From positions 8,426 through 72,425 of the forward strand of contig CALWRH010000008.1 of the NCBI GenBank assembly GCA_944383895.1: a stretch of 64,000 bases of DNA, written 5' to 3'. The notes below the pieces were generated by a model, which ran no database searches, was not told the origin of the DNA, and worked only from the letters and a program-made list of their open reading frames with translations. This document shows, in pieces, positions 1-64,000 of this stretch. Both the position numbers and the translations under genes were made by a program. Within the stretch, counting starts at the first letter, position 1. Every line of letters begins with the position of its first letter. The stretch is from an uncultured Christensenellaceae bacterium. Lineage in GTDB: Bacteria > Bacillota > Clostridia > Christensenellales > UBA3700.

Positions 1-1056
1 TCCGTCGAGAGCATACGCGCCTTTGCCGTAGCCGAAATGAACGTTGTCAAAACTGACTGCGGGAGCGTTGTCGTCAAAAGTAACTTCGGTATTGCCTTCG
101 TCCGTTATAGACGGCTCTGTGTTGAGCACTTCGAGTATGCGGGATGCAGACGCCGAAGATTTTGTTATGAGTATGACCATATTGGCAACGACTACGAGAG
201 CAAGGGATATCTGCGTCATGTAGTTGACGAACGCTATGATCTCGCCCTGAGTCATTTCTCCGCTTTCGACGATACCTCCGCCGAAATAAAGAATAGCGAG
301 TATCGCCACGTTGATTATCGCAAAAGTTAGAGGATTGAGAAGAGCGGAGATCGCTCCGACGATATTGCTCGTGCGGGTCAGATCTTCAGCCGCAGCCTTA
401 AAACGCGCGCGTTCGTAGTCCTGGTTTGCAAAAGCTCTGACCACGCGGACACCTGCGAGATTTTCTCTCGTAACGTCGGTGACCGTGTCGAGTTTTTTCT
501 GCACCGTCTTGTAGTGCGGCACCGTCCTCGACATTATCATATAGAGCACAAACGCGATAAGAGGAGCCGCCGCAAGGAATATCAGCGAAAGTTTGAGATT
601 GATTATCATCGCCATTACCGCCGCGCCGATAACGAGGAAAGGAGCGCGTATGAACAGACGTATCATCATTGCGACCATATTCTGAAGCTGGTTTACGTCT
701 GCGGTAAGTCTGTTTACGAGAGTCGCCGCTCCGAATTTGTCCAGCTCTTTATAAGACAGTTTGTTGACGTGAGAGAACAGGTCGTTGCGTAAGAGAGTGC
801 CGTAGCCCTGCGAGCACTTGGACGCGACGTATTGACATATCAGCGCGCAGCAGAGTCCTACTATGCCGAGCGCGAGTATAAGAAAGCCGCGGGACAGGAT
901 ATATCCCGTACCTGCGTTCTGATTTATGCCTTCGTCGATGACCTGAGCCATTACGAGCGGAACGATAAGCTCAAAGATAGCCTCAAGCAATTTGAAGAAA
1001 GGACCGAATATCAGATGCGGTTTGTAGTTTTTCAGGTGGATAGCCAATCTTTTCAT
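1..1056 (-). CDS. ABC exporter, fused permease/ATPase (N-terminal transmembrane domain; 3' end runs off the window)
   Basis: Absent from the ORF track because there is no in-window stop. The reverse-strand ATG at 1056 opens a stop-free frame to base 1 (352 codons): MKRLAIHLKNYKPHLIFGPFFKLLEAIFEL... This is a type-I exporter TMD ending ...VSFDNVHFGYGKGAYALDG, the start of the nucleotide-binding domain. Confidence 0.85.
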   Translation of the reverse strand, partial: MKRLAIHLKNYKPHLIFGPFFKLLEAIFELIVPLVMAQVIDEGINQNAGTGYILSRGFLILALGIVGLCCALICQYVASKCSQGYGTLLRNDLFSHVNKLSYKELDKFGAATLVNRLTADVNQLQNMVAMMIRLFIRAPFLVIGAAVMAMIINLKLSLIFLAAAPLIAFVLYMIMSRTVPHYKTVQKKLDTVTDVTRENLAGVRVVRAFANQDYERARFKAAAEDLTRTSNIVGAISALLNPLTFAIINVAILAILYFGGGIVESGEMTQGEIIAFVNYMTQISLALVVVANMVILITKSSASASRILEVLNTEPSITDEGNTEVTFDDNAPAVSFDNVHFGYGKGAYALDG

Positions 1057-1071
1057 TTTCTCTCTCAAATA

Positions 1072-1100
1072 TTGACATTTTTTTACGGATAAAATACAAT
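1072..1100 (+). promoter_or_regulatory. sigma-70-type promoter for nadE
   Basis: TTGACA (1072-1077), 17-nt spacer, TACAAT (1095-1100). Confidence 0.5.
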
Positions 1101-1125
1101 AATAACTACGGAAAGTCAGTTTTTA

Positions 1126-1159
1126 TACAAAAAAACGACGCCGTAAAGGCAAGTCGTTT
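1126..1159 (-). terminator. intrinsic-terminator-like hairpin inside the leader of the ABC exporter gene
   Basis: Minus-strand stem AAACGAC/GTCGTTT (1133-1139 / 1153-1159) is followed by a T-run (plus-strand A-run 1129-1135). It lies between a minus-strand promoter and the ATG at 1056. Confidence 0.5.
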
Positions 1160-1184
1160 CCCCGTTTATCCGTTATCATAATAT

Positions 1185-1213
1185 AGTATATATGCGGCAG
1201 GGGAAAAATGCAA
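1185..1213 (-). promoter_or_regulatory. sigma-70-type promoter for the ABC exporter leader
   Basis: Minus strand: TTGCAT (1213-1208), 17-nt spacer, TATACT (1190-1185). Confidence 0.45.
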
Positions 1214-1229
1214 TAATTTGGAGCGTAAA

Positions 1230-3170
1230 ATGAAAGACGGTTTTGTAAAAGTTGCGGCGGTAAGTCCGTCGGTAAAGGTTGCGGATTGCGAATTCAATGC
1301 CTCGCAAATCTGTGAAGGCATACAGAGAGCTTTTGACGACGGAGCAAACGTAGTCGTTTTTCCCGAACTTTCGGTCTGCGGATATACATGCGGTGATCTG
1401 CTTTTGCAAAACGTGCTTTTACAGTCCGCAGAAAATGCCGTCGAGAAGATAAAGGATTTCAGCACGGGCAAGCAGATATTTGTCGTAATAGGCGCACCCG
1501 TAGTCGTTTGCGGAAAGTTGTACAACTGCGCTGTCGCGGTTTATGACGGCAAGATCCTCGGCATAGTGCCCAAACGGAATATACCGTCTTATGCAGAATT
1601 TTACGAGGGCAGGTATTTCGAAAGCGGAGATAAACTCGATCGCGTGGATAAAACAGAATATTGCGGAGAAACAGTCGACGTATGCTCGAAAGCCGTATTC
1701 AGATGCCGTAATATGAAAAATCTGTGCATTGGTATAGAGATTTGCGAAGACATGTGGATAGCGGGCGGACCCGCGGACAGACTTTGCGCCGCCGGCGCGA
1801 CAGTGATCTGCAATCTTTCGGCAAGCGACGAAACGGTAGGAAAAGACGATTACAGAAGACTGCTCATCAAGAGCGCGTCGGGCAAATGTAACTGCGGATA
1901 CGTTTACTGCGATTGCGGCAGCGGAGAGAGTTCTACCGACCTCGTATTTTCCGCTCACGACATGATAGCTGAAAACGGCGTTATTCTTGCTGAGAGCGAG
2001 CCTTTCGGCAAAGGGTACGCGATAAGCGAAATAGACGTAGAAAAGCTCGCTGCAGAGAGAATAAAACAAAATACGACTCCGTCAGAGCCGCTCAAAGAGA
2101 TATATTTCGACTGTGCGCTCAAAGACACGGCGCTCACGAGAAAAATAGAGAAATATCCGTTTGTTCCGCAGGGCGACGCAGACAGAAAGGCAAGGTGCGA
2201 GAGAGTCTTAGAGATACAGGCGCAGGGGCTTGCCAAGCGTATGCGTCACACGGGCAGTAAACATCTCGTGGTAGGTCTTTCGGGCGGACTTGACAGTGCG
2301 CTCGCGCTTCTCGTTATGTGCAAAGCGGCTGAGATAGTCGGTCTTGACAGAAAGAGCATAACCGCGCTTACCATGCCGTGTTTCGGCACTACGAAGAGGA
2401 CGCGTTCAAATGCTGAAAAACTCGCGCTTTCGCTCGGTGTAAGTTTCGGAAAGGTAGATATAACAAAGACCGTTGCAAGACATCTGAAAGATATCGGACA
2501 CGACGGAGTGACGGGCGATGTCGCGTTTGAAAACGCACAGGCGAGAGAACGTACTCAGGTGCTTATGGATTTCGCCAACAGGACGGGAGGACTCGTCGTA
2601 GGTACGGGCGATCTGTCAGAGCTTGCGCTCGGCTGGGCGACTTATAACGGCGATCATATGTCGATGTACGGCGTAAACGGCTCCGTGCCCAAAACGCTTG
2701 TCAGACATCTCGTCAGATATTATGCCGAAAACGTTGCGGAACTCAAGGCTCGCAGAGTGCTCGAAGATATTCTCGATACTCCCGTAAGTCCCGAGCTCAT
2801 ACCCGCAAAAGACGGGGAGATATCTCAAAAGACAGAGGAGATAGTCGGACCCTACGAGTTGCACGATTTCTTCCTTTACAATATCGTAAGGTGGGGATTC
2901 AGTCCGGCAAAGACCTTCCGCCTTGCAAAATACGCGTTTGAAGGCGATTTCGACGACAAGACAATTTATAAGTGGCTGAAGACCTTCGTTTCGAGGTTCT
3001 TCGCACAGCAGTTCAAACGCAGCTGTCTGCCTGACGGACCCAAGGTCGGCAGCGTGGATCTTTCTCCGAGAGGCGGCTGGCGTATGCCGAGCGACGCTTG
3101 CAGGACGGAGTGGATCAAAGATCTCGAAAGTTGCGATCCCGAAAAGCAATGTTCTGAATATAAACTATAA
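1230..3170 (+). CDS. nadE: glutamine-dependent NAD+ synthetase
   Basis: N-terminal CN-hydrolase domain (VVVFPELSVCGYTCGDLLL, EICEDMW) plus NAD synthetase domain with the PP-loop VVGLSGGLDSAL. ATG at 1230 is preferred over the track's TTG at 1218. Confidence 0.95.
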   Translation: MKDGFVKVAAVSPSVKVADCEFNASQICEGIQRAFDDGANVVVFPELSVCGYTCGDLLLQNVLLQSAENAVEKIKDFSTGKQIFVVIGAPVVVCGKLYNCAVAVYDGKILGIVPKRNIPSYAEFYEGRYFESGDKLDRVDKTEYCGETVDVCSKAVFRCRNMKNLCIGIEICEDMWIAGGPADRLCAAGATVICNLSASDETVGKDDYRRLLIKSASGKCNCGYVYCDCGSGESSTDLVFSAHDMIAENGVILAESEPFGKGYAISEIDVEKLAAERIKQNTTPSEPLKEIYFDCALKDTALTRKIEKYPFVPQGDADRKARCERVLEIQAQGLAKRMRHTGSKHLVVGLSGGLDSALALLVMCKAAEIVGLDRKSITALTMPCFGTTKRTRSNAEKLALSLGVSFGKVDITKTVARHLKDIGHDGVTGDVAFENAQARERTQVLMDFANRTGGLVVGTGDLSELALGWATYNGDHMSMYGVNGSVPKTLVRHLVRYYAENVAELKARRVLEDILDTPVSPELIPAKDGEISQKTEEIVGPYELHDFFLYNIVRWGFSPAKTFRLAKYAFEGDFDDKTIYKWLKTFVSRFFAQQFKRSCLPDGPKVGSVDLSPRGGWRMPSDACRTEWIKDLESCDPEKQCSEYKL

Positions 3171-3180
3171 ATACGGTATA

Positions 3181-3220
3181 AAAAAGCACCCGACCTCTTG
3201 TCGGGTGCAATATTTTTATT
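3181..3220. terminator. bidirectional rho-independent terminator
   Basis: Stem GCACCCGAC/GTCGGGTGC (3186-3208) flanked by an A-run and a T-run, between convergent nadE and the lipoprotein gene. Confidence 0.8.
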
Positions 3221-3226
3221 CTGCCG

Positions 3227-4309
3227 TTACGCGACGTTGTGAGAAAGACTCATCATCTCTGTGAGATCCTGAGGCGTAAATCCCTCTTCGTCATCATAGT
3301 AAGAGAACTTTCTGAAACTGTTTTGAGTGATCTCGGTTTGGATCAGACCTGATATACTCATGAAAAAGGATTCAGTGATGTTGAGATCTTTAATAAAGCC
3401 GTTGTCCCACATCGTGATTTCAAGCTCGATCTTTCTGAACTCAAAATCTTCAGCATTGGCGACGGTGGAATTGAGCATGTACATCATCTGCTTGGTGTAA
3501 TCAACGGTAGAAGCCTGAGGGTCAGCTACGATCTTGAAGGTATAGGTGCCGTCACCGTTGTTTACAGGCATTGTCGACCAATCTGACAGATAAGTACTTT
3601 CGTTGATATCGTACATCCATATTTTGGTAGGATCTACAATAGAGGCTGTTAACTGATAATCGTTCATGTCAGAAAAGCTTTGAATTGCATCGAAACCCTT
3701 GCCATCTTCAAAAACAAGCTCATAATCATTGGAAGTCTTATTTGCAATGAGATATTCAGGGTTTGCTTTGCGGAAATTGATTTGCATAGAGCCTTCGTTT
3801 TTTTCGATAGCGGTCTCTTCCCAGATCATGATTTCAACTAGAGAAGAACCTACGCTGCCGGAAATGTTGTTGCTGAACTGCTTGTAATCTCCGTTGGAGC
3901 TGCCCTGTCTGACGGTCAGAGATTTAACAAACTGATAGAAATTCAAGCCCATAACGGTGGTAGAGAAGGAGCCTTCGCTGTTGGATGCGATATAGCTTGC
4001 ACCGTAGTAGTTTTTAACGCCGACCTCAAGCATTTCTATTGCGGACATGTCAGAAGTGATCTGGACGGTCGGAGCGATCGAGGGACGTCTTTCTCCGAAA
4101 CCGTAAATTGGTGCTGGCGGATCGTTTTCGTCATCAGGGTCGGTGAGTTCGTCATCGGAATCATCTGTATCGTTATCGTTGTTATCTCCTGTGGCGGTAT
4201 TGCTGTTGTCATCTAAAGATTCTGTTTTGTCAAAGCAAGCTGCGAAAGAGCAGAGCACGACAGAAAAAATCATGATCAAAGCGATCATAAACAAAAATTT
4301 TTTACGCAT
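3227..4309 (-). CDS. lipoprotein of unknown function with acidic linker
   Basis: Signal peptide plus lipobox (MRKKFLFMIALIMIFSVVLCSFAAC). SD AGGAGA lies upstream of the ATG at 4309. A linker DDNSNTATGDNNDNDTDDSDDELTDPDDEND precedes a ~290-aa domain with no motif I recognise. Confidence 0.8.
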   Translation of the reverse strand: MRKKFLFMIALIMIFSVVLCSFAACFDKTESLDDNSNTATGDNNDNDTDDSDDELTDPDDENDPPAPIYGFGERRPSIAPTVQITSDMSAIEMLEVGVKNYYGASYIASNSEGSFSTTVMGLNFYQFVKSLTVRQGSSNGDYKQFSNNISGSVGSSLVEIMIWEETAIEKNEGSMQINFRKANPEYLIANKTSNDYELVFEDGKGFDAIQSFSDMNDYQLTASIVDPTKIWMYDINESTYLSDWSTMPVNNGDGTYTFKIVADPQASTVDYTKQMMYMLNSTVANAEDFEFRKIELEITMWDNGFIKDLNITESFFMSISGLIQTEITQNSFRKFSYYDDEEGFTPQDLTEMMSLSHNVA

Positions 4310-4382
4310 GTTTTTTCTCCTGAAAGTTATGCACAAATTATAACATTATCAATTGAAATAGTCAATTATGTTGTAGAGTATA

Positions 4383-4420
4383 AAATAAAAAAGCACCTCT
4401 CATGAAGAGAAGTGCTTTTT
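4383..4420 (-). terminator. rho-independent terminator (bidirectional in appearance)
   Basis: Hairpin 4391-4417 (AAGCACCTCTC...GAGAAGTGCTT, one mismatch) with flanking A and T runs, downstream of the 4436..5452 gene. Confidence 0.75.
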
Positions 4421-4435
4421 CTTCGTTTGATTTGA

Positions 4436-5452
4436 TTATAAGAGTTCTGCAAGAATCGCCTTGCTTGCGCTCATGTCGTTATCTTTTTCGGTATATGAGT
4501 AGAAGGTGTAAGATGTGCTGTCGGCAGAGCCTTCGTAGTTGATTAGAACGTTGCCGATCTTACCGCTCCAGTTTTCGCTGGTTTCGTAATATCTCATCAA
4601 TCCGCACTCCCATATCTGAGCTTTGACGACAAGTTTGTTGACTTTCATGTCCGTACCTCCGTTATCTTCGCAAAGTTTGTCTATCGTGCGGGAGTCGGAG
4701 TTCGCAACGTCGACGTCGACTTCAAATGAGAGAGAGTAGTATACATAACCGTCCTCGTTGGTTTTCTTCTCGATAGAGATCGAATCTTCTTTTATGATGC
4801 CGCCTTTATCCCAGTAAGCAACGGTCTTTTTGGTTTCTTCAAGATTCTGACTGCTGGCAACAGATTCCGAATCTCCGAAATTTTTACCTTTGCTCCAACC
4901 GTCGTCGTTTTTCATAGAAATAAGACCTGTTTCTTCATCGTACGTCATGTCTTTGATGTCGCCGCTTATACGATATATTTTATTATCGGTAAGCAGTCTT
5001 ATCATTGCGCTTTGCACAAAAGTGACTTCTAAGTTTCCGAAGTTGTGGTTTATAGGAAGTTTTAACGTAGTATCGTCTTTTTCTTGCTGATTTTGTTTAC
5101 GCAAACGCTGATAAATGAGCGTTCCTTCCTGTTTGTCAAGTTTAGTAGTACCAATCTTGTACTGAAAATAATTGAATCTTGCAAGAGAAGTGCTCATTTC
5201 GTTCTGCTCGGTAGCAGACATCATCTGCATTATTTTTTGAGCGTCGGTTAGACTGCTATTTTCATAGATAGACTTAGCGGATATGAGTCCCGAAACGTCT
5301 AGTACCGTATCGGGGCATACGTCGGTGTCATTAAGTAAATTAGGAATATCTTCGGGGAGATCGCCTTCTATTTTTTCAGCACAACCCGCAAAGCAAGCAG
5401 CGGTAAGTCCTATCACCAGAACAATAGCTATAATCGGAATAAACTTTTTCAT
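4436..5452 (-). CDS. lipoprotein of unknown function
   Basis: MKKFIPIIAIVLVIGLTAACFAGC signal peptide and lipobox, with SD GAGGA upstream. The C-terminal region resembles that of the neighbouring lipoprotein by eye (AQIWECGLMRYY vs ITMWDNGFIKDL). Confidence 0.8.
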   Translation of the reverse strand: MKKFIPIIAIVLVIGLTAACFAGCAEKIEGDLPEDIPNLLNDTDVCPDTVLDVSGLISAKSIYENSSLTDAQKIMQMMSATEQNEMSTSLARFNYFQYKIGTTKLDKQEGTLIYQRLRKQNQQEKDDTTLKLPINHNFGNLEVTFVQSAMIRLLTDNKIYRISGDIKDMTYDEETGLISMKNDDGWSKGKNFGDSESVASSQNLEETKKTVAYWDKGGIIKEDSISIEKKTNEDGYVYYSLSFEVDVDVANSDSRTIDKLCEDNGGTDMKVNKLVVKAQIWECGLMRYYETSENWSGKIGNVLINYEGSADSTSYTFYSYTEKDNDMSASKAILAELL

Positions 5453-5632
5453 AATATCCTCTTCTCATAATTTATTCGCCCGGCGAACGCCGTACGTTTC
5501 TCATTGTTTGCGGCGGGTATTATCGATATTATCCCGCTTTTCTTTTATTATATTATTGCGCATAACGCCTTGTCAACTCCCATTTGCGCACAAAATATGG
5601 ATAAAACGGTTAATAATAATTAAAAGAGCGGA

Positions 5633-5662
5633 TTGACAATGCGGCAAATATTATTTTATACT
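5633..5662 (+). promoter_or_regulatory. promoter for the GH38 gene
   Basis: TTGACA (5633-5638), 17/18-nt spacer, TTATAC/TATACT. Confidence 0.5.
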
Positions 5663-5692
5663 TTGTAGTAGAGATCCAAAAAGAGGTAGATT

Positions 5693-8635
5693 ATGATAGA
5701 AAGGTTTTTGCTTTATCCTGCGCACGTTTTTTCATTGATGAGGGTGAGAAAGGATATCTTCAAGAAGGTTTCTCAACTCAAAGCATGGGTCTTTAAGAGT
5801 GACGAACCTGTCAGTATAGACGACGCGAAAAAGTCGTTTGAAAGCATAAAAAAAGGTGATGTCTGGGCGACGGATTTTGGTTGCGCCATATTTGAATTTT
5901 CAGGTAAAATTCCGAGTGCGGCAAAAGGAAGAAAAACGGTTGCGCTTGTTGATATTCAGGGCGAAGGACTCGTCGTAAAGGACGGCGTGCCCGTCATAGG
6001 CATTACGCAGGTAACGGACGGGATCGATATCGTTCAAAGCGCGAAAGGCAAACAGGAGATACTTTTGTCGGAGTGCGCAAACGGCGGCGAAGACGTATTG
6101 TTTTACGTCGATGCGGGATATAACGGCAAGAAGAAAAAAACAGGCACATGCGCTAAATTCCGCCGCGCTGACATAGCTGTCGTAAACGAAGACGCCAGAG
6201 CGTTTTACTATGACGCTCTGCAACTTTTCATGTTGCTGCTTACTTATGGACAAAACGAATATCTTAAGAAGGAAAGAGCTGACGAGATAGACAACGCGCT
6301 CAAAAAAGCCTTTGCATCATACTTCAGAAAAGATACGGCAAAAGCGAGAGAACTGCTCAAAAAGACGGCGCAAAGATCAATTGACTACAAAGCTCCCGTT
6401 TACACTGCTGTCGGACACGCTCATCTCGATCTCGCGTATCTCTGGCCGATAAGAGAAACAAAGCGCAAGGGCGCGCGCACTTTTGCGAATCAGATCTCAA
6501 ATCTCAAAAAATATCCCGATTACGTTTTCGGAGCAAGCCAGGCGCAGCTGTTTGCCTGGATGAAAGAACTGTACCCCGAAATTTATAAGGATATAAAGCG
6601 TTTCGTTGACGAGGGAAGAATAGAGTTGCAGGGCGCGATGTGGACGGAAAACGACTGCAACATCCCGTCGGGAGAGAGCATAATAAGGCAGTTTCTGTAC
6701 GGCGAAGAATTCTTCCAAAATGAGTTTTCGAAGTCGAGCAAAGTAGTATGGCTGCCGGACGTATTCGGTTATCCCGCGTCACTTCCGCAGATATTCAGAG
6801 GTTGCGGCAAGGATTATTTTGCGACGATAAAGCTGACATGGAACAATCACAATAAATTTCCTTACAAGACTTTCAGCTGGAAAGGCATAGACGGCAGCGA
6901 GATATTGTCGCATATGGCTCCTCAGGGCAACTACAATTCCACCGTTACGCCAATGGCTTTCGTCAAATCTTTCAAAGGCAATCCGCAGAAAGACGACGTA
7001 AATCACGCGCTTATGATCTTCGGTATAGGCGACGGAGGCGGCGGACCTGGAGAGGCACCTCTCGAACTTCTTCAAAGAGAGCGCGACCAGGCGGGACTTG
7101 CACCCGTAAAGTTCGGTACGGCAGGCGGATTTTTCGAGGAACTCTCGGCAGATAAAGACGCGGTCGTACCCGTCTACGAAGGAGAGCTCTATCTCGAAAA
7201 ACATCAGGGAACGTATACCTCGCAGGCAAGGAATAAACTTTACAACAGATTTATGGAGCAGGAACTGCACACTCTCGAGTGGCTTTGCTCGCTTGCGACG
7301 ATCAAGGGCATAAAGTGGAATAAAGAAGAGATCGATGCGATATGGAAAGAGGTGTTGCTCTATCAGTTTCACGATATAATCCCAGGCAGTTCGATAAAAC
7401 GAGTGTTCGAAGAGAGCGTTGCGAGATACAAATTGCTGCACGAAAAAGTCGTAAACGAGCGCAACAGGCTTCTCGTTGCGATGAAGAAAAAAGACGGAGT
7501 GAAGAGCGTTGTAAACCCCGTGGATTTCGAGAGAAAGGAATACGTCAAGGACGGAGAAAAATGGTATCTCGCTGAAGTCGGACCGTATAGCGCGGCAGAG
7601 CTTAAAGAGTGCTCCGACTGTGCAGTCAAGGCGGGTGAAAACTGGATATCCAACGATAAGATAAAAGTAACTTTCTGTAAAGAGGGTTGGATAAATTCAG
7701 TGGTAGAAATCGACACGGGCAAGGAAATTTGCGGAGAGTATTTTGACAAGCTCGTCGTTTACGAGGATCCTAAACTGTTCTACAACGCATGGGATATAAG
7801 AGAGGATTACAGACAGCTCCCGAGCTCTCCAATGACGCTTGTCGAGAGCAGATGTTACGTCGACGGAGCTTGTGCGGTAAGAGAGGCGACTTTCATTTAC
7901 GGAGCGTCGACGCTCGTGCAGAAGACGGTCCTCAAGGCAGGCGATTCCTTCGTCGAGTTCGACAACTGCGCGGATTGGCACGAGGATTTCAAAATGCTCA
8001 GGGCGGAATTCAAACCGACGGTATATTCGGATAAAGTAAACTGCGATATACAGTTTGGCAATGTAGACAGAGATACTGCAGACGATACCCCTATCAGAAA
8101 GGCACAATTTGAGATATGCGCGCACAAGTTCGTTAACGTAGACGGCGACGGAGAAGGTTTTGCGGTGCTCTCAAACTGCAAATACGGCTACAGGGTAAAA
8201 GACGGTTATATCTCACTCAATCTTTTGCGCAGTCCCAAACGTCCCGATCCCGATTGCGACAGAGGAGAACACTATTTCGGATTCGCCATGTATCCGCATG
8301 CGGGCAATTGGCAAAACAGCGATCTGGTGAAAAAGGCATACTGCTATAATTATCCTCTTATCGTATGCGAATTTTTGCCCTCTCTCGAAAGACTTGTAGA
8401 CGACGGCAACGAGAACGTCATTGTAGAAACTATCAAACCGTCGCACGACGGTAAGGGCATAATTGCAAGAGTATACGAAAGATACGGCGAAGAAACCGAG
8501 GCTAATATCCGTGCGGGATTCAGATACAAAGCCGTATATCATGCCGATATGCTCGAGCGCAGACAGAAAAAAGTAGACAGTTCTGCGATCAGGTTCGGCA
8601 AATACAAGATAGACACACTGTATTTTGAGCTGTAA
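5693..8635 (+). CDS. GH38 alpha-mannosidase (cytoplasmic)
   Basis: 980 aa. GH38 hallmarks VGHAHLDLAYLWP and WLPDVFGYPASLPQ. No signal peptide. Confidence 0.9.
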   Translation: MIERFLLYPAHVFSLMRVRKDIFKKVSQLKAWVFKSDEPVSIDDAKKSFESIKKGDVWATDFGCAIFEFSGKIPSAAKGRKTVALVDIQGEGLVVKDGVPVIGITQVTDGIDIVQSAKGKQEILLSECANGGEDVLFYVDAGYNGKKKKTGTCAKFRRADIAVVNEDARAFYYDALQLFMLLLTYGQNEYLKKERADEIDNALKKAFASYFRKDTAKARELLKKTAQRSIDYKAPVYTAVGHAHLDLAYLWPIRETKRKGARTFANQISNLKKYPDYVFGASQAQLFAWMKELYPEIYKDIKRFVDEGRIELQGAMWTENDCNIPSGESIIRQFLYGEEFFQNEFSKSSKVVWLPDVFGYPASLPQIFRGCGKDYFATIKLTWNNHNKFPYKTFSWKGIDGSEILSHMAPQGNYNSTVTPMAFVKSFKGNPQKDDVNHALMIFGIGDGGGGPGEAPLELLQRERDQAGLAPVKFGTAGGFFEELSADKDAVVPVYEGELYLEKHQGTYTSQARNKLYNRFMEQELHTLEWLCSLATIKGIKWNKEEIDAIWKEVLLYQFHDIIPGSSIKRVFEESVARYKLLHEKVVNERNRLLVAMKKKDGVKSVVNPVDFERKEYVKDGEKWYLAEVGPYSAAELKECSDCAVKAGENWISNDKIKVTFCKEGWINSVVEIDTGKEICGEYFDKLVVYEDPKLFYNAWDIREDYRQLPSSPMTLVESRCYVDGACAVREATFIYGASTLVQKTVLKAGDSFVEFDNCADWHEDFKMLRAEFKPTVYSDKVNCDIQFGNVDRDTADDTPIRKAQFEICAHKFVNVDGDGEGFAVLSNCKYGYRVKDGYISLNLLRSPKRPDPDCDRGEHYFGFAMYPHAGNWQNSDLVKKAYCYNYPLIVCEFLPSLERLVDDGNENVIVETIKPSHDGKGIIARVYERYGEETEANIRAGFRYKAVYHADMLERRQKKVDSSAIRFGKYKIDTLYFEL

Positions 8636-8652
8636 ATAAACGATACGGATAG

Positions 8653-8681
8653 TCGCACTGCATGATGCCGTGCGATTTTTT
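8653..8681 (+). terminator. rho-independent terminator
   Basis: Stem TCGCAC/GTGCGA (8653-8658 / 8670-8675) followed by TTTTTT. Confidence 0.75.
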
Positions 8682-8732
8682 CGCACCCGTGTTTATCAAA
8701 AGTATATTACAAGCAGCGCAAAAAATTAAATA

Positions 8733-8761
8733 TTGACAGGATATACGACGTATGATATTAT
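8733..8761 (+). promoter_or_regulatory. promoter of the small membrane-protein operon
   Basis: TTGACA (8733-8738), 17 nt, TATTAT. Confidence 0.45.
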
Positions 8762-8794
8762 AATAAAAAGCGCCAAATAACTTGTTTTACAGCT

Positions 8795-9235
8795 ATGGCC
8801 AGGCGCGAGAGGTTGTGCTTGAATACGGGGGATAAACTGCGGATATGCGGTATAAGAATAGCCGATATCGCTTTCAAAGCATGCGTGGTCGCTACGTTGC
8901 TTACTTTGTTTACGGCGTTTACGCCTCTTATCTTCGCGTTTTACATTTTATGTCTTCTCGTAGCTGTTATTATTACGCTCGGTACCGTATTTCTGATGAT
9001 CGAAGACTTCGGATCGTTTTTTGTCAATTCTACCGAAAGCATGGGAAGTTTTACTCAGAGCGCGACAAAGGCTATGCCGTTTTTTGCCGCGGCGGGCATA
9101 ATTGCGGCAATTATATGTATCGTATTGTATCTGTTTGAAATAAGGACCAAAAAGCATACGGAGAAGATCGCGGCGGCATCGGTGTGCGCCGTGCTCACAT
9201 TGCTTTTTACTCTTTTTTCAAAGGCGGTGAGCTGA
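8795..9235 (+). CDS. small multi-pass membrane protein, unknown function
   Basis: 146 aa with about four hydrophobic helices (VVATLLTLFTAFTPLIFAFYILCLLVAVIITLGTVFLMI...). No clear SD, so the start is uncertain. Confidence 0.55.
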   Translation: MARRERLCLNTGDKLRICGIRIADIAFKACVVATLLTLFTAFTPLIFAFYILCLLVAVIITLGTVFLMIEDFGSFFVNSTESMGSFTQSATKAMPFFAAAGIIAAIICIVLYLFEIRTKKHTEKIAAASVCAVLTLLFTLFSKAVS

Positions 9236-9741
9236 TGGCGAAGCTCGATCTGAAAATAAGAAGTCTTGCAGGCGGATCGCCCGTAGTAAAGATAGACGGC
9301 AAAAGGTTGAAGTTCAGGAAGAACAGATTCGGCAATTATAATTCGTCATGCGAAGTTTCGGACGGGGCGGTGCTCAGTGTATGCACATGGGATCCGATAA
9401 CAGATCCGCTGTGGCTTTTGTGGGAAACGCTTTATTTCGTTTTCAGCATTTTCGGCATATTGGATATAGGCAGAGAAAAATTCAGAAGAGCGGCGGTTTT
9501 CGAGGCTGTGCTGCATCCGAGCGGTGACGGTAAAGCGGCGGTCACGCTTTTAAGGACTACGGGGGAGAGATCTCCCGCAGCGGAACTGAGCTGCGACTTC
9601 GATGCCGAGATAATCAGAAACGAATATTGCGACGAAGCGAAGATAAGATCGAGACGCAGGATAATTACGGCGTTAAAAATCGCAACATGGATCGCGATAA
9701 TTGCGATTGCGATTTCAGTTGCGGCAGGAATAAATGCATAA
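9235..9741 (+). CDS. membrane-anchored protein, unknown function
   Basis: The ATG overlaps the upstream stop (CTGATGG). It has a hydrophobic hairpin WLLWETLYFVFSIFGIL and a C-terminal TM ALKIATWIAIIAIAISVAAG. The track's 9184 start is an out-of-context extension. Confidence 0.6.
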   Translation: MAKLDLKIRSLAGGSPVVKIDGKRLKFRKNRFGNYNSSCEVSDGAVLSVCTWDPITDPLWLLWETLYFVFSIFGILDIGREKFRRAAVFEAVLHPSGDGKAAVTLLRTTGERSPAAELSCDFDAEIIRNEYCDEAKIRSRRRIITALKIATWIAIIAIAISVAAGINA

Positions 9742-9753
9742 CGGGAGGAGTTT

Positions 9754-10245
9754 ATGATCACATTGGTAATAAAAAACAAAATGTTTTCCATTAAGGGAAA
9801 TTCTACTGTCAAGGACGAGAACGACGTCGACAGGTTCGTCGTCAAAGGCAAGCTGATTTCGTGGAGAAAGAAAAAACGCATTTACGATATGGAGGGCAAT
9901 CTGCTCTATACCGTAAAGAACAAACTCATCAAGTGGTGGATGAACAGTTGTTACGTCTGCGACAAGGACGGGCACAAGATCGCCCGCATAAAACAGAAAT
10001 TCAAATTGTTCAAAAAAGAATTCACCCTTACGGGTTATGCTGACGAGATCGAGATAAAGGGCGATTTTATACAGCATTGTCTTGAAATTTACAAAAACGG
10101 CGAAAAGATAGGCGAAGTAGGCAAAAAGTTCGTTTCGCTTGTGGACAGGTTCAGGCTGGATTGTTATAACGATGCAGACGCACCGCTCCTTGTCGCGCTC
10201 GTCGTAGCGATAGACAATATCAACGACAAGAATCTTTCTGATTGA
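9754..10245 (+). CDS. LURP-one-related / YxjI-family (tubby C-terminal-like) protein
   Basis: 163 aa with SD GGGAGGAG. By-eye resemblance to B. subtilis YxjI: FSIKG..V.DEN......VKGK..S..KK..IYDMEGN.L, and C-terminal LLVALVVAIDNI. Confidence 0.75.
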   Translation: MITLVIKNKMFSIKGNSTVKDENDVDRFVVKGKLISWRKKKRIYDMEGNLLYTVKNKLIKWWMNSCYVCDKDGHKIARIKQKFKLFKKEFTLTGYADEIEIKGDFIQHCLEIYKNGEKIGEVGKKFVSLVDRFRLDCYNDADAPLLVALVVAIDNINDKNLSD

Positions 10246-10299
10246 CGGTTTCGGTCAAAGGAGAGAGTCTGTCAAAAACGCTTTATAATAAAACGTAAT

Positions 10300-10332
10300 A
10301 AAAAAGACGCGCATCAAAAGCGCGTCTTTTTG
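10300..10332. terminator. bidirectional rho-independent terminator
   Basis: Stem GACGCGC/GCGCGTC (10306-10312 / 10320-10326) flanked by an A-run and a T-run, between convergent genes. Confidence 0.85.
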
Positions 10333-10347
10333 TTGCCGTTTATAAGA

Positions 10348-12723
10348 TCATTTGTTTGCCTTTGCCGCAGTGTTCACATAGCGCATTATTTCGCTTACGC
10401 CCGCATACTTTTCATATCCGTCCGCTCCTGCAACTATAAGGGTAGGAGCCTGACGTATGCCGTAGGTGTCGCAGAGATTTGCGTTTTCTTCGGCAAGCAT
10501 CTTGACGTAGCTTACGCCGTTGTCGGAGAGAAACTTTTCTGCTATCTTGCAGTTGGGGCAGGTCTTTGTCGCAAACAGCATGAGCTGAGCGTCTTTTCCT
10601 GCGCTGCGGGTCTCGGGAGCATCGGATCCCGCTTTTTTGCCTTTCTTGAGGCAGGAGTGAGCTATATCGTAAACCTGTCTGTCCTTGAATTCCTGCGCTT
10701 TGCCGTCGTTCCAGTTCTGGACGGGGCGATAGTATCCCGTGATACGGCTGTAAACTTCTGTCTTTCCTCCGCATATCGGGCAGGTGTACTGCTCTCCGCT
10801 GATATAGCCGTGATCTTTGCATATAGAGTATGTCGGCGACAGTGTGTAGTAAGGCAGTTTGTAGTTGTCTGCGATCTTCTTGACGAGAGCAGCGGCAGCT
10901 TTCCAATCGGGGAGTTTTTCTCCGAGGAACGCATGGAATACGGTGCCCGAAGTGTACAGCGTCTGCAGATCGTCCTGTATGTCGAGCGCGTCGAAGATAT
11001 CGGACGTAAAGCCGACGGGCAGGTGAGAGCTGTTGGTATAATACGGCGTGCCGTTTTCGTTTGCGGTGATGATGTCGGGGAACTGCTCCTTGTCGTGTTT
11101 TGCAAAGCGGTAAGAGGTGGACTCTGCGGGAGTAGCCTCGAGGTTGTAAAGGTCGCCGTATTCTTCCTGATAGTCGGACAGTCTTTCACGCATGTGGTTG
11201 AGCACGTTTTTGGTGAATTCCTGAGCTTCTTTGGAAGTCATGTCCTTGCGTATCCACGCCGCATTGAGCGCGGCTTCGTTCATGCCGACAAGACCTATCG
11301 TAGAGAAGTGGTTTGCAAACGTGCCGAGATAACGTTTTGTATAGGGGTACAGACCTTCGTCGAGAAGTTTGGTGATGACGGTACGTTTTGTCTTGAGCGA
11401 GCGCGCCGAGATGTCCATAAGTTTGTCAAGGCGTTTGTAGAATTCGTCTTCTGTCTTGGACAGGTACGCGATACGCGGCATATTGATGGTAACTACGCCG
11501 ACTGAACCCGTAGATTCGCCGCTGCCGAAGTAGCCGCCCGATTTCTTTCTGAGTTCTCTGAGGTCGAGGCGCAGTCTGCAGCACATACTGCGGATGTCGC
11601 TCGGCTCCATGTCCGAGTTGATGTAGTTGGAGAAGTACGGAGTGCCGTATTTGGACGTCATCTCGAAAAGCAGTCTGTTGTTTTCGGTGTCGGACCAGTC
11701 GAAGTCGCGGGTTATCGAATAAGTCGGGATAGGATATTGGAAACCTCTGCCGTTCGCGTCGCCCTCGATCATGACTTCGATAAACGCCTTGTTTACCATG
11801 TCCATTTCCTTCTGACAGTCTTTGTACTTGAAGTCCTGATCTTTGCCGCCCACGATAGCGGGGAGCTCTGCCAGGTCTTTAGGCACTACCCAATCGAGAG
11901 TGATGTTGGAGAACGGTGCCTGAGTGCCCCAGCGGCTGGGAGTATTTACGCCGTAGATGAACGACTCTATGCACTTCTTGACCTGTTCGTAAGAGAGGTT
12001 GTCTTTCTTTACGAAAGGCGCGAGATAGGTGTCGAAAGAGGAGAAGGCCTGTGCGCCTGCCCACTCGTTCTGCATTATGCCGAGGAAGTTGACCATCTGG
12101 TTGCAGAGCGTGGCGAGGTGGCTTGCGGGTGCGGAAGTTATCTTGCCGGGGATGCCGCCGAGTCCTTCCTGTATGAGCTGTTTGAGCGACCAGCCTGCGC
12201 AGTAGCCCGTAAGCATGCTGAGGTCGTGGATATGGATGTCGGCATCTCTGTGAGCCTTCGCGATCTCGTCGTCGTAGATCTCGCTCAGCCAATAGTTGGC
12301 GGTTATCGCGCCGCTGTTGGAGAGGATGAGGCCGCCGACGGAGTAGGTCACCGTAGAGTTTTCTTTGACACGCCAGTCAGTAGCTTTGACGTAGCTGTCC
12401 ACGAGAGATTTGTAGTCGAGCATCGTCGACTTCATGTTGCGGATCTTTTCTCTCTGACGTCTGTAAAGGATGTATGCCTTTGCAACGTCCGAATATCCTG
12501 CCTGGATAAGTACGGATTCTACGCTGTCCTGAATATCCTCGACTGCGATCTTGCCGTCTTTGATCTTGGGCTCGAAGTCAGCCGTAACTTTGAGCGCGAG
12601 CATGTCTATTATGCTCGGATGATACTGTTTTTCCTTTGCTTCGAACGCCTTCGTGATCGCGACTGCGATCTTTTTGATGTCGAATTCGGCAACGGCGCCG
12701 TCTCTCTTGATGACCTGATACAT
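10348..12723 (-). CDS. nrdD: anaerobic ribonucleoside-triphosphate reductase (class III) with a C-terminal thioredoxin-fold extension
   Basis: ATP-cone start MYQVIKRDGAVAEFDIKKI, SD GGAGAA upstream of the ATG at 12723, finger-loop SMCCRLRLDL, Zn site CPICGG, glycyl radical RITGYY. A ~105-aa tail follows, carrying TCPNC. Confidence 0.95.
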   Translation of the reverse strand: MYQVIKRDGAVAEFDIKKIAVAITKAFEAKEKQYHPSIIDMLALKVTADFEPKIKDGKIAVEDIQDSVESVLIQAGYSDVAKAYILYRRQREKIRNMKSTMLDYKSLVDSYVKATDWRVKENSTVTYSVGGLILSNSGAITANYWLSEIYDDEIAKAHRDADIHIHDLSMLTGYCAGWSLKQLIQEGLGGIPGKITSAPASHLATLCNQMVNFLGIMQNEWAGAQAFSSFDTYLAPFVKKDNLSYEQVKKCIESFIYGVNTPSRWGTQAPFSNITLDWVVPKDLAELPAIVGGKDQDFKYKDCQKEMDMVNKAFIEVMIEGDANGRGFQYPIPTYSITRDFDWSDTENNRLLFEMTSKYGTPYFSNYINSDMEPSDIRSMCCRLRLDLRELRKKSGGYFGSGESTGSVGVVTINMPRIAYLSKTEDEFYKRLDKLMDISARSLKTKRTVITKLLDEGLYPYTKRYLGTFANHFSTIGLVGMNEAALNAAWIRKDMTSKEAQEFTKNVLNHMRERLSDYQEEYGDLYNLEATPAESTSYRFAKHDKEQFPDIITANENGTPYYTNSSHLPVGFTSDIFDALDIQDDLQTLYTSGTVFHAFLGEKLPDWKAAAALVKKIADNYKLPYYTLSPTYSICKDHGYISGEQYTCPICGGKTEVYSRITGYYRPVQNWNDGKAQEFKDRQVYDIAHSCLKKGKKAGSDAPETRSAGKDAQLMLFATKTCPNCKIAEKFLSDNGVSYVKMLAEENANLCDTYGIRQAPTLIVAGADGYEKYAGVSEIMRYVNTAAKANK

Positions 12724-12766
12724 AATTTCTCCTTGTTTGTCTGCGGGATTTCCGCGAGTAAATCTA

Positions 12767-12795
12767 ATTATATCATTGCATATACGCTGTGTCAA
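12767..12795 (-). promoter_or_regulatory. nrdD promoter
   Basis: Minus strand: TTGACA (12795-12790), 17 nt, TATAAT (12772-12767). The -35 lies inside an NrdR box. Confidence 0.6.
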
Positions 12796-12805
12796 TATAT
12801 TGTGG
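12790..12805 (-). promoter_or_regulatory. NrdR box (proximal)
   Basis: Minus strand CCACAATATATTGACA, matching 12/16 of the NrdR consensus acaCwAtATaTwgtgt. Confidence 0.7.
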
Positions 12806-12822
12806 CAATATTTTTCATGCAA

Positions 12823-12838
12823 CTACAATATATTGTGG
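12823..12838 (-). promoter_or_regulatory. NrdR box (distal)
   Basis: Minus strand CCACAATATATTGTAG (13/16). It has the same 12-nt core as the proximal box, offset by 33 bp (about three helical turns). Confidence 0.7.
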
Positions 12839-12933
12839 TTTTTGGTATTTCAGTACGATTTTGCGAAATAAGAGAAAAATGCTTTGAAAAGAGGTGAAAA
12901 GTTCGTTTTTTACGTTGCAGCGGGTATAAAACG

Positions 12934-12966
12934 GCAAAAAAACCGCCGCGGAGCTTTCCGCGGCAG
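12934..12966 (-). terminator. rho-independent terminator after nrdG
   Basis: Minus strand GCCGCGGA-AAGC-TCCGCGGC followed by GGTTTTTTT. Confidence 0.8.
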
Positions 12967-12991
12967 AAATTCTGAAACACAATATGCGGTA

Positions 12992-13678
12992 TCAGTCGTT
13001 GCCTCTTATTTTGGCGGACGGTACAAGGGGTTTCACGACATTTATAAAGCCGTTTAATTTTTCTTCGGAGCATGGCGACAGATTTTTATAGGGCACGGCG
13101 TCGCTGTCTTTGAAGTTTTGCAGATAGTAGCGTTTCGCTCCCTTTATCCATTGCGCGAGCTCGCGTATCGAGTCGTCGTCGTGCAGCTCGTCGATGACGG
13201 TCGTGCGCAGTTCGTAATCGATTTGTCCCGAGAGCAGATACTTTACGCTTTCGTCTATCTTATTCATGTCGACTTGCGTTCCTGCCGTAAGAGCGTAGCG
13301 TGAAGGACAGTTCTTGATATCCATCGCTACCGTATCCACGAGTTTTTTCTCTGCAAGAGTTTTCAATTTGTCGGGAAAAGACCCGTTCGTGTCGAGTTTT
13401 ACAGAGTAGCCGAGATCTTTTATTTTGCCTATAAAACTTTCTATGTCTGCGTTGATAAGCGGCTCTCCGCCCGTAACGCATACTCCGTCGAGCACACCGC
13501 GGCGTTTTTTAAGAAAAGAGAAGAGTTCTTCTTCGGTTATGTCTTCGCCTTTGCCCGTAACTATTTCCCAATTCTGACAGAAAGGGCAGCGGAAATTGCA
13601 GCCTGCGAGAAAGACGGTGCAAGCCACTTTGCCGGGATAGTCGAGAAGTGTCGTTTTCTGAAGTCCCGCGATAATCAT
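12992..13678 (-). CDS. nrdG: anaerobic RNR activating enzyme (radical SAM)
   Basis: 228 aa. MIIAGLQKTTLLDYPGKVACTVFLAGCNFRCPFCQN is the canonical NrdG CxxxCxxC cluster and N-terminus. Confidence 0.95.
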   Translation of the reverse strand: MIIAGLQKTTLLDYPGKVACTVFLAGCNFRCPFCQNWEIVTGKGEDITEEELFSFLKKRRGVLDGVCVTGGEPLINADIESFIGKIKDLGYSVKLDTNGSFPDKLKTLAEKKLVDTVAMDIKNCPSRYALTAGTQVDMNKIDESVKYLLSGQIDYELRTTVIDELHDDDSIRELAQWIKGAKRYYLQNFKDSDAVPYKNLSPCSEEKLNGFINVVKPLVPSAKIRGND

Positions 13679-13781
13679 AAGCGCCTCCTTGCGTTTTTTA
13701 CATTATACACCCAAAACGTTTTCAGTGAACTATATTTTGCGCATTTAGTCATTGCGCGCAATATCCATATTATGTCGGCAG

Positions 13782-13808
13782 CAAAAAACGGACGCCGCAG
13801 CGTCCGTA
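13782..13808 (-). terminator. rho-independent terminator after the AraC-family gene
   Basis: Stem CGGACGC/GCGTCCG (13789-13795 / 13800-13806) with a minus-strand T-run (13783-13788). Confidence 0.8.
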
Positions 13809-13827
13809 TGTATGCAGAGTTACGTTG

Positions 13828-14595
13828 TCAGTCGCTGTTGTATTTTTCCGTTTTCGGGATTTGAGTGTATTCTTTCGGGCTGACTCCTGTGACCTTTTTG
13901 AATACTCTTGAGAAATACAGCTGATCGCTGAAACCGCACATTTCCGCGATCTCGTATATTTTATAGTTGTTTATATTTTTGCTGAGCAACAGTTTTTGTG
14001 CGAAACCGATGCGCGTTACGTTGAGGAACTGCAGCGGAGAGATGCCTTTTTCTTTTATGAACTGTCTGCGGATATAGTCCTTGCTGAGAGGGAAAGTGGA
14101 GTAGACGTCGTCCAGCGAAAAATTGGGGTCTGAGAAATTTTCTATTATGCTGCTCGCGATCATCTCGACGTGCTGAGAATAGTTGTCCGATCCTGCAAAA
14201 CTCGAGATAATGTTGAGCACGAGTTCTGTAAACGAAAGAATTATGTTTGCCTGGTTGGGCACTTCGGAGTTGAAGTAGCGATAGCACAGCGTGAGCACGT
14301 TGAAAATATCTTTCTGGGGGTTGTCGCTGAGGAGCATCGCCTTTTTGAAAGAAGGCGTCCAGTTTGCAACGGTAAGGTAAATGTTTTTGAACCCCATTTT
14401 AGAGTCGTTTGTGTGCAGTGTGTGCGGGGGTATGATGACCATCTGATTGCGAGTGTATTCTATCGCGTCGCTGCCATCGAAGAACGTAATAGTGCCGTCT
14501 CCGTTGGTGCAGTAAATGATTTCCCAATAATCGTGCTGATGTTGGGAAACGTGAAAAGTCTTCATATTCTTTCCTATATAGTTGATAATCGGCAT
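13828..14595 (-). CDS. AraC-family transcriptional regulator (cupin sensor + HTH)
   Basis: 255 aa. N-terminal cupin-like part (HQHDYWEIIYC...IIPPHTLH) and C-terminal AraC HTH (IAEMCGFSDQLYFSRVFKKVTGVSPKEY). SD GGAGG is 8 nt upstream. Divergent from the sugar operon. Confidence 0.9.
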   Translation of the reverse strand: MPIINYIGKNMKTFHVSQHQHDYWEIIYCTNGDGTITFFDGSDAIEYTRNQMVIIPPHTLHTNDSKMGFKNIYLTVANWTPSFKKAMLLSDNPQKDIFNVLTLCYRYFNSEVPNQANIILSFTELVLNIISSFAGSDNYSQHVEMIASSIIENFSDPNFSLDDVYSTFPLSKDYIRRQFIKEKGISPLQFLNVTRIGFAQKLLLSKNINNYKIYEIAEMCGFSDQLYFSRVFKKVTGVSPKEYTQIPKTEKYNSD

Positions 14596-14663
14596 AAATC
14601 CACCTCCGAGTATTATTTTAGCGTATTTAACCTATTTTGTCCATAATTTTTTTACAATTTGCC

Positions 14664-14692
14664 TTGAAAAAATTTTTTCATTATTTTATAAT
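14664..14692 (+). promoter_or_regulatory. promoter of the hexuronate/oxidoreductase operon
   Basis: TTGAAA (14664-14669), 17 nt, TATAAT (14687-14692). Confidence 0.6.
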
Positions 14693-14767
14693 AATCATAA
14701 CGGGCGCAGTGCGCCCGCAAGGACGGCAGTTTGCGCGACGATCGCGCTTGTCGTCAGAGGAGATCAA

Positions 14768-15412
14768 ATGGATAAGTTCGAAGTGTTTTCTGCAATCAAA
14801 AAAGAAGGCGTTGTCGTTGTCATAAGAGGCGACAGCGTAGAACAGGCTATGCAGACCGTCGACGCCTGCTACAAGGGCGGCATAAAGATGATCGAAGTGA
14901 CGTTTACCGTTCCGCATGCGGATATGATCATATCTTCGCTTTGTGAAAAATACAAGGGTACCGACATGGTGGTAGGCGCGGGCAGCGTGCTCGATCCCGA
15001 AACCGCGAGGGCGGCTATCCTTGCAGGAGCGCAGTTTATCTTCAGTCCGAGTTTCAATGAGGATACCGTAAGACTTTGCAACCGTTACGCGGTAGCGGTA
15101 GTGCCCGGCATATTCTCGCCGACAGAGGCTGTAAAGGCTCTCGAGGCAGGCGCAAACTTTGTCAAGCTTTTCCCCGGAGACGTCGCTACTCCCGCGGGGC
15201 TCAAGGCTCTCAGAGGACCTTTGCCGCAGCTTCAGATCATGCCTACGGGCGGCGTAAGCCTTGCCAACGTAGAGGATTGGTTCAAGGCGGGTGCGGTTGC
15301 GGTAGGCGCAGGTTCCTTCGTGACTAAGGGCGCAAAAAAAGGAGATTATAAAGAAGTAGAAGACACGGCGAGACAGCTCGTTGAAAAAGTCAGAAATATA
15401 AAGAGAGGTTGA
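14768..15412 (+). CDS. eda: 2-dehydro-3-deoxyphosphogluconate (KDPG) aldolase
   Basis: 214 aa from the ATG at 14768 (the track's 14582 start is an extension). KDPG/KHG-aldolase pattern: GVVVVIRG, IKMIEVTF, FVKLFPG, MPTGGV. Confidence 0.9.
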   Translation: MDKFEVFSAIKKEGVVVVIRGDSVEQAMQTVDACYKGGIKMIEVTFTVPHADMIISSLCEKYKGTDMVVGAGSVLDPETARAAILAGAQFIFSPSFNEDTVRLCNRYAVAVVPGIFSPTEAVKALEAGANFVKLFPGDVATPAGLKALRGPLPQLQIMPTGGVSLANVEDWFKAGAVAVGAGSFVTKGAKKGDYKEVEDTARQLVEKVRNIKRG

Positions 15413-15416
15413 CTGC

Positions 15417-16439
15417 ATGAGTATATTGACTATAGGTGAAATAATGCTCAGGCTCCAGCCGTTCGGATACAAGAGATTCGCACAGGCTGAGGCATACGAG
15501 GCGGTATACGGCGGCGGAGAGGCAAATGTGGCGGTATCGCTCGCTCAGTTCGGAGAGGATGTGGCGTGCTTTACCAGATTGCCCGAAAATCCGATCGCGG
15601 ACAGGTGTATAGGAGAGCTCCGCAGATACGGCGTAGATACAAAAAAGATAGTACGCGGCGGAGAGAGGATGGGTATATATTTCTGTGAAAAAGGCTGTTC
15701 GCAAAGACCAAGCAACGTCATCTACGACAGAGCTCACAGCGCGATGAGCGAGATAGAGCCCGAAGACGTTGACGTCGACAAACTTCTTAGCGGCGTAGAG
15801 TGGCTGCATTGGACGGGTATAACCCCCGCTATTTCGGATAAGACCGCAAAAGTTCTCGGGATCATACTCGACGCGGCAAAGGCAAAGAACATAACCGTTT
15901 CGTGCGACCTCAATTTCCGCAAAAAACTGTGGAGCAAACAGAAAGCCAACGAAGTCATGTCAAAACTTGTCAAGACGGTTGATGTGCTCATCAGCAACGA
16001 AGAGGACTGCAAGGACGTTTTCGGTATAGAGGCCGACGACAGCAACATCAGCGGCGGTAAACTCAATAAAGAAGGTTACGAGGCTCTCGGCGCGAAAGTT
16101 CTCGATAAGTTCCCGTCACTCAAAGGCATAGCGTTCACGCTCCGCGAGAGTTACAGCGCGAGCCGCAACGGCTGGTCTGCCGTTTACGTTACGAGAAAGG
16201 CGGTTTACGAGAGCAAACATTACGATATAGACATCGTGGACAGAGTAGGCGGCGGCGACAGTTTCGGCGCGGGACTCATTTACGGACTCAAGAACGGCCT
16301 CGGAGAGCAGGCTGCGCTCGAATTCGCCGTGGCGGCGTCTTGTCTTAAACACACGGTTGAAGGAGATTTCAACGTTACTTCGGTAGCGGAAGTGAAAAAA
16401 CTCGCGGAGGGCGACGGCAGTGGTAGAGTACAGAGATAA
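15417..16439 (+). CDS. kdgK: 2-dehydro-3-deoxygluconokinase (PfkB family)
   Basis: 340 aa. GGGEANVAVSLAQFG N-terminal motif and DRVGGGDSFGAGLIYG ATP-site motif. Confidence 0.85.
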   Translation: MSILTIGEIMLRLQPFGYKRFAQAEAYEAVYGGGEANVAVSLAQFGEDVACFTRLPENPIADRCIGELRRYGVDTKKIVRGGERMGIYFCEKGCSQRPSNVIYDRAHSAMSEIEPEDVDVDKLLSGVEWLHWTGITPAISDKTAKVLGIILDAAKAKNITVSCDLNFRKKLWSKQKANEVMSKLVKTVDVLISNEEDCKDVFGIEADDSNISGGKLNKEGYEALGAKVLDKFPSLKGIAFTLRESYSASRNGWSAVYVTRKAVYESKHYDIDIVDRVGGGDSFGAGLIYGLKNGLGEQAALEFAVAASCLKHTVEGDFNVTSVAEVKKLAEGDGSGRVQR

Positions 16440-16449
16440 CGTGATAAAA

Positions 16450-17790
16450 ATGCTCGGCTCGAAGCGCGCAGAAGAGATATACGCGGCTGTCAAGGATCTG
16501 CCGATTATAGACTATCATTGTCATCTTTCTCCCAAAGAGATCTACGAGGACAAGCCTTTCAGCGATATAGGCGAGATATGGCTCGCGGGCGATCATTATA
16601 AGTGGAGGCTCATGCGCGGCTACGACGTGGACGAGAAGTATATCACGGGAAACGCAAGCTGGGCTGAGAAGTTCGACAAGTTCGCGGAGGCGGTAGGTTA
16701 CGCTCTCGGCAATCCCGTAAAGGATTGGGTCGCGGCGGAACTGATGTTCTTTTTCGGGATCACGACTCCTCTCAATAAGGATACCGCTGAAGAGGTAAGA
16801 AAAAAGGCAAATGCCGTAATAAAAGAAAAAGGCATTTCTCCCCGCAAGCTCATAGAGAGCGCGAACGTAGAGTATATCGCTACGACAGACGATCCCTGCG
16901 ACAGTCTCGAGTGGCACGACAGGATCGCGAAAGAAGGGGCGCTCAAAGCAAAAGTCGCTCCCACGTTCAGAGTGGACAATCTCGTTTCTGTAGAGAAAGC
17001 AGATTATAATCAATATATAAATAAACTCGAAAAGGCGAGCGCTATAAAAATAGCTTGCCTCGGAGATTTTGAAAAAGCTGTAGAGAACAGGCTCGACTTC
17101 TTCGTCAGCCGCGGTTGCAGATTTTCCGATATCGGCGTTGCGGGTTTCCCGAAGTCGGTCGCGGAAAAGAAAGATGCCGAAGATATATTCGGACGCATCG
17201 TCGCGGGCAAAGAGGCTGCGGCGGACGAGATAAGCGCGCTCAAAGGTTATCTTTACGTCTTTCTTGCGGCGCAATACAAAAAGCGCGGCATAACCATGCA
17301 GATGCACCTTGCCGTTACCCGAAACTCCAACAGCGCTATGTTCGCAGAGTGCGGCGCGGACAGCGGTTTCGACTGCGTAGGAGACGCAATCGATACGGTA
17401 ACGCTCACGCGCGTTATAGATACGATGAATAAAAACGGCGGACTGCCCGAGACGATAATCTACACTCTCAATCCGTCTATGTATTATACGCTCATAACGA
17501 TGATAGGCGCGTTCAGAGGAGTTCACCTCGGCGTAAGCTGGTGGTTCTGCGATCACAAGCGCGGCATGAGAGAAACTTTCGACAGACTTTCCGAGCTCGG
17601 ACATATCTGTTCTCTCATAGGTATGCTGACGGACAGCAGGAGTTTCCTTTCTTATACAAGACACGACTATTACAGACAGTGCCTTTGCGATTTCCTGGCG
17701 GACAACTCGTCCGAGAGAGACGGAGACGCGCCCGTAGAAGTAGCAAAGAAACTGTGTTATTATAACGCTAAAAAACTTTTGGAGGGTTGA
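16450..17790 (+). CDS. uxaC: glucuronate isomerase
   Basis: Hallmark PIIDYHCHLSPKEIYEDKPF and length typical of UxaC. ATG at 16450 is preferred because it follows the kdgK stop. Confidence 0.95.
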   Translation: MLGSKRAEEIYAAVKDLPIIDYHCHLSPKEIYEDKPFSDIGEIWLAGDHYKWRLMRGYDVDEKYITGNASWAEKFDKFAEAVGYALGNPVKDWVAAELMFFFGITTPLNKDTAEEVRKKANAVIKEKGISPRKLIESANVEYIATTDDPCDSLEWHDRIAKEGALKAKVAPTFRVDNLVSVEKADYNQYINKLEKASAIKIACLGDFEKAVENRLDFFVSRGCRFSDIGVAGFPKSVAEKKDAEDIFGRIVAGKEAAADEISALKGYLYVFLAAQYKKRGITMQMHLAVTRNSNSAMFAECGADSGFDCVGDAIDTVTLTRVIDTMNKNGGLPETIIYTLNPSMYYTLITMIGAFRGVHLGVSWWFCDHKRGMRETFDRLSELGHICSLIGMLTDSRSFLSYTRHDYYRQCLCDFLADNSSERDGDAPVEVAKKLCYYNAKKLLEG

Positions 17791-17792
17791 AT

Positions 17793-18842
17793 ATGGCATT
17801 TAAGATGACTTTCAGATGGTACGGCGAAAACGACAAAGTCACGCTCGACGACATCAGACAGATCCCGTGCGTTCAGGGTGTGGTATCGGCGATTTACGAT
17901 ACGCCTGTCGGCGAGGTCTGGTCCGAAGAGAGCATCGCTAGGCTTAAGAAGCTCGCAAACGACAAAGGACTGACGTTCGAAGTCGTAGAAAGCGTGCCCG
18001 TACACGAGGACATAAAGCTCGGCAACGAAAACGCTGCCAGACTTATCGAGAACTATAAAGAAAACGTAAGGCGTCTCGGCAAAGCGGGAGTAAAGTGCAT
18101 ATGCTACAACTTCATGCCTGTATTCGACTGGCTGAGAAGCAATCTTGCAAAAGAACTTCCCGACGGCTCCAACGCGCTCGCATACGATCACGAAACCGTG
18201 CTGGCGATGAACCCGCTCACGAGCGAGCTCTCTCTGCCCGGCTGGGACGCGAGCTATACGAGAGAAGGACTCAAAGAACTGCTCGAGCAGTATAAAGACA
18301 TCGACGACGAAAAACTCTGGCAGAACATGACGGTATTCCTCAAAGAGGTGATACCTGTCGCTGAGGAGAGCGGCGTCAAGATGGCTATACACCCCGACGA
18401 TCCGCCGTGGGGTATTTTCGGACTGCCGAGAGTTATAATCGACGAAAAGAATCTCAAGAGATTCTTGTCCATAGTCGACAGCCCCAGCAACGGCATTACG
18501 CTTTGCACGGGTTCGCTCGGAGTAAATCCGATGAACAACCTCGTATCCATGATAAAGACCTGCAAGGGAAGGATGCCTTTCGTTCACCTGCGCAACATCA
18601 AAATCACGGGCGACCACTGTTTCGAAGAGAGCGGACATCTCAGCGAAAAAGGCAGCCTCGATATGTACGAGATCATAAAGGCTCTGTACGACGGCGGTTT
18701 CGACGGTTACGTCCGTCCCGACCACGGCAGGATGATCTGGGGAGAAACGGGCAGAGCGGGTTACGGTCTGTACGACCGCGCGCTCGGTGCGATGTATCTC
18801 CAGGGCATAATCGAAGCGGTAGAAAAGGGCGCGAAGAAGTGA
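17793..18842 (+). CDS. uxuA: mannonate dehydratase
   Basis: MAFKMTFRWYGENDKVTLDDIRQIP is the typical UxuA N-terminus. SD GGAGGG upstream. Confidence 0.95.
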   Translation: MAFKMTFRWYGENDKVTLDDIRQIPCVQGVVSAIYDTPVGEVWSEESIARLKKLANDKGLTFEVVESVPVHEDIKLGNENAARLIENYKENVRRLGKAGVKCICYNFMPVFDWLRSNLAKELPDGSNALAYDHETVLAMNPLTSELSLPGWDASYTREGLKELLEQYKDIDDEKLWQNMTVFLKEVIPVAEESGVKMAIHPDDPPWGIFGLPRVIIDEKNLKRFLSIVDSPSNGITLCTGSLGVNPMNNLVSMIKTCKGRMPFVHLRNIKITGDHCFEESGHLSEKGSLDMYEIIKALYDGGFDGYVRPDHGRMIWGETGRAGYGLYDRALGAMYLQGIIEAVEKGAKK

Positions 18843-18906
18843 TCTTCGAGGCGGTTAATAAATAGGAAATACAATATATCAATATATAAGTATAAGGAGA
18901 TAGAAT

Positions 18907-19740
18907 ATGTCGGTCTATAAAGACAAAGTGGTAGTCATTACCGGTGCAGGCGGTATCCTGTGCAGCGAGATAGCGAAAGAATACGCAAAGTGCGGCGCTA
19001 AGATAGCCGTGCTCGACCTCAATCTCGACGCGGCTCAGAAAGTTGCGGACGAAATCGTAGCTGACGGCGGCATTGCAAAGGCTTATAAAGTAAACTGCCT
19101 CGAAAAAGAAAGCATGGAAGAGGCGAGAGTTGCGATAAACAAAGATCTCGGCAAATGCGACCTTCTCGTAAACGGAGCGGGCGGCAACAATCCCAAGGGC
19201 ACTACCACCAACGACTATTTCGATATGGCGGATGTAGAGAACCCCGACGTCAAGAGTTTCTTCGACCTTGACGGCAGCGGCGTGGATTTCGTCTTCAAAC
19301 TCAACTTCCTCGCAACTTTCCTGACCACTCAGGTATTTGCAAAGGATATGGTAGAAAGAGGCGGCAACATAATAAACATTTCCTCTATGAACGCTTTCAG
19401 ACCTCTTACGAGAATACCCGCATACAGCGGCGCTAAGGCTGCGGTAAGCAACTTTACGCAGTGGCTCGCGGTACACTTCGCAAAGGCAGGCATAAGAGTC
19501 AACGCGATAGCTCCCGGTTTCTTCGTGACCAATCAGAACAGAGCTCTTCTGTTCAACCCCGACGGAACTCCGTCTGCACGCGCAGAGAAGATCCTGAGAG
19601 GTACTCCGATGGGAAGATTCGGTGAGGCGAAAGAGCTTATGGGCACTATGCTCTGGCTCGCGGACGACGAAAAAGCAGGTTTCGTTACCGGTATAGTCGT
19701 TCCTATCGACGGCGGTTTCTCCGCTTATTCCGGAGTCTGA
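18907..19740 (+). CDS. SDR-family oxidoreductase, probably D-mannonate oxidoreductase (YjmF/UxuB-like)
   Basis: TGAGGILC Rossmann motif and the YSGAKAAV catalytic Tyr-Lys. The operon position completes the UxaC-UxuB-UxuA route. Substrate assignment is by context. Confidence 0.7.
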   Translation: MSVYKDKVVVITGAGGILCSEIAKEYAKCGAKIAVLDLNLDAAQKVADEIVADGGIAKAYKVNCLEKESMEEARVAINKDLGKCDLLVNGAGGNNPKGTTTNDYFDMADVENPDVKSFFDLDGSGVDFVFKLNFLATFLTTQVFAKDMVERGGNIINISSMNAFRPLTRIPAYSGAKAAVSNFTQWLAVHFAKAGIRVNAIAPGFFVTNQNRALLFNPDGTPSARAEKILRGTPMGRFGEAKELMGTMLWLADDEKAGFVTGIVVPIDGGFSAYSGV

Positions 19741-19760
19741 TCAAAGGCAGGTAAGGAATT

Positions 19761-21038
19761 ATGAGTACGGTTGCGGTTTTGGGGCTCGGTAACAGAGGCA
19801 AGAATTACGGCGGGCATCTCAACAAGCTCGAAGGCGTAAAGATAGTAAGCATCTGCGATAAATATCAGGCTAAGATAGACAATGTGAAAAAGGCGTGGAA
19901 CGTGCCCGACGACAAGTGCTTTACCGACGAAGACAAGTTCTTCGCGCAGGGCAAGATCGCCGACGTCATGGTCATTGCCACGCAGGACAGAGATCACTAC
20001 GGACACGCTATAAAGGCGCTCAATCTCGGATACAATCTGTTGCTTGAAAAACCCGTCAGCCCCGATATCAGAGAGTGCCTCGAAATAGAGAAACTTGCGA
20101 GAGAAAAGGGTCTGAAAGTTCTAGTGTGCCACGTTCTCCGTTATGCTAACTACTATCGCAGGATAAAGCAGATAATAGACAGCGGAGTGCTGGGAGAGAT
20201 CAAACTCATCAAGCACGACGAGCATATCTCCTGGTGGCATTTCTGCCACAGCTACGTCAGAGGCAACTGGCGCAGAGAAGAGGACACGACCCCTATGCTG
20301 CTTGCAAAATGCTGTCACGATATGGACCTTTTGTATTGGTTTGCGGGATCCAAGTGCAAGAGCCTGTCTTCTTACGGAGAACTGAGTTATTTCACCAAGG
20401 CTAACGCTCCCAAAGGCGCTACGGCGACCTGCTTTGACTGTCCGCATAAGGACAAGTGCATATTCGAGTGCGAATATCAGTATGTCGGCAGAGGCGGAAA
20501 ACACAACAAATTCCCGTGGGGAACGTATGCGTTCTGCACTACGGGCAAGAAAAAGGACGTCATCGAAGAGCTCAAAAACGGAGAAAGAGGTAAGCTCTGG
20601 TCGAGATGCGTATTCGGTTGCGACAACGACGTGGTCGATTGTCAGACGGTCAATATGGAGATGGAGAACGGCGTCAAAATAGTCATGACGGCAAACGCTT
20701 TCAACGAGAAAGACCACAGACATACCGAGATAAGAGGTACAAAAGGCGAACTCGTTGCGGACGACAGCGGCAGCGTCATAACTCTCAAGTTGTTCGACAA
20801 GAAACCCAAGAAGATAATAGTCAACATCATCCCCGTCATAAAAGGTCATTACGGCGGCGACCAGGGCATAACCAAAGCAACTGCGGATATGCTTGCGGGC
20901 AGACTCGATCCCAAAGGTCAGTATACATGGATAAAGGATACGATAGAGAGCCACCGCATAGTTACCGCGGCGGAGCTGTCCAGAAAGAACGGCGGACGCA
21001 AAGTCGACATGACGGAGATACCCGATATAGAAAAATAA
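19761..21038 (+). CDS. Gfo/Idh/MocA-family oxidoreductase with Cys-rich insertion
   Basis: N-terminal Rossmann VAVLGLGNRGKNYG and the EKP motif (LLLEKPVS). A ~70-residue insert carries CFDCPHKDKCIFEC and CVFGCDNDVVDC. Confidence 0.85.
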   Translation: MSTVAVLGLGNRGKNYGGHLNKLEGVKIVSICDKYQAKIDNVKKAWNVPDDKCFTDEDKFFAQGKIADVMVIATQDRDHYGHAIKALNLGYNLLLEKPVSPDIRECLEIEKLAREKGLKVLVCHVLRYANYYRRIKQIIDSGVLGEIKLIKHDEHISWWHFCHSYVRGNWRREEDTTPMLLAKCCHDMDLLYWFAGSKCKSLSSYGELSYFTKANAPKGATATCFDCPHKDKCIFECEYQYVGRGGKHNKFPWGTYAFCTTGKKKDVIEELKNGERGKLWSRCVFGCDNDVVDCQTVNMEMENGVKIVMTANAFNEKDHRHTEIRGTKGELVADDSGSVITLKLFDKKPKKIIVNIIPVIKGHYGGDQGITKATADMLAGRLDPKGQYTWIKDTIESHRIVTAAELSRKNGGRKVDMTEIPDIEK

Positions 21039-21039
21039 T

Positions 21040-21492
21040 ATGCTCACTTTGATTGACGGCAGGTTCGTACTTGAAAGAAAGGATCAGAGCACGCATTACA
21101 AAATACCCTTCAGCGTGCCGTGCGGCGTAAAAAAGTTACATATCACAGTCGCCTACGATCCAAAATACAACTACGACGAAGAATACGGACTTGCGCTTAT
21201 AAAAGAGAGCATGATGAAACAGGCGGGAGAACCGCTGATGTCGGAGGGAGAGATGCGTGCAAGACTTCCTCTCGACAATCACCTGTCCTTTTCTCTCGAT
21301 TCGCCTTGCGGGGCGGTCGGAACGGCGCACAGGGGCAATAACAGACAGAATTTCACTATAAGCGCGGACAATGCCGACGGCGGCTTTTATCCGTGCGAAA
21401 TAAAGAGCGGCGACTGGACGTTTATAATAAGCGTGACGTGTATAATAACGGATAACATAACGGTATCGCTCAAGATAGAGGCGGAGCAATGA
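21040..21492 (+). CDS. hypothetical protein (150 aa), coupled to the PHP gene
   Basis: Starts 2 nt after the upstream stop, and its own stop overlaps the next ATG (CAATGAG). No motif recognised. Confidence 0.6.
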   Translation: MLTLIDGRFVLERKDQSTHYKIPFSVPCGVKKLHITVAYDPKYNYDEEYGLALIKESMMKQAGEPLMSEGEMRARLPLDNHLSFSLDSPCGAVGTAHRGNNRQNFTISADNADGGFYPCEIKSGDWTFIISVTCIITDNITVSLKIEAEQ

Positions 21493-22454
21493 GATATTTC
21501 AGGTGCGAACTGCATACTCATACGACTTCGTCCGACGGAAAGATGACGCCAGAGGAGCTCGTTGACAGAGCAGTAGAGTGCGGATACGACGCTATCGCTT
21601 TGACCGATCACAACACTGTCGCAGGCGTAGAGCGAGCGGTAAAAGCAGGCGAAAGGCGCGGGCTTACCGTGCTGAAAGGCATAGAGTGGACTACCTTCTG
21701 GGGACACTTTACAGTCATAGGCGGAGGCAGCGACGTGCTTTGGAGAGATATAACTCCCGATAACGTCGACGCGATGATTGCAAGGGCGCAGAGTAAAGGC
21801 GACATAGTAACGATAGCTCATCCGAGGCGCATGGGATATCCGCTGTGTTCGGGATGCCATTGCGATTACGATATAGAAAAACTGACGGGCGCGGACAATT
21901 ACGAGATATGGTCGCACTACTATCCCAACGAGGGAGTTGCGGCGCGACAGCAGAAAGAGCAGTGGTATTCATTGCTTGAGAGAGGACTCAAAATAACTGC
22001 GGTCTACGGCTACGATTGGCACAACCGCGACGATTTGCCGCCGTCTTACGCATATACTTATGTCGGGACGGAAAGCAACAGGGCGCAGGACATAATCGAG
22101 GGTCTGAAACGCGGAGCGACTTACGTTACGATAGGCGTAAAAGTGGATTGCAAGGCGATTTCGGACGGCAAAGAATACTGTATCGGAAGCACGCTCGAGA
22201 GCGGAAAAAGCGCGGTCTTTACGCTCAGATGCGACAGAATAGAGGATTACCGCTCGGACAAACCCGAGAGGCTGACGAGAGTGGAATTTCATACCGCGGA
22301 AGGCGTTACCTGCCTGCCGATAGAGTTCGGCAAAAAGGTGCAGACAGAAATCACGCCCGCAAAATTCTGCGTGGTCGAGATATACGGAATAAGAAACAGA
22401 CAAGAGCAACTGCTCGCGGTAACGGGAGCGTTTTATACGGGAGGAAACAGATGA
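21489..22454 (+). CDS. PHP-domain metallo-phosphoesterase (CehA/McbA-like)
   Basis: CELHTHTTSSDG and IALTDHNT are PHP His/Asp metal motifs. 321 aa. Confidence 0.8.
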   Translation: MRYFRCELHTHTTSSDGKMTPEELVDRAVECGYDAIALTDHNTVAGVERAVKAGERRGLTVLKGIEWTTFWGHFTVIGGGSDVLWRDITPDNVDAMIARAQSKGDIVTIAHPRRMGYPLCSGCHCDYDIEKLTGADNYEIWSHYYPNEGVAARQQKEQWYSLLERGLKITAVYGYDWHNRDDLPPSYAYTYVGTESNRAQDIIEGLKRGATYVTIGVKVDCKAISDGKEYCIGSTLESGKSAVFTLRCDRIEDYRSDKPERLTRVEFHTAEGVTCLPIEFGKKVQTEITPAKFCVVEIYGIRNRQEQLLAVTGAFYTGGNR

Positions 22455-23104
22455 TCACGGCACACGGCGGCGCGCTGGGAACGGGGCGCAACTCAAAAAT
22501 CTACTTTGAGAACATAAGCACTTTCAAAGCAGACGCCATAGAAGTCGACGTGCACAGGCGCGGAGGCTTGCTGTATCTGAGTCATCTGCCCGCGCTTTTT
22601 ACATACAGAAAGAAGATAACTCTCGCACAGGCGTTCGCGTTTGCGAAAAAGAATAACGTCAAGATCAACTGCGATCTCAAGGGCAAAGGGCTTGTACCCG
22701 ACGTCATAAAGCTTGCTAAAGAGATGGAAGTAACCGATCTGCTGATATTCACGGGGTCTGTCAGACTTACCGACAGCGAAGTCCTTACCGAGGGCGAGGC
22801 GTGGGTAAACAGAATAAAAGGACTTCCGTACAAGGCGAAGAACGTCGCAAAGATAAAAAAGGCGCTCGACGATACGAAGAATCCGCATTTTGCAGGACTC
22901 AATATCAACAAAATGTATGCGAGCGACGCCTTTCTCGCAGAGTGCAGAAAGTACGGCGTAAAGCTGTCCATATTCACGGTAGACAGCTATAAAGAATTAA
23001 AAAGGCTGGTTCCTATGGAACCTGCCAACATAACGACAAACTATCCCGTCGTGGCGTCTACGATAAGGTTCGAAACGTTGCAGGCGGAAAAGGAGAAGAA
23101 ATGA
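22451..23104 (+). CDS. glycerophosphodiester phosphodiesterase (GDPD) family protein
   Basis: MITAHGGALGTGRN...ADAIEVDVH matches the GDPD N-terminal catalytic pattern. The ATG overlaps the PHP stop (ATGA). The track's 22016 start is an extension. Confidence 0.8.
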   Translation: MITAHGGALGTGRNSKIYFENISTFKADAIEVDVHRRGGLLYLSHLPALFTYRKKITLAQAFAFAKKNNVKINCDLKGKGLVPDVIKLAKEMEVTDLLIFTGSVRLTDSEVLTEGEAWVNRIKGLPYKAKNVAKIKKALDDTKNPHFAGLNINKMYASDAFLAECRKYGVKLSIFTVDSYKELKRLVPMEPANITTNYPVVASTIRFETLQAEKEKK

Positions 23105-24243
23105 TCAGGGTTGCGATAGTCGGCATAGGCAGGATGGGCGGAAGACATGCGTCCAATTTCTGCAAAGGCGCCGTAAAAAACGCAAAGCTCGCCGCAGTCT
23201 GCGATATCGACGAAAAGGTGCTTTCCGCATTTAAGAACAGACATGCGGGAGTCGCGACGTACACCGATTTCGATAAAATGCTCGAAGAGGTAAAGCCGGA
23301 CGCAGTGATAGTCGCAACGCCGCATTATTCTCACGTCGGGCTTGCCGTAAAAGCGATTGAAAAGAATATAAGCGTACTCGTGGAAAAGCCGATCTCCGTC
23401 ACCGTCAAGGAGGCAGAAAAACTCGTAGAAGTCGCAAAGGCTCACAAAGATGCGGTTTTTGCGATAATGTACAATCAGCGCAGCAACAGCATTTACGCGA
23501 GGGCGAAAAAGATCATAGAGAGCGGTAAACTCGGCGATCTTCAGAGAGCGTCGTTTACCGTAACGGATTGGTACAGGACGCAGTATTACTATAATATGGG
23601 CGGCTGGAGAGCAAGCTGGTCGGGAGAGGGCGGAGGTACGCTCATCAACCAGTGCGTGCATCAGCTCGACATACTGCAATGGCTGCTCGGTATGCCCGAA
23701 AAGATAGTTGCGAGATGCAAGACGTCGGGCAGGAACATATCGACGGAAAACGACGTGACCGCATTGTTTTCTTATAAGAATTACGATTGCGTGTTTACAG
23801 CGTCCACTCACGAATTGCCGGGAGAGAACCGTTTTGTCATAGTCGGCTCGAAAGGAACTCTCGTTATAACGAGGCATATGGCGGTATGCAAGTACCTTAA
23901 GATGGACGAAAAAGAAGTCAACGCGAGGGCAAAGCGCGATTACGGCAACAGAGCGGATAAAAAATATACGACAAAGCGCATGTTTTACGGGCTCGGCAAC
24001 TATATAACGGACGCACTTTACGGGCAGCAATGCAACATACTTCGCGGCTTTGCCGCCGCAGTTGAGAAAAAGGACGCGTCGCTGCTCAGAGCACGCGGAG
24101 AAGAGGGACTGAACGCGCTGAACATCATAAACGCAATAAATATGTCGGCGTGGAAAGGGGAAGGCGTAGACGTACCCGTCGATCCCGATGAATACGAAAA
24201 AATGCTTTCAGAAAAAATAGAGAGCGAGAAAAAGATAAAGTAA
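23101..24243 (+). CDS. Gfo/Idh/MocA-family oxidoreductase
   Basis: MIRVAIVGIGRMGGRH Rossmann, VLVEKP, WYRTQYYYNMGGWRASWSGEGGGTLINQCVHQLD. Paralogous to 25217..26380. Confidence 0.85.
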   Translation: MIRVAIVGIGRMGGRHASNFCKGAVKNAKLAAVCDIDEKVLSAFKNRHAGVATYTDFDKMLEEVKPDAVIVATPHYSHVGLAVKAIEKNISVLVEKPISVTVKEAEKLVEVAKAHKDAVFAIMYNQRSNSIYARAKKIIESGKLGDLQRASFTVTDWYRTQYYYNMGGWRASWSGEGGGTLINQCVHQLDILQWLLGMPEKIVARCKTSGRNISTENDVTALFSYKNYDCVFTASTHELPGENRFVIVGSKGTLVITRHMAVCKYLKMDEKEVNARAKRDYGNRADKKYTTKRMFYGLGNYITDALYGQQCNILRGFAAAVEKKDASLLRARGEEGLNALNIINAINMSAWKGEGVDVPVDPDEYEKMLSEKIESEKKIK

Positions 24244-24269
24244 ATGCCGTTGAGGAGGATATAAAATTT

Positions 24270-25217
24270 ATGGCAAACATCAAGATTTCAGGTTTTTACG
24301 ACGAAGTCAGTTCTAATCTGGACGAACAGATCAAGTTGATCAAAGAATTCGGCGAAAGCTATCTCTGTCCGAGAGTGGTGGACGGCAAGAATATCGCCAA
24401 CTATACTGCTCAGGAGTTTCAGAGCGTAATCAAGCCGCGTCTTGACAACGCAGGCATAAAATTCTCCTCTATAGGTTCGCCTATAGGCAAGATCGGACTT
24501 TACGATGACGAGGCATACGAGGCGCAGCTCGCAAAACTCAAAGAGCTCGTCAAAATATGCAAGTATATGGACTGCAAATACATAAGGATGTTCTCTTTCA
24601 GAGTAAAGGCAAACGGAGATTACAAGGCGTATTTCCCCGAAGTCGTCAAGAAACTTCGCGGGTTCCTCAAAGTGGTCGAGGGTACGGACGTTATTCTTCT
24701 GCACGAGAACGAAAAGAGAATTTACGGCGACACTCCCGAGAGATGTCTCGAGCTTTACAAGGAGATCAACCATCCTCAGTTCCAGCTCGCTTTCGACGCG
24801 TCCAACTTTATACAGTGCGGAGTGAACGTTCCGAAAGCTTACGAAATGCTCAAAGATTACGTCGTTTACTATCATATCAAGGATTGCTCTCCCGAAAAGG
24901 TGGAAGTCCCCGTAGGACTCGGCCTCGGCAACTACAAAGAGATGATAAAAGATCTTATAGTAAACCGCAAGTACGACGGCTTTATGACGCTTGAGCCTCA
25001 CACAGGCAAATACGCAGATCACAAAAAGCTGTTCTATATCTTCGGTTGGTTTACCTGGATGCTGCCTTACGTCGGCAAATGGAACAAGGTCTTCAAGCGT
25101 ATCAATGCGGCAAAGGGCATAGCTCCCATGCAGACGGTCACGAGAAAGGACATCTTCACCTGGCAGTATCAGGGACTCAAAGAAATAATCGACGAAGTCG
25201 AAAAGGAGAATAAATAA
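24270..25217 (+). CDS. xylose-isomerase-like TIM-barrel protein (sugar phosphate isomerase/epimerase family)
   Basis: 315 aa. The pattern YIRMFSF...ILLHENE...AFDASNF...HIKD...TLEPH is typical of AP-endonuclease-2/xylose-isomerase-like barrels. Confidence 0.8.
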   Translation: MANIKISGFYDEVSSNLDEQIKLIKEFGESYLCPRVVDGKNIANYTAQEFQSVIKPRLDNAGIKFSSIGSPIGKIGLYDDEAYEAQLAKLKELVKICKYMDCKYIRMFSFRVKANGDYKAYFPEVVKKLRGFLKVVEGTDVILLHENEKRIYGDTPERCLELYKEINHPQFQLAFDASNFIQCGVNVPKAYEMLKDYVVYYHIKDCSPEKVEVPVGLGLGNYKEMIKDLIVNRKYDGFMTLEPHTGKYADHKKLFYIFGWFTWMLPYVGKWNKVFKRINAAKGIAPMQTVTRKDIFTWQYQGLKEIIDEVEKENK

Positions 25218-26380
25218 TGAATAAGGTCAGATACGGTATTGTCGGCATTGGCAAACAGGGCAGCAATTACGCAAAAAGACTTTTCAAGGGCATGGACAAG
25301 AACGGTCAGATCGCCGCTGTATGCGATATAGCGGAAGACCGCAGAAAGTGGGCTGAAACCGCGCTTCCCGGCGTAAAAGTCTTCAGCGATTATAAAGAAA
25401 TGTTTGCCAGCAAACTTATCGATGCGGTCATCATAGACACTCCTCACTACGCGCATCCGACGATCGCGATCGACGCGCTCAAGGCAGGACTTCACGTTCT
25501 CAGCGACAAGCCCGCAGGCGTGTTTACAAAGGCTGTAAGAGAGGCGGCGGAATTCGGCAAGACGAAACCCGAGCTCAAGTTCGGACTCCTGTACAACCAG
25601 CGCACGAACAAGGTATATAAAAAGGCTAAAGAGATCATCGAGTCGGGAAGACTCGGCAACCTCAAGCGCATCGTCTGGATAATCACCAACTGGTACCGTC
25701 CGCAGGCGTACTACGATCAGGGCGGATGGAGAGGCACCTGGGCAGGAGAAGGCGGCGGCGTACTTATCAACCAGGATCCGCATCAGCTCGACCTGTTCAC
25801 ATGGCTTGCAGGCACTCCTATCAAAAAGGTTTGGAGCAACGCTAAGACAGTCGGCAGAAAGATCAACGTAGAAAACGACGTTACCGCCGTATGCGAATTC
25901 GAAAACGGCGCAACGGGCGTATTCATCACGTCCACTCACGACGCTCCCGGCACCAACAGACTCGAGATCACCGGCGACGGAGGCAAGATAGTCATCGAGG
26001 GCAACAACGACGTCAGCATGAAACTCAGGTTTACCGAAAACAGCGTGCCAGAACCCGAATTTTCCAAGACTAACAAAGTGTTCATGGGCAAGATCCCCAA
26101 CAAGGTATCCAAATACAAGCTGGGTCTTGTCGATATAATAAAGGGTATAATCGAGCAGCAGCACATAGTCGTTATCCGCAACTTCTCAGAAGTCGTTCTC
26201 GGCAAGACGGACAAGCTCGTGGCTCCGTACAGCGACGGACTCAACGGTCTCGGATTCTCCAACGCTATACATCTTTCCGCATGGACGGGCAAAGAGGTCG
26301 TATATCCGCTCGACGAGGATCTCTATATCAAAGAGCTCGACAAGAGGATAGAAGAAGAGAAAAAGTCCAGCGTAAAGTAA
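25217..26380 (+). CDS. Gfo/Idh/MocA-family oxidoreductase
   Basis: VRYGIVGIGKQGSNY, VLSDKP, WYRPQAYYDQGGWRGTWAGEGGGVLINQDPHQLD. The start overlaps the upstream stop. Confidence 0.85.
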   Translation: MNKVRYGIVGIGKQGSNYAKRLFKGMDKNGQIAAVCDIAEDRRKWAETALPGVKVFSDYKEMFASKLIDAVIIDTPHYAHPTIAIDALKAGLHVLSDKPAGVFTKAVREAAEFGKTKPELKFGLLYNQRTNKVYKKAKEIIESGRLGNLKRIVWIITNWYRPQAYYDQGGWRGTWAGEGGGVLINQDPHQLDLFTWLAGTPIKKVWSNAKTVGRKINVENDVTAVCEFENGATGVFITSTHDAPGTNRLEITGDGGKIVIEGNNDVSMKLRFTENSVPEPEFSKTNKVFMGKIPNKVSKYKLGLVDIIKGIIEQQHIVVIRNFSEVVLGKTDKLVAPYSDGLNGLGFSNAIHLSAWTGKEVVYPLDEDLYIKELDKRIEEEKKSSVK

Positions 26381-26402
26381 GGCGAGGGATAAGGAGAAAA
26401 AT

Positions 26403-28337
26403 ATGAATTACAAACTCAAAGCCGGCAAAATCATCACTACCGGCAAAATGCACGAAAGAGCGTTTTACGACGTCAGCAACAACCGTATCACGGCGCAGTT
26501 CGACGGCAGAGGAGGTATCTCCAAATATGCCGTAATGAACAAGTTTTCCGTGTTCACCAATTATTATTCGATGTATACGGTAGACGGCGTGCCTTTCGAT
26601 TACATGGAAGACAAGGTGGTCACGATGGAAGGCAAAAAGCAGATCACCGAGATCGAACATGAAAAATGCAGGCTCAGGATCACGCAGTTCCTCGACAACG
26701 AGAGCAATGCGATATTCGTAGAAACTGCCGTAGAGGCAAAGTGCGATCTGACTTTCGACAACACCGTAAATTACGGCGTTAATTACGAAAGTTACGTTCA
26801 GCAGCTGCTTGCAAACAGACTCAGTCCCAAGACGATCGCGACAGTGCTCACGGGCTTTATCAAGAGCAAGAAGAACGGTCTGACTTTCAACGGACAAAGC
26901 GCGAAACTGCACGGCGACGTGCTCGGCGATTTTTATCTCGACTTTGCCATCAGCGAAGGCGCGCAGGCGGGCGAGGCAGAAAGAGGATTCCACAATCAGT
27001 TCTCTTACGGCGCGAAACTCCGCGCCGGCGAAGTGAGAAAGTTCAGATACGTCGTAAGCGCGGGTACGAGAAACGATTTTACCTTCTGCGACGTCATGGA
27101 TGCGCTCGGCAGGTTCGACAGCGCGCTCAAAGAGGCGGACAAGTATATCGAGAGTCTTTCTTGCCCTGCGTGCGTTAAAGGCGACGATTTTATGGAAACC
27201 TATTACAAGTCGCTTATCAACTGCAGTCTTTCCAACTATAAAGAGCTCGGCAAATTCAAGGGATTCCTTGCAGGCATAGTATATCAGTTTCCCGCGAGAA
27301 CGTATTATCGCGACGCGTATTGGACGGTGCTTTCCGTACTTCCGGTAAGACCCGAACTCGTCCGCAACGAGATCGTCACGCTTGCCAACGGCATCAACAA
27401 AAAAGGCGAGTGCCCGAGCGCGGTAAAATTCAACTTCAAGAATTATTGGGGCAACCATTACGATTCGCCGTCTTTCTTCGTAGCGATGATCTACGATTAC
27501 GTCGTACACACGGGCGATATCGGCGTGCTTAAAGAAGAGTGCGCGTGCGGTACCATAATCGAGGCGGCAAAACTCGTGCTCGACAGACTGGAAGAAGAAA
27601 CCGACGCTACGGGTCTTCTCGTCAAGGGCGGAGAATACAACCGCCGCGACTGGTGCGACAACGTTTTCCGCAGCACTTACGTTACTTACGACGAGGCTCT
27701 GTATGCCCGCGCTCTGTTTGCTATGAGCGAACTCTGCGACGCGTGCGGTATGGACGGCAATTCTTATTATTCAAAGTATGTCAAAGTCAAAAAGGCTATC
27801 AACGACCTTCTCTGGGACGAAGAAAAAGGCTATTACGTCAACTACAAGAGCAAGAATTTCTGCGAGGACAACCTGTCTATAGATACCGTCGTAGCAGTGC
27901 TTTTCGGCATCGCGGACGAAGAGAGATCCAAGCGAGTTCTCAAGAATATGGAAAAAATGCTCGAGTCGAAGAACAACAAAGAGCAGAGAGCGGGCGACTT
28001 CGGTACGCTCAGCGTATATCCGTTCTACAAGAACACCAAGGACATCGTGCAGAAATCTTCTTTGCCGTATTATTATCACAACGGCGGCGATTGGCCGTAT
28101 CTCTCATGCGTTTACGCTTATGCTAAGCTTATGTACGGCATGGATTACAAATATCCGCTCACGAGATGGTTCGAGTACAATCTCGATCAGGGCAATTATA
28201 CTCCCGTTGAGTTCTTCAGCCCGATACATCCGCAGGGCTCGTTGCTTCAGGCATGGTCGAGCACGGGTGCGTTCGTGCTTTCGTACATCGACGGCAACTT
28301 CTTCCGCAAACAGATCGCGGATAAACGCGTTAAATAA
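26403..28337 (+). CDS. six-hairpin (alpha/alpha)6 glycoside hydrolase, GDE_C/GH63-like
   Basis: 644 aa, no signal peptide. ARTYYRDAYWT, RRDWCDNVFRSTYVTYDEALYARAL and YYYHNGGDWPY resemble amylo-alpha-1,6-glucosidase/GH63-type catalytic domains. Family assignment is by eye only. Confidence 0.7.
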   Translation: MNYKLKAGKIITTGKMHERAFYDVSNNRITAQFDGRGGISKYAVMNKFSVFTNYYSMYTVDGVPFDYMEDKVVTMEGKKQITEIEHEKCRLRITQFLDNESNAIFVETAVEAKCDLTFDNTVNYGVNYESYVQQLLANRLSPKTIATVLTGFIKSKKNGLTFNGQSAKLHGDVLGDFYLDFAISEGAQAGEAERGFHNQFSYGAKLRAGEVRKFRYVVSAGTRNDFTFCDVMDALGRFDSALKEADKYIESLSCPACVKGDDFMETYYKSLINCSLSNYKELGKFKGFLAGIVYQFPARTYYRDAYWTVLSVLPVRPELVRNEIVTLANGINKKGECPSAVKFNFKNYWGNHYDSPSFFVAMIYDYVVHTGDIGVLKEECACGTIIEAAKLVLDRLEEETDATGLLVKGGEYNRRDWCDNVFRSTYVTYDEALYARALFAMSELCDACGMDGNSYYSKYVKVKKAINDLLWDEEKGYYVNYKSKNFCEDNLSIDTVVAVLFGIADEERSKRVLKNMEKMLESKNNKEQRAGDFGTLSVYPFYKNTKDIVQKSSLPYYYHNGGDWPYLSCVYAYAKLMYGMDYKYPLTRWFEYNLDQGNYTPVEFFSPIHPQGSLLQAWSSTGAFVLSYIDGNFFRKQIADKRVK

Positions 28338-28411
28338 TAACGTTTGAAACAAAGGACAAAAAAATCGTCTGAAAGACGTATCAACTAAAATATTATTAGG
28401 GAGGTTATGAG

Positions 28412-29986
28412 GTGGAAGACACGACAAACACCATCGATCAGGCAGGCACCCACGGAGGTGCTGTCGGAGAGGAAATTCTGAGTTCTGAAGACCAAAAGCT
28501 CATAAATCAGAAATTCCTCAAACCCAGAGATTACATACTGTTCTCTCTTGCGAGATTCGCAAGCAGTGCGGTAACGGGTCTCGTACAGGGTTATTTGCTG
28601 TTTTATTATACTGCGTGTATGGGCATTTCTCCGACTGCTGTCGGTACGATGTTCCTTATCACAAAGATCTTCGACGGACTCAATGACCCTGTAATGGGTA
28701 TCATCGTCGACAGAACGCGCACGAGATGGGGAAAAATGCGCCCGTATCTGGTGTTCGGCGCAGTGCCGTGGGCAGTAGTAACTATATTATTGTTCTGGCC
28801 TATTTCAAGTTGGAGCAGCGCCGGAAAAATAGTATGGATGTACATTACATATATCATGTACGACATTACGGGTACTATAGTAGGCGTTCCTCTTGACGGT
28901 ATGCCGGCAGTTGCGTCCCCGAATATGGACGAGCGTTCCAAGATCATTTCGATAAGCCGTATCCTCGGTTCTATCGGAGAGCAGTCCGCGCTTGTTCTTA
29001 TTTCGCTCGGTCTTATTCTTACAAACGACGACTATGCCAACACATATTTTGTCGTTGCGATCATCATCGGCATCCTCGGACCTCTGTTCATGGTCCTCGG
29101 CGGCGTAAGAGTCAAGGAAAGATGCGAACCTACCGAAACCACTCCGAGTCTTCTCGAAGGTTTCAAATACCTGTTCAAGAACAAACCGTTCTTGCTGCTT
29201 ATATTGTCCAACCTTCTGACGTTCTTCAGAAACCTCGTCAGTGCGGCAATAATGTACGTCGTTGCGTACATTTACAGCAACGGTTCATTGCAGATAGCGT
29301 TTGCTTTGCCGGGTGCTATCGCGTCAATGATAGGTATGTTGTTCGCGCCTAAACTCAAGCGCATGATGGACTCTAAAAAGCTGTTCATATTCGCAACGGT
29401 ATGGCACTCAGCGGCACTCGCTCTGATATTCTTTATATATATCATCGGCGGTACGAATTGGATACTTATCGCGGCGCTTATGTTCTTTGCAATGCTCCCC
29501 GTAGGCGTGCTCAACGTCGTTCCGCACCTTATGGCAACGGATACGCTCGACTATTGGGAAGACAAGTGCGGAGAACGTCTTGAAGGCATTACCTTCTCGC
29601 TTATGAGCTTGAGAAGTAAAGTTTCTTCAGGTTTCAAGGATTACTTCCTTTCATGGCTCCTTGCGTTCTTCCTGTTTGCTCAGCCGCTGTCCTTCCTTTC
29701 GGATCACAAGCCGGAGCAGACTGAATTTACCAAGATGGGATTGTTCATGATATTCACGATAATCCCTGCGATCACGAACCTTATTTCTATCGTTCCGATG
29801 TTGTTCTACAACCTTTCGGGCAAGAAGATGGCGCTTATCGAAGCAAGACTTGCGCATAAGAGAAAAGCGGAATACGACGCTAAAATGGCAGAACAAGCAG
29901 CTCTCGAAGGCGTGACCGAAGTTACGGCTGTCGTAGAAGAAGACGTAACGGTTCAGATCTCCGAAACCGAAGAAAAGGGGGAATAA
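28412..29986 (+). CDS. GPH-family (glycoside-pentoside-hexuronide) cation symporter
   Basis: DGLNDPVMGIIVDRTRTRWGKMRPY signature and about 12 TM helices. GTG start with SD GGGAGG. The family includes MelB and the glucuronide carrier GusB/UidB. Confidence 0.9.
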   Translation: MEDTTNTIDQAGTHGGAVGEEILSSEDQKLINQKFLKPRDYILFSLARFASSAVTGLVQGYLLFYYTACMGISPTAVGTMFLITKIFDGLNDPVMGIIVDRTRTRWGKMRPYLVFGAVPWAVVTILLFWPISSWSSAGKIVWMYITYIMYDITGTIVGVPLDGMPAVASPNMDERSKIISISRILGSIGEQSALVLISLGLILTNDDYANTYFVVAIIIGILGPLFMVLGGVRVKERCEPTETTPSLLEGFKYLFKNKPFLLLILSNLLTFFRNLVSAAIMYVVAYIYSNGSLQIAFALPGAIASMIGMLFAPKLKRMMDSKKLFIFATVWHSAALALIFFIYIIGGTNWILIAALMFFAMLPVGVLNVVPHLMATDTLDYWEDKCGERLEGITFSLMSLRSKVSSGFKDYFLSWLLAFFLFAQPLSFLSDHKPEQTEFTKMGLFMIFTIIPAITNLISIVPMLFYNLSGKKMALIEARLAHKRKAEYDAKMAEQAALEGVTEVTAVVEEDVTVQISETEEKGE

Positions 29987-29990
29987 TGCT

Positions 29991-31241
29991 ATGAAAAAGA
30001 AATATCTTATTTTATCTGCGGTAATTATTCTGACGGTAATTCTCGGCGTGATGTTTACGGGTTGTTCTCAGACAGAAGACGAGTATTATGCCGAAATGTA
30101 CGAGGATATAAAAGAGTTCAATACTCAGTACGGCAAGATACTCGACAACCTGTATAAAGCAAACTTCTCCGTAAGTTTCGATTTCAACACGCACTACAAC
30201 GCGTCGATAGAGAGAGGAACGGAAAACGAAAAAGGCTGGGACGCTTTTGAAAAGGCTTATAACGATTTCTATGAGTCAATAGGTATTCAGGATCCGAATT
30301 TCTTCGAAAAGCTTTTCGGTTCAAAGAGCGACGCTCAGAAGAATATAAACAGTTACAACTTCCAGACCAACGCCTGGATGGACGTTTATACTAAGGTCGA
30401 ATATAAGCAGAACGGCAGCAAAGATTTTTATCTCAAAGTAACCACTTATCCCGCTATATGGGAGAACTACTACGATTCACTTCTCGACGCTATCGAAGAT
30501 GAAAACGCTATAAAAGAAGGCAGAGAAAAACTCGAGAAGAAAGACGATAAAAACAACGTCGTATGGGACGTGGTCGAGGCTACTATTGCAGGCAAGACCG
30601 AAACCGTGATCAGAGTTACCGACGGCAAGGATGCAAACGGCAACGAGTACGACGGTATAGAAATGCTTTCTTCGATCGTAGGCATAGTTACAGGCGAAAT
30701 GCCCACTGACGACATCTACACCTTCAATAACGGCAACAAGATCTACACCAACGTTATGCAGGCGCAGTATATCACGGCATACAAGCTCACAGAAGAAACT
30801 CAGATAAAATATCCCGAAATCGACGCTCCGGACTATGGCACAAAAGAGTGGGAAGCGTTTGTCAACGGTATGCCCCAAATACTCTCGTCCTGGAACGCGA
30901 CCGCAAACACTATCTTTATGAACAACCTTGCGGCTATGGACGAATCTCTGCGAGTCGGATTGGAAGATAACGTCGACGAAAAATATTGGAGCAAGTTCGG
31001 AGAAGACGTTGTATATGATTGGGAAGAAGTAGGAGCAATGAAGCTCACGCGTTATACATACAACTACAACAAAAAGCACTCAAAATTAGAGCAGATCGAC
31101 TATTATGTCGAATACGTCAAACCGTATTTTACCGAAAAGAGTGCGGCAGACTCTAAACTCGAACTCAAAGGTGACGTTTATTATAAAACTCACATCGTTG
31201 CCGATTTCGAATATTCCGATTCTGCCATCAAACTTCCCTGA
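29991..31241 (+). CDS. lipoprotein of unknown function, last gene of the sugar operon
   Basis: MKKKYLILSAVIILTVILGVMFTGC lipobox. It starts 4 nt after the symporter stop. 416 aa, acidic, with no SBP motif I recognise. Confidence 0.8.
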   Translation: MKKKYLILSAVIILTVILGVMFTGCSQTEDEYYAEMYEDIKEFNTQYGKILDNLYKANFSVSFDFNTHYNASIERGTENEKGWDAFEKAYNDFYESIGIQDPNFFEKLFGSKSDAQKNINSYNFQTNAWMDVYTKVEYKQNGSKDFYLKVTTYPAIWENYYDSLLDAIEDENAIKEGREKLEKKDDKNNVVWDVVEATIAGKTETVIRVTDGKDANGNEYDGIEMLSSIVGIVTGEMPTDDIYTFNNGNKIYTNVMQAQYITAYKLTEETQIKYPEIDAPDYGTKEWEAFVNGMPQILSSWNATANTIFMNNLAAMDESLRVGLEDNVDEKYWSKFGEDVVYDWEEVGAMKLTRYTYNYNKKHSKLEQIDYYVEYVKPYFTEKSAADSKLELKGDVYYKTHIVADFEYSDSAIKLP

Positions 31242-31269
31242 AACCCTTCGGATTGAAAACGAAGACAGA

Positions 31270-31297
31270 GAAGGAGCCGCGTGCTCCTTCTTTTTTT
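31270..31297 (+). terminator. rho-independent terminator ending the 16-gene operon
   Basis: GAAGGAGC-CGCGT-GCTCCTTC followed by TTTTTTT. Confidence 0.85.
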
Positions 31298-31398
31298 GTT
31301 TGATAAAGCATATCCGAGAGAAAAATACGTTTGTTAACGGCGTAAACGGTTTGACAACGACTTACTTATGTATAATAATTAGTACGAGGAAAACTGCT

Positions 31399-33912
31399 AT
31401 GAAAAACGTAATTTTCAATATAGACGGCATGAGTTGCGTAGTGTGCAGCAGCAGCTGCAAAAAGGCGCTCCTCGCTCTTGACGGAGTAAAGCGCGCGGAC
31501 GTGAATTTCGCAAGCGGAAAAGCCGTAGTGGAATACGATGATAAAAAGCTTTCAGAGCAAGATCTCGCAGATGCAGTCGCAAAAGCGGGATACAAGGCGC
31601 GTTTTGCAAACAGAAAAGAGGAAAAGAAAACCGTCGATAAAGAATTGGTGTTTACGTTGCTGAGGGTAGTGCTCGGCGGCGCGCTTCTGCTATGGTCAAT
31701 GCTGCCTATGCTCGGAGTCGCTTATCCGTCTTCAATATCTCCTGAAGGCAATCCGTTCGTCTATGCGCTCGTGCAGATAATTCTCTGCGTGCCCGTAATG
31801 GCGCTCAGCTATAAGATATATTTCAGAGGGTACCGCAATCTTTTCAGGCTGGATCCCAATATGGATTCTCTCGTTGCGGTCAGCACGACGGCGGCGTTCT
31901 GTTACAGCATATACGGCTTTGTGCTTATATGCGGAGGGGACGCGCATGCCGTGCATCAGCTTTATTTCGAATCCGCTGCGGTCATCCTCGCGCTTATATC
32001 TCTCGGCAAATATCTCGAAAACCGCGCTCTCAGAAAGACGGGCAAGGCGATTGAAGAACTAACTAAACTCGCGCCCGATTACGCTACGGTGCTTAGAAAC
32101 GGAGAGTATATAGAGATACCGTCTGCCGAAGTCGCTCAAGGAGATATAGTCAGAGTGGCTGCGGGAGAGAGTTTCTGCTGCGACGGCGAGATAATAAAAG
32201 GTTCGTCGGCTGTACAGGAAAGCATGATCACGGGCGAGAGCCTTCCCGTAGACAAGAGCGTAGGCGACAAGGTGATAGGCGGCACCATAAACGGCAACGG
32301 AGTGATAGAATTCAGGGCTACGGGCGTAGGCGCGGATACGATGCTGTCAAAGATAATAAAGTTAGTTGAAAACGCGCAGAACTCGCGCGCGCCCATCGCA
32401 AAACTCGCAGACAAGGTCGCAAGGGTGTTTGTACCCGCGGTAATGGCGATAGCGGTTATTGCAAGCGTTGCATGGGCGATAGCGGGCAAGGACTCTGCGT
32501 TTGTCATAAAGATATTTGTCGCCGTGCTCACGATAGCATGTCCCTGCGCTCTCGGATTGGCAACGCCCACGGCAATTATCACGGGTAGCGGATGTGGCGC
32601 GAAATACGGCATACTGTTCAAGAACGCAGAGGCTCTCGAACAGACGGCTAAGGTAAATACCGTCGTGTTCGACAAGACGGGTACGATAACGGAAGGTGTG
32701 CCGAGAGTCGTAAAAACATATTCGGTAAACGGAAATGAAAATTATCTGATCGCATTGTGCGCAGCGGCGGAAAGCGCGAGCGCGCATCCGCTTGCAAAAG
32801 CAGTAGTCGACTATGCAAAAGAAAAAGAAGTCGCATATAAAGACGCCGACAATGTTGAAAATCTGAGCGGATTCGGTCTGAAAGCCGTTATTAACGGCAA
32901 AACCGTGCTGTGCGGCAAAAGCGCGCTGCTTGAAAATAGCGGTGTGGACATAACTCCGATAAAGAGTTATCTCGACGACTGTTACCAAAACGGCAGCAGC
33001 GTTATCGCCGTTGCGGAAGAGGGCAGAGCCGTAGGCTGCGTCGCGCTTGCGGACGGCGTAAAACAAAATGCGGAAAAGGCTGTAAGCGCGCTGAAAAAAC
33101 TCGGAATAAAGACGGTTATGCTCACGGGCGACAATGCAAAAGCCGCCGCGCATATCGCAAAGCAGGTCGGCATAGACGACGTGATAAGCGAAGTACTGCC
33201 CGAACAGAAAGCAGAGAAGATAAAAGAGCTCAAAGACGGCGGAGCGCACGTCGCGATGGTGGGAGACGGAATAAACGACGCTCCCGCGCTGACAGAGGCG
33301 CAGGTCGGCATTGCTGTCGGAGAGGGCAGCGACGTAGCGATAGAAAGCGCGGACGTGGTGCTCGTCGGAGGGGATATACTTGCGGTAGCGGACGCCGCGG
33401 AGATTGGCAAAGCGACTCTTCGCAACGTAAAAGAAAATCTTTTCTGGGCGTTCATATACAATATTCTCGGCATACCGTTCGCATGCGGCGTGGTTTACGC
33501 TTTCGGGGGACCGCTTCTCAGTCCTATGATCGCGGGGCTTGCGATGAGCTGTTCTTCTGTATGCGTAGTCCTGAACGCGCTCAGGTTGTCCTATTTTAAG
33601 CCTAAACGCTTGAAAAACGATAAAAAACGTGAGATAATAAACGATAACGAACAAGTCTGCACGGCTGCCTGCGTATCGGGTTGCCCTGCGGCAAAGGATA
33701 AAGTTATGAAAGCAGAAATAAAAGTAAACGGTATGATGTGCTCTCACTGCGAGGCGAGAGTTAATAAAGCAGTGCTTGCCGTAGACGGCGTGAAGTCTTG
33801 CGTCGCAAGCGCGCAGAACGGCAACGTGCAGGTAGAATACGACGAGAGCAAAGCATCGCTCGAGGCGATAAAGGACGCTATAAGAGCGCAGGACTACGAG
33901 GTGATCGACTGA
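31399..33912 (+). CDS. copA: heavy-metal (Cu+-type) P1B ATPase with N- and C-terminal HMA domains
   Basis: N-terminal HMA GMSCVVC, TM CPC (IACPCALGLATP), DKTGT, GDGINDAP, and a second HMA at the C-terminus (GMMCSHC). The track's 31105 start is an extension. Confidence 0.95.
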   Translation: MKNVIFNIDGMSCVVCSSSCKKALLALDGVKRADVNFASGKAVVEYDDKKLSEQDLADAVAKAGYKARFANRKEEKKTVDKELVFTLLRVVLGGALLLWSMLPMLGVAYPSSISPEGNPFVYALVQIILCVPVMALSYKIYFRGYRNLFRLDPNMDSLVAVSTTAAFCYSIYGFVLICGGDAHAVHQLYFESAAVILALISLGKYLENRALRKTGKAIEELTKLAPDYATVLRNGEYIEIPSAEVAQGDIVRVAAGESFCCDGEIIKGSSAVQESMITGESLPVDKSVGDKVIGGTINGNGVIEFRATGVGADTMLSKIIKLVENAQNSRAPIAKLADKVARVFVPAVMAIAVIASVAWAIAGKDSAFVIKIFVAVLTIACPCALGLATPTAIITGSGCGAKYGILFKNAEALEQTAKVNTVVFDKTGTITEGVPRVVKTYSVNGNENYLIALCAAAESASAHPLAKAVVDYAKEKEVAYKDADNVENLSGFGLKAVINGKTVLCGKSALLENSGVDITPIKSYLDDCYQNGSSVIAVAEEGRAVGCVALADGVKQNAEKAVSALKKLGIKTVMLTGDNAKAAAHIAKQVGIDDVISEVLPEQKAEKIKELKDGGAHVAMVGDGINDAPALTEAQVGIAVGEGSDVAIESADVVLVGGDILAVADAAEIGKATLRNVKENLFWAFIYNILGIPFACGVVYAFGGPLLSPMIAGLAMSCSSVCVVLNALRLSYFKPKRLKNDKKREIINDNEQVCTAACVSGCPAAKDKVMKAEIKVNGMMCSHCEARVNKAVLAVDGVKSCVASAQNGNVQVEYDESKASLEAIKDAIRAQDYEVID

Positions 33913-34940
33913 TGTTTGAAAAGATACAGACCATAATGTCTTCAGAAGAGCTGAAGACGCTTGTGCCGGTAAGCGCGGAGATCGCTGCGATAAAGGCAGA
34001 ACGCGACCGCGCCGTAATGGATATCATAGCGGGCAGAGATAAACGCATGCTCATGATAGTCGGACCTTGCTCTGCAGATAACGAAACCGCGGTATGCGAT
34101 TACGTTTCTCGTCTTGCCAAACTTGCAGACGAGATAAAAGAAAAGATATTCATCGTACCGAGAATATACACCAACAAGCCGCGCACCAAAGGAGAGGGAT
34201 ACAAGGGCATAATGCACAATCCTGACCCGCACAGAAAGGAAACGGATATACAGGCAGGCATAATAGCCTTGAGAAAGATGCATCTGAGAGCTATCTCCGA
34301 GAGCGGGCTTTCGGCGGCTGACGAAATGCTTTATCCCGAAAATCACGTCTATCTCGACGACCTTCTCACTTATGTCGCAGTGGGCGCGCGTTCTTCTGAA
34401 AACCAGCAGCACAGACTCGTGGCGAGCGGCGTCGATATCCCTGTCGGAATAAAAAACCCGATGAACGGCAGCATGCCCGTTACGCTCAACTCGATATACG
34501 CTGCGCAGATACCCAACGAATTCAAGTACAGAACGTACCAGGTAAGGACGCAGGGCAATCCTTATGCGCATGCGATACTGCGCGGCAGCGTAGACGTTTA
34601 CGGCAACAACATACCCAATTATCATTACGAGGATCTTATACGTTTCCACGATATGTATCTCGCGCAGAATCTTAAAAATCCCGCAGTGATAGTGGACACC
34701 AATCACTCCAACAGCGGCAAGAACTATATCGAGCAGATAAGGATAGTGAAAGAAGTCGTCGACAACATAAGACATTGCGATAAGATACGTTCGCTCGTAA
34801 AAGGTTTTCTCATTGAGAGCTACATACAGGACGGAGCGCAGAGCCCCGGCGGCGACGAATACGGCAAGTCTATCACAGATCCGTGCCTCGGGTGGGAAAA
34901 GACGAGAGATCTTCTTCTCGGCGTTGCGGACAAACTGTAA
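33912..34940 (+). CDS. 3-deoxy-7-phosphoheptulonate (DAHP) synthase, class I
   Basis: MLMIVGPCSADN and RIYTNKPRTKGEGYKG motifs. The ATG shares one base with the copA TGA (TGATG). Confidence 0.9.
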   Translation: MFEKIQTIMSSEELKTLVPVSAEIAAIKAERDRAVMDIIAGRDKRMLMIVGPCSADNETAVCDYVSRLAKLADEIKEKIFIVPRIYTNKPRTKGEGYKGIMHNPDPHRKETDIQAGIIALRKMHLRAISESGLSAADEMLYPENHVYLDDLLTYVAVGARSSENQQHRLVASGVDIPVGIKNPMNGSMPVTLNSIYAAQIPNEFKYRTYQVRTQGNPYAHAILRGSVDVYGNNIPNYHYEDLIRFHDMYLAQNLKNPAVIVDTNHSNSGKNYIEQIRIVKEVVDNIRHCDKIRSLVKGFLIESYIQDGAQSPGGDEYGKSITDPCLGWEKTRDLLLGVADKL

Positions 34941-34947
34941 AAACAGC

Positions 34948-34980
34948 AAAAAAACGACGGCTCACCCGTCGTTTTTTTTG
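34948..34980. terminator. bidirectional rho-independent terminator
   Basis: ACGACGG-CTCAC-CCGTCGT with an A-run before and a T-run after, between convergent genes. Confidence 0.85.
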
Positions 34981-34997
34981 TTATAATATTCTATTTT

Positions 34998-35492
34998 TCA
35001 GCGGATTATTTCGTCGACAATCTCGGCGACGTACATATCGTGATAATCCTTTTGAGGATACCATTTTCCTATATTGGTCTTGTCGACAAAACAATCTTCT
35101 TCAAGGGTCTGACGGTACATTTTTCTGCATATGAGCGTCAGGCTTGCCTCTTTGAATACGGGCGCGCCGTCTTTGTATTGGACGGTGAGTCCGCTCTTTT
35201 TGATCTTATCTTCGTCTTTTCCGGAAACTTTGCCCATATATCCGAGCATAGGCTTGTAGGATTCTTCAAAAAACGAAAGAGAGAAGTTTTCGGCGTCGTC
35301 GACGAATTTTTTGGTATACCTCTGCGGGCGTATGAATACGAAAGCGACTTTTTTGCCCCACAGTACGCCGAGCCCTCCCCAGGACGCCGTCATGGCGTTG
35401 GTATTTCCGTATTTATCCGTTGCGGCGACAAGCATCCATCTGTCACCTATGAGAGAGAATACGTCGTCTTTATTTATATGTTTTTTGTCCAT
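34998..35492 (-). CDS. flavin reductase-like FMN-binding protein
   Basis: 164 aa. NAMTASWGGLGVLWGKKVAFVFIRPQRYT resembles the flavin-reductase-like domain family. Confidence 0.75.
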   Translation of the reverse strand: MDKKHINKDDVFSLIGDRWMLVAATDKYGNTNAMTASWGGLGVLWGKKVAFVFIRPQRYTKKFVDDAENFSLSFFEESYKPMLGYMGKVSGKDEDKIKKSGLTVQYKDGAPVFKEASLTLICRKMYRQTLEEDCFVDKTNIGKWYPQKDYHDMYVAEIVDEIIR

Positions 35493-35564
35493 GTTTTTTA
35501 CCTCCGTAACTGCATTATAGCGCGCTTTTCGGCAAATTGCAACCGGCGTCGGTCATTGTCGGTA

Positions 35565-35592
35565 TTGACAAGCACGGTAGTTGTAATATAAT
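35565..35592 (+). promoter_or_regulatory. promoter
   Basis: TTGACA (35565-35570), 16 nt, TATAAT (35587-35592). Confidence 0.55.
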
Positions 35593-35659
35593 AAAATTGC
35601 AAAACTGTCGAAAAAAAGGCGTCGTCGCAGAGTGTACAGGTTAAAAGGAGGAGAGAGCC

Positions 35660-37330
35660 ATGAAAAGACGTTTGATATTGCTTGTTACGATCCTTTGCGT
35701 TGCGGCGGCAGGCATGCTTTGCTTTATGCCGACGGCTTATGCCAATTCGGCAATGACGGAGTGGACGGGGACTAATTCTTCGGGATCCATGGTGGTCGGA
35801 GAGGATTGTCCGATAGTTGTCAGATCTGAAAGACTCGTCTTCGACGTGCCCGTTTTCCCCGACGATTATTACGGGATAAGCGACACAGATGCGTTTGAAA
35901 AATACAACGCTTATCTGACGGCGACTTACGAGTTTTACAATCCCGAGGATTACTCCGTCGATATGAGGCTGATGTTTCCGTTCGGGGCAATACCCACTTA
36001 TATGGAAGCAGGATTTGACTTGTCGTCGAAATACGCGATCACTGCTGACGGCGAGGACGTGGAAAAGAAAGTCAGATATTCGCTGTCTTCTTCGAATTAT
36101 TGGAGTCAGGATTTCGTTACCGCGGACGCAGTAAAAAAACTAAGGGACGACTACGCGTCTTTCGGCTGGGTGAATAAGGACACTATCGTAGAAAAACGCG
36201 TTTATCGCGTTTACGGAGCTAAAGAATCCGAATTCTATACAGTGCTCGGAACTGATGCCTCTTCAGATCTTATGTTATCTGCGAATTTTACTTGGTATCA
36301 ATACGGTGATTCGAAAAAGAGTTACGGCGTATGGGTGCAAAATAACGGAACCTTTACCGTCTACGTCGTTTACTCCGGCAAAGAACCCGCAGTAGATTTT
36401 TCGTTTATGGAAAGCGTAGACGGCAGAAGTCTGAACGCATCCTTGGACTTGCAAAGCAAAGAAGTCTATACGCTTAAGGAAATGGCGGCAAATTCCAATC
36501 CGTTCTACGGAGAAGGAGAAAGCGCAAAAACAGATTGGTTCAATATCGTAGCGGAGGCGATCTATACAGATACCTTCTCGCCGTACTATTGTTGGGGCAG
36601 CGGCAACAGCCTGGATTTTGTAAGAGAACGAGTGATATGCTGGTATGAATACGATCTGCACGTCGACGCAAAAAGCAGCGTAGTGAACAGTGTGTCGGCT
36701 CCGCTGTTCCCGAGCCGCAGCGACAGATACGAGCCCAGCGTCTATACCTACGACTATCTGCTTTCCCCTGCAAAAGGCTGGGCGGATTTCGGTACTCTCG
36801 ATATAGAAATAAACACTCCGTATTTTATGCTCGATGCCGAAAAAGCAGGTTTTGAAAAGACTCAGACGGGATACAAAGCGCATTACGGTTCATTGCCTGA
36901 CGGCGAATTGTCTTTCAGACTTTGCGAGAGCAAAGATCCTGAATTGAACAAGGATTATCTCGCCGCGCTGATGTGGACGTTGGTCATACTTATGCCTTGT
37001 CTTTGCTTTGCAGCGCTCGTCGTAGTAATAACCGCGGCGGTTGTTTGCGGAGTCAGGATCGGGCGTTGCAGCGACGAAAACAAGAGAAGAAGAGCGGGCA
37101 AAGCCGTCGCTTTAGTCGCAGCGGTTGCGTCGGTAGTCGTTTGTCTGATCGCGTTCCTTACCGCGTTTGTTCCGATTACGGGATTGATATCGCAGATATT
37201 CGGAGTAAATCTCGCTATAGCGATATGCGGCTGCGTATTGCTCGTAGCGGTTACGGTCGGGGCGGTTGTTCTTATCGTAAAAAAGAAAAACGAATATTTA
37301 TCGGACGACGGTATCGAGACGACTGACTGA
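35660..37330 (+). CDS. secreted, C-terminally membrane-anchored protein of unknown function
   Basis: Signal peptide MKRRLILLVTILCVAAAGMLCFMPTAYA, a ~430-aa extracytoplasmic part, then 3 hydrophobic helices (LMWTLVILMPCLCFAALVVVITAAVV...). SD GGAGGAG. Confidence 0.7.
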   Translation: MKRRLILLVTILCVAAAGMLCFMPTAYANSAMTEWTGTNSSGSMVVGEDCPIVVRSERLVFDVPVFPDDYYGISDTDAFEKYNAYLTATYEFYNPEDYSVDMRLMFPFGAIPTYMEAGFDLSSKYAITADGEDVEKKVRYSLSSSNYWSQDFVTADAVKKLRDDYASFGWVNKDTIVEKRVYRVYGAKESEFYTVLGTDASSDLMLSANFTWYQYGDSKKSYGVWVQNNGTFTVYVVYSGKEPAVDFSFMESVDGRSLNASLDLQSKEVYTLKEMAANSNPFYGEGESAKTDWFNIVAEAIYTDTFSPYYCWGSGNSLDFVRERVICWYEYDLHVDAKSSVVNSVSAPLFPSRSDRYEPSVYTYDYLLSPAKGWADFGTLDIEINTPYFMLDAEKAGFEKTQTGYKAHYGSLPDGELSFRLCESKDPELNKDYLAALMWTLVILMPCLCFAALVVVITAAVVCGVRIGRCSDENKRRRAGKAVALVAAVASVVVCLIAFLTAFVPITGLISQIFGVNLAIAICGCVLLVAVTVGAVVLIVKKKNEYLSDDGIETTD

Positions 37331-37409
37331 CGACGGATTTTATCCTTTTAATCCTAGGATAAAAGAAAAATAAAAAACGGTTCGTGTATAAAATTACAGA
37401 TTTATCCAT

Positions 37410-37445
37410 GCGGCGGAAATGTGCTTTCCGCCGTATTTTTTGTTT
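37410..37445 (+). terminator. rho-independent terminator
   Basis: CGGCGGAAA-TGTGC-TTTCCGCCG followed by TATTTTTTG. Confidence 0.8.
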
Positions 37446-37645
37446 TGTCAATAATTTCGCAGACTTTTCGTTTTTTATCTTTGGTTGTCAGTTGTGCATG
37501 TCGTGATGTATTCGGAAAAGTACGGTATCCGTCTGCGCTGGGTATATAATTCATAGATTGTATTAAAAACGCTAAAACGGAAATAAAAGAAACATCACGG
37601 GAAAAGCGGCATAGACTGATACAGAAACCGTTTTCGGAGGAGAAA

Positions 37646-38254
37646 ATGAAACTTATCGACGAAAAAACAACTTATATATCGCCTGAGGCGAAAATCGCAG
37701 ACAGCGCGGTGATTTATCCCAACAACACTATTCTCGGGGATACCGAGATCGGGGAAAATACGGTGATCATGCCCAATTGCATAATCGATGGCTGCAAAAT
37801 AGGTGCTGATGTCAGAATTACAGCAAGCGTTATGGAGGGTGCCGTCATTGCAGACAAAACAACTGTCGGTCCTTTTGCTTATCTACGAAAGGGCGCGGAT
37901 ATAGGAGAGGAATGCAGAGTGGGAGATTTTGTCGAGGTCAAAAACGCAAAGATAGGCGACGGAACAAAGGTCGCGCATCTGACTTATGTCGGAGATTGCG
38001 AACTCGGACATAAATGCAATGTGGGTTGCGGAGTGGTTTTCGTAAATTACGACGGCAAAAAGAAACATCATACAAAGGTCGGCGACGGTTGCTTTATAGG
38101 GAGCAACAGCAACGTTATCGCGCCTGTCGAAATAGCTGACGGCAGTTATATCGCAGCGGGTACTACGGTCACGGAAAGTACGCCCAGGGACAGCCTTGTT
38201 ATAGGCAGAGCGCGCCAGGTCGTGAAAGAAGGCGCGGGAAAAGGCAGATTCTGA
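37646..38254 (+). CDS. stand-alone left-handed beta-helix acetyltransferase equivalent to the GlmU C-terminal domain
   Basis: 202 aa with a strong SD GGAGGAG. GPFAYLRKGADIGEECRVGDFVEVKNAKIGDGTKVAHLTYVGD and NYDGKKKHHTKVGDGCFIGSNSNVIAPVEIADGSYIAAGTTVT align by eye with E. coli GlmU residues ~330-440. No uridyltransferase domain is present. Confidence 0.85.
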   Translation: MKLIDEKTTYISPEAKIADSAVIYPNNTILGDTEIGENTVIMPNCIIDGCKIGADVRITASVMEGAVIADKTTVGPFAYLRKGADIGEECRVGDFVEVKNAKIGDGTKVAHLTYVGDCELGHKCNVGCGVVFVNYDGKKKHHTKVGDGCFIGSNSNVIAPVEIADGSYIAAGTTVTESTPRDSLVIGRARQVVKEGAGKGRF

Positions 38255-38270
38255 TCAAGGAGAGAAAATT

Positions 38271-39572
38271 ATGTATTTCGGAACAGACGGTATAAGAGGT
38301 GTGGCAAACGTAGAGATAACCTGCCCGCTTGCACACAGCGTAGGCAACGCGCTCGCGAGCTGTAAAAAAAATTGCAGAGTGCTTATCGGTATGGATACGC
38401 GCGTATCCGGAGATATGTTGCTCCATGCAGTGGCGACGGGCGTTATGCAGGGCGGCGGCGACGTGCTCGACGTAGGAGTGATGCCGACTGCGGGTATAGC
38501 TTATCTTACGCAGTACTACAAAGCGGATTACGGTGTCGTGATAAGCGCGTCCCACAATCCCGCAGAGTATAACGGTATCAAGGTGTTCGACAGCAACGGT
38601 TATAAACTCGGAGATAAAAGAGAGCGGGAACTCGAGCAGAAAATGGCGCATCCTTACGTCGTAAAAGCGATCGCTACGGGTAAATACATGTTCATGCACG
38701 ATTCTGCGGCGGACTATGTAAAATTCCTTGTTTCGCAGATCGAGGGGCTGAAAGGACTCAGAGTGCTTGTCGATTGCTCCAACGGTGCGGCGGGAAGGGT
38801 CGCGAAAAGCGTTTTCGAACAGGCAGGCGCAAGCGTTGTGGTCGTGAATACTTCGGCTGCGGGCATAGACATAAACGAAAACGTAGGCGCGCTTTATGCG
38901 TCCAATCTGTCGCAAAAGGTTAAGGAAGGCGGTTTCGACGTCGGGTTCGCTTACGACGGCGACGCTGACAGACTTATCGCTATAGACGAAAAAGGCAACG
39001 TCGTGGACGGAGATCATCTGTTGTATGTTCTTGCGTGCGACGCAAAGAAAAAAGGCACGCTCGATACGGGGACTGTCGTCGGTACGCATCATACAAATAT
39101 GGGCGTTCAGGACGCGCTTGAAAAACACGGCATAAAACTCGTCAGAGAAGACATCGGTGACAAATACGTTCTCGAACGCATGCTCAAAGACGGTTCGCCT
39201 CTCGGTGCAGAACAGTCGGGGCACATTATCCTCGGGAAAAGAACCACTACGGGTGACGGGATACTCGCGTCGCTCGTCGTCGCGCAGATAATCGTCGATA
39301 CCGGCAAAACGCTTTCTCAGCTCGATGATGCGAAGGGCTATGCTCAGGTCAACATAAACGTTCCCGTTCAAGACAAACTGCGCATTATAAACAGCGAAGA
39401 GGTATCTCTCGAAGTAGGCAAAGTATATGAGCAACTCGCGGGAGAGGGAAGAGTTCTTTTGCGCGCGTCGGGTACAGAACCTAAGATAAGGATCATGGTC
39501 GAGTGTAAGAGCGAAAGCAAAGCGAAAACACTTGCAAAACGCCTTGAAAGCGTGCTGAAAAGTTTAAGGTAA
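38271..39572 (+). CDS. glmM: phosphoglucosamine mutase
   Basis: MYFGTDGIRG, phosphoserine loop ISASHNPAEYNGIK, GAEQSGH. Confidence 0.95.
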   Translation: MYFGTDGIRGVANVEITCPLAHSVGNALASCKKNCRVLIGMDTRVSGDMLLHAVATGVMQGGGDVLDVGVMPTAGIAYLTQYYKADYGVVISASHNPAEYNGIKVFDSNGYKLGDKRERELEQKMAHPYVVKAIATGKYMFMHDSAADYVKFLVSQIEGLKGLRVLVDCSNGAAGRVAKSVFEQAGASVVVVNTSAAGIDINENVGALYASNLSQKVKEGGFDVGFAYDGDADRLIAIDEKGNVVDGDHLLYVLACDAKKKGTLDTGTVVGTHHTNMGVQDALEKHGIKLVREDIGDKYVLERMLKDGSPLGAEQSGHIILGKRTTTGDGILASLVVAQIIVDTGKTLSQLDDAKGYAQVNINVPVQDKLRIINSEEVSLEVGKVYEQLAGEGRVLLRASGTEPKIRIMVECKSESKAKTLAKRLESVLKSLR

Positions 39573-39688
39573 TTTTAATTTTACCAAAATTTTACATTTA
39601 ATGATTGATTAATATCAACTTTAATGATAAAATCTATATTGATATAGGAATATTATGCCTATATATAAGGATATGTGGAGGTTTGGTT

Positions 39689-42600
39689 ATGAGAAAGAAC
39701 AGATTTCTGATTCTTATCGCTCTCGTTCTCGTGTGCGCTATGCTCGCGGTAACGGTTGTCGGTTGCCAGAAGACGGACGATAAAAACGTCAATGCAGGCA
39801 ATAACGGCAATACTACCGTTGATCCCGACGACGACAATGACGAAGTCGTAGACGACAACGATGATGACGATGACAACAACGGTGGAAATACGAGTGCGGG
39901 CAGCGGCGGTTGGTCCGACGGAGAAGGCGGTTCGTCTTCCGGCGGTGTTACGACTGCTATCAGCAATGCCGACGTTTATCAGTATTTCTATGTAAAAGCT
40001 GACAGCAAAGACGATATTGCGGTCACCAATTCGGTAGGCAATGCGGTTTCGGTCAGCATTTCTTACGAGAACGGTCAGTACATAGTATGGGCGCCCAACG
40101 GCGGTTACGAAAAGGGCAGAACTTACAGGATCACCCTTTCCAACGGTGCGACCTTCGTAGGATATGACGAAAACGTAAACGTCATTATTTTCAACATCGG
40201 CAATTCTGCCAACAACATCAAGATAAGTTCCAATCTTCTTACTTTCAGCGAAAGTGCGGTCGCTAACTACGGTACCGAGAAAACCGACGCTTACGGCGTT
40301 ACTACCGGCACCATGAACCTGCAGACCAATTCCACTTCCGCTATGAAAGAAGGCACCGTCTTCCTTATCGAAAAGGCTGACGGCACTCAGGCTGCTTACA
40401 AAGTCACTTCTTCTGCAAGCGCAGTCGGCGGCGTTTACTACATTGAGTATGTAAAGCCCGATCTCAGCGAGGTTTTCGATGAGTTCGAATACAGCGCGAC
40501 CAGCAAACTTACCGAAGACAGCGACGTAAACTTCGATTACAAGAACGGCGTCGAAACTCTCAACAACAGCGAGCTTGCTATGAGCATCTTCTCTGTGTTC
40601 GGTTCCAAGCCCGAGTTCGATATCTCCGTTCCCGAGTTCGATAAGGACGGTCATGTCGTAGTCGACATCACTATCACCGTTCCCAACGTTGTAACCGTTG
40701 AAGGTTACGCGTCCAGCGATCTCGTCATCACCGTACATAACGTTATGGAAGTTGAGGCGAGCGCGAACATCAGCAAAGAAACCATCGCAGAAGAGTTCTC
40801 TCTCAATGCAGTGGTCAGAAACGACGTCACGACGACCGTATCTCTCGGTGCTGACGGCGGATATACGGGTGCGGTAAATATTCCCGAGCTCATGAACAAA
40901 CTCATCGAGCTTTCCAACGAAAGCAAGGACGATGCGACCGCGATCCCGCTCCTGCAGTGGACGGTTCCTATCGCTAACGGCGTAGCATCCATTACATACA
41001 ACGCGGACCTCATGTTCAGATTCAGCGTTGCAGGCGACATCAACGTAGCTGCTCATGCTCAGCTCGATTATGAAGTAGGCGTTGTTTATACCAAGGCAAA
41101 CGGCATCGACGCTTATGCTAAAGAACTCGACGGCAACGGATTTGACAGCGTTGAGGTAAACCTCGGCGGTCAGGCAGAACTCAAAGTCGGCCTCAGACAG
41201 GATCTCAGTTTCGATATCCTCGCTGGCGTTCTTGGCATTGGTATCGAGGCGGAAATCGGCAATTACAACAGACTTTACGGTTACGGAGAATCTTCCAACC
41301 TCATCGACGATTCTGAAGATTACTTCGTCGGAGGCGTTTATTTCGAGGGCGGTTTCTATTATGACATCAACCTCTCTTACGGCCTCAAGATCGGCAGCCT
41401 GCTCAATCTTTCCGATAAGGCTGACATCGTAGACGGAGAGATTAAAGGTTACGAGGCGGGCAACAGATATATCGTACTCGGCGTAAAGGCAGAGCAGTCT
41501 GTTTATACTCTCGAAGCGCTCAACACCAACATCCCTGCGATCTATTATAAAGAGGTATACGATCTCGTTACGAGAACTACCACCGAAGAACTCGCAAGCG
41601 CAGAAGAGTTTACCTATGAGAGCACCAACAAGGATCTCGTTATCGAAAACAACGTGATCAAAGTCAGCAAAGATATCAATGATACAAAGGTTATCGCGAC
41701 TTACGTTGCCGATCCCGATCTTACGGTCGAAGTAACCTACAAGTTCACTCTCGCGGCTCCTATTCTTGACAACGATACCATCGTGGTAGATAAGAGCAGC
41801 TACAGCAACGTCGGCGCTACGCTCGAGTTCGGCATCAACTATAACGGTTTCGCAAACGACGTTGAAGTAAGCAGCAACGATGTTACGGTAAGCGTTATCA
41901 GCAAGACCGATACCAAAGCTACCGTATCAGTACCTGTCAAAGAGCTGCTGCTCCTCGACAACGGTATGAACGAAGTAGTCATCACCGTAGACGGCAAGAA
42001 CGTTACGCTCAACCTCGATGTCAAGAACAGCGTCGCTTGGGATCAGTTCTCTACGGGCGCTAACAGCTACAGCGTATTTACCGCAGATCAGATCATCGAC
42101 ATGATCTCCGCAAACGCAAACTTTGACGGCGTTGTCATCACTATCACCGACGATATCGATATGAAAGGCGCTGAGCTCGCTCCTATTGCAGAGTTCAACG
42201 GTACGCTCCAGGGTAACGGCAAGACAATCAAGAACTACACCGTAAACGCGTTCAACGGTGAGAAAGCAGGCTTTATCGCTGTAAACAACGGTACGATCGA
42301 CAACATCGTATTTGCAGGTAACGTAAACGTAGCTCTCGAGGCTACCACAGGCAAGGATTACGCGGTTGCAGGTATCGCTGCTGTAAACAACGGCACGATC
42401 TCCGATTGCAAATTCACCGGTAACGTTGACGTTTACTCCTACGGTCTTGCAGCGTTCGTAGACTTTGACGTAGCGGCTATCTCTGCTATCAACAACGGAG
42501 AGCTTACCGGTAACGACGGTGCTGGCGAAACCCTCACAAGCGTTAAGGTAACTGTCAAGTTCGACCTTGCAAACGTATCTGTCAACATCGGTGACACCAC

Positions 42601-42697
42601 TTCTACCAGCAACGATATCGCAAGCATCGTAGAGTCCATCTCTTGCGAGAATTGCGTAAGCGGCGGTCCGTGGGCAACCAAGTGCAACATCAAGTAA
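39689..42697 (+). CDS. large surface lipoprotein with acidic linker and C-terminal GLUG-like repeats
   Basis: MRKNRFLILIALVLVCAMLAVTVVGC lipobox, then the linker DPDDDNDEVVDDNDDDDDNNGG. The C-terminal region GFIAVNNGTIDNIVFAGNV / AGIAAVNNGTISDCKFTGNV resembles the GLUG motif. The track's 39605 start is an extension. Confidence 0.8.
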   Translation: MRKNRFLILIALVLVCAMLAVTVVGCQKTDDKNVNAGNNGNTTVDPDDDNDEVVDDNDDDDDNNGGNTSAGSGGWSDGEGGSSSGGVTTAISNADVYQYFYVKADSKDDIAVTNSVGNAVSVSISYENGQYIVWAPNGGYEKGRTYRITLSNGATFVGYDENVNVIIFNIGNSANNIKISSNLLTFSESAVANYGTEKTDAYGVTTGTMNLQTNSTSAMKEGTVFLIEKADGTQAAYKVTSSASAVGGVYYIEYVKPDLSEVFDEFEYSATSKLTEDSDVNFDYKNGVETLNNSELAMSIFSVFGSKPEFDISVPEFDKDGHVVVDITITVPNVVTVEGYASSDLVITVHNVMEVEASANISKETIAEEFSLNAVVRNDVTTTVSLGADGGYTGAVNIPELMNKLIELSNESKDDATAIPLLQWTVPIANGVASITYNADLMFRFSVAGDINVAAHAQLDYEVGVVYTKANGIDAYAKELDGNGFDSVEVNLGGQAELKVGLRQDLSFDILAGVLGIGIEAEIGNYNRLYGYGESSNLIDDSEDYFVGGVYFEGGFYYDINLSYGLKIGSLLNLSDKADIVDGEIKGYEAGNRYIVLGVKAEQSVYTLEALNTNIPAIYYKEVYDLVTRTTTEELASAEEFTYESTNKDLVIENNVIKVSKDINDTKVIATYVADPDLTVEVTYKFTLAAPILDNDTIVVDKSSYSNVGATLEFGINYNGFANDVEVSSNDVTVSVISKTDTKATVSVPVKELLLLDNGMNEVVITVDGKNVTLNLDVKNSVAWDQFSTGANSYSVFTADQIIDMISANANFDGVVITITDDIDMKGAELAPIAEFNGTLQGNGKTIKNYTVNAFNGEKAGFIAVNNGTIDNIVFAGNVNVALEATTGKDYAVAGIAAVNNGTISDCKFTGNVDVYSYGLAAFVDFDVAAISAINNGELTGNDGAGETLTSVKVTVKFDLANVSVNIGDTTSTSNDIASIVESISCENCVSGGPWATKCNIK

Positions 42698-42726
42698 TTT
42701 CTTGAGCAAACCTCATTATGATAAAA

Positions 42727-42757
42727 AGGAACAGTCTTTCGGCTGTTCCTTTTTTTG
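42727..42757 (+). terminator. rho-independent terminator
   Basis: AGGAACAG...CTGTTCCT followed by TTTTTTTG. Confidence 0.85.
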
Positions 42758-42899
42758 TTTTGACGACAGTCTGAAAAACGTTTGTAATTTAATAATTTTG
42801 CAATTCAGTTGAAAAAATCAGTATATTGAAAACACAAAGCGTTTTTATTTATATATATAATGGTTGTTTGTTGTCTTCAGCCAATATTTTTATCTGCAA

Positions 42900-42928
42900 T
42901 TGACTACGGATAGTAAAAATATTATAAT
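42900..42928 (+). promoter_or_regulatory. promoter
   Basis: TTGACT (42900-42905), 17 nt, TATAAT (42923-42928). Confidence 0.55.
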
Positions 42929-42959
42929 ATTATTGGTAATTCGTTATAGGGAGGAGAAT

Positions 42960-44159
42960 ATGAAAAAGATTTTAGTAGCGTTTCTGAGTATTATTCTGCT
43001 TTTGGGCACGGTCGGAATACTTGCTGCCTGCACAAAAAAAGAGACAACGGACGAAACGACTCAGACAGGAGGAAATAACGTTCCCGACGTAGATATGTCA
43101 TTGAGGACGGATACTCAGTACGGTTTGTATTGGTACGGCGACAGCGGAAATCTCGACGATACAAAGCGCTCTCAGGAGAATATGCCGGTCGAATATTATG
43201 ATCCTTCAAAGCCTACAGTAATTTATTCTCACGGTTGGAAAACGGCAAACGACGAAAGAGAAGTGCTTTCTACACTTTCTAAGACGTACAGCGTTACGAG
43301 CGGAGCGTCGGGCAATATAAACTATGTGGCGGAACTCAAGGCGCTCGGTTATAACGTGGCTTTCTGGGATTGGTTTGATTATGCGAAAGATCTCGACTAT
43401 CTCCAGAACGAGATATGGACAATAAAAACAGTCGAAGAAGCAGAAGACGGCACTGAAAATTACAAGGCAGCGGTTGCCGCTCTCGACGGAAGAACTTTTG
43501 CAGGAGAATTTGCGAGAGAAGTATATGCGGTAATGAAAAATTCTACCAATTCAGAAACTGTATTTATCGGTCACTCTTTCGGAGGACAAATGGTTACTGC
43601 TGCCGCATATACGCTTTATAAGCTTTCAGATATGGGCGTAATTACAAATAAAAACGTGCTGCCTGCAAGGATATCTCTTGCAGATCCCTATATTCCAGGC
43701 GCAAGGCTGAGCGGCAAAATGGATCTTATAGGTGAAGATACTAAATGCTATAACGCGACAAAAGTCGCAGACGCGATCGAGTATCTCAACAGAGCCGGGG
43801 CTGTAATAGATCTCAACGGAGCTATGACCGGTCTTACATACGACGGATATTATTTCACGACACCAGAAAAGATAAGGACTGAAGTCAAGACAAAGCTAAT
43901 GACGAATACCGTTTACGTTATTCAGGTAAATCTGCAGAATAAATACGGTTCGGTCGGCGATGTACACAATATTTCGAGAGATTTTGTGCTGACTTCTTTT
44001 ATCGAAGGTAAAAAAGGAAACATGACCGGCTGCGTGCCCAACCTGTCGATGACTGCGGCGGAACTCAGACCTTATGTCGGACGAGAATTCGAGCAGTTGG
44101 GAAACGGTTTCGATATCTCAGGTGCCACAATGAAAGAAATACTTTCTGAGGAAGATTGA
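42960..44159 (+). CDS. lipoprotein alpha/beta-hydrolase (lipase/esterase-like)
   Basis: MKKILVAFLSIILLLGTVGILAAC lipobox with SD GGGAGGAG. Nucleophile elbow FIGHSFGGQ (GxSxG). Confidence 0.7.
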   Translation: MKKILVAFLSIILLLGTVGILAACTKKETTDETTQTGGNNVPDVDMSLRTDTQYGLYWYGDSGNLDDTKRSQENMPVEYYDPSKPTVIYSHGWKTANDEREVLSTLSKTYSVTSGASGNINYVAELKALGYNVAFWDWFDYAKDLDYLQNEIWTIKTVEEAEDGTENYKAAVAALDGRTFAGEFAREVYAVMKNSTNSETVFIGHSFGGQMVTAAAYTLYKLSDMGVITNKNVLPARISLADPYIPGARLSGKMDLIGEDTKCYNATKVADAIEYLNRAGAVIDLNGAMTGLTYDGYYFTTPEKIRTEVKTKLMTNTVYVIQVNLQNKYGSVGDVHNISRDFVLTSFIEGKKGNMTGCVPNLSMTAAELRPYVGREFEQLGNGFDISGATMKEILSEED

Positions 44160-44173
44160 TCGTTTAATTTTCA

Positions 44174-44207
44174 GAGCCGTCCTTTACAAAGGCGGCTCGA
44201 CTTTTTG
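44174..44207 (+). terminator. rho-independent terminator
   Basis: GAGCCGTC...GGCGGCTC (7/8 bp) followed by GACTTTTT. Confidence 0.65.
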
Positions 44208-44330
44208 AAAAGTCTTTGCCTTTTTCTTATCTTTGCGGAAAGGCGACGGTAAGTCTCTTATATGGCGTAAAGAAAAGCTTACAGACAGACTTTTCGGGAA
44301 AATTGTTTTTTGGCTTATATGTTGCATATA

Positions 44331-44432
44331 TTTATGAATATTCGTATAAATATGCAGTATTATGAATATATAGGCAGTAAGTCATATGGAATATTGAAAT
44401 ATTTATAAAAAAATAGTGAATAAATATGTCAA
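44331..44432 (+). promoter_or_regulatory. cluster of ARG-box-like sites (candidate ArgR/AhrC operator)
   Basis: AT-rich region with repeated TGAAT half-sites: TTTATGAATATTCGTATA, ATTATGAATATATAGGCA, ATGGAATATTGAAAT, AGTGAATAAATATGTCAA. Compare the consensus TGAATwwwwATTCA. All are degenerate. Confidence 0.45.
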
Positions 44433-44437
44433 ATCGC

Positions 44438-44464
44438 TTGCAATCGCAAGAGAATTGTTATAAT
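44438..44464 (+). promoter_or_regulatory. arg operon promoter (extended -10)
   Basis: TTGCAA (44438-44443), 15 nt, TGT-TATAAT (44456-44464). Confidence 0.45.
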
Positions 44465-44500
44465 ATAAATACAACAAAAGCACAAGAGGTGTAATAAATT

Positions 44501-45715
44501 ATGGACAAGATCAAAAAAGTCGTATTGGCATATTCGGGAGGTCTGGATACCTCGATCATAATACCGTGGCTTAAAGAGAACTATGACGGTTGCGAAGTCA
44601 TCGCAGTCGCAGGCAACGTAGGACAGGGAGCAGAGCTCAAAGGCCTCGAAGAAAAGGCAAAGAAGACGGGCGCAAGCAAGCTTTATATAGAGGATCTTAC
44701 CGACGAATTCGTCGACGATTATATTTTCCCGACGCTTAAAGCAGGCGCGGTTTACGAAAACAAATATCTTCTCGGCACGAGCTTTGCTCGTCCGATCATA
44801 GCAAAAAGAATAGTCGAGATCGCTCTCAAAGAGGGCGCGGACGCTATCTGCCACGGCTGCACGGGCAAGGGCAACGATCAGGTGAGATTCGAGCTTACCA
44901 TCAAAGCTTTTGCTCCCAACATGAAGATCATTGCTCCGTGGCGTATATGGGATCTCAAATCGCGTGACGAGGAGATCGATTACGCAGAGGCTCACAACGT
45001 ACCGCTCAACATAAGCAGAGAAACCAATTACAGCAAAGACAAGAATATCTGGCACTTGTCGCATGAAGGACTTGATCTCGAAAATCCCGCCAACGAGCCG
45101 AATTACGATAAGATACTAGAGCTCGGCGTCAGCCCCGAAAAGGCTCCCGACAAGGCTACTTACGTTACTATCGGTTTCGAGAAAGGCGTGCCTGTTTCTG
45201 TTGACGGCAAAAAGATGAAAGGCAGCGAGATCGTCGCTTGTTTGAACAAACTCGGCGGCGAAAACGGTATAGGTATTGCTGATATCGTCGAGAACAGACT
45301 TGTCGGCATGAAGTCCCGCGGCGTATACGAAACTCCCGGTGGCACGATACTTTATCACGCTCACGAAGTTCTGGAAACCCTCTGTCTTGACAAGGAAACC
45401 GCTCATTTCAAGCAGCACGTTGCGGTCAAGTTCGCGGATCTCGTATACAACGGACAGTGGTTCACTCCGCTCAGAGAGGCGCTCAGCGCGTTCGTCGACA
45501 GCACGCAGCAGACGGTTACGGGCGAAGTAAAACTCAAGCTCTATAAAGGCAACATTATCAATGCAGGCGTCACGAGTCCTTATTCTCTCTATGACGAGGA
45601 TATCGCTACGTTTGCAGAAGACGACTGCTACGACCAGAAAGACAGCGCAGGATTCATCAATCTGTTCGGTCTGCCGATCAAGGTCAACGCACTTATGAAG
45701 GCTAAGAAAAAATAA
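44501..45715 (+). CDS. argG: argininosuccinate synthase
   Basis: [14 protein letters not shown]-loop; 404 aa. Confidence 0.95.
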
Positions 45716-47103
45716 TGGCAAAAATGTGGCAAGGAAGGTTTTCAAAGGAACTCGACGAGAAAGTCAACGACTTCAACAGTTCGATTTCCTTTGACAGCCG
45801 CATGTATAAAGAAGACATATCGGGCAGTATCATACACGTCACGATGCTCGGCAAAAAGGGCATTATATCAGAAGAAGACAGCCGCCTGATCGCAAAAGAG
45901 CTTTCCGCTATCTATGAAGAAATAGAGAGCGGAAAACTTGCGTTTGACCCGACGGCGGAAGACATACACATGTTCATCGAGTCGGTACTCACTGAAAGAC
46001 TCGGAGAGGTGGGCAAAAGACTGCATACCGCGCGTTCGAGAAACGACCAGGTCGCGCTCGATCTCAGGATGTATCTGAGAGGACAGATAGACGTTATCGT
46101 AGGTCTTATAAAATCGCTGATAAAGGTCCTCGTGAAAAGAGCGGAAGAAAATCTCGATACCGTCATGCCGGGATATACGCATCTCCAAAGGGCGCAACCG
46201 ATCACGTTTGCGCATCATCTCATGGCTTACGTCGAGATGTTCAAACGCGATATGGTGAGGATGTTCAACTGCTTTTCGCTCATGAACGAGTGCCCGCTCG
46301 GTTCGGGTGCGCTGGCGACTACGACTTACCCTATCGACAGAGAGTTCACGGCAAAACATCTCGGGTTTGACAATCCGATGTATAACAGCCTGGACGGCGT
46401 CAGCGACAGGGATTACGTCATTGAGCTTGCAAACGCGATCGCGATCTGTATGATGCACCTTTCCAGACTTTCCGAGGAGGTAGTGCTCTGGAGCAGCTGG
46501 GAGTTCAAGTTCATAGAACTTGACGACGCTTATGCGACGGGATCGAGCATAATGCCGCAAAAGAAGAATCCCGACATCTGCGAGCTTATCCGCGGCAAGA
46601 CGGGGCGCGTACAGGGCAACCTTACGACTCTTCTCACTATGATGAAAGGACTGCCGCTTGCATACAACAAGGATATGCAGGAGGACAAAGAGGCGATATT
46701 CGACAGCGTAGACACAATAAAGCTGTGTCTTTCCACGATCGCGCCTATGCTCGACACGATGACAGTTAATAAAGAAAACATGAGAAAAGCGGGGCAGAAA
46801 GGCTTTATAAACGCTACCGATTGCGCCGACTATCTCGTCAAGAAAGGACTTGCTTTCCGCGACGCTTACAAGATCGTCGGCACACTAGTCGGAATTTGCG
46901 TCGAAAAGGGTACAACGCTTGACAAACTCGACATTGCCGAGTATAAAAAGATATGCGAAGTATTCGAAGAAGACGTCTACGAGGCGATAGATCTCGCGAC
47001 TTGCGTCAAAGGACGCAACGTGACGGGAGGACCTGCGCCCGAGGCAGTCGCAAAGCATATAGAACTTATCAAAAATACCGTTCTCAAAGAGGAGCAACAA
47101 TGA
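45715..47103 (+). CDS. argH: argininosuccinate lyase
   Basis: MWQGRFSK N-terminus and the fumarate-lyase signature GSSIMPQKKNPD. Confidence 0.95.
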   Translation: MAKMWQGRFSKELDEKVNDFNSSISFDSRMYKEDISGSIIHVTMLGKKGIISEEDSRLIAKELSAIYEEIESGKLAFDPTAEDIHMFIESVLTERLGEVGKRLHTARSRNDQVALDLRMYLRGQIDVIVGLIKSLIKVLVKRAEENLDTVMPGYTHLQRAQPITFAHHLMAYVEMFKRDMVRMFNCFSLMNECPLGSGALATTTYPIDREFTAKHLGFDNPMYNSLDGVSDRDYVIELANAIAICMMHLSRLSEEVVLWSSWEFKFIELDDAYATGSSIMPQKKNPDICELIRGKTGRVQGNLTTLLTMMKGLPLAYNKDMQEDKEAIFDSVDTIKLCLSTIAPMLDTMTVNKENMRKAGQKGFINATDCADYLVKKGLAFRDAYKIVGTLVGICVEKGTTLDKLDIAEYKKICEVFEEDVYEAIDLATCVKGRNVTGGPAPEAVAKHIELIKNTVLKEEQQ

Positions 47104-48134
47104 TAAAAGCAGGAATAGTAGGAGCGACGGGCTATGCTGGAGTCGAACTCGTAAGACTTTTGCAGTCGCATCCTCAGGTCGAAATCGCAGGCATAAGTTC
47201 TGTGAGCTACGAAGGCAAGAGCATAAGCGAAGTATATCCCAATCTCTATGAGATATGCGACGATACTCTCGAGTCCGAAGACAAGCTCATAGACAAATGC
47301 GACGTCATTTTTGCTTCGCTGCCGCACGGACTCAGCGAAAAACTCGCGAAAAAATGCGTTGCCGCAGGCGTAAAACTCATAGACCTCGGCGCGGATTTCA
47401 GACTTGACAGCGAAGAGGAATATCAGAAGTGGTATAAAAAATCTTACGAAGAAAAGGATCTGCACGAGAAGAGCGTATACGTTATACCAGAACTCATGCG
47501 CGCGCAATATAAAGGACAGCCCATCATCGGCAATCCCGGTTGCTATCCTACGAGCATTGCGCTCGGTCTTGCTCCGCTCATGCAGAGCGGAGTCGTCAAG
47601 GACGAAGGCATAGTCATAGACAGCAAGTCAGGCGTTACGGGTGCAGGCAGAGGTCTTGCGGACAACACGCATTATCCCAACTGCAACGAGGCTTTTTCTC
47701 CGTACAAGATAGCGTCTCACAGACATACGCCCGAGATAGAGCAGACGCTTTCAAAGCTTGCGGGAAAGCAGATAAGAGTTACTTTCGTGCCTCATCTGCT
47801 GCCTGTGAACAGAGGTATAATATCTACTATCTATGCGTCGCTCACCGCGGAGATAAGCGCAGAAGAGCTGCACGCATTATACGATAAATTTTATGCGCGC
47901 GAGAAATTCGTCCGCGTACTGCCGCTCGGCAAAGTGGCAAATCTTCGCGACGTGAAGATGAGCAACTATTGCGATATTTCCGTACATGCCGACGGACACA
48001 CGGGCAGAGCTATCATAGTTGCCGCGATAGACAATATGGTCAAAGGCGCGGCAGGTCAGGCAATACAGAATATGAACATAATGTTCGGATTGAAGGAGGA
48101 TTGCGGATTGGATTTCGTTCCGCCCGCATTTTAA
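47100..48134 (+). CDS. argC: N-acetyl-gamma-glutamyl-phosphate reductase
   Basis: MIKAGIVGATGYAGVELVRLL and active-site GNPGCYPT. ATGA overlap with argH. Confidence 0.95.
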   Translation: MIKAGIVGATGYAGVELVRLLQSHPQVEIAGISSVSYEGKSISEVYPNLYEICDDTLESEDKLIDKCDVIFASLPHGLSEKLAKKCVAAGVKLIDLGADFRLDSEEEYQKWYKKSYEEKDLHEKSVYVIPELMRAQYKGQPIIGNPGCYPTSIALGLAPLMQSGVVKDEGIVIDSKSGVTGAGRGLADNTHYPNCNEAFSPYKIASHRHTPEIEQTLSKLAGKQIRVTFVPHLLPVNRGIISTIYASLTAEISAEELHALYDKFYAREKFVRVLPLGKVANLRDVKMSNYCDISVHADGHTGRAIIVAAIDNMVKGAAGQAIQNMNIMFGLKEDCGLDFVPPAF

Positions 48135-48135
48135 G

Positions 48136-49353
48136 ATGAAAGACGTACTCGGAGGAATCTGCGCGCCCAAAGGTTTCAAGGCAAGCGGCGTGCATTGCGG
48201 AATAAGAAAGAATAAACAAAAGCGCGATCTCGCGCTGATAGTCAGCGACGTCAGAGGTACGGCGGCGGCTGTGTATACGACAAACAAGGTCAAGGGCGCG
48301 CCTATCGCGGTCACGAGATCGAACATCGCAGACGGATATGCTCAGGCTGTGATATGCAACAGCGGCAACGCGAATACCTGCAACGCCGACGGTGAAGAAA
48401 AGGCAAAGGCTATGTGCCTTCTCGCCGAAAAATACGCAGGCGTAAACGCAAAAGACGTCATCGTCGCGTCAACGGGCGTCATAGGACAGATCTTGCCGAT
48501 AGAGCCTATACAGGACGGCATGAGCGCGCTTGTCGACGGTCTTTCTGCCGAAGGTTCGTCAAACGCGGCGGAGGCGATAATGACTACCGATACGGTAAAG
48601 AAGGAATTCTCCTGCGAGTTTACCGTAGGAGGAAGAGTCTGCCGCCTCGGCGCTATCGCAAAAGGCAGCGGTATGATACATCCGAATATGGCGACTTTGC
48701 TGTGTTTCCTTACGACAGATGCGGCCATCGCTCCCGAAGTTCTGCACACCGCGCTTTACGACGTCATACAGGACACTCTCAATATGGTCAGCATAGACGG
48801 AGATACGTCCACAAACGATATGGTATCCGTAATAGCCAACGGCTTAGCGGGCAACGGGCTTATCAGCAAGGCAGAAGGAGCAGATTACGAAGAATTTTAC
48901 TCTGCGCTCATGTACATTATGACCAAGGTTTCGCGCGCTATCGCAAAAGACGGTGAGGGTGCGACAAGACTTATGGAGTGCAAGGTCAAAGGCGCAAAGG
49001 ATAAAAAGACCGCAAAGATAATCGCAAAGAGCGTTATCTGCAGCAGCCTTCTCAAAGCGGCTATATTCGCTGCCGACGCAAATTGGGGAAGAATACTGTG
49101 CGCGATAGGTTATGCAGACGCGCAGTTCGATATAAACAAGATAGACGTCGATCTGTCGTCGGAAAAGGGAGTCGTTGCGGTTTGCAGAAACGGTAACGGC
49201 GTAGAATTCAGCGAAGAAGAGGCAAAGAAAGTTCTTTCCGAAGACGAAATCTGTATCGACGTATATTGCAACGACGGCGACGCCGAGGCTGTCGCTTGGG
49301 GTTGCGACCTGACGTACGATTACGTTAGAATAAACGCGGATTACAGAACCTGA
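48136..49353 (+). CDS. argJ: ornithine acetyltransferase / N-acetylglutamate synthase
   Basis: Autoprocessing site HPNMATLLCFLTTD; 405 aa. Confidence 0.95.
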   Translation: MKDVLGGICAPKGFKASGVHCGIRKNKQKRDLALIVSDVRGTAAAVYTTNKVKGAPIAVTRSNIADGYAQAVICNSGNANTCNADGEEKAKAMCLLAEKYAGVNAKDVIVASTGVIGQILPIEPIQDGMSALVDGLSAEGSSNAAEAIMTTDTVKKEFSCEFTVGGRVCRLGAIAKGSGMIHPNMATLLCFLTTDAAIAPEVLHTALYDVIQDTLNMVSIDGDTSTNDMVSVIANGLAGNGLISKAEGADYEEFYSALMYIMTKVSRAIAKDGEGATRLMECKVKGAKDKKTAKIIAKSVICSSLLKAAIFAADANWGRILCAIGYADAQFDINKIDVDLSSEKGVVAVCRNGNGVEFSEEEAKKVLSEDEICIDVYCNDGDAEAVAWGCDLTYDYVRINADYRT

Positions 49354-49360
49354 GGTGAGT

Positions 49361-50212
49361 ATGGATATTTCTATCAAGGCACAGATATTAAGCGACGCAA
49401 TGCCGTATATTCAGAAATACTACGATAAGATAGTCGTAGTCAAATACGGCGGCAACGCTATGCTCAACGAGGAGTTGAAAAACGCGGTAATGCGCGATAT
49501 AGTCATGCTTTCGCTTATCGGCGTAAGAGTCGTGCTCGTGCACGGCGGCGGTCCGGAAATAAGCGATATGCTTAAACGCGTAGGAAAAGAAAGCAAGTTT
49601 ATAGGCGGATTGCGTTATACGGACGAAGAGACCGCTGAGATAGTGCAGATGGTCCTTGCGGGAAAGATTAACAAGAACTTAGTCGGTATGCTTACGCGTC
49701 ACGGAGGTAAGGCTCTCGGTTTCTGCGGTATAGACGGCAATATGTTCGTTTGCAAAAAAGCAAAGGGCGAACACGATCTCGGCTACGTCGGAGAGATAAC
49801 AGAAGTCAACGCGGATCCTGTGCTCGACGCGCTGGACAACGGATATATACCCGTAGTAGCAAGCGTTTCTTCAGACAGCGAAGGCAATATATATAACGTA
49901 AACGCAGATACGGCGGCGGCGAGGATAGCTGCGGCTCTTCAGGCGGAAAACCTTATCCTCATGACGGATATAAGAGGTCTTCTGATGGACAAGAACGACG
50001 AAAATACGCTTATAGGCGAAGTAAACGTAAGCGACGTTCCGTCACTCAAGAAAAAAGGCATAATAAGCGGCGGCATGATACCCAAAGTGGATTGCTGCGT
50101 AGAGGCTGTAAGACGCGGCGTCAAGCAGTCGATCATAATAGACGGCAGGATACCGCACGCGATACTTATCGACATGCTGACGAGCGAAGGCGTAGGCACG
50201 CTTTTCAAATAA
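49361..50212 (+). CDS. argB: acetylglutamate kinase
   Basis: IVVVKYGGNAM, VLVHGGGPEI. Confidence 0.95.
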   Translation: MDISIKAQILSDAMPYIQKYYDKIVVVKYGGNAMLNEELKNAVMRDIVMLSLIGVRVVLVHGGGPEISDMLKRVGKESKFIGGLRYTDEETAEIVQMVLAGKINKNLVGMLTRHGGKALGFCGIDGNMFVCKKAKGEHDLGYVGEITEVNADPVLDALDNGYIPVVASVSSDSEGNIYNVNADTAAARIAAALQAENLILMTDIRGLLMDKNDENTLIGEVNVSDVPSLKKKGIISGGMIPKVDCCVEAVRRGVKQSIIIDGRIPHAILIDMLTSEGVGTLFK

Positions 50213-50216
50213 GACT

Positions 50217-51380
50217 ATGGATATAAAGGCGACTGACAAAGAATATGTAATGGGCACATACAACCGTTTCGATCTGCTGATAGTGGCGGGCGAGGGTTGC
50301 TATTGCTATGACGAGAAAGGTAAACGCTATACCGACCTGACGAGCGGGATAGGCGTCAACTGCCTCGGATATTGCGACGCAAAATGGGCTGACGCCGTTG
50401 CGAAACAGGCTCACACTCTGAACCACACTTCAAATCTTTATTACACTGAGCCTTGCGTAAAACTCGCAAAAGCTCTTTGCGAAAGGACGGGAGCGGCAAA
50501 ATTGTTTTTTGCCAACAGCGGTGCGGAGGCGAACGAAGGCGCGATAAAGGTTGCCCGCAAATATTCTTACGACAAATACGGCAGCGGAAGGAATACCGTG
50601 ATTACGCTCAAGAATTCCTTTCACGGCAGGACGATAACTACGCTGGCGGCGACGGGACAGGACGTGTTCCACAACTATTTCTTCCCGTTTACCGAAGGTT
50701 TCAGATACGTTGAGAGCGGAAACATCAAGGCTCTCAAAGACGAGATCGACGATACCGTATGCGCCGTTATGATAGAATTCATACAGGGCGAGGGCGGCGT
50801 TATAGCGCAGGATAAAGACTACGTCAAAGCAGTCAGGGAACTTTGCGACGAAAAGGATATACTTCTCATTGCAGACGAAGTTCAGACGGGCGTAGGCAGG
50901 ACGGGAACCTTCCTTGCGAGCGAGAATTACGACGTTAAGCCCGACATCACAACTTTTGCTAAAGGTCTCGGCGGAGGATTGCCGATAGGAGCTGTCGCAG
51001 TTTACGGCAAACTCAGGGACGTAATGGGATTTTCGTCGCACGGCAGTACTTTCGGAGGTAACCCCGTGGTCTGCGCGGGTGCACTCGAGGTCATGGACAG
51101 ACTCGACGACGCTTTTCTCGCGGAAGTTAGGAAAAAAGGCGACTTCGTGCGCAAAAAACTCGAAGGCGCGAAAGGAATAGAGAGCGTCAGCGGGCTCGGA
51201 CTTATGATAGGAGTAAAGCCGTCAGAGAAAAAGGCGTCCGACGTAGTCAGAGAAGGCATAAATCGCGGAGTGCTGATGCTTACGGCAAAGGATAAGATAA
51301 GACTGTTGCCCCCGCTTACAATAACCGAAAAACAATTGGACGAGGCGCTTGACGTATTGCTTGCAATCCTCGCTGAATAA
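50217..51380 (+). CDS. argD: acetylornithine aminotransferase
   Basis: Class-III aminotransferase: SGAEANEGAIK, LIADEVQTGVGRTG, PLP-Lys TFAKGLGGG. Confidence 0.95.
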   Translation: MDIKATDKEYVMGTYNRFDLLIVAGEGCYCYDEKGKRYTDLTSGIGVNCLGYCDAKWADAVAKQAHTLNHTSNLYYTEPCVKLAKALCERTGAAKLFFANSGAEANEGAIKVARKYSYDKYGSGRNTVITLKNSFHGRTITTLAATGQDVFHNYFFPFTEGFRYVESGNIKALKDEIDDTVCAVMIEFIQGEGGVIAQDKDYVKAVRELCDEKDILLIADEVQTGVGRTGTFLASENYDVKPDITTFAKGLGGGLPIGAVAVYGKLRDVMGFSSHGSTFGGNPVVCAGALEVMDRLDDAFLAEVRKKGDFVRKKLEGAKGIESVSGLGLMIGVKPSEKKASDVVREGINRGVLMLTAKDKIRLLPPLTITEKQLDEALDVLLAILAE

Positions 51381-51390
51381 AAGGAGAATT

Positions 51391-52293
51391 ATGAAACATT
51401 TACTCAAAATGCTCGATCTCAGCAAAGAAGAGATTTTTTCTATACTAAACCTTGCAGACCAGCTCAAATTCAATCAGAAACACAATATTCCGCACAAGCA
51501 TCTCGAAGGAAAGACGCTCGGCATGATTTTCCAGAAGGCGTCTACGAGAACGAGGGTATCTTTCGAAACGGGTATGTATCAGCTGGGCGGACAGGCGCTT
51601 TTCCTCTCTTCAAACGATCTTCAGATTGGCAGAGGAGAGCCCGTGCAGGATACTGCGCGCGTGCTTTCGAGATATCTCGACGGTATTATGATAAGGACCT
51701 TTGCGCAGAAAGAGGTAGAAGATCTCGCAAAATACGGTTCTATACCGATAATCAACGGACTTACCGATTTTGCGCATCCTTGTCAGGTTCTTGCCGATCT
51801 CATGACGATAAGAGAATACAAGGGGGCTTTCGACACTCTTAAATTCTGTTATATCGGCGACGGCAACAATATGGCGAATTCGCTTGCGGTCGGCTGCCTG
51901 AAAATGGGTATGAAGGTATCACTCGGCTGCCCGAAGGATTACGCTCCCGATAAACAGGTCCTTGATTTTGCAAAGGAATACGGCGACAAGTTCGAGCTTA
52001 CCGACGACATTTACGCGGCTGCTCAAGACGCTGACGTCATCTATACCGATGTCTGGGCGTCAATGGGTCAGGAAGGAGAGAGAGAGGCGAGAAAGAAGGC
52101 GTTCAAGGGCTACTGCGTGGATTCCAAACTCATGGCTGTTGCAAAACACGACGCTATGGTCATGCATTGCCTTCCCGCTCACAGAGGAGAGGAGATATCC
52201 GAAGAAGTGTTCGAATCTCACCCCGAGATTTTCGACGAGGCGGAAAACAGACTGCACGCACAGAAAGCGGTGCTCGTAAAACTTCTCGGCTGA
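51391..52293 (+). CDS. argF: ornithine carbamoyltransferase
   Basis: FQKASTRTRVSFE carbamoyl-phosphate motif and HCLPAHRGEE. SD AAGGAG upstream. Confidence 0.95.
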   Translation: MKHLLKMLDLSKEEIFSILNLADQLKFNQKHNIPHKHLEGKTLGMIFQKASTRTRVSFETGMYQLGGQALFLSSNDLQIGRGEPVQDTARVLSRYLDGIMIRTFAQKEVEDLAKYGSIPIINGLTDFAHPCQVLADLMTIREYKGAFDTLKFCYIGDGNNMANSLAVGCLKMGMKVSLGCPKDYAPDKQVLDFAKEYGDKFELTDDIYAAAQDADVIYTDVWASMGQEGEREARKKAFKGYCVDSKLMAVAKHDAMVMHCLPAHRGEEISEEVFESHPEIFDEAENRLHAQKAVLVKLLG

Positions 52294-52295
52294 AA

Positions 52296-52985
52296 ATGAT
52301 CTTCCTGAAAGAAATCGATAATAAAATTTATAAAGGTCTCAGACTTTGCAAGGCGGAACTTTCCGACTATTGCAAAGTCTTTGCTTTTCTCGACGGTTGC
52401 AGAAACGCGCTCGAAAAGATAGAATACTTTTATCCGTATACGGAAGAAGAGCTGAAAGCCGTGCTTGACAAGGGGCATTTTATGTGTGCTGTGGACGGAG
52501 AGGAGATCGTTGCGACTTGCGCCGTGGACCTCGATAAGAATTATGCCGTACAGCTTGCTGACGTGATACGCTCGTCGTCAGGCGGCAACGTGGACGTGGA
52601 CGAAGCTTACGAGGCGAGCGGACTAATGGTCAGGGAGGATCACAGAGGAGCAGGACTCGCGTCCTACATGCTTTCAGAGGCTGTAAAATACGCAGATAGC
52701 CTCGGAATAGACCTTTGCGGAGTTGTTTATTATCTGAATAAAGCGAGCATTGCGACGTTTTTCGGCAGACATTTTTTACTCAGCGGTATTTTTGAGCCTA
52801 TAAATGGCTATAAATTTGTATATTTATTAAAAAAATTCAATTTTCTCTGTTCAAACGTCCAAAGATATGATAAAATAGACATAAAGGAACTCGGAGAGCA
52901 AAAAGCCGCATTGCTAAAAGGTTTGCAGGGGGTTGCGCTCGACGGGGACACGGTACTTTATTCGGAAATGGGCCGCAAGGCTTAA
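52296..52985 (+). CDS. GNAT-family N-acetyltransferase, last gene of the arg operon
   Basis: 229 aa, starting 2 nt after the argF stop. Acetyl-CoA motif VREDHRGAGLASYML. Confidence 0.75.
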   Translation: MIFLKEIDNKIYKGLRLCKAELSDYCKVFAFLDGCRNALEKIEYFYPYTEEELKAVLDKGHFMCAVDGEEIVATCAVDLDKNYAVQLADVIRSSSGGNVDVDEAYEASGLMVREDHRGAGLASYMLSEAVKYADSLGIDLCGVVYYLNKASIATFFGRHFLLSGIFEPINGYKFVYLLKKFNFLCSNVQRYDKIDIKELGEQKAALLKGLQGVALDGDTVLYSEMGRKA

Positions 52986-53030
52986 ATAAAACAAGTGGGC
53001 GATATTATATAAGCCCGAGGAGGAAATTGT

Positions 53031-53300
53031 ATGAATAAAAGTGAATTGATTGCTGCTGTCGCAGAAAATGCCGGTGTAACCAAAGAGGTTGCAGGTAAGT
53101 GCCTCGACGGAGTTATCGCAGCTGTTGCAGACGCTCTCAAGAACGGTGAAGAAGTCGCTCTTGCAGGTTTCGGAAAGTTCGAAGTAAAAGAGAGAGCTGA
53201 AAGACAGGGCGTAAATCCCGCTACCGGCGAAAAGATCACGATCGCGGCAAGCAAGGCTGTTTCTTTCAAGGCAGGAAAGTCTCTTAAGGACAGTTTGTAA
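53031..53300 (+). CDS. hup: DNA-binding protein HU
   Basis: MNKSELIAAVAE...GFGKFEVKERAERQGVNPATGEKITI is canonical HU; 89 aa; SD GGAGGA. Confidence 0.95.
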   Translation: MNKSELIAAVAENAGVTKEVAGKCLDGVIAAVADALKNGEEVALAGFGKFEVKERAERQGVNPATGEKITIAASKAVSFKAGKSLKDSL

Positions 53301-53312
53301 GATTTACTTAAC

Positions 53313-53350
53313 TAAAAAAATCGGAGAGCTTCAGGCTCTCCTATTTTTTT
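53313..53350 (+). terminator. rho-independent terminator
   Basis: GGAGAGC-TTCAG-GCTCTCC followed by TATTTTTTTG. Confidence 0.85.
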
Positions 53351-53580
53351 GCTGTCAGGTATAATTATACGCATAAATTTGTGATCGGGTAAAGATACTG
53401 TGCTGCGTCTTAAAAGGAATAAAAAATCGCTTATTTGCACATCCGTTTATAGGGGAGTCCCGGCTGAAAGGCCATTGTTTCCGACAGACGGTAAAAAGTG
53501 CGGATCTGTGGTAAATAAAAAGAGCGTTTACAGACAAAACACAATATGTTGTTTTTACAAAAATTAGCATATACAAAATG

Positions 53581-53609
53581 TTGCATTTTACTGCGGGCTA
53601 TGATACAAT
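53581..53609 (+). promoter_or_regulatory. pfl promoter
   Basis: TTGCAT (53581-53586), 17 nt, TACAAT (53604-53609). Confidence 0.55.
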
Positions 53610-53629
53610 GACATTGCAATATAGAGAGG

Positions 53630-53702
53630 TAGCTGTGCGACTGACGGATATACATAGGTAACTATGGTGGAGCACAGCGGTTTATGTCGACCGTCTGGGC
53701 AA
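53630..53702 (+). promoter_or_regulatory. ZTP riboswitch aptamer (pfl motif)
   Basis: GCUGUGC-GACUGACGG-...CAUAGGUAACUAUG...GGAGCACAGC, a linker, then CGACCGUCUGGGCA. The conserved GACUGACGG and CCGUCUGGGC blocks and the P1/P2 pairings fit the pfl-motif architecture as I recall it. It lies directly upstream of pflB. Confidence 0.85.
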
Positions 53703-53737
53703 AAATCTACAAATCGTCCCGGCGGTATTTTTATTTT
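53689..53737 (+). terminator. riboswitch expression-platform terminator
   Basis: ACCGTC(T)GGG (53690-53699) pairs with CCCGGCGGT (53718-53726), followed by ATTTTTATTTT. The 5' arm overlaps the aptamer's 3' conserved block. Confidence 0.75.
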
Positions 53738-53759
53738 CAGGGACAAAGGAGAAAATTTT

Positions 53760-55985
53760 ATGAACAACGAGTGGCAGGGTTTCAAGAAGGGAAACTGGTG
53801 CAAGAAGATCGACGTCAGAGACTTCATCGTCAAAAACTATACCCCTTATACGGGCGACAAGTCGTTTTTGGCTGGTCCTACTAAAAGAACGTCTGAAGTA
53901 AAAGCCAAAGTCGACGATCTTCTCGTCAAAGAGGCTGAAAAAGGCGTACTCGACGTGGATACAGAAAACGTCGCGTCCATACTTTCTTTTGCACCCGGAT
54001 ATATAGATAAGGATAAGGATATTATCGTAGGTCTTCAGACAGACGCTCCTCTCAAGCGTGCGATCAATCCGTTCGCAGGTAAGAGGATGTGCGAAAAGGC
54101 ATGCGAGGCTTACGGATACGAGATGTCGGACAAGATCAGATCTGAATTCAGATACCGCACCACGCACAACGACGGCGTGTTCAGGGTATATACGGACGAG
54201 ATGAGAGCCGCAAGACACGTCGGCGTCATTACGGGCCTTCCCGACGCATACGCGAGAGGCAGAATTATCGGCGATTACCGCAGGATCGCGCTTTACGGTA
54301 TGGATTACCTTATCGAGTGCAAGAAGGCGGACAAAAAAGAGCTGGGCAAAAACGACATGACGGCAGAAAATATCCAGCTTATCGAAGACGTTCAGAAACA
54401 GCTCGAATTCATGAGCGCGCTCAAAGAAATGGCTGCGCAGTACGGTTATGACATATCCCGTCCCGCTGCGAACGCGAGAGAGGCAGTTCAGTGGCTGTAC
54501 TTCGGTTATCTCGGCGCTGTAAAGGAGCAGAACGGTGCGGCAAACTCTATCGGCAGGATTTCTACCTTCCTTGATATTTATATCGAACGCGATCTGAAGA
54601 ACGGAACGCTTACAGAAGAAGGCGCGCAGGAGCTCATCGACGATCTCGTACTCAAGCTGAGACTCGTAAGACATCTGCGTACCCCCGAATACAACGACCT
54701 GTTCGCAGGCGATCCGACCTGGGTCACCACGTCCGAAGGCGGTATGTGCGTGGACGGCAGACCTATGGTCACCAAAAACTGTTTCAGAATTCTGCAGACG
54801 CTCTACAATCTCGGCAGCAGTGCAGAGCCCAATATCACTATTTTGTGGGCTAAAGACCTCCCGCAGGGATTCAAGAATTTCTGTGCGCAGGTTTCGGTCG
54901 ATACCGACTCTATACAGTACGAAAATGACGACGTCATGCGTCCGTTGTTCGGCGACGATTACGCTATCGCATGCTGCGTTTCAGCAATGAAAGTCGGCAA
55001 GCAGATGCAGTTCTTCGGCGCGAGATGCAACCTTGCAAAAGTACTTCTCATGGCGCTCAACGGCGGTAAGGACGAGATATACGGCATACAGGTCGCTCCG
55101 GAAGGAAAGGTATTCGACGAGGGCGTGCTCGATTACGAACAGGTGCTCAAAGCATACAAGAAGTATATGAAGTGGATGGCGAAACTCTACGTCAATACGC
55201 TCAACATAATCCACTATATGCACGACAAATACGCTTACGAAAGACTCATGATGAGCTTGCACGATACTGAGGTCGAAAGACTTATGGCGTTCGGTGTTTG
55301 CGGACTCAGCGTGCTTGCGGACAGCCTGAGCGCGATCAAATACGCTAAGGTCAGAGCTATCAAGGACGAGCGCGGTCTTATCACGGATTTCGAAACCGTA
55401 GGAGATTTCCCCAAATACGGCAACGACGACGACAGAGTAGACAAGATCGCTCAGTGGATAGTCGAGAGTTTCTATAAAGAGCTTGTCAAGACTCCGACAT
55501 ACAGAGGTGCAAAGCATACGCTCTCCATCCTCACCATCACGTCCAACGTCGTTTACGGCAAAAAGACGGGCTCCACTCCCGACGGAAGAAAACGCGGAGA
55601 GCCGTTTGCTCCGGGCGCAAACCCGATGCATGGCAGGGATTGCGAAGGTGCGCTTGCAAGCCTTAACTCGGTCGCTAAGCTCAGATATTCGTGCTGTCAG
55701 GACGGTATTTCCAATACCTTCTCGATCACTCCCGACACACTCGGAGAAAACGAAGAAGACAGGATCGCAAAACTGACAACGATGCTTGACGGTTATTTCG
55801 CTCAGGATGCTCACCACCTCAACGTCAACGTTTTGCAAAGACAGAAACTCATCGACGCAATGAACAATCCGTCTTTGTATCCCAACCTGACGATAAGAGT
55901 CAGCGGCTATGCGGTCAACTTCAACAAACTGAACAAGAATCAGCAGCAAGAAGTTATCAACCGTACCTTCCACGAAAAGTTCTGA
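53760..55985 (+). CDS. pflB: pyruvate formate-lyase (formate C-acetyltransferase)
   Basis: Active-site IACCVSA and glycyl radical [11 protein letters not shown]. 741 aa from the ATG at 53760 with SD AAGGAG. The track's 53664 start overlaps the riboswitch. Confidence 0.97.
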
Positions 55986-55996
55986 TAAGAAAAGAC

Positions 55997-56737
55997 ATGG
56001 CAACAAATCGACCGACGGCGAATATCCACTCTTTCGAAAGCTTAGCCACGCTTGACGGCGCGGGAGTCAGATACGGGATATTTTTCGTCGGTTGTCCGTT
56101 CAGATGTGTATATTGCCACAATCCCGATACATGGACAGGGGAAGGACAGAGGTTTACCGTTGATGAACTTGCAAAGAAAGTAGTCAGGTACAAGCCGTAT
56201 TTCGGTAAGGACGGCGGAGTTACGCTCAGCGGGGGTGAGGTGCTCGTGCAGAGCGCATTTGTCGCCGCGTTTGAAAAGCGGATGAAGAAAGAGGGCATAG
56301 GAGTTGTGCTCGATACCTCGGGAAGCGTGACGCTTACAAAAGACGTCAAGGCGGCTATCGACGGCGCGGAAACGGTTATACTCGATCTTAAATTCTGGGA
56401 TGACGAACATTACAGAAAATACTGCGGAGGCGGGATTTCGACAGTGCTCGACACTCTTGAATACTGCGAGCAAAAAAACGTACCCGTGTGGATAAGGACG
56501 GTTATTGTGCCGGGTATAAACGATAAAGAAGAGTGCATAGACAAGTATGCTGATATAGTGCGCGGACATAAATGCGTAAAGAGATACCAGCTGCTTGCGT
56601 TCCATACGATGGGCTTTTCAAAATACGAAAAACTCGGCATAAAAAATCCGCTCGAAGGAACGCCTGCAATGGACAGGAAAAGGTTGGACCAGCTTACGTC
56701 TTATCTTGAATCAAAGGAGATCGTCAACAATGACTAA
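55997..56737 (+). CDS. pflA: pyruvate formate-lyase activating enzyme
   Basis: Radical-SAM cluster GCPFRCVYCHNPDTW; 246 aa. Confidence 0.95.
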   Translation: MATNRPTANIHSFESLATLDGAGVRYGIFFVGCPFRCVYCHNPDTWTGEGQRFTVDELAKKVVRYKPYFGKDGGVTLSGGEVLVQSAFVAAFEKRMKKEGIGVVLDTSGSVTLTKDVKAAIDGAETVILDLKFWDDEHYRKYCGGGISTVLDTLEYCEQKNVPVWIRTVIVPGINDKEECIDKYADIVRGHKCVKRYQLLAFHTMGFSKYEKLGIKNPLEGTPAMDRKRLDQLTSYLESKEIVNND

Positions 56738-57200
56738 AGAAGAAAGAAAACAGCTTGCTTACGAGAATTTCAAAAAGGGATACAACTGCTGTCAGTCGGT
56801 AGTACTCGCATTTTCCGACGTTTTGCCTCTCGACAAAGAAATGCTCGAAAAAGTCACGCTCGGATTCGGGGCTGGATTCGGCAGAACGAGAAATCTCTGC
56901 GGAGCGGTAAGCGCATACGGTTTCGTATGCGGACTTCTGCACGATAAATGCGAAACTCTTGAGGCAGACAAAACGGATGTGTATAAGCAGATCACAGAAC
57001 TTGACAACAAGTTCAAAGCCCTTAACGGCACAGACCATTGCGGAGAGCTTCTGAAAAACGTCAAAAATCTGACCAAGGGTTACGTCCCCGAAGTCAGGGA
57101 CGAGGAGTATTACAAAGTACGTCCGTGCGCTAAATTCGTAATAGACAGTGCGGGACTTCTGCACGATCACCTCGTTGAGCAAGGGATAATAAAAGATTGA
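56730..57200 (+). CDS. C_GCAxxG_C_C-family putative redox-active protein
   Basis: YNCCQSVVLAF, NLCGAVSAYG, DHCGELL and RPCAKFV give the Cys pattern of the family. The ATG lies 8 nt inside the pflA 3' end. Confidence 0.8.
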   Translation: MTKEERKQLAYENFKKGYNCCQSVVLAFSDVLPLDKEMLEKVTLGFGAGFGRTRNLCGAVSAYGFVCGLLHDKCETLEADKTDVYKQITELDNKFKALNGTDHCGELLKNVKNLTKGYVPEVRDEEYYKVRPCAKFVIDSAGLLHDHLVEQGIIKD

Positions 57201-57213
57201 GAATAAAAATGAC

Positions 57214-57288
57214 CCCCGCCGATGAGGTGAACCCCAAAAGTTGGACACTTTTGGAGGTGCACATCATGAACGACGGGGCTTTTTTTTG
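57214..57288 (+). terminator. unusually long intrinsic terminator (about 25-bp imperfect rod)
   Basis: Outer CCCCGCCG/CGACGGGG, middle ATGAGGTG/CACATCAT, inner perfect CCAAAAGT-TGGAC-ACTTTTGG, then C plus T8 (57281-57288). Confidence 0.7.
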
Positions 57289-57497
57289 TTTATTTACATA
57301 GACATGGCTCTGTGGCGTCTGAAATCGCTGTGAGAGCAAAACTTTTGCCGCACGGGAACTTCTTCAGAGATTTTTTTGTCTGTGCCTTGAGCGGCGAATA
57401 AAGAGCATTACGGACGATTGCTGCAAGATAAATGCACGTTCATGAGATGCGGTTGTGCGGTTTATATATATTTTCTTGCGTTGCACATAATTTCTAT

Positions 57498-57875
57498 ATG
57501 CTGTGGGCGATAAAAAAGATATACAGAATAGCAGGCAACGCGTACTGGAAAATATTCGGAGGATTCGCTTTGTCGCTCGTGTGGTTTGCCTTGGGTGCGG
57601 TGTTGATCGTATCCGTTGTGGGATTGACTTGGGGCATAAAGTGCGTGAGGGTAGGCATATTCGTATTCAAGCCGTTCGGAAAGCAAGCCGTAGTAGTATT
57701 TGACAGTCCTGTTGCCGACGCATTATGGGCTATATCGTTCGGAGCAGTGCTCGGCACAGTTGCTGTACTCGGGGCAATAACGTCGCTCGTAGGTCTTATC
57801 ACAGCGCCTCTGTGCGTTCAGTGGCTTAAGGTCGCGAGAGTTTCGATGTTTCCTTTTTCTTCTTATATCAGATAA
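57498..57875 (+). CDS. YccF-like (DUF307) inner-membrane protein
   Basis: Two repeats resembling E. coli YccF (NAYWKIFGGFALSLVWFALGAVLIVSVVGLTWGIKCVRVGIFVFKPFGK). The start is uncertain (57432 or 57498) and neither has an SD. Confidence 0.6.
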   Translation: MLWAIKKIYRIAGNAYWKIFGGFALSLVWFALGAVLIVSVVGLTWGIKCVRVGIFVFKPFGKQAVVVFDSPVADALWAISFGAVLGTVAVLGAITSLVGLITAPLCVQWLKVARVSMFPFSSYIR

Positions 57876-57998
57876 AATTATCAAGCCCGTGTTTGTTAAT
57901 CGATAATAAACAAATATATCGCAGCATGGTTTTCGTATGATCGGGAATAGTTGCAAAATGTTGATTTTCAGTATGGCAATAAAAATTTCAACTACCTA

Positions 57999-58027
57999 TT
58001 GCGATAATTTGATTATAATGTTATAAT
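57999..58027 (+). promoter_or_regulatory. promoter for the GH2 gene
   Basis: TTGCGA (57999-58004), 17 nt, TATAAT (58022-58027). Confidence 0.5.
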
Positions 58028-58054
58028 ACTTATAAGCGAAGTTTTTCGCAATGA

Positions 58055-61126
<3,072 letters not shown>

Positions 61127-61156
61127 TCGATCTGTGATTTCAGTATATATACGGAC

Positions 61157-61181
61157 GTACGCGCGTAACGTGCGCGCGTAC
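61157..61181. other. perfect GC-rich hairpin/palindrome in AT-rich spacer
   Basis: GTACGCGCG-TAACGTG-CGCGCGTAC (9-bp stem, alternating purine-pyrimidine) flanked by TATATATA tracts. No T-run. Confidence 0.4.
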
Positions 61182-61241
61182 AAAATATATATACATATAA
61201 TAATGTTTATAATAAAATTTATAAATATTTTATTTTTACTA

Positions 61242-61270
61242 TTGAAAAGCAGACAAAGTTGTGCTATAAT
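61242..61270 (+). promoter_or_regulatory. promoter
   Basis: TTGAAA (61242-61247), 17 nt, TATAAT (61265-61270). Confidence 0.6.
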
Positions 61271-61310
61271 ACAACTATAATGTTGCGGTGGCAAATGGAG
61301 GAATAGTTTT

Positions 61311-61538
61311 ATGGCAAAAGAATTCGATTACGAAGTAGTCAAGACTTACGGCAGCCTTTCGGAGTCCAGCAAGGGTTGGAAGAAAGAAATCAAGCTCATC
61401 AGCTGGAATCAGAAAGAGCCCAAATACGATATAAGAGAGTGGTCTCCCGACGGTGAGAAAATGGGCAAGGGCGTTACGCTTTCCAAAGAAGAGCTCGTAA
61501 ATCTCAAGGCTTTGCTCGACGAGATCCTCGCTGACTGA
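61311..61538 (+). CDS. PC4/YdbC-like ssDNA-binding protein
   Basis: 75 aa. GWKKEIKLISWNQKEPKYDIREWSPDGEKMGKGVTLSKEE closely resembles Lactococcus YdbC (PC4-like fold) as I recall it. Confidence 0.8.
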   Translation: MAKEFDYEVVKTYGSLSESSKGWKKEIKLISWNQKEPKYDIREWSPDGEKMGKGVTLSKEELVNLKALLDEILAD

Positions 61539-61586
61539 AATCCGTTTTTTTGCATACATATTTACTTTTATACGGTATATAAACTA

Positions 61587-61620
61587 TACGGTAGCATTTG
61601 CTATCGTATTTTTTATTTTA
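61587..61620 (+). terminator. rho-independent terminator
   Basis: TACGGTAGC-ATTT-GCTATCGTA (one G-U pair) followed by TTTTTTATTTT. Confidence 0.8.
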
Positions 61621-61695
61621 CGCTGCCGCGATTTTTAAGCGGATAAACATGTGTTTTGAATAAGACCGCTGCATGAAATTTTACGTTTTGTACTG

Positions 61696-61724
61696 TTGAC
61701 AAAGCGAAATAGCGGTAATATAAT
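61696..61724 (+). promoter_or_regulatory. promoter
   Basis: TTGACA (61696-61701), 17 nt, TATAAT (61719-61724). Confidence 0.6.
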
Positions 61725-61764
61725 GGATAAAGTTGAATAAGGGGCAAAAACGGGAGGTGGATTT

Positions 61765-63162
61765 ATGGACTACAATATATTCTTACATCTGGCATTGATC
61801 CTGTTGCTTACGAAAGTGCTCGGTATTCTGATGCGCAAAATCGGTTTGCCTCAGGTTGTCGGCGCGCTTATCGCAGGTATTGTAATAGGCGTCAGCGGTA
61901 TTATCAAAGACACTTCGGAACTAAAGCCTTTTGCTGAAATCGGTGTGGTAATGATAATGTTTACCGCAGGTATGGAAACCAATTTCAAAGAGCTGAAGAA
62001 AAACGGCGTTGCATCCGTCCTCATTACGAGCCTCGGCGTTATAGTTCCGCTTGTAGTAGGTTTCGGCATTTCCTGGATAATTCCCGGTATTACACTTAAA
62101 GAGAGATTTTTCTTCGGCGTAATTCTGACTGCTACGTCTGTCGGAATCACCGTTGCCGTTCTTAAAGAGATAGGGAAACTGCACGGCAAGGTGGGCGCGA
62201 GCATCGTCACAGCAGCGGTTCTCGACGATATTATCGGTATCGTTATCCTCGCGTTTGCTACGGGCAGTGTAGATTCCAACACATGGGGATATAAGATAGT
62301 CGATCTGTTCGGCGATCCGACAAAGGTTGTGTCGGGCGTGCAGGTGCTTATCAACGTTGTACTGTTCTTTATACTTGCGATCGCTTGCGGTATCGTTATA
62401 CATTTCATATTCAAGTATCTCAGCAAAAAGTTCCCGCATACGCGCAGACTTTCGATATTCGGTCTTGCTACCGCGTTCTTGTTCGCATGGTTTTCTGAAG
62501 AACTCTTCGGCGTTGCTGCGATCACGGGTGCTTTCGTTGCGGGCATGATGATGTCCAATATGAAACAGACAGAGTACGTCGAGCGTCGTATAGATATGAG
62601 CGCGTACATGTTGTTCAGCCCGATCTTCTTTGCGAATATAGGTATCGGACTCGATTACAAAGCGCTTGTCAGCAACTTTAGCTGGACTATAGTTCTGTTC
62701 AGTATAGCGTTTGTAATATGCGGCATGGCGGCAAAACTCGTCGGCTGCGGAGCAGGCGGACTTATCTGCAGATACAAACCTCACGAGAGCCTCGAAGTCG
62801 GTTTAGGTATGATGGTCAGAGGAGAAGTTTGTCTTATAGTCGCGCAGAAAGGTATAGAAGAAGGCATTATATCTGCATCGTATCTGCCTGCCGTGATCCT
62901 TCTCGTGATCATGTCCTCTTTGCTTACGCCGATACTTCTCAAACTTACGTTCAAGAAGTTCCCGACAGACGAAAACGACGATAAATACGAAACTCCCGCA
63001 TCGCCTGTCGCAGCTAACATTATCAAAGAAAAGCTCGAGAAAGACATACCTGTCAACGACGTGACGATCAGCAGTGAGGCAAACGAAGTCGCTATCGAAC
63101 AGATGAGCGAAGAAAAAAACGGTGCTCACGTCGATTCAAACGACGAAGTTGAGAATAAGTAA
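61765..63162 (+). CDS. cation:proton antiporter (CPA2 / Na+/H+ exchanger family)
   Basis: LALILLLTKVLGILMRKIGLPQVVGALIAGIVIG N-terminus typical of KefB/NapA-type antiporters. About 12 TM, plus a ~70-aa acidic tail and no RCK domain. Confidence 0.9.
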   Translation: MDYNIFLHLALILLLTKVLGILMRKIGLPQVVGALIAGIVIGVSGIIKDTSELKPFAEIGVVMIMFTAGMETNFKELKKNGVASVLITSLGVIVPLVVGFGISWIIPGITLKERFFFGVILTATSVGITVAVLKEIGKLHGKVGASIVTAAVLDDIIGIVILAFATGSVDSNTWGYKIVDLFGDPTKVVSGVQVLINVVLFFILAIACGIVIHFIFKYLSKKFPHTRRLSIFGLATAFLFAWFSEELFGVAAITGAFVAGMMMSNMKQTEYVERRIDMSAYMLFSPIFFANIGIGLDYKALVSNFSWTIVLFSIAFVICGMAAKLVGCGAGGLICRYKPHESLEVGLGMMVRGEVCLIVAQKGIEEGIISASYLPAVILLVIMSSLLTPILLKLTFKKFPTDENDDKYETPASPVAANIIKEKLEKDIPVNDVTISSEANEVAIEQMSEEKNGAHVDSNDEVENK

Positions 63163-63177
63163 CAGCATATAATCAAA

Positions 63178-63213
63178 TAAAAAATGCGCTGCCGTATGGC
63201 GGCGCATTTTTTT
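63178..63213 (+). terminator. rho-independent terminator
   Basis: ATGCGCTGCC-GTAT-GGCGGCGCAT (10 bp) followed by TTTTTTT. Confidence 0.85.
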
Positions 63214-63250
63214 GCCATGAATACATGCGTACCGTAAATTGTCAACATTG

Positions 63251-63279
63251 TTGAAAGTTTGGCATGATTATGTTATAAT
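63251..63279 (+). promoter_or_regulatory. consensus promoter abutting a start codon (leaderless candidate)
   Basis: TTGAAA (63251-63256), 17 nt, TGT-TATAAT (63271-63279). The ATG at 63287 is only 7 nt past the -10 and has no SD. Confidence 0.6.
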
Positions 63280-63286
63280 AATAACT

Positions 63287-64000
63287 ATGAAAACGCGCGC
63301 AAGAATTTTAATAGCTTTCTGTCTGGTGCTGGCGATGGTTATGCCTTTCGTCTTAGGCGCGTGTTCTGCGCTGAGATTTACGCTGTCCGCGCCGATCCTT
63401 AAGTGGGACGAAGAAAGATCCTATGTTTATTGGAACGAGGTAGGATATGCAAAAAGCTATGAGATCTCCTTTTACGAAGTCGGAGAAGACGGCAAAAAAG
63501 GTGAGAAAACGGGTGAGAGTTTCACTCAGCCCGGTACAAGTTACGCTCCCGAAGAAAGCGGAACTTACTGTATAGGCGTGCGCGCCATAAGTTCGAAATC
63601 ATATTTTAATAACTCGGACGAGGCTTTTATCGTCTTTACAAAGTCAGATACGCAGGTCGACGTTACGGTACCCGACGATCCGGACGACCCTGACGATCCC
63701 GACGATCCCGTTGATCCTGTCGATCCTCCCGTAGGCGGGGGCGACGAAGACGTATTGCCTTCAAACGCACCCGAGTTGAATTTGCCTGCGGGTGCCGTTC
63801 AGAGATACAATTACATGTCTGATACGGATCTGAACGGAATTTCCGTCGGACTTACCGAAACTACGGGCGAAGTTAAAGAAATATACGTAACGGGAAACAG
63901 TCTTTCATACGGTTGGAGTTACGATGCTGAAAATCATGCCGTCACTCTCGAGCGTTCTCTGTTCAGCGATGTGTCTTCGGGTACGGATACGAAGTTCACG
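63287..64000 (+). CDS. lipoprotein with Pro/Asp repeat linker (3' end runs off the window)
   Basis: Absent from the track (no stop). MKTRARILIAFCLVLAMVMPFVLGAC lipobox, a ~110-aa domain, then PDDPDDPDDPDDPVDPVDPP. The frame is open to base 64000 (238 codons). Confidence 0.7.
   Translation, partial: MKTRARILIAFCLVLAMVMPFVLGACSALRFTLSAPILKWDEERSYVYWNEVGYAKSYEISFYEVGEDGKKGEKTGESFTQPGTSYAPEESGTYCIGVRAISSKSYFNNSDEAFIVFTKSDTQVDVTVPDDPDDPDDPDDPVDPVDPPVGGGDEDVLPSNAPELNLPAGAVQRYNYMSDTDLNGISVGLTETTGEVKEIYVTGNSLSYGWSYDAENHAVTLERSLFSDVSSGTDTKFT

Follow-up and report, generated by a model that had tools for sequence, protein, structure and literature searches.

Does a run of seven overlapping genes next to a set of glucuronate genes encode one new degradation pathway, or does it join parts that also occur apart? 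This question is raised by an operon of 15-16 genes in an uncultured gut Christensenellaceae bacterium, which was analyzed within a stretch of 64 kb (the window). The original prediction had treated the seven genes (19761-26380) as one module inside a hexuronate operon.

The Predicted Operon

The gene order of the locus is eda-kdgK-uxaC-uxuA-uxuB-gfo1-orf150-php-p217-gfo2-tim-gfo3-gh644-gph-lipoprotein. The seven genes from gfo1 to gfo3 are tightly packed and mostly overlapping, as first described: all seven reading frames were recovered at their coordinates on the plus strand, and four of their six junctions overlap (three by 4 nt, one by 1 nt). The block was found to lie downstream of the hexuronate genes and not within them, and past 26380 three more genes, for a 644-aa (alpha/alpha)6 protein, a GPH symporter and a lipoprotein, carry the unit on to 31241. 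The 15 plus-strand genes are spaced by 1-74 nt or overlap, purine-rich stretches precede most starts, and the whole set is bracketed by a single promoter-like site and a single strong terminator. The genes probably form a single long operon, predicted to run from ~14.7 to 31.3 kb under an AraC regulator that holds the same position in other genomes (L002, L009-L011, L021). The features are as follows.

13828..14595, minus strand: AraC-family regulator, divergent from the operon (Pfam HTH_18, HTH_AraC, AraC_binding)
14664..14692, plus strand: best sigma-70-like promoter match upstream of eda (TTGAAA-17-TATAAT, 11/12 matches, a consensus match only)
14768..15412, plus strand: KDPG/KHG aldolase, Eda (NCBIfam PRK06552, 286 bits, cut-off 238)
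15417..16439, plus strand: PfkB-family 2-keto-3-deoxygluconate kinase, KdgK-like (Pfam PfkB)
16420..17790, plus strand: glucuronate isomerase UxaC (NCBIfam PRK02925, 485 bits, cut-off 387)
17787..18842, plus strand: mannonate dehydratase UxuA (TIGR00695, 417 bits, cut-off 200)
18907..19740, plus strand: SDR-type D-mannonate oxidoreductase, UxuB function (NCBIfam PRK08277, 428 bits, cut-off 281)
19761..21038, plus strand: Gfo1, Gfo/Idh/MocA oxidoreductase with a Cys4 insert, 425 aa (Pfam)
21040..21492, plus strand: orf150, beta-sandwich partner of the PHP hydrolase, 150 aa (AF2 model)
21489..22454, plus strand: PHP-fold metallohydrolase, CehA/McbA family (NF038032, 188 bits, cut-off 80, full length)
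22451..23104, plus strand: p217, divergent GDPD-like barrel, 217 aa (orthologue profile match to GDPD)
23101..24243, plus strand: Gfo2, sister clade of glucuronide 3-dehydrogenase, tied to the accessory module (E 1.4e-72 to 8TDI)
24270..25217, plus strand: xylose-isomerase-like TIM barrel, P2B11-type Iso1 orthologue (Pfam AP_endonuc_2)
25217..26380, plus strand: Gfo3, Gfo/Idh/MocA, P2B11 Oxido1 orthologue, predicted glucuronide 3-dehydrogenase (match to 8TDI)
26403..28337, plus strand: GH644, (alpha/alpha)6 protein with a GH94-like fold, 644 aa (AF2 pLDDT 87)
28412..29986, plus strand: GPH-family glycoside/hexuronide:cation symporter (TIGR00792, 280 bits, cut-off 231)
29991..31241, plus strand: lipoprotein, fast-evolving family following the symporter (signal peptide and Cys in the ...MFTGCS motif)
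31267..31293, plus strand: terminator-like hairpin at the operon end (11-bp stem, then T run), the strongest such plus-strand site within 13.5-33 kb

Judging by their equivalog-level scores, the upstream genes are the predicted glucuronate-specific branch. The NCBIfam models closest to the KdgK-like protein are those of an aldolase/kinase fusion (its kinase portion) and of KDG/KDGal kinases, and all of them score under cut-off. A KduD identity was rejected for 18907..19740 (134 bits only, against a cut-off of 339). The order of the seven-gene block was found again in >20 independent contigs, some with protein identity as low as 50-60%, and because of this recurrence the block is far beyond chance.

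A Predicted Oxidative Core of the P2B11 Type

P2B11 is a beta-thioglucuronidase cluster (Iso1-Oxido1-Oxido2-Iso2) from a human gut fosmid, represented by PDB 8TDI (Nasseri et al., bioRxiv 10.1101/2024.03.25.586180). Together, the four enzymes cut alpha- and beta-(thio)glucuronides in a Mn/Co dependent manner, and the oxidation, elimination, hydration and reduction steps were established on homologous AL and BT enzymes (10.1101/2024.03.25.586180). Gfo3 matched the P2B11 glucuronide-3-dehydrogenase with an E value of 6.1e-103 (residues 1-386 against 1-397) and is 46% identical to it over the full length, a level of identity that leaves substrate specificity unfixed. Gfo2, Gfo3 and their orthologues all retain, without change, the six residues of the P2B11 active site (N147, W179, R181, Y185, N205 and H209). 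The TIM barrel shares 46-48% identity with Iso1 of two P2B11-like loci (L075 and L077) and gave no match to Iso2. At L075, Oxido1 is 78% identical to 8TDI and the genes follow the published order. Homology makes Gfo3 and the TIM barrel the counterparts of Oxido1 and Iso1, and the barrel would act as a 3-keto-glucuronide lyase/hydratase.

The earlier proposal that a Gfo enzyme and a xylose-isomerase-like barrel open a glucuronide non-hydrolytically and feed UxaC/UxuB/UxuA/KdgK/Eda holds because the two proteins are Oxido1/Iso1 orthologues. Synteny also speaks for it, since the pair adjoins uxaC/uxuA/uxuB/kdgK/eda in many Bacillota. Among Gfo3-anchored genome loci, the TIM barrel is adjacent in 39/80 and hexuronate genes lie within 10 kb in 32/80. 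Two loci depart from this arrangement: L003 keeps the block with no uxaC or uxuA nearby, and L174 carries the accessory module, TIM barrel and Gfo3 with no hexuronate genes nearby.

The window and P2B11 share a Gram-positive origin, the lack of a DUF1080 protein and an expected chemistry of C3 oxidation, 1,2-elimination, hydration and reduction on alpha-/beta-glucuronides. However, orthologues of Iso2 and Oxido2 were looked for in the 64-kb window and were absent, so its catalytic set differs from the published one; a second Oxido1-like paralogue (Gfo2) and the Cys4 protein Gfo1 are present instead. Unlike P2B11, near which no transporter or regulator was noted (10.1101/2024.03.25.586180), the cluster here sits within a glucuronate operon that has both a regulator and a transporter, and it interleaves PHP, GDPD-like, beta-sandwich and GH94-like genes that are all missing from P2B11. 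The 3-keto-glycoside pathway of Bacteroides thetaiotaomicron BT2156-2160 and Alistipes AL1-3 acts on glucosides with a DUF1080 hydratase (10.1101/2024.03.25.586180). It follows the same reaction logic with the same pair of folds (a Gfo/Idh/MocA 3-dehydrogenase plus a "sugar phosphate isomerase" lyase), but it has no link to uronate catabolism and the NCBIfam BT_2158/BT_2159 models score 41-70 bits here against cut-offs of 650-750.

A Portable Accessory Module

The remaining genes of the block have a different distribution. Orf150, PHP, p217 and Gfo2, together with GH644, are a separately conserved module. Five loci (L088, L089, L106, L107, L110) carry orf150-PHP-p217-Gfo2-GH644 without TIM, Gfo3, Gfo1 or hexuronate genes, and L104 carries the p217-Gfo2-GH644 portion. 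In loci with the module and without TIM/Gfo3 (type B), Gfo2 is present with no xylose-isomerase-like barrel, p217 and PHP always stand beside it, and the neighbors are GH20, an FGGY kinase and class II aldolases, with no inositol or uronate genes. Type A loci carry glucuronate genes, and several of them have no orf150 or PHP (L009-L011, L019, L090, L099, L105).

The gene identities first assigned stood for the three Gfo proteins, the TIM barrel, the 150-aa orphan and the PHP fold; p217 is GDPD-like only via a profile, and phosphoesterase activity of the PHP protein is putative. The "two close paralogs" are paralogues at 40-42% mutual identity (Gfo2 and Gfo3), and the Cys-rich Gfo1 has four Cys (C224, C227, C233, C283) invariant across 20 homologues. 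Gfo1 and GH644 occur together in loci of types A and C, and the Gfo1 family was also found alone, at 44% identity. Gfo2 keeps the active-site N/W/R/Y/N/H; it shares 47-52% identity with the Gfo of type B loci and 36% with 8TDI.

Orf150 gave no Pfam or NCBIfam match; its AF2 model (pLDDT 86) is a beta-sandwich with two helices and has no specific neighbor among PDB structures. Its end and the start of the PHP gene share 4 nt, and the two genes are one ORF of ~492 aa in L012 and L013. In the PHP protein, E7, H9, H11, D16, D40, H41, E66, H73, H111, D176 and H178 are invariant in 8 orthologues, and weak N-terminal matches point to cyclic-phosphate dihydrolase and bisphosphate phosphatase models. 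On its own, p217 falls under the Pfam GDPD threshold (14.8 bits against 23.6); its kinship is recognizable solely via a profile from 10 orthologues, which matched the GDPD structure 2pz0 in three collinear segments (E 4.9e-9). Pfam GDPD matches five of these 10 orthologues, at best with 1.6e-5. H5, R13, N14, E31, D33, H45, D75 and K77 are invariant; the Arg of HRG and the Glu of ENT are replaced, and both catalytic His are kept. A precedent by enzyme type is the Agrobacterium acc operon, in which sugar phosphodiester catabolism involves the GDPD-type agrocinopine phosphodiesterase AccF and the phosphatase AccG, although its partner enzymes and substrate class are unlike those of the window operon.

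GH644 belongs to a small family (119 representatives at E<=1e-30) with no characterized member, and its Pfam matches to GDE_C, trehalase and GH94 are weak and overlapping. Its best Foldseek matches are GH94 inverting phosphorylases (cellobiose, chitobiose, cellobionic-acid), with which it shares the N-terminal beta-sandwich and (alpha/alpha)6 domain (TM 0.74). Its invariant residues R303/D304 and D419 line up with the chitobiose phosphorylase motifs "GYRD" and "RADWND". GH644 is only 11-14% identical to these enzymes and ~160 residues shorter, and is a putative phosphorylase or hydrolase. The ycj operon of E. coli, which acts on kojibiose and glucosides, encodes the GH65 phosphorylase YcjT, the Gfo 3-dehydrogenase YcjS and the TIM-barrel epimerase YcjR. 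This operon for sugar utilization likewise combines a disaccharide phosphorylase of (alpha/alpha)6 fold with a Gfo 3-dehydrogenase and a xylose-isomerase-like barrel, but GH644 is GH94-like and the substrates differ. No YcjS or YcjR structure was among the PDB matches. The GPH gene directly follows GH644 in most loci, including three with that pair alone (L102, L171, L172). The lipoprotein gave no family match; weakly related lipoproteins hold its position in L002 and L101.

Alternative Explanations

Could the genes from gfo1 to the lipoprotein make up a single pathway that degrades glycosyl-inositol(-phosphate) head groups, for example the GlcA-alpha1,2-inositol-phosphate core of plant/fungal GIPC sphingolipids, or related inositol glycosides? 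Here p217 would act like a GDPD or PI-PLC on an inositol phosphodiester, the PHP enzyme would remove the (cyclic) phosphate, GH644 would remove the outer sugar, and Gfo3 with the TIM barrel would cut the glucuronosyl-inositol bond oxidatively; glucuronate would enter Uxa/Uxu and inositol the iol genes elsewhere in the genome. The GDPD likeness of p217 with its two His and the PHP matches to phosphate-ester models agree with this reading, and a full-text literature search, which returned no paper on a bacterial GIPC head-group pathway, was counted in its favor. The phosphodiester or GlcA-inositol-phosphate idea also gains some unexpected support because the module directly follows iolB-D-E-G in two species that are related yet distinct (L101 and L170, 75-78% nucleotide identity), and glucuronate genes stand in place of iol in type A loci. 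The order in both is Gfo1-orf150-PHP-p217-TIM-GH644-GPH-lipoprotein, with Gfo1 and TIM replacing Gfo2. Upstream, L170 has a partial iolB, then iolD (862 bits against 715), iolE (391 against 290) and iolG (464 against 355); in L101 only iolE and iolG were seen. However, this adjacency occurs in one lineage only, a divergent gene separates the iol and module units, the 64-kb window has no iolE or iolG, and type B loci have their other sugar genes instead. None of the enzymes has a signal peptide, whereas the GIPC phosphodiester is lipid-bound. We know of no GPH symporter that transports phosphorylated solutes; a phosphodiester substrate therefore fits badly, unless intracellular phosphorolysis adds the phosphate. 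We regard this pathway as unlikely.

A still less probable alternative, in our judgment, is that p217 and/or PHP-orf150 are recruited metal-dependent barrels and no phosphoesterases. They would fill in for Iso2 or DUF1080 as the second lyase/hydratase, which is otherwise missing here, and would take as substrates the 3-keto-glycoside or 2-hydroxy-3-keto-glycal intermediates that Gfo2 produces. This would suit the lack of Iso2 and Oxido2, the constant company of p217 and PHP beside Gfo2 in barrel-free type B loci, and the loss in p217 of the phosphate-binding Arg and one metal-ligand Glu; known systems, too, use unrelated folds for this step (TIM barrel or DUF1080). Yet we know of no GDPD- or PHP-fold enzyme for such a reaction, the invariant PHP-type His/Asp/Glu are typical of hydrolases, and several type A loci do without orf150 and PHP.

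It is very improbable that the Gfo enzymes and TIM barrel serve an inositol/cyclitol (IolG/IolE/IolI-like), Ycj-like or C-glycoside (DgpA/B/C-like) pathway and not glucuronide cleavage: NCBIfam iolG is the top or second match for all three Gfo proteins and DgpA structures are among the PDB matches, but iolG scores reach 73-117 bits against a cut-off of 355, DgpA matches have E 1e-13 to 1e-17 against 1e-103 for 8TDI, the TIM barrel has no IolE match, the operon has no IolD, IolB, IolC or DgpB/C pair, and the genuine IolE and IolG of L101 and L170 are encoded by genes other than those of Gfo1 and the TIM barrel.

Discussion

The seven genes are a composite of a known core and an added module, not a single novel pathway. 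The original prediction had found no characterized counterpart; the core maps onto P2B11, characterized in vitro in 2024, and onto none of the iol, ycj or dgp pathways that had been named as possible matches. The P2B11 work has reportedly been published in Nature (2024). Nor do the seven genes form one module as had been assumed, since orf150, PHP, p217 and Gfo2 belong with GH644 and occur without TIM/Gfo3 or hexuronate genes.

In the pathway that we favor, the P2B11 mechanism suggests that Gfo3, with tightly bound NAD, would oxidize C3 of the glucuronide. The metal-dependent barrel would then eliminate the aglycone across C1-C2 and help to rehydrate the glycal, and 3-keto-glucuronate would be reduced back to D-glucuronate, to be consumed by UxaC, the SDR mannonate oxidoreductase, UxuA, KdgK and Eda. 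The roles of Gfo1, orf150, PHP, p217, Gfo2 and GH644 are drawn from fold and synteny. From synteny, all of these except Gfo1 may act on the GPH-imported glycoside before or alongside the oxidative step: GH644 as a GH94-like phosphorylase or hydrolase taking off a sugar, and the GDPD-like and PHP enzymes by removing a phosphate-ester substituent or a sugar 1-phosphate product. Gfo2 and Gfo1 may be further sugar 3-dehydrogenases for a second linkage. Taken as a whole, the operon probably takes up a glycoside that contains glucuronic acid and breaks it down to pyruvate and glyceraldehyde 3-phosphate by P2B11-type oxidative cleavage together with a portable module.

Organization of the predicted operon

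The seven open reading frames of the original prediction (19761-26380) are real and lie on the + strand, with overlaps at four of the six junctions. They are as follows:

19761-21038, +, Gfo1, a Gfo/Idh/MocA oxidoreductase by Pfam and NCBIfam
21040-21492, +, orf150, a 150-aa protein with no family match
21489-22454, +, PHP protein, with a PHP domain by Pfam and NCBIfam
22451-23104, +, p217, a divergent GDPD-like protein of 217 aa
23101-24243, +, Gfo2, a Gfo/Idh/MocA oxidoreductase by Pfam and NCBIfam
24270-25217, +, TIM, a xylose-isomerase-like barrel by Pfam and NCBIfam
25217-26380, +, Gfo3, a Gfo/Idh/MocA oxidoreductase by Pfam and NCBIfam

The operon extends beyond these genes both upstream and downstream. 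On its 5' side, a divergent gene for an AraC regulator is followed by genes for Eda, a KDG-kinase-like PfkB protein, UxaC, UxuA and an SDR. On its 3' side lie genes for a 644-aa GH94-like protein (GH644), a symporter of the GPH family (280 bits with TIGR00792, cut-off 231) and a lipoprotein. The top promoter-like site of the operon is at 14664-14692, the one strong terminator-like hairpin of the + strand spans 31267-31293, and purine-rich stretches stand 5' of most of its gene starts. An Rfam scan of the operon found no riboswitch or other RNA. The window as a whole is identical to a gut-metagenome scaffold in ENA, and the genomes nearest to it are those of uncultured Christensenellaceae.

Several features around these genes were also recorded. 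Long - strand ORFs of 300-390 aa (20121-21047, 23041-24030, 25169-26164 and 26328-27509) run antisense to real genes between 19700 and 27500, where AT skew is strong (+0.2), and are most likely compositional artefacts. A GH38 alpha-mannosidase gene (5693-8635) is found 5 kb upstream of the AraC gene, and in the related locus L002 GH38 and GH2 beta-mannosidase genes are directly upstream of the equivalent AraC gene. Between the GH38 and AraC genes of the window, the - strand encodes the anaerobic ribonucleotide reductase NrdD and its radical-SAM activase (10348-13678). Further away, a ZMP/ZTP riboswitch (53627-53707; 53.9 bits, gathering score 39) sits at the start of a gene for a pyruvate-formate-lyase-like glycyl radical enzyme (53664-55985). 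The true start of this gene is probably later than listed, because the riboswitch overlaps the listed ORF start.

Proposed glucuronide cleavage and glucuronate catabolism

In the human gut fosmid P2B11, derived from a Gram-positive bacterium, four genes (Iso1-Oxido1-Oxido2-Iso2) have been shown to cleave alpha- and beta-(thio)glucuronides, with stimulation by Mn2+/Co2+ (bioRxiv 10.1101/2024.03.25.586180). The mechanism, taken from homologous AL and BT enzymes, consists of C3 oxidation, 1,2-elimination, hydration and reduction, and the elimination step is performed by a "sugar phosphate isomerase" barrel (bioRxiv 10.1101/2024.03.25.586180). This work was carried out in vitro and without a transporter, regulator or downstream pathway (bioRxiv 10.1101/2024.03.25.586180).

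Gfo3 matches the structure of the P2B11 glucuronide-3-dehydrogenase Oxido1 (PDB 8TDI) over its full length (E 6e-103, 46% identity), and Gfo2 matches it at E 1.4e-72. The six active-site residues that the P2B11 paper names (N147, W179, R181, Y185, N205 and H209) show no variation across a seven-sequence alignment, and Gfo2, Gfo3 and the orthologues of both share all of them. TIM is 46-48% identical to Iso1 as represented by the copies in two related loci, L075 and L077, whose Oxido1 proteins are 78% and 69% identical to 8TDI. L075, from Fusicatenibacter, repeats the published P2B11 gene order; L077 carries an AraC gene upstream and uxaC directly 3' of Iso2. Unlike P2B11, the window has no Iso2 and Oxido2 flanking the oxidoreductase/barrel pair. 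A search of the window proteins gave no Iso2 match at E<0.01. Gfo2 is an Oxido1-like paralogue and not Oxido2; its identity is 35% to the former over the full length, against 32-34% to the latter in partial alignments. In a genome scan anchored on the Oxido1/Gfo3 family, which returned 80 loci, the barrel gene adjoins the Oxido1 homologue in 39 and hexuronate genes lie at most 10 kb away in 32. An HMA-domain P-type ATPase gene follows both the window operon (31105-33912) and Iso2 of L075 (L075:5000-7764), in the latter as two ORFs, possibly through a frameshift; its presence at both sites is probably a coincidence.

The window carries the full Uxa/Uxu set, composed of UxaC (485 bits, cut-off 387), a mannonate oxidoreductase, UxuA (417, cut-off 200), a KdgK-like kinase and Eda (286, cut-off 238). 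The best matches of the PfkB kinase are KDG-kinase-like, all under cut-off. The unsaturated-uronate route was considered because the related locus L003 lacks uxaC and uxuA. The SDR was ruled out as KduD, since it scores 428 bits with the D-mannonate oxidoreductase model (cut-off 281) versus 134 with KduD. On these scores, the upstream genes are assigned to the glucuronate-specific branch.

Homology and synteny thus support the original proposal that a glucuronide is opened without hydrolysis and supplies the Uxa/Uxu genes. That proposal knew of no characterized pathway with this exact gene set; a characterized precedent for the core, P2B11, dates from 2024 and is outside the systems it listed (iol, ycj and dgp). 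Beyond that preprint, a literature search found no follow-up on 3-keto-glucuronide cleavage and no report of this gene combination. The present locus places the P2B11-type system in its physiological surroundings.

The iol and dgp pathways had been named as homes of the block that would contradict the proposal, and neither fits on curated scores. For iol, the Gfo proteins score 73-117 bits with iolG models, for which the cut-off is 355, and TIM has no IolE match. No TPP enzyme or KduI/IolB-fold gene was found in the operon, and tblastn with true IolE and IolG returned nothing in the 64-kb window. For dgp, the DgpA structures match at just E 1e-13 to 1e-17, and one barrel is present, not a DgpB/DgpC pair. 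The sole PDB sequence match of TIM is AsbF (E 3e-6). Membership of BT2158/2159 was also ruled out on curated cut-offs.

A separable and portable module

Metagenomes were scanned with a GH644 profile, all window proteins were mapped onto 169 loci, and context look-ups were added. The architectures are listed below.

Locus types that carry GH644
Type A (window and more than 15 other loci): hexuronate genes, Gfo1, orf150-PHP (variable), p217, Gfo2, TIM, Gfo3, GH644, GPH and sometimes the lipoprotein
Type A' (L174): type A block behind an MFS_2 gene, with Gfo1 and hexuronate genes absent nearby
Type B (L088, L089, L106, L107, L110; L104 in partial view): without TIM, Gfo3, Gfo1 and uronate genes; order, where flanks are visible (L088, L089, L110): GH20, orf150, PHP, p217, Gfo2, GH644, large surface protein, two class II aldolase-like genes
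Type C (L101/L100, L170): Gfo1, orf150, PHP, p217, TIM, GH644, GPH, lipoprotein
Pair only (L102, L171, L172/L173): GH644 and GPH

The oxidoreductase of type B belongs to the Gfo2 clade (47-52% identical to Gfo2, signature NQCVHQLD), from which the Oxido1/Gfo3 clade is separate. The seven genes are therefore two units, in which a TIM-Gfo3 pair is inserted between Gfo2 and GH644 of an independently conserved five-gene module. The block is a composite, and of the original interpretation the core chemistry stands, while its novelty (the chemistry has been known since 2024) and the single seven-gene module do not. Gfo1 was rejected as a pathway marker; at 44% identity it is found alone in unrelated contexts and so is non-specific. 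Four of its Cys residues are invariant in 20 homologues.

In the type B loci L088, L089 and L110 (e.g., L110:5204-20687), the GH20 gene encodes a hexosaminidase, the surface protein has 1200-1400 aa, and a citrate synthase gene is just upstream of the block every time. The aldolase-like genes are preceded by a xylulokinase-like FGGY kinase gene (L110) or a class III aminotransferase gene (L089) and followed by an MFS_2 gene/GPH symporter (L089, L110). After the lone GH644-GPH pair of L172 and L173 come genes (L172:13402-15186, L173:5396-7138) for two lipid head-group enzymes, LPG_synthase_TM and a CDP-alcohol phosphatidyltransferase, whose position may be a coincidence.

Proteins of the module

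GH644 (26403-28337) belongs to a family of 341 clusters in a word-indexed search, nearly all labelled "hypothetical," and of only 119 representatives in a set of 1.84 billion proteins (E<=1e-30); names within it are generic automatic labels at most. The AF2 model (pLDDT 87, pTM 0.89) is nearest to the GH94 cellobiose, chitobiose and cellobionic-acid phosphorylases (TM 0.74, 11-14% identity), then to GH63 and GH116. The Pfam match to GH94 (29.5 bits versus 27) is overlapped by stronger matches to GDE_C (42) and trehalase (30.6). We conclude that GH644 probably represents a new small (alpha/alpha)6 family that is part of the portable module. In profile alignment, its invariant TYYR303D304 aligns with GYRD of chitobiose phosphorylase and its RRDW417CD419 with RADWND, so that R303 and D419 line up with R349 and D492, which we take to be the phosphate-binding Arg and the catalytic Asp. 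Because of this alignment, GH644 may be a phosphorylase; if so, it would provide a phosphorylated intracellular substrate for the GDPD-like and PHP proteins. Its tightest link is to the GPH symporter, and this points to an imported glycoside as its likely substrate. A more distant paralogue adjoins genes for a heparinase II/III-like lyase and a GH39-like protein (L119:5482-11746), a neighbourhood compatible with uronic-acid-containing glycans.

No Pfam or NCBIfam family was found for orf150 as a single sequence, and a word-based homologue search returned 17 close relatives only. AF2 predicts with confidence (pLDDT 86) that it folds into a beta-sandwich carrying two helices; for this model, Foldseek found only generic beta-sandwich matches (TM<0.5) and no specific structural neighbour. 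The one role assigned to orf150 is that of a partner protein, or a domain, of PHP. In L012 (5716-7194) and L013 (5758-7239), orf150 and PHP read as a single ORF of ~492 aa, and the two probably act together, perhaps as a single enzyme, for this reason. The pair is absent from the type A loci L009-L011, L019, L090, L099 and L105. The PHP domain expected in the second protein is present (PF02811, 51.6 bits versus 26.4), and the PHP-type His/Asp/Glu residues are invariant in its orthologues. The name phosphoesterase was an assumption, since the full-length match (residues 2-316) is to the CehA/McbA metallohydrolase model NF038032 (188 bits versus 80).

The identification of p217 as a GDPD phosphodiesterase extends to the superfamily; the activity is putative. 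Alone, it scores 14.8 bits with Pfam GDPD (PF03009), under the threshold of 23.6, and the Pfam model touches five of ten orthologues. A profile of these ten matches solved GDPD structures at E 4.9e-9 in three collinear segments, by which p217 is placed in the GDPD superfamily. The GDPD motifs HRG, ENT, E.D, HD and E.K provide two catalytic His, the metal ligands and the phosphate-binding Arg and Lys. Of these, p217 retains both His, E.D and the Lys; HRG is changed to HGG, ENT to GRN and E.K to D.K.

The lipoprotein gene after the GPH symporter (window 29991-31241, L002:20204-21214, L101:12126-13085) has no family; single-sequence Pfam and NCBIfam searches gave nothing or weak overlapping clan matches. 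The copies are weakly alike at their ends, which indicates a fast-evolving family, and the protein may serve in substrate capture.

An inositol connection

In type C, the module follows genuine inositol genes. L170:1-4471 holds a partial iolB, then iolD (862 bits versus 715), iolE (391 versus 290) and iolG (464 versus 355), with one divergent PfkB-like gene between iolG and Gfo1. The same iolE-iolG arrangement is upstream of the Gfo1 block in L101 (756-2776), which comes from a related but distinct species (75-78% identical at the DNA level). The module has thus been joined to glucuronate genes in one lineage and to inositol genes in another. This adjacency, together with the GDPD/PI-PLC-superfamily protein and PHP hydrolase of the module, leaves in play the third substrate originally suggested, a GlcA-inositol-phosphate head group. 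On this idea, orf150-PHP, p217, Gfo, GH644, GPH and the lipoprotein would form a previously unrecognized route that dismantles glycosyl-inositol(-phosphate) head groups, such as the GlcA-inositol-phosphate core of GIPC sphingolipids in plants and fungi. We regard this as unlikely. The iol adjacency is confined to a single lineage, iolE and iolG were not found in the window, type B loci point in another direction, the enzymes are cytoplasmic, and a GPH carrier is an improbable path for a phosphorylated solute. It is just as doubtful that each lineage adds catabolic genes for the product it recovers, namely glucuronate genes with the P2B11-type pair in the window lineage versus iolB-D-E-G in the other. 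No bacterial pathway described for such head groups (GIPC catabolism) came up in a full-text literature search.

Proposed pathway and implications

For glucuronide catabolism, four steps are proposed. Based on synteny and fold, the GPH symporter would bring in a glucuronic-acid-containing glycoside, perhaps captured with the aid of the lipoprotein, and GH644 with the p217/PHP-orf150/Gfo2 set would trim it. Strong homology supports the later steps, in which Gfo3 and TIM would oxidize, eliminate, rehydrate and reduce the glucuronide to release free D-glucuronate, and UxaC, mannonate oxidoreductase, UxuA, KdgK and Eda would convert this to pyruvate and glyceraldehyde 3-phosphate.

The operon and its relatives tie the Oxido1/Iso1 pair to glucuronate catabolism, an AraC regulator and a GPH symporter, the context that P2B11 lacked. 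The five-gene module is conserved and portable, and the glucuronate, inositol and GH20 genes to which it is tied suggest that its natural substrate is complex. As the in vitro work on P2B11 established, gut Gram-positives can free conjugates of their glucuronic acid in the absence of a classical beta-glucuronidase. The operon and its relatives have a bearing on any estimate, based on GUS enzymes alone, of how far microbes de-glucuronidate drugs, hormones and conjugates from the diet.
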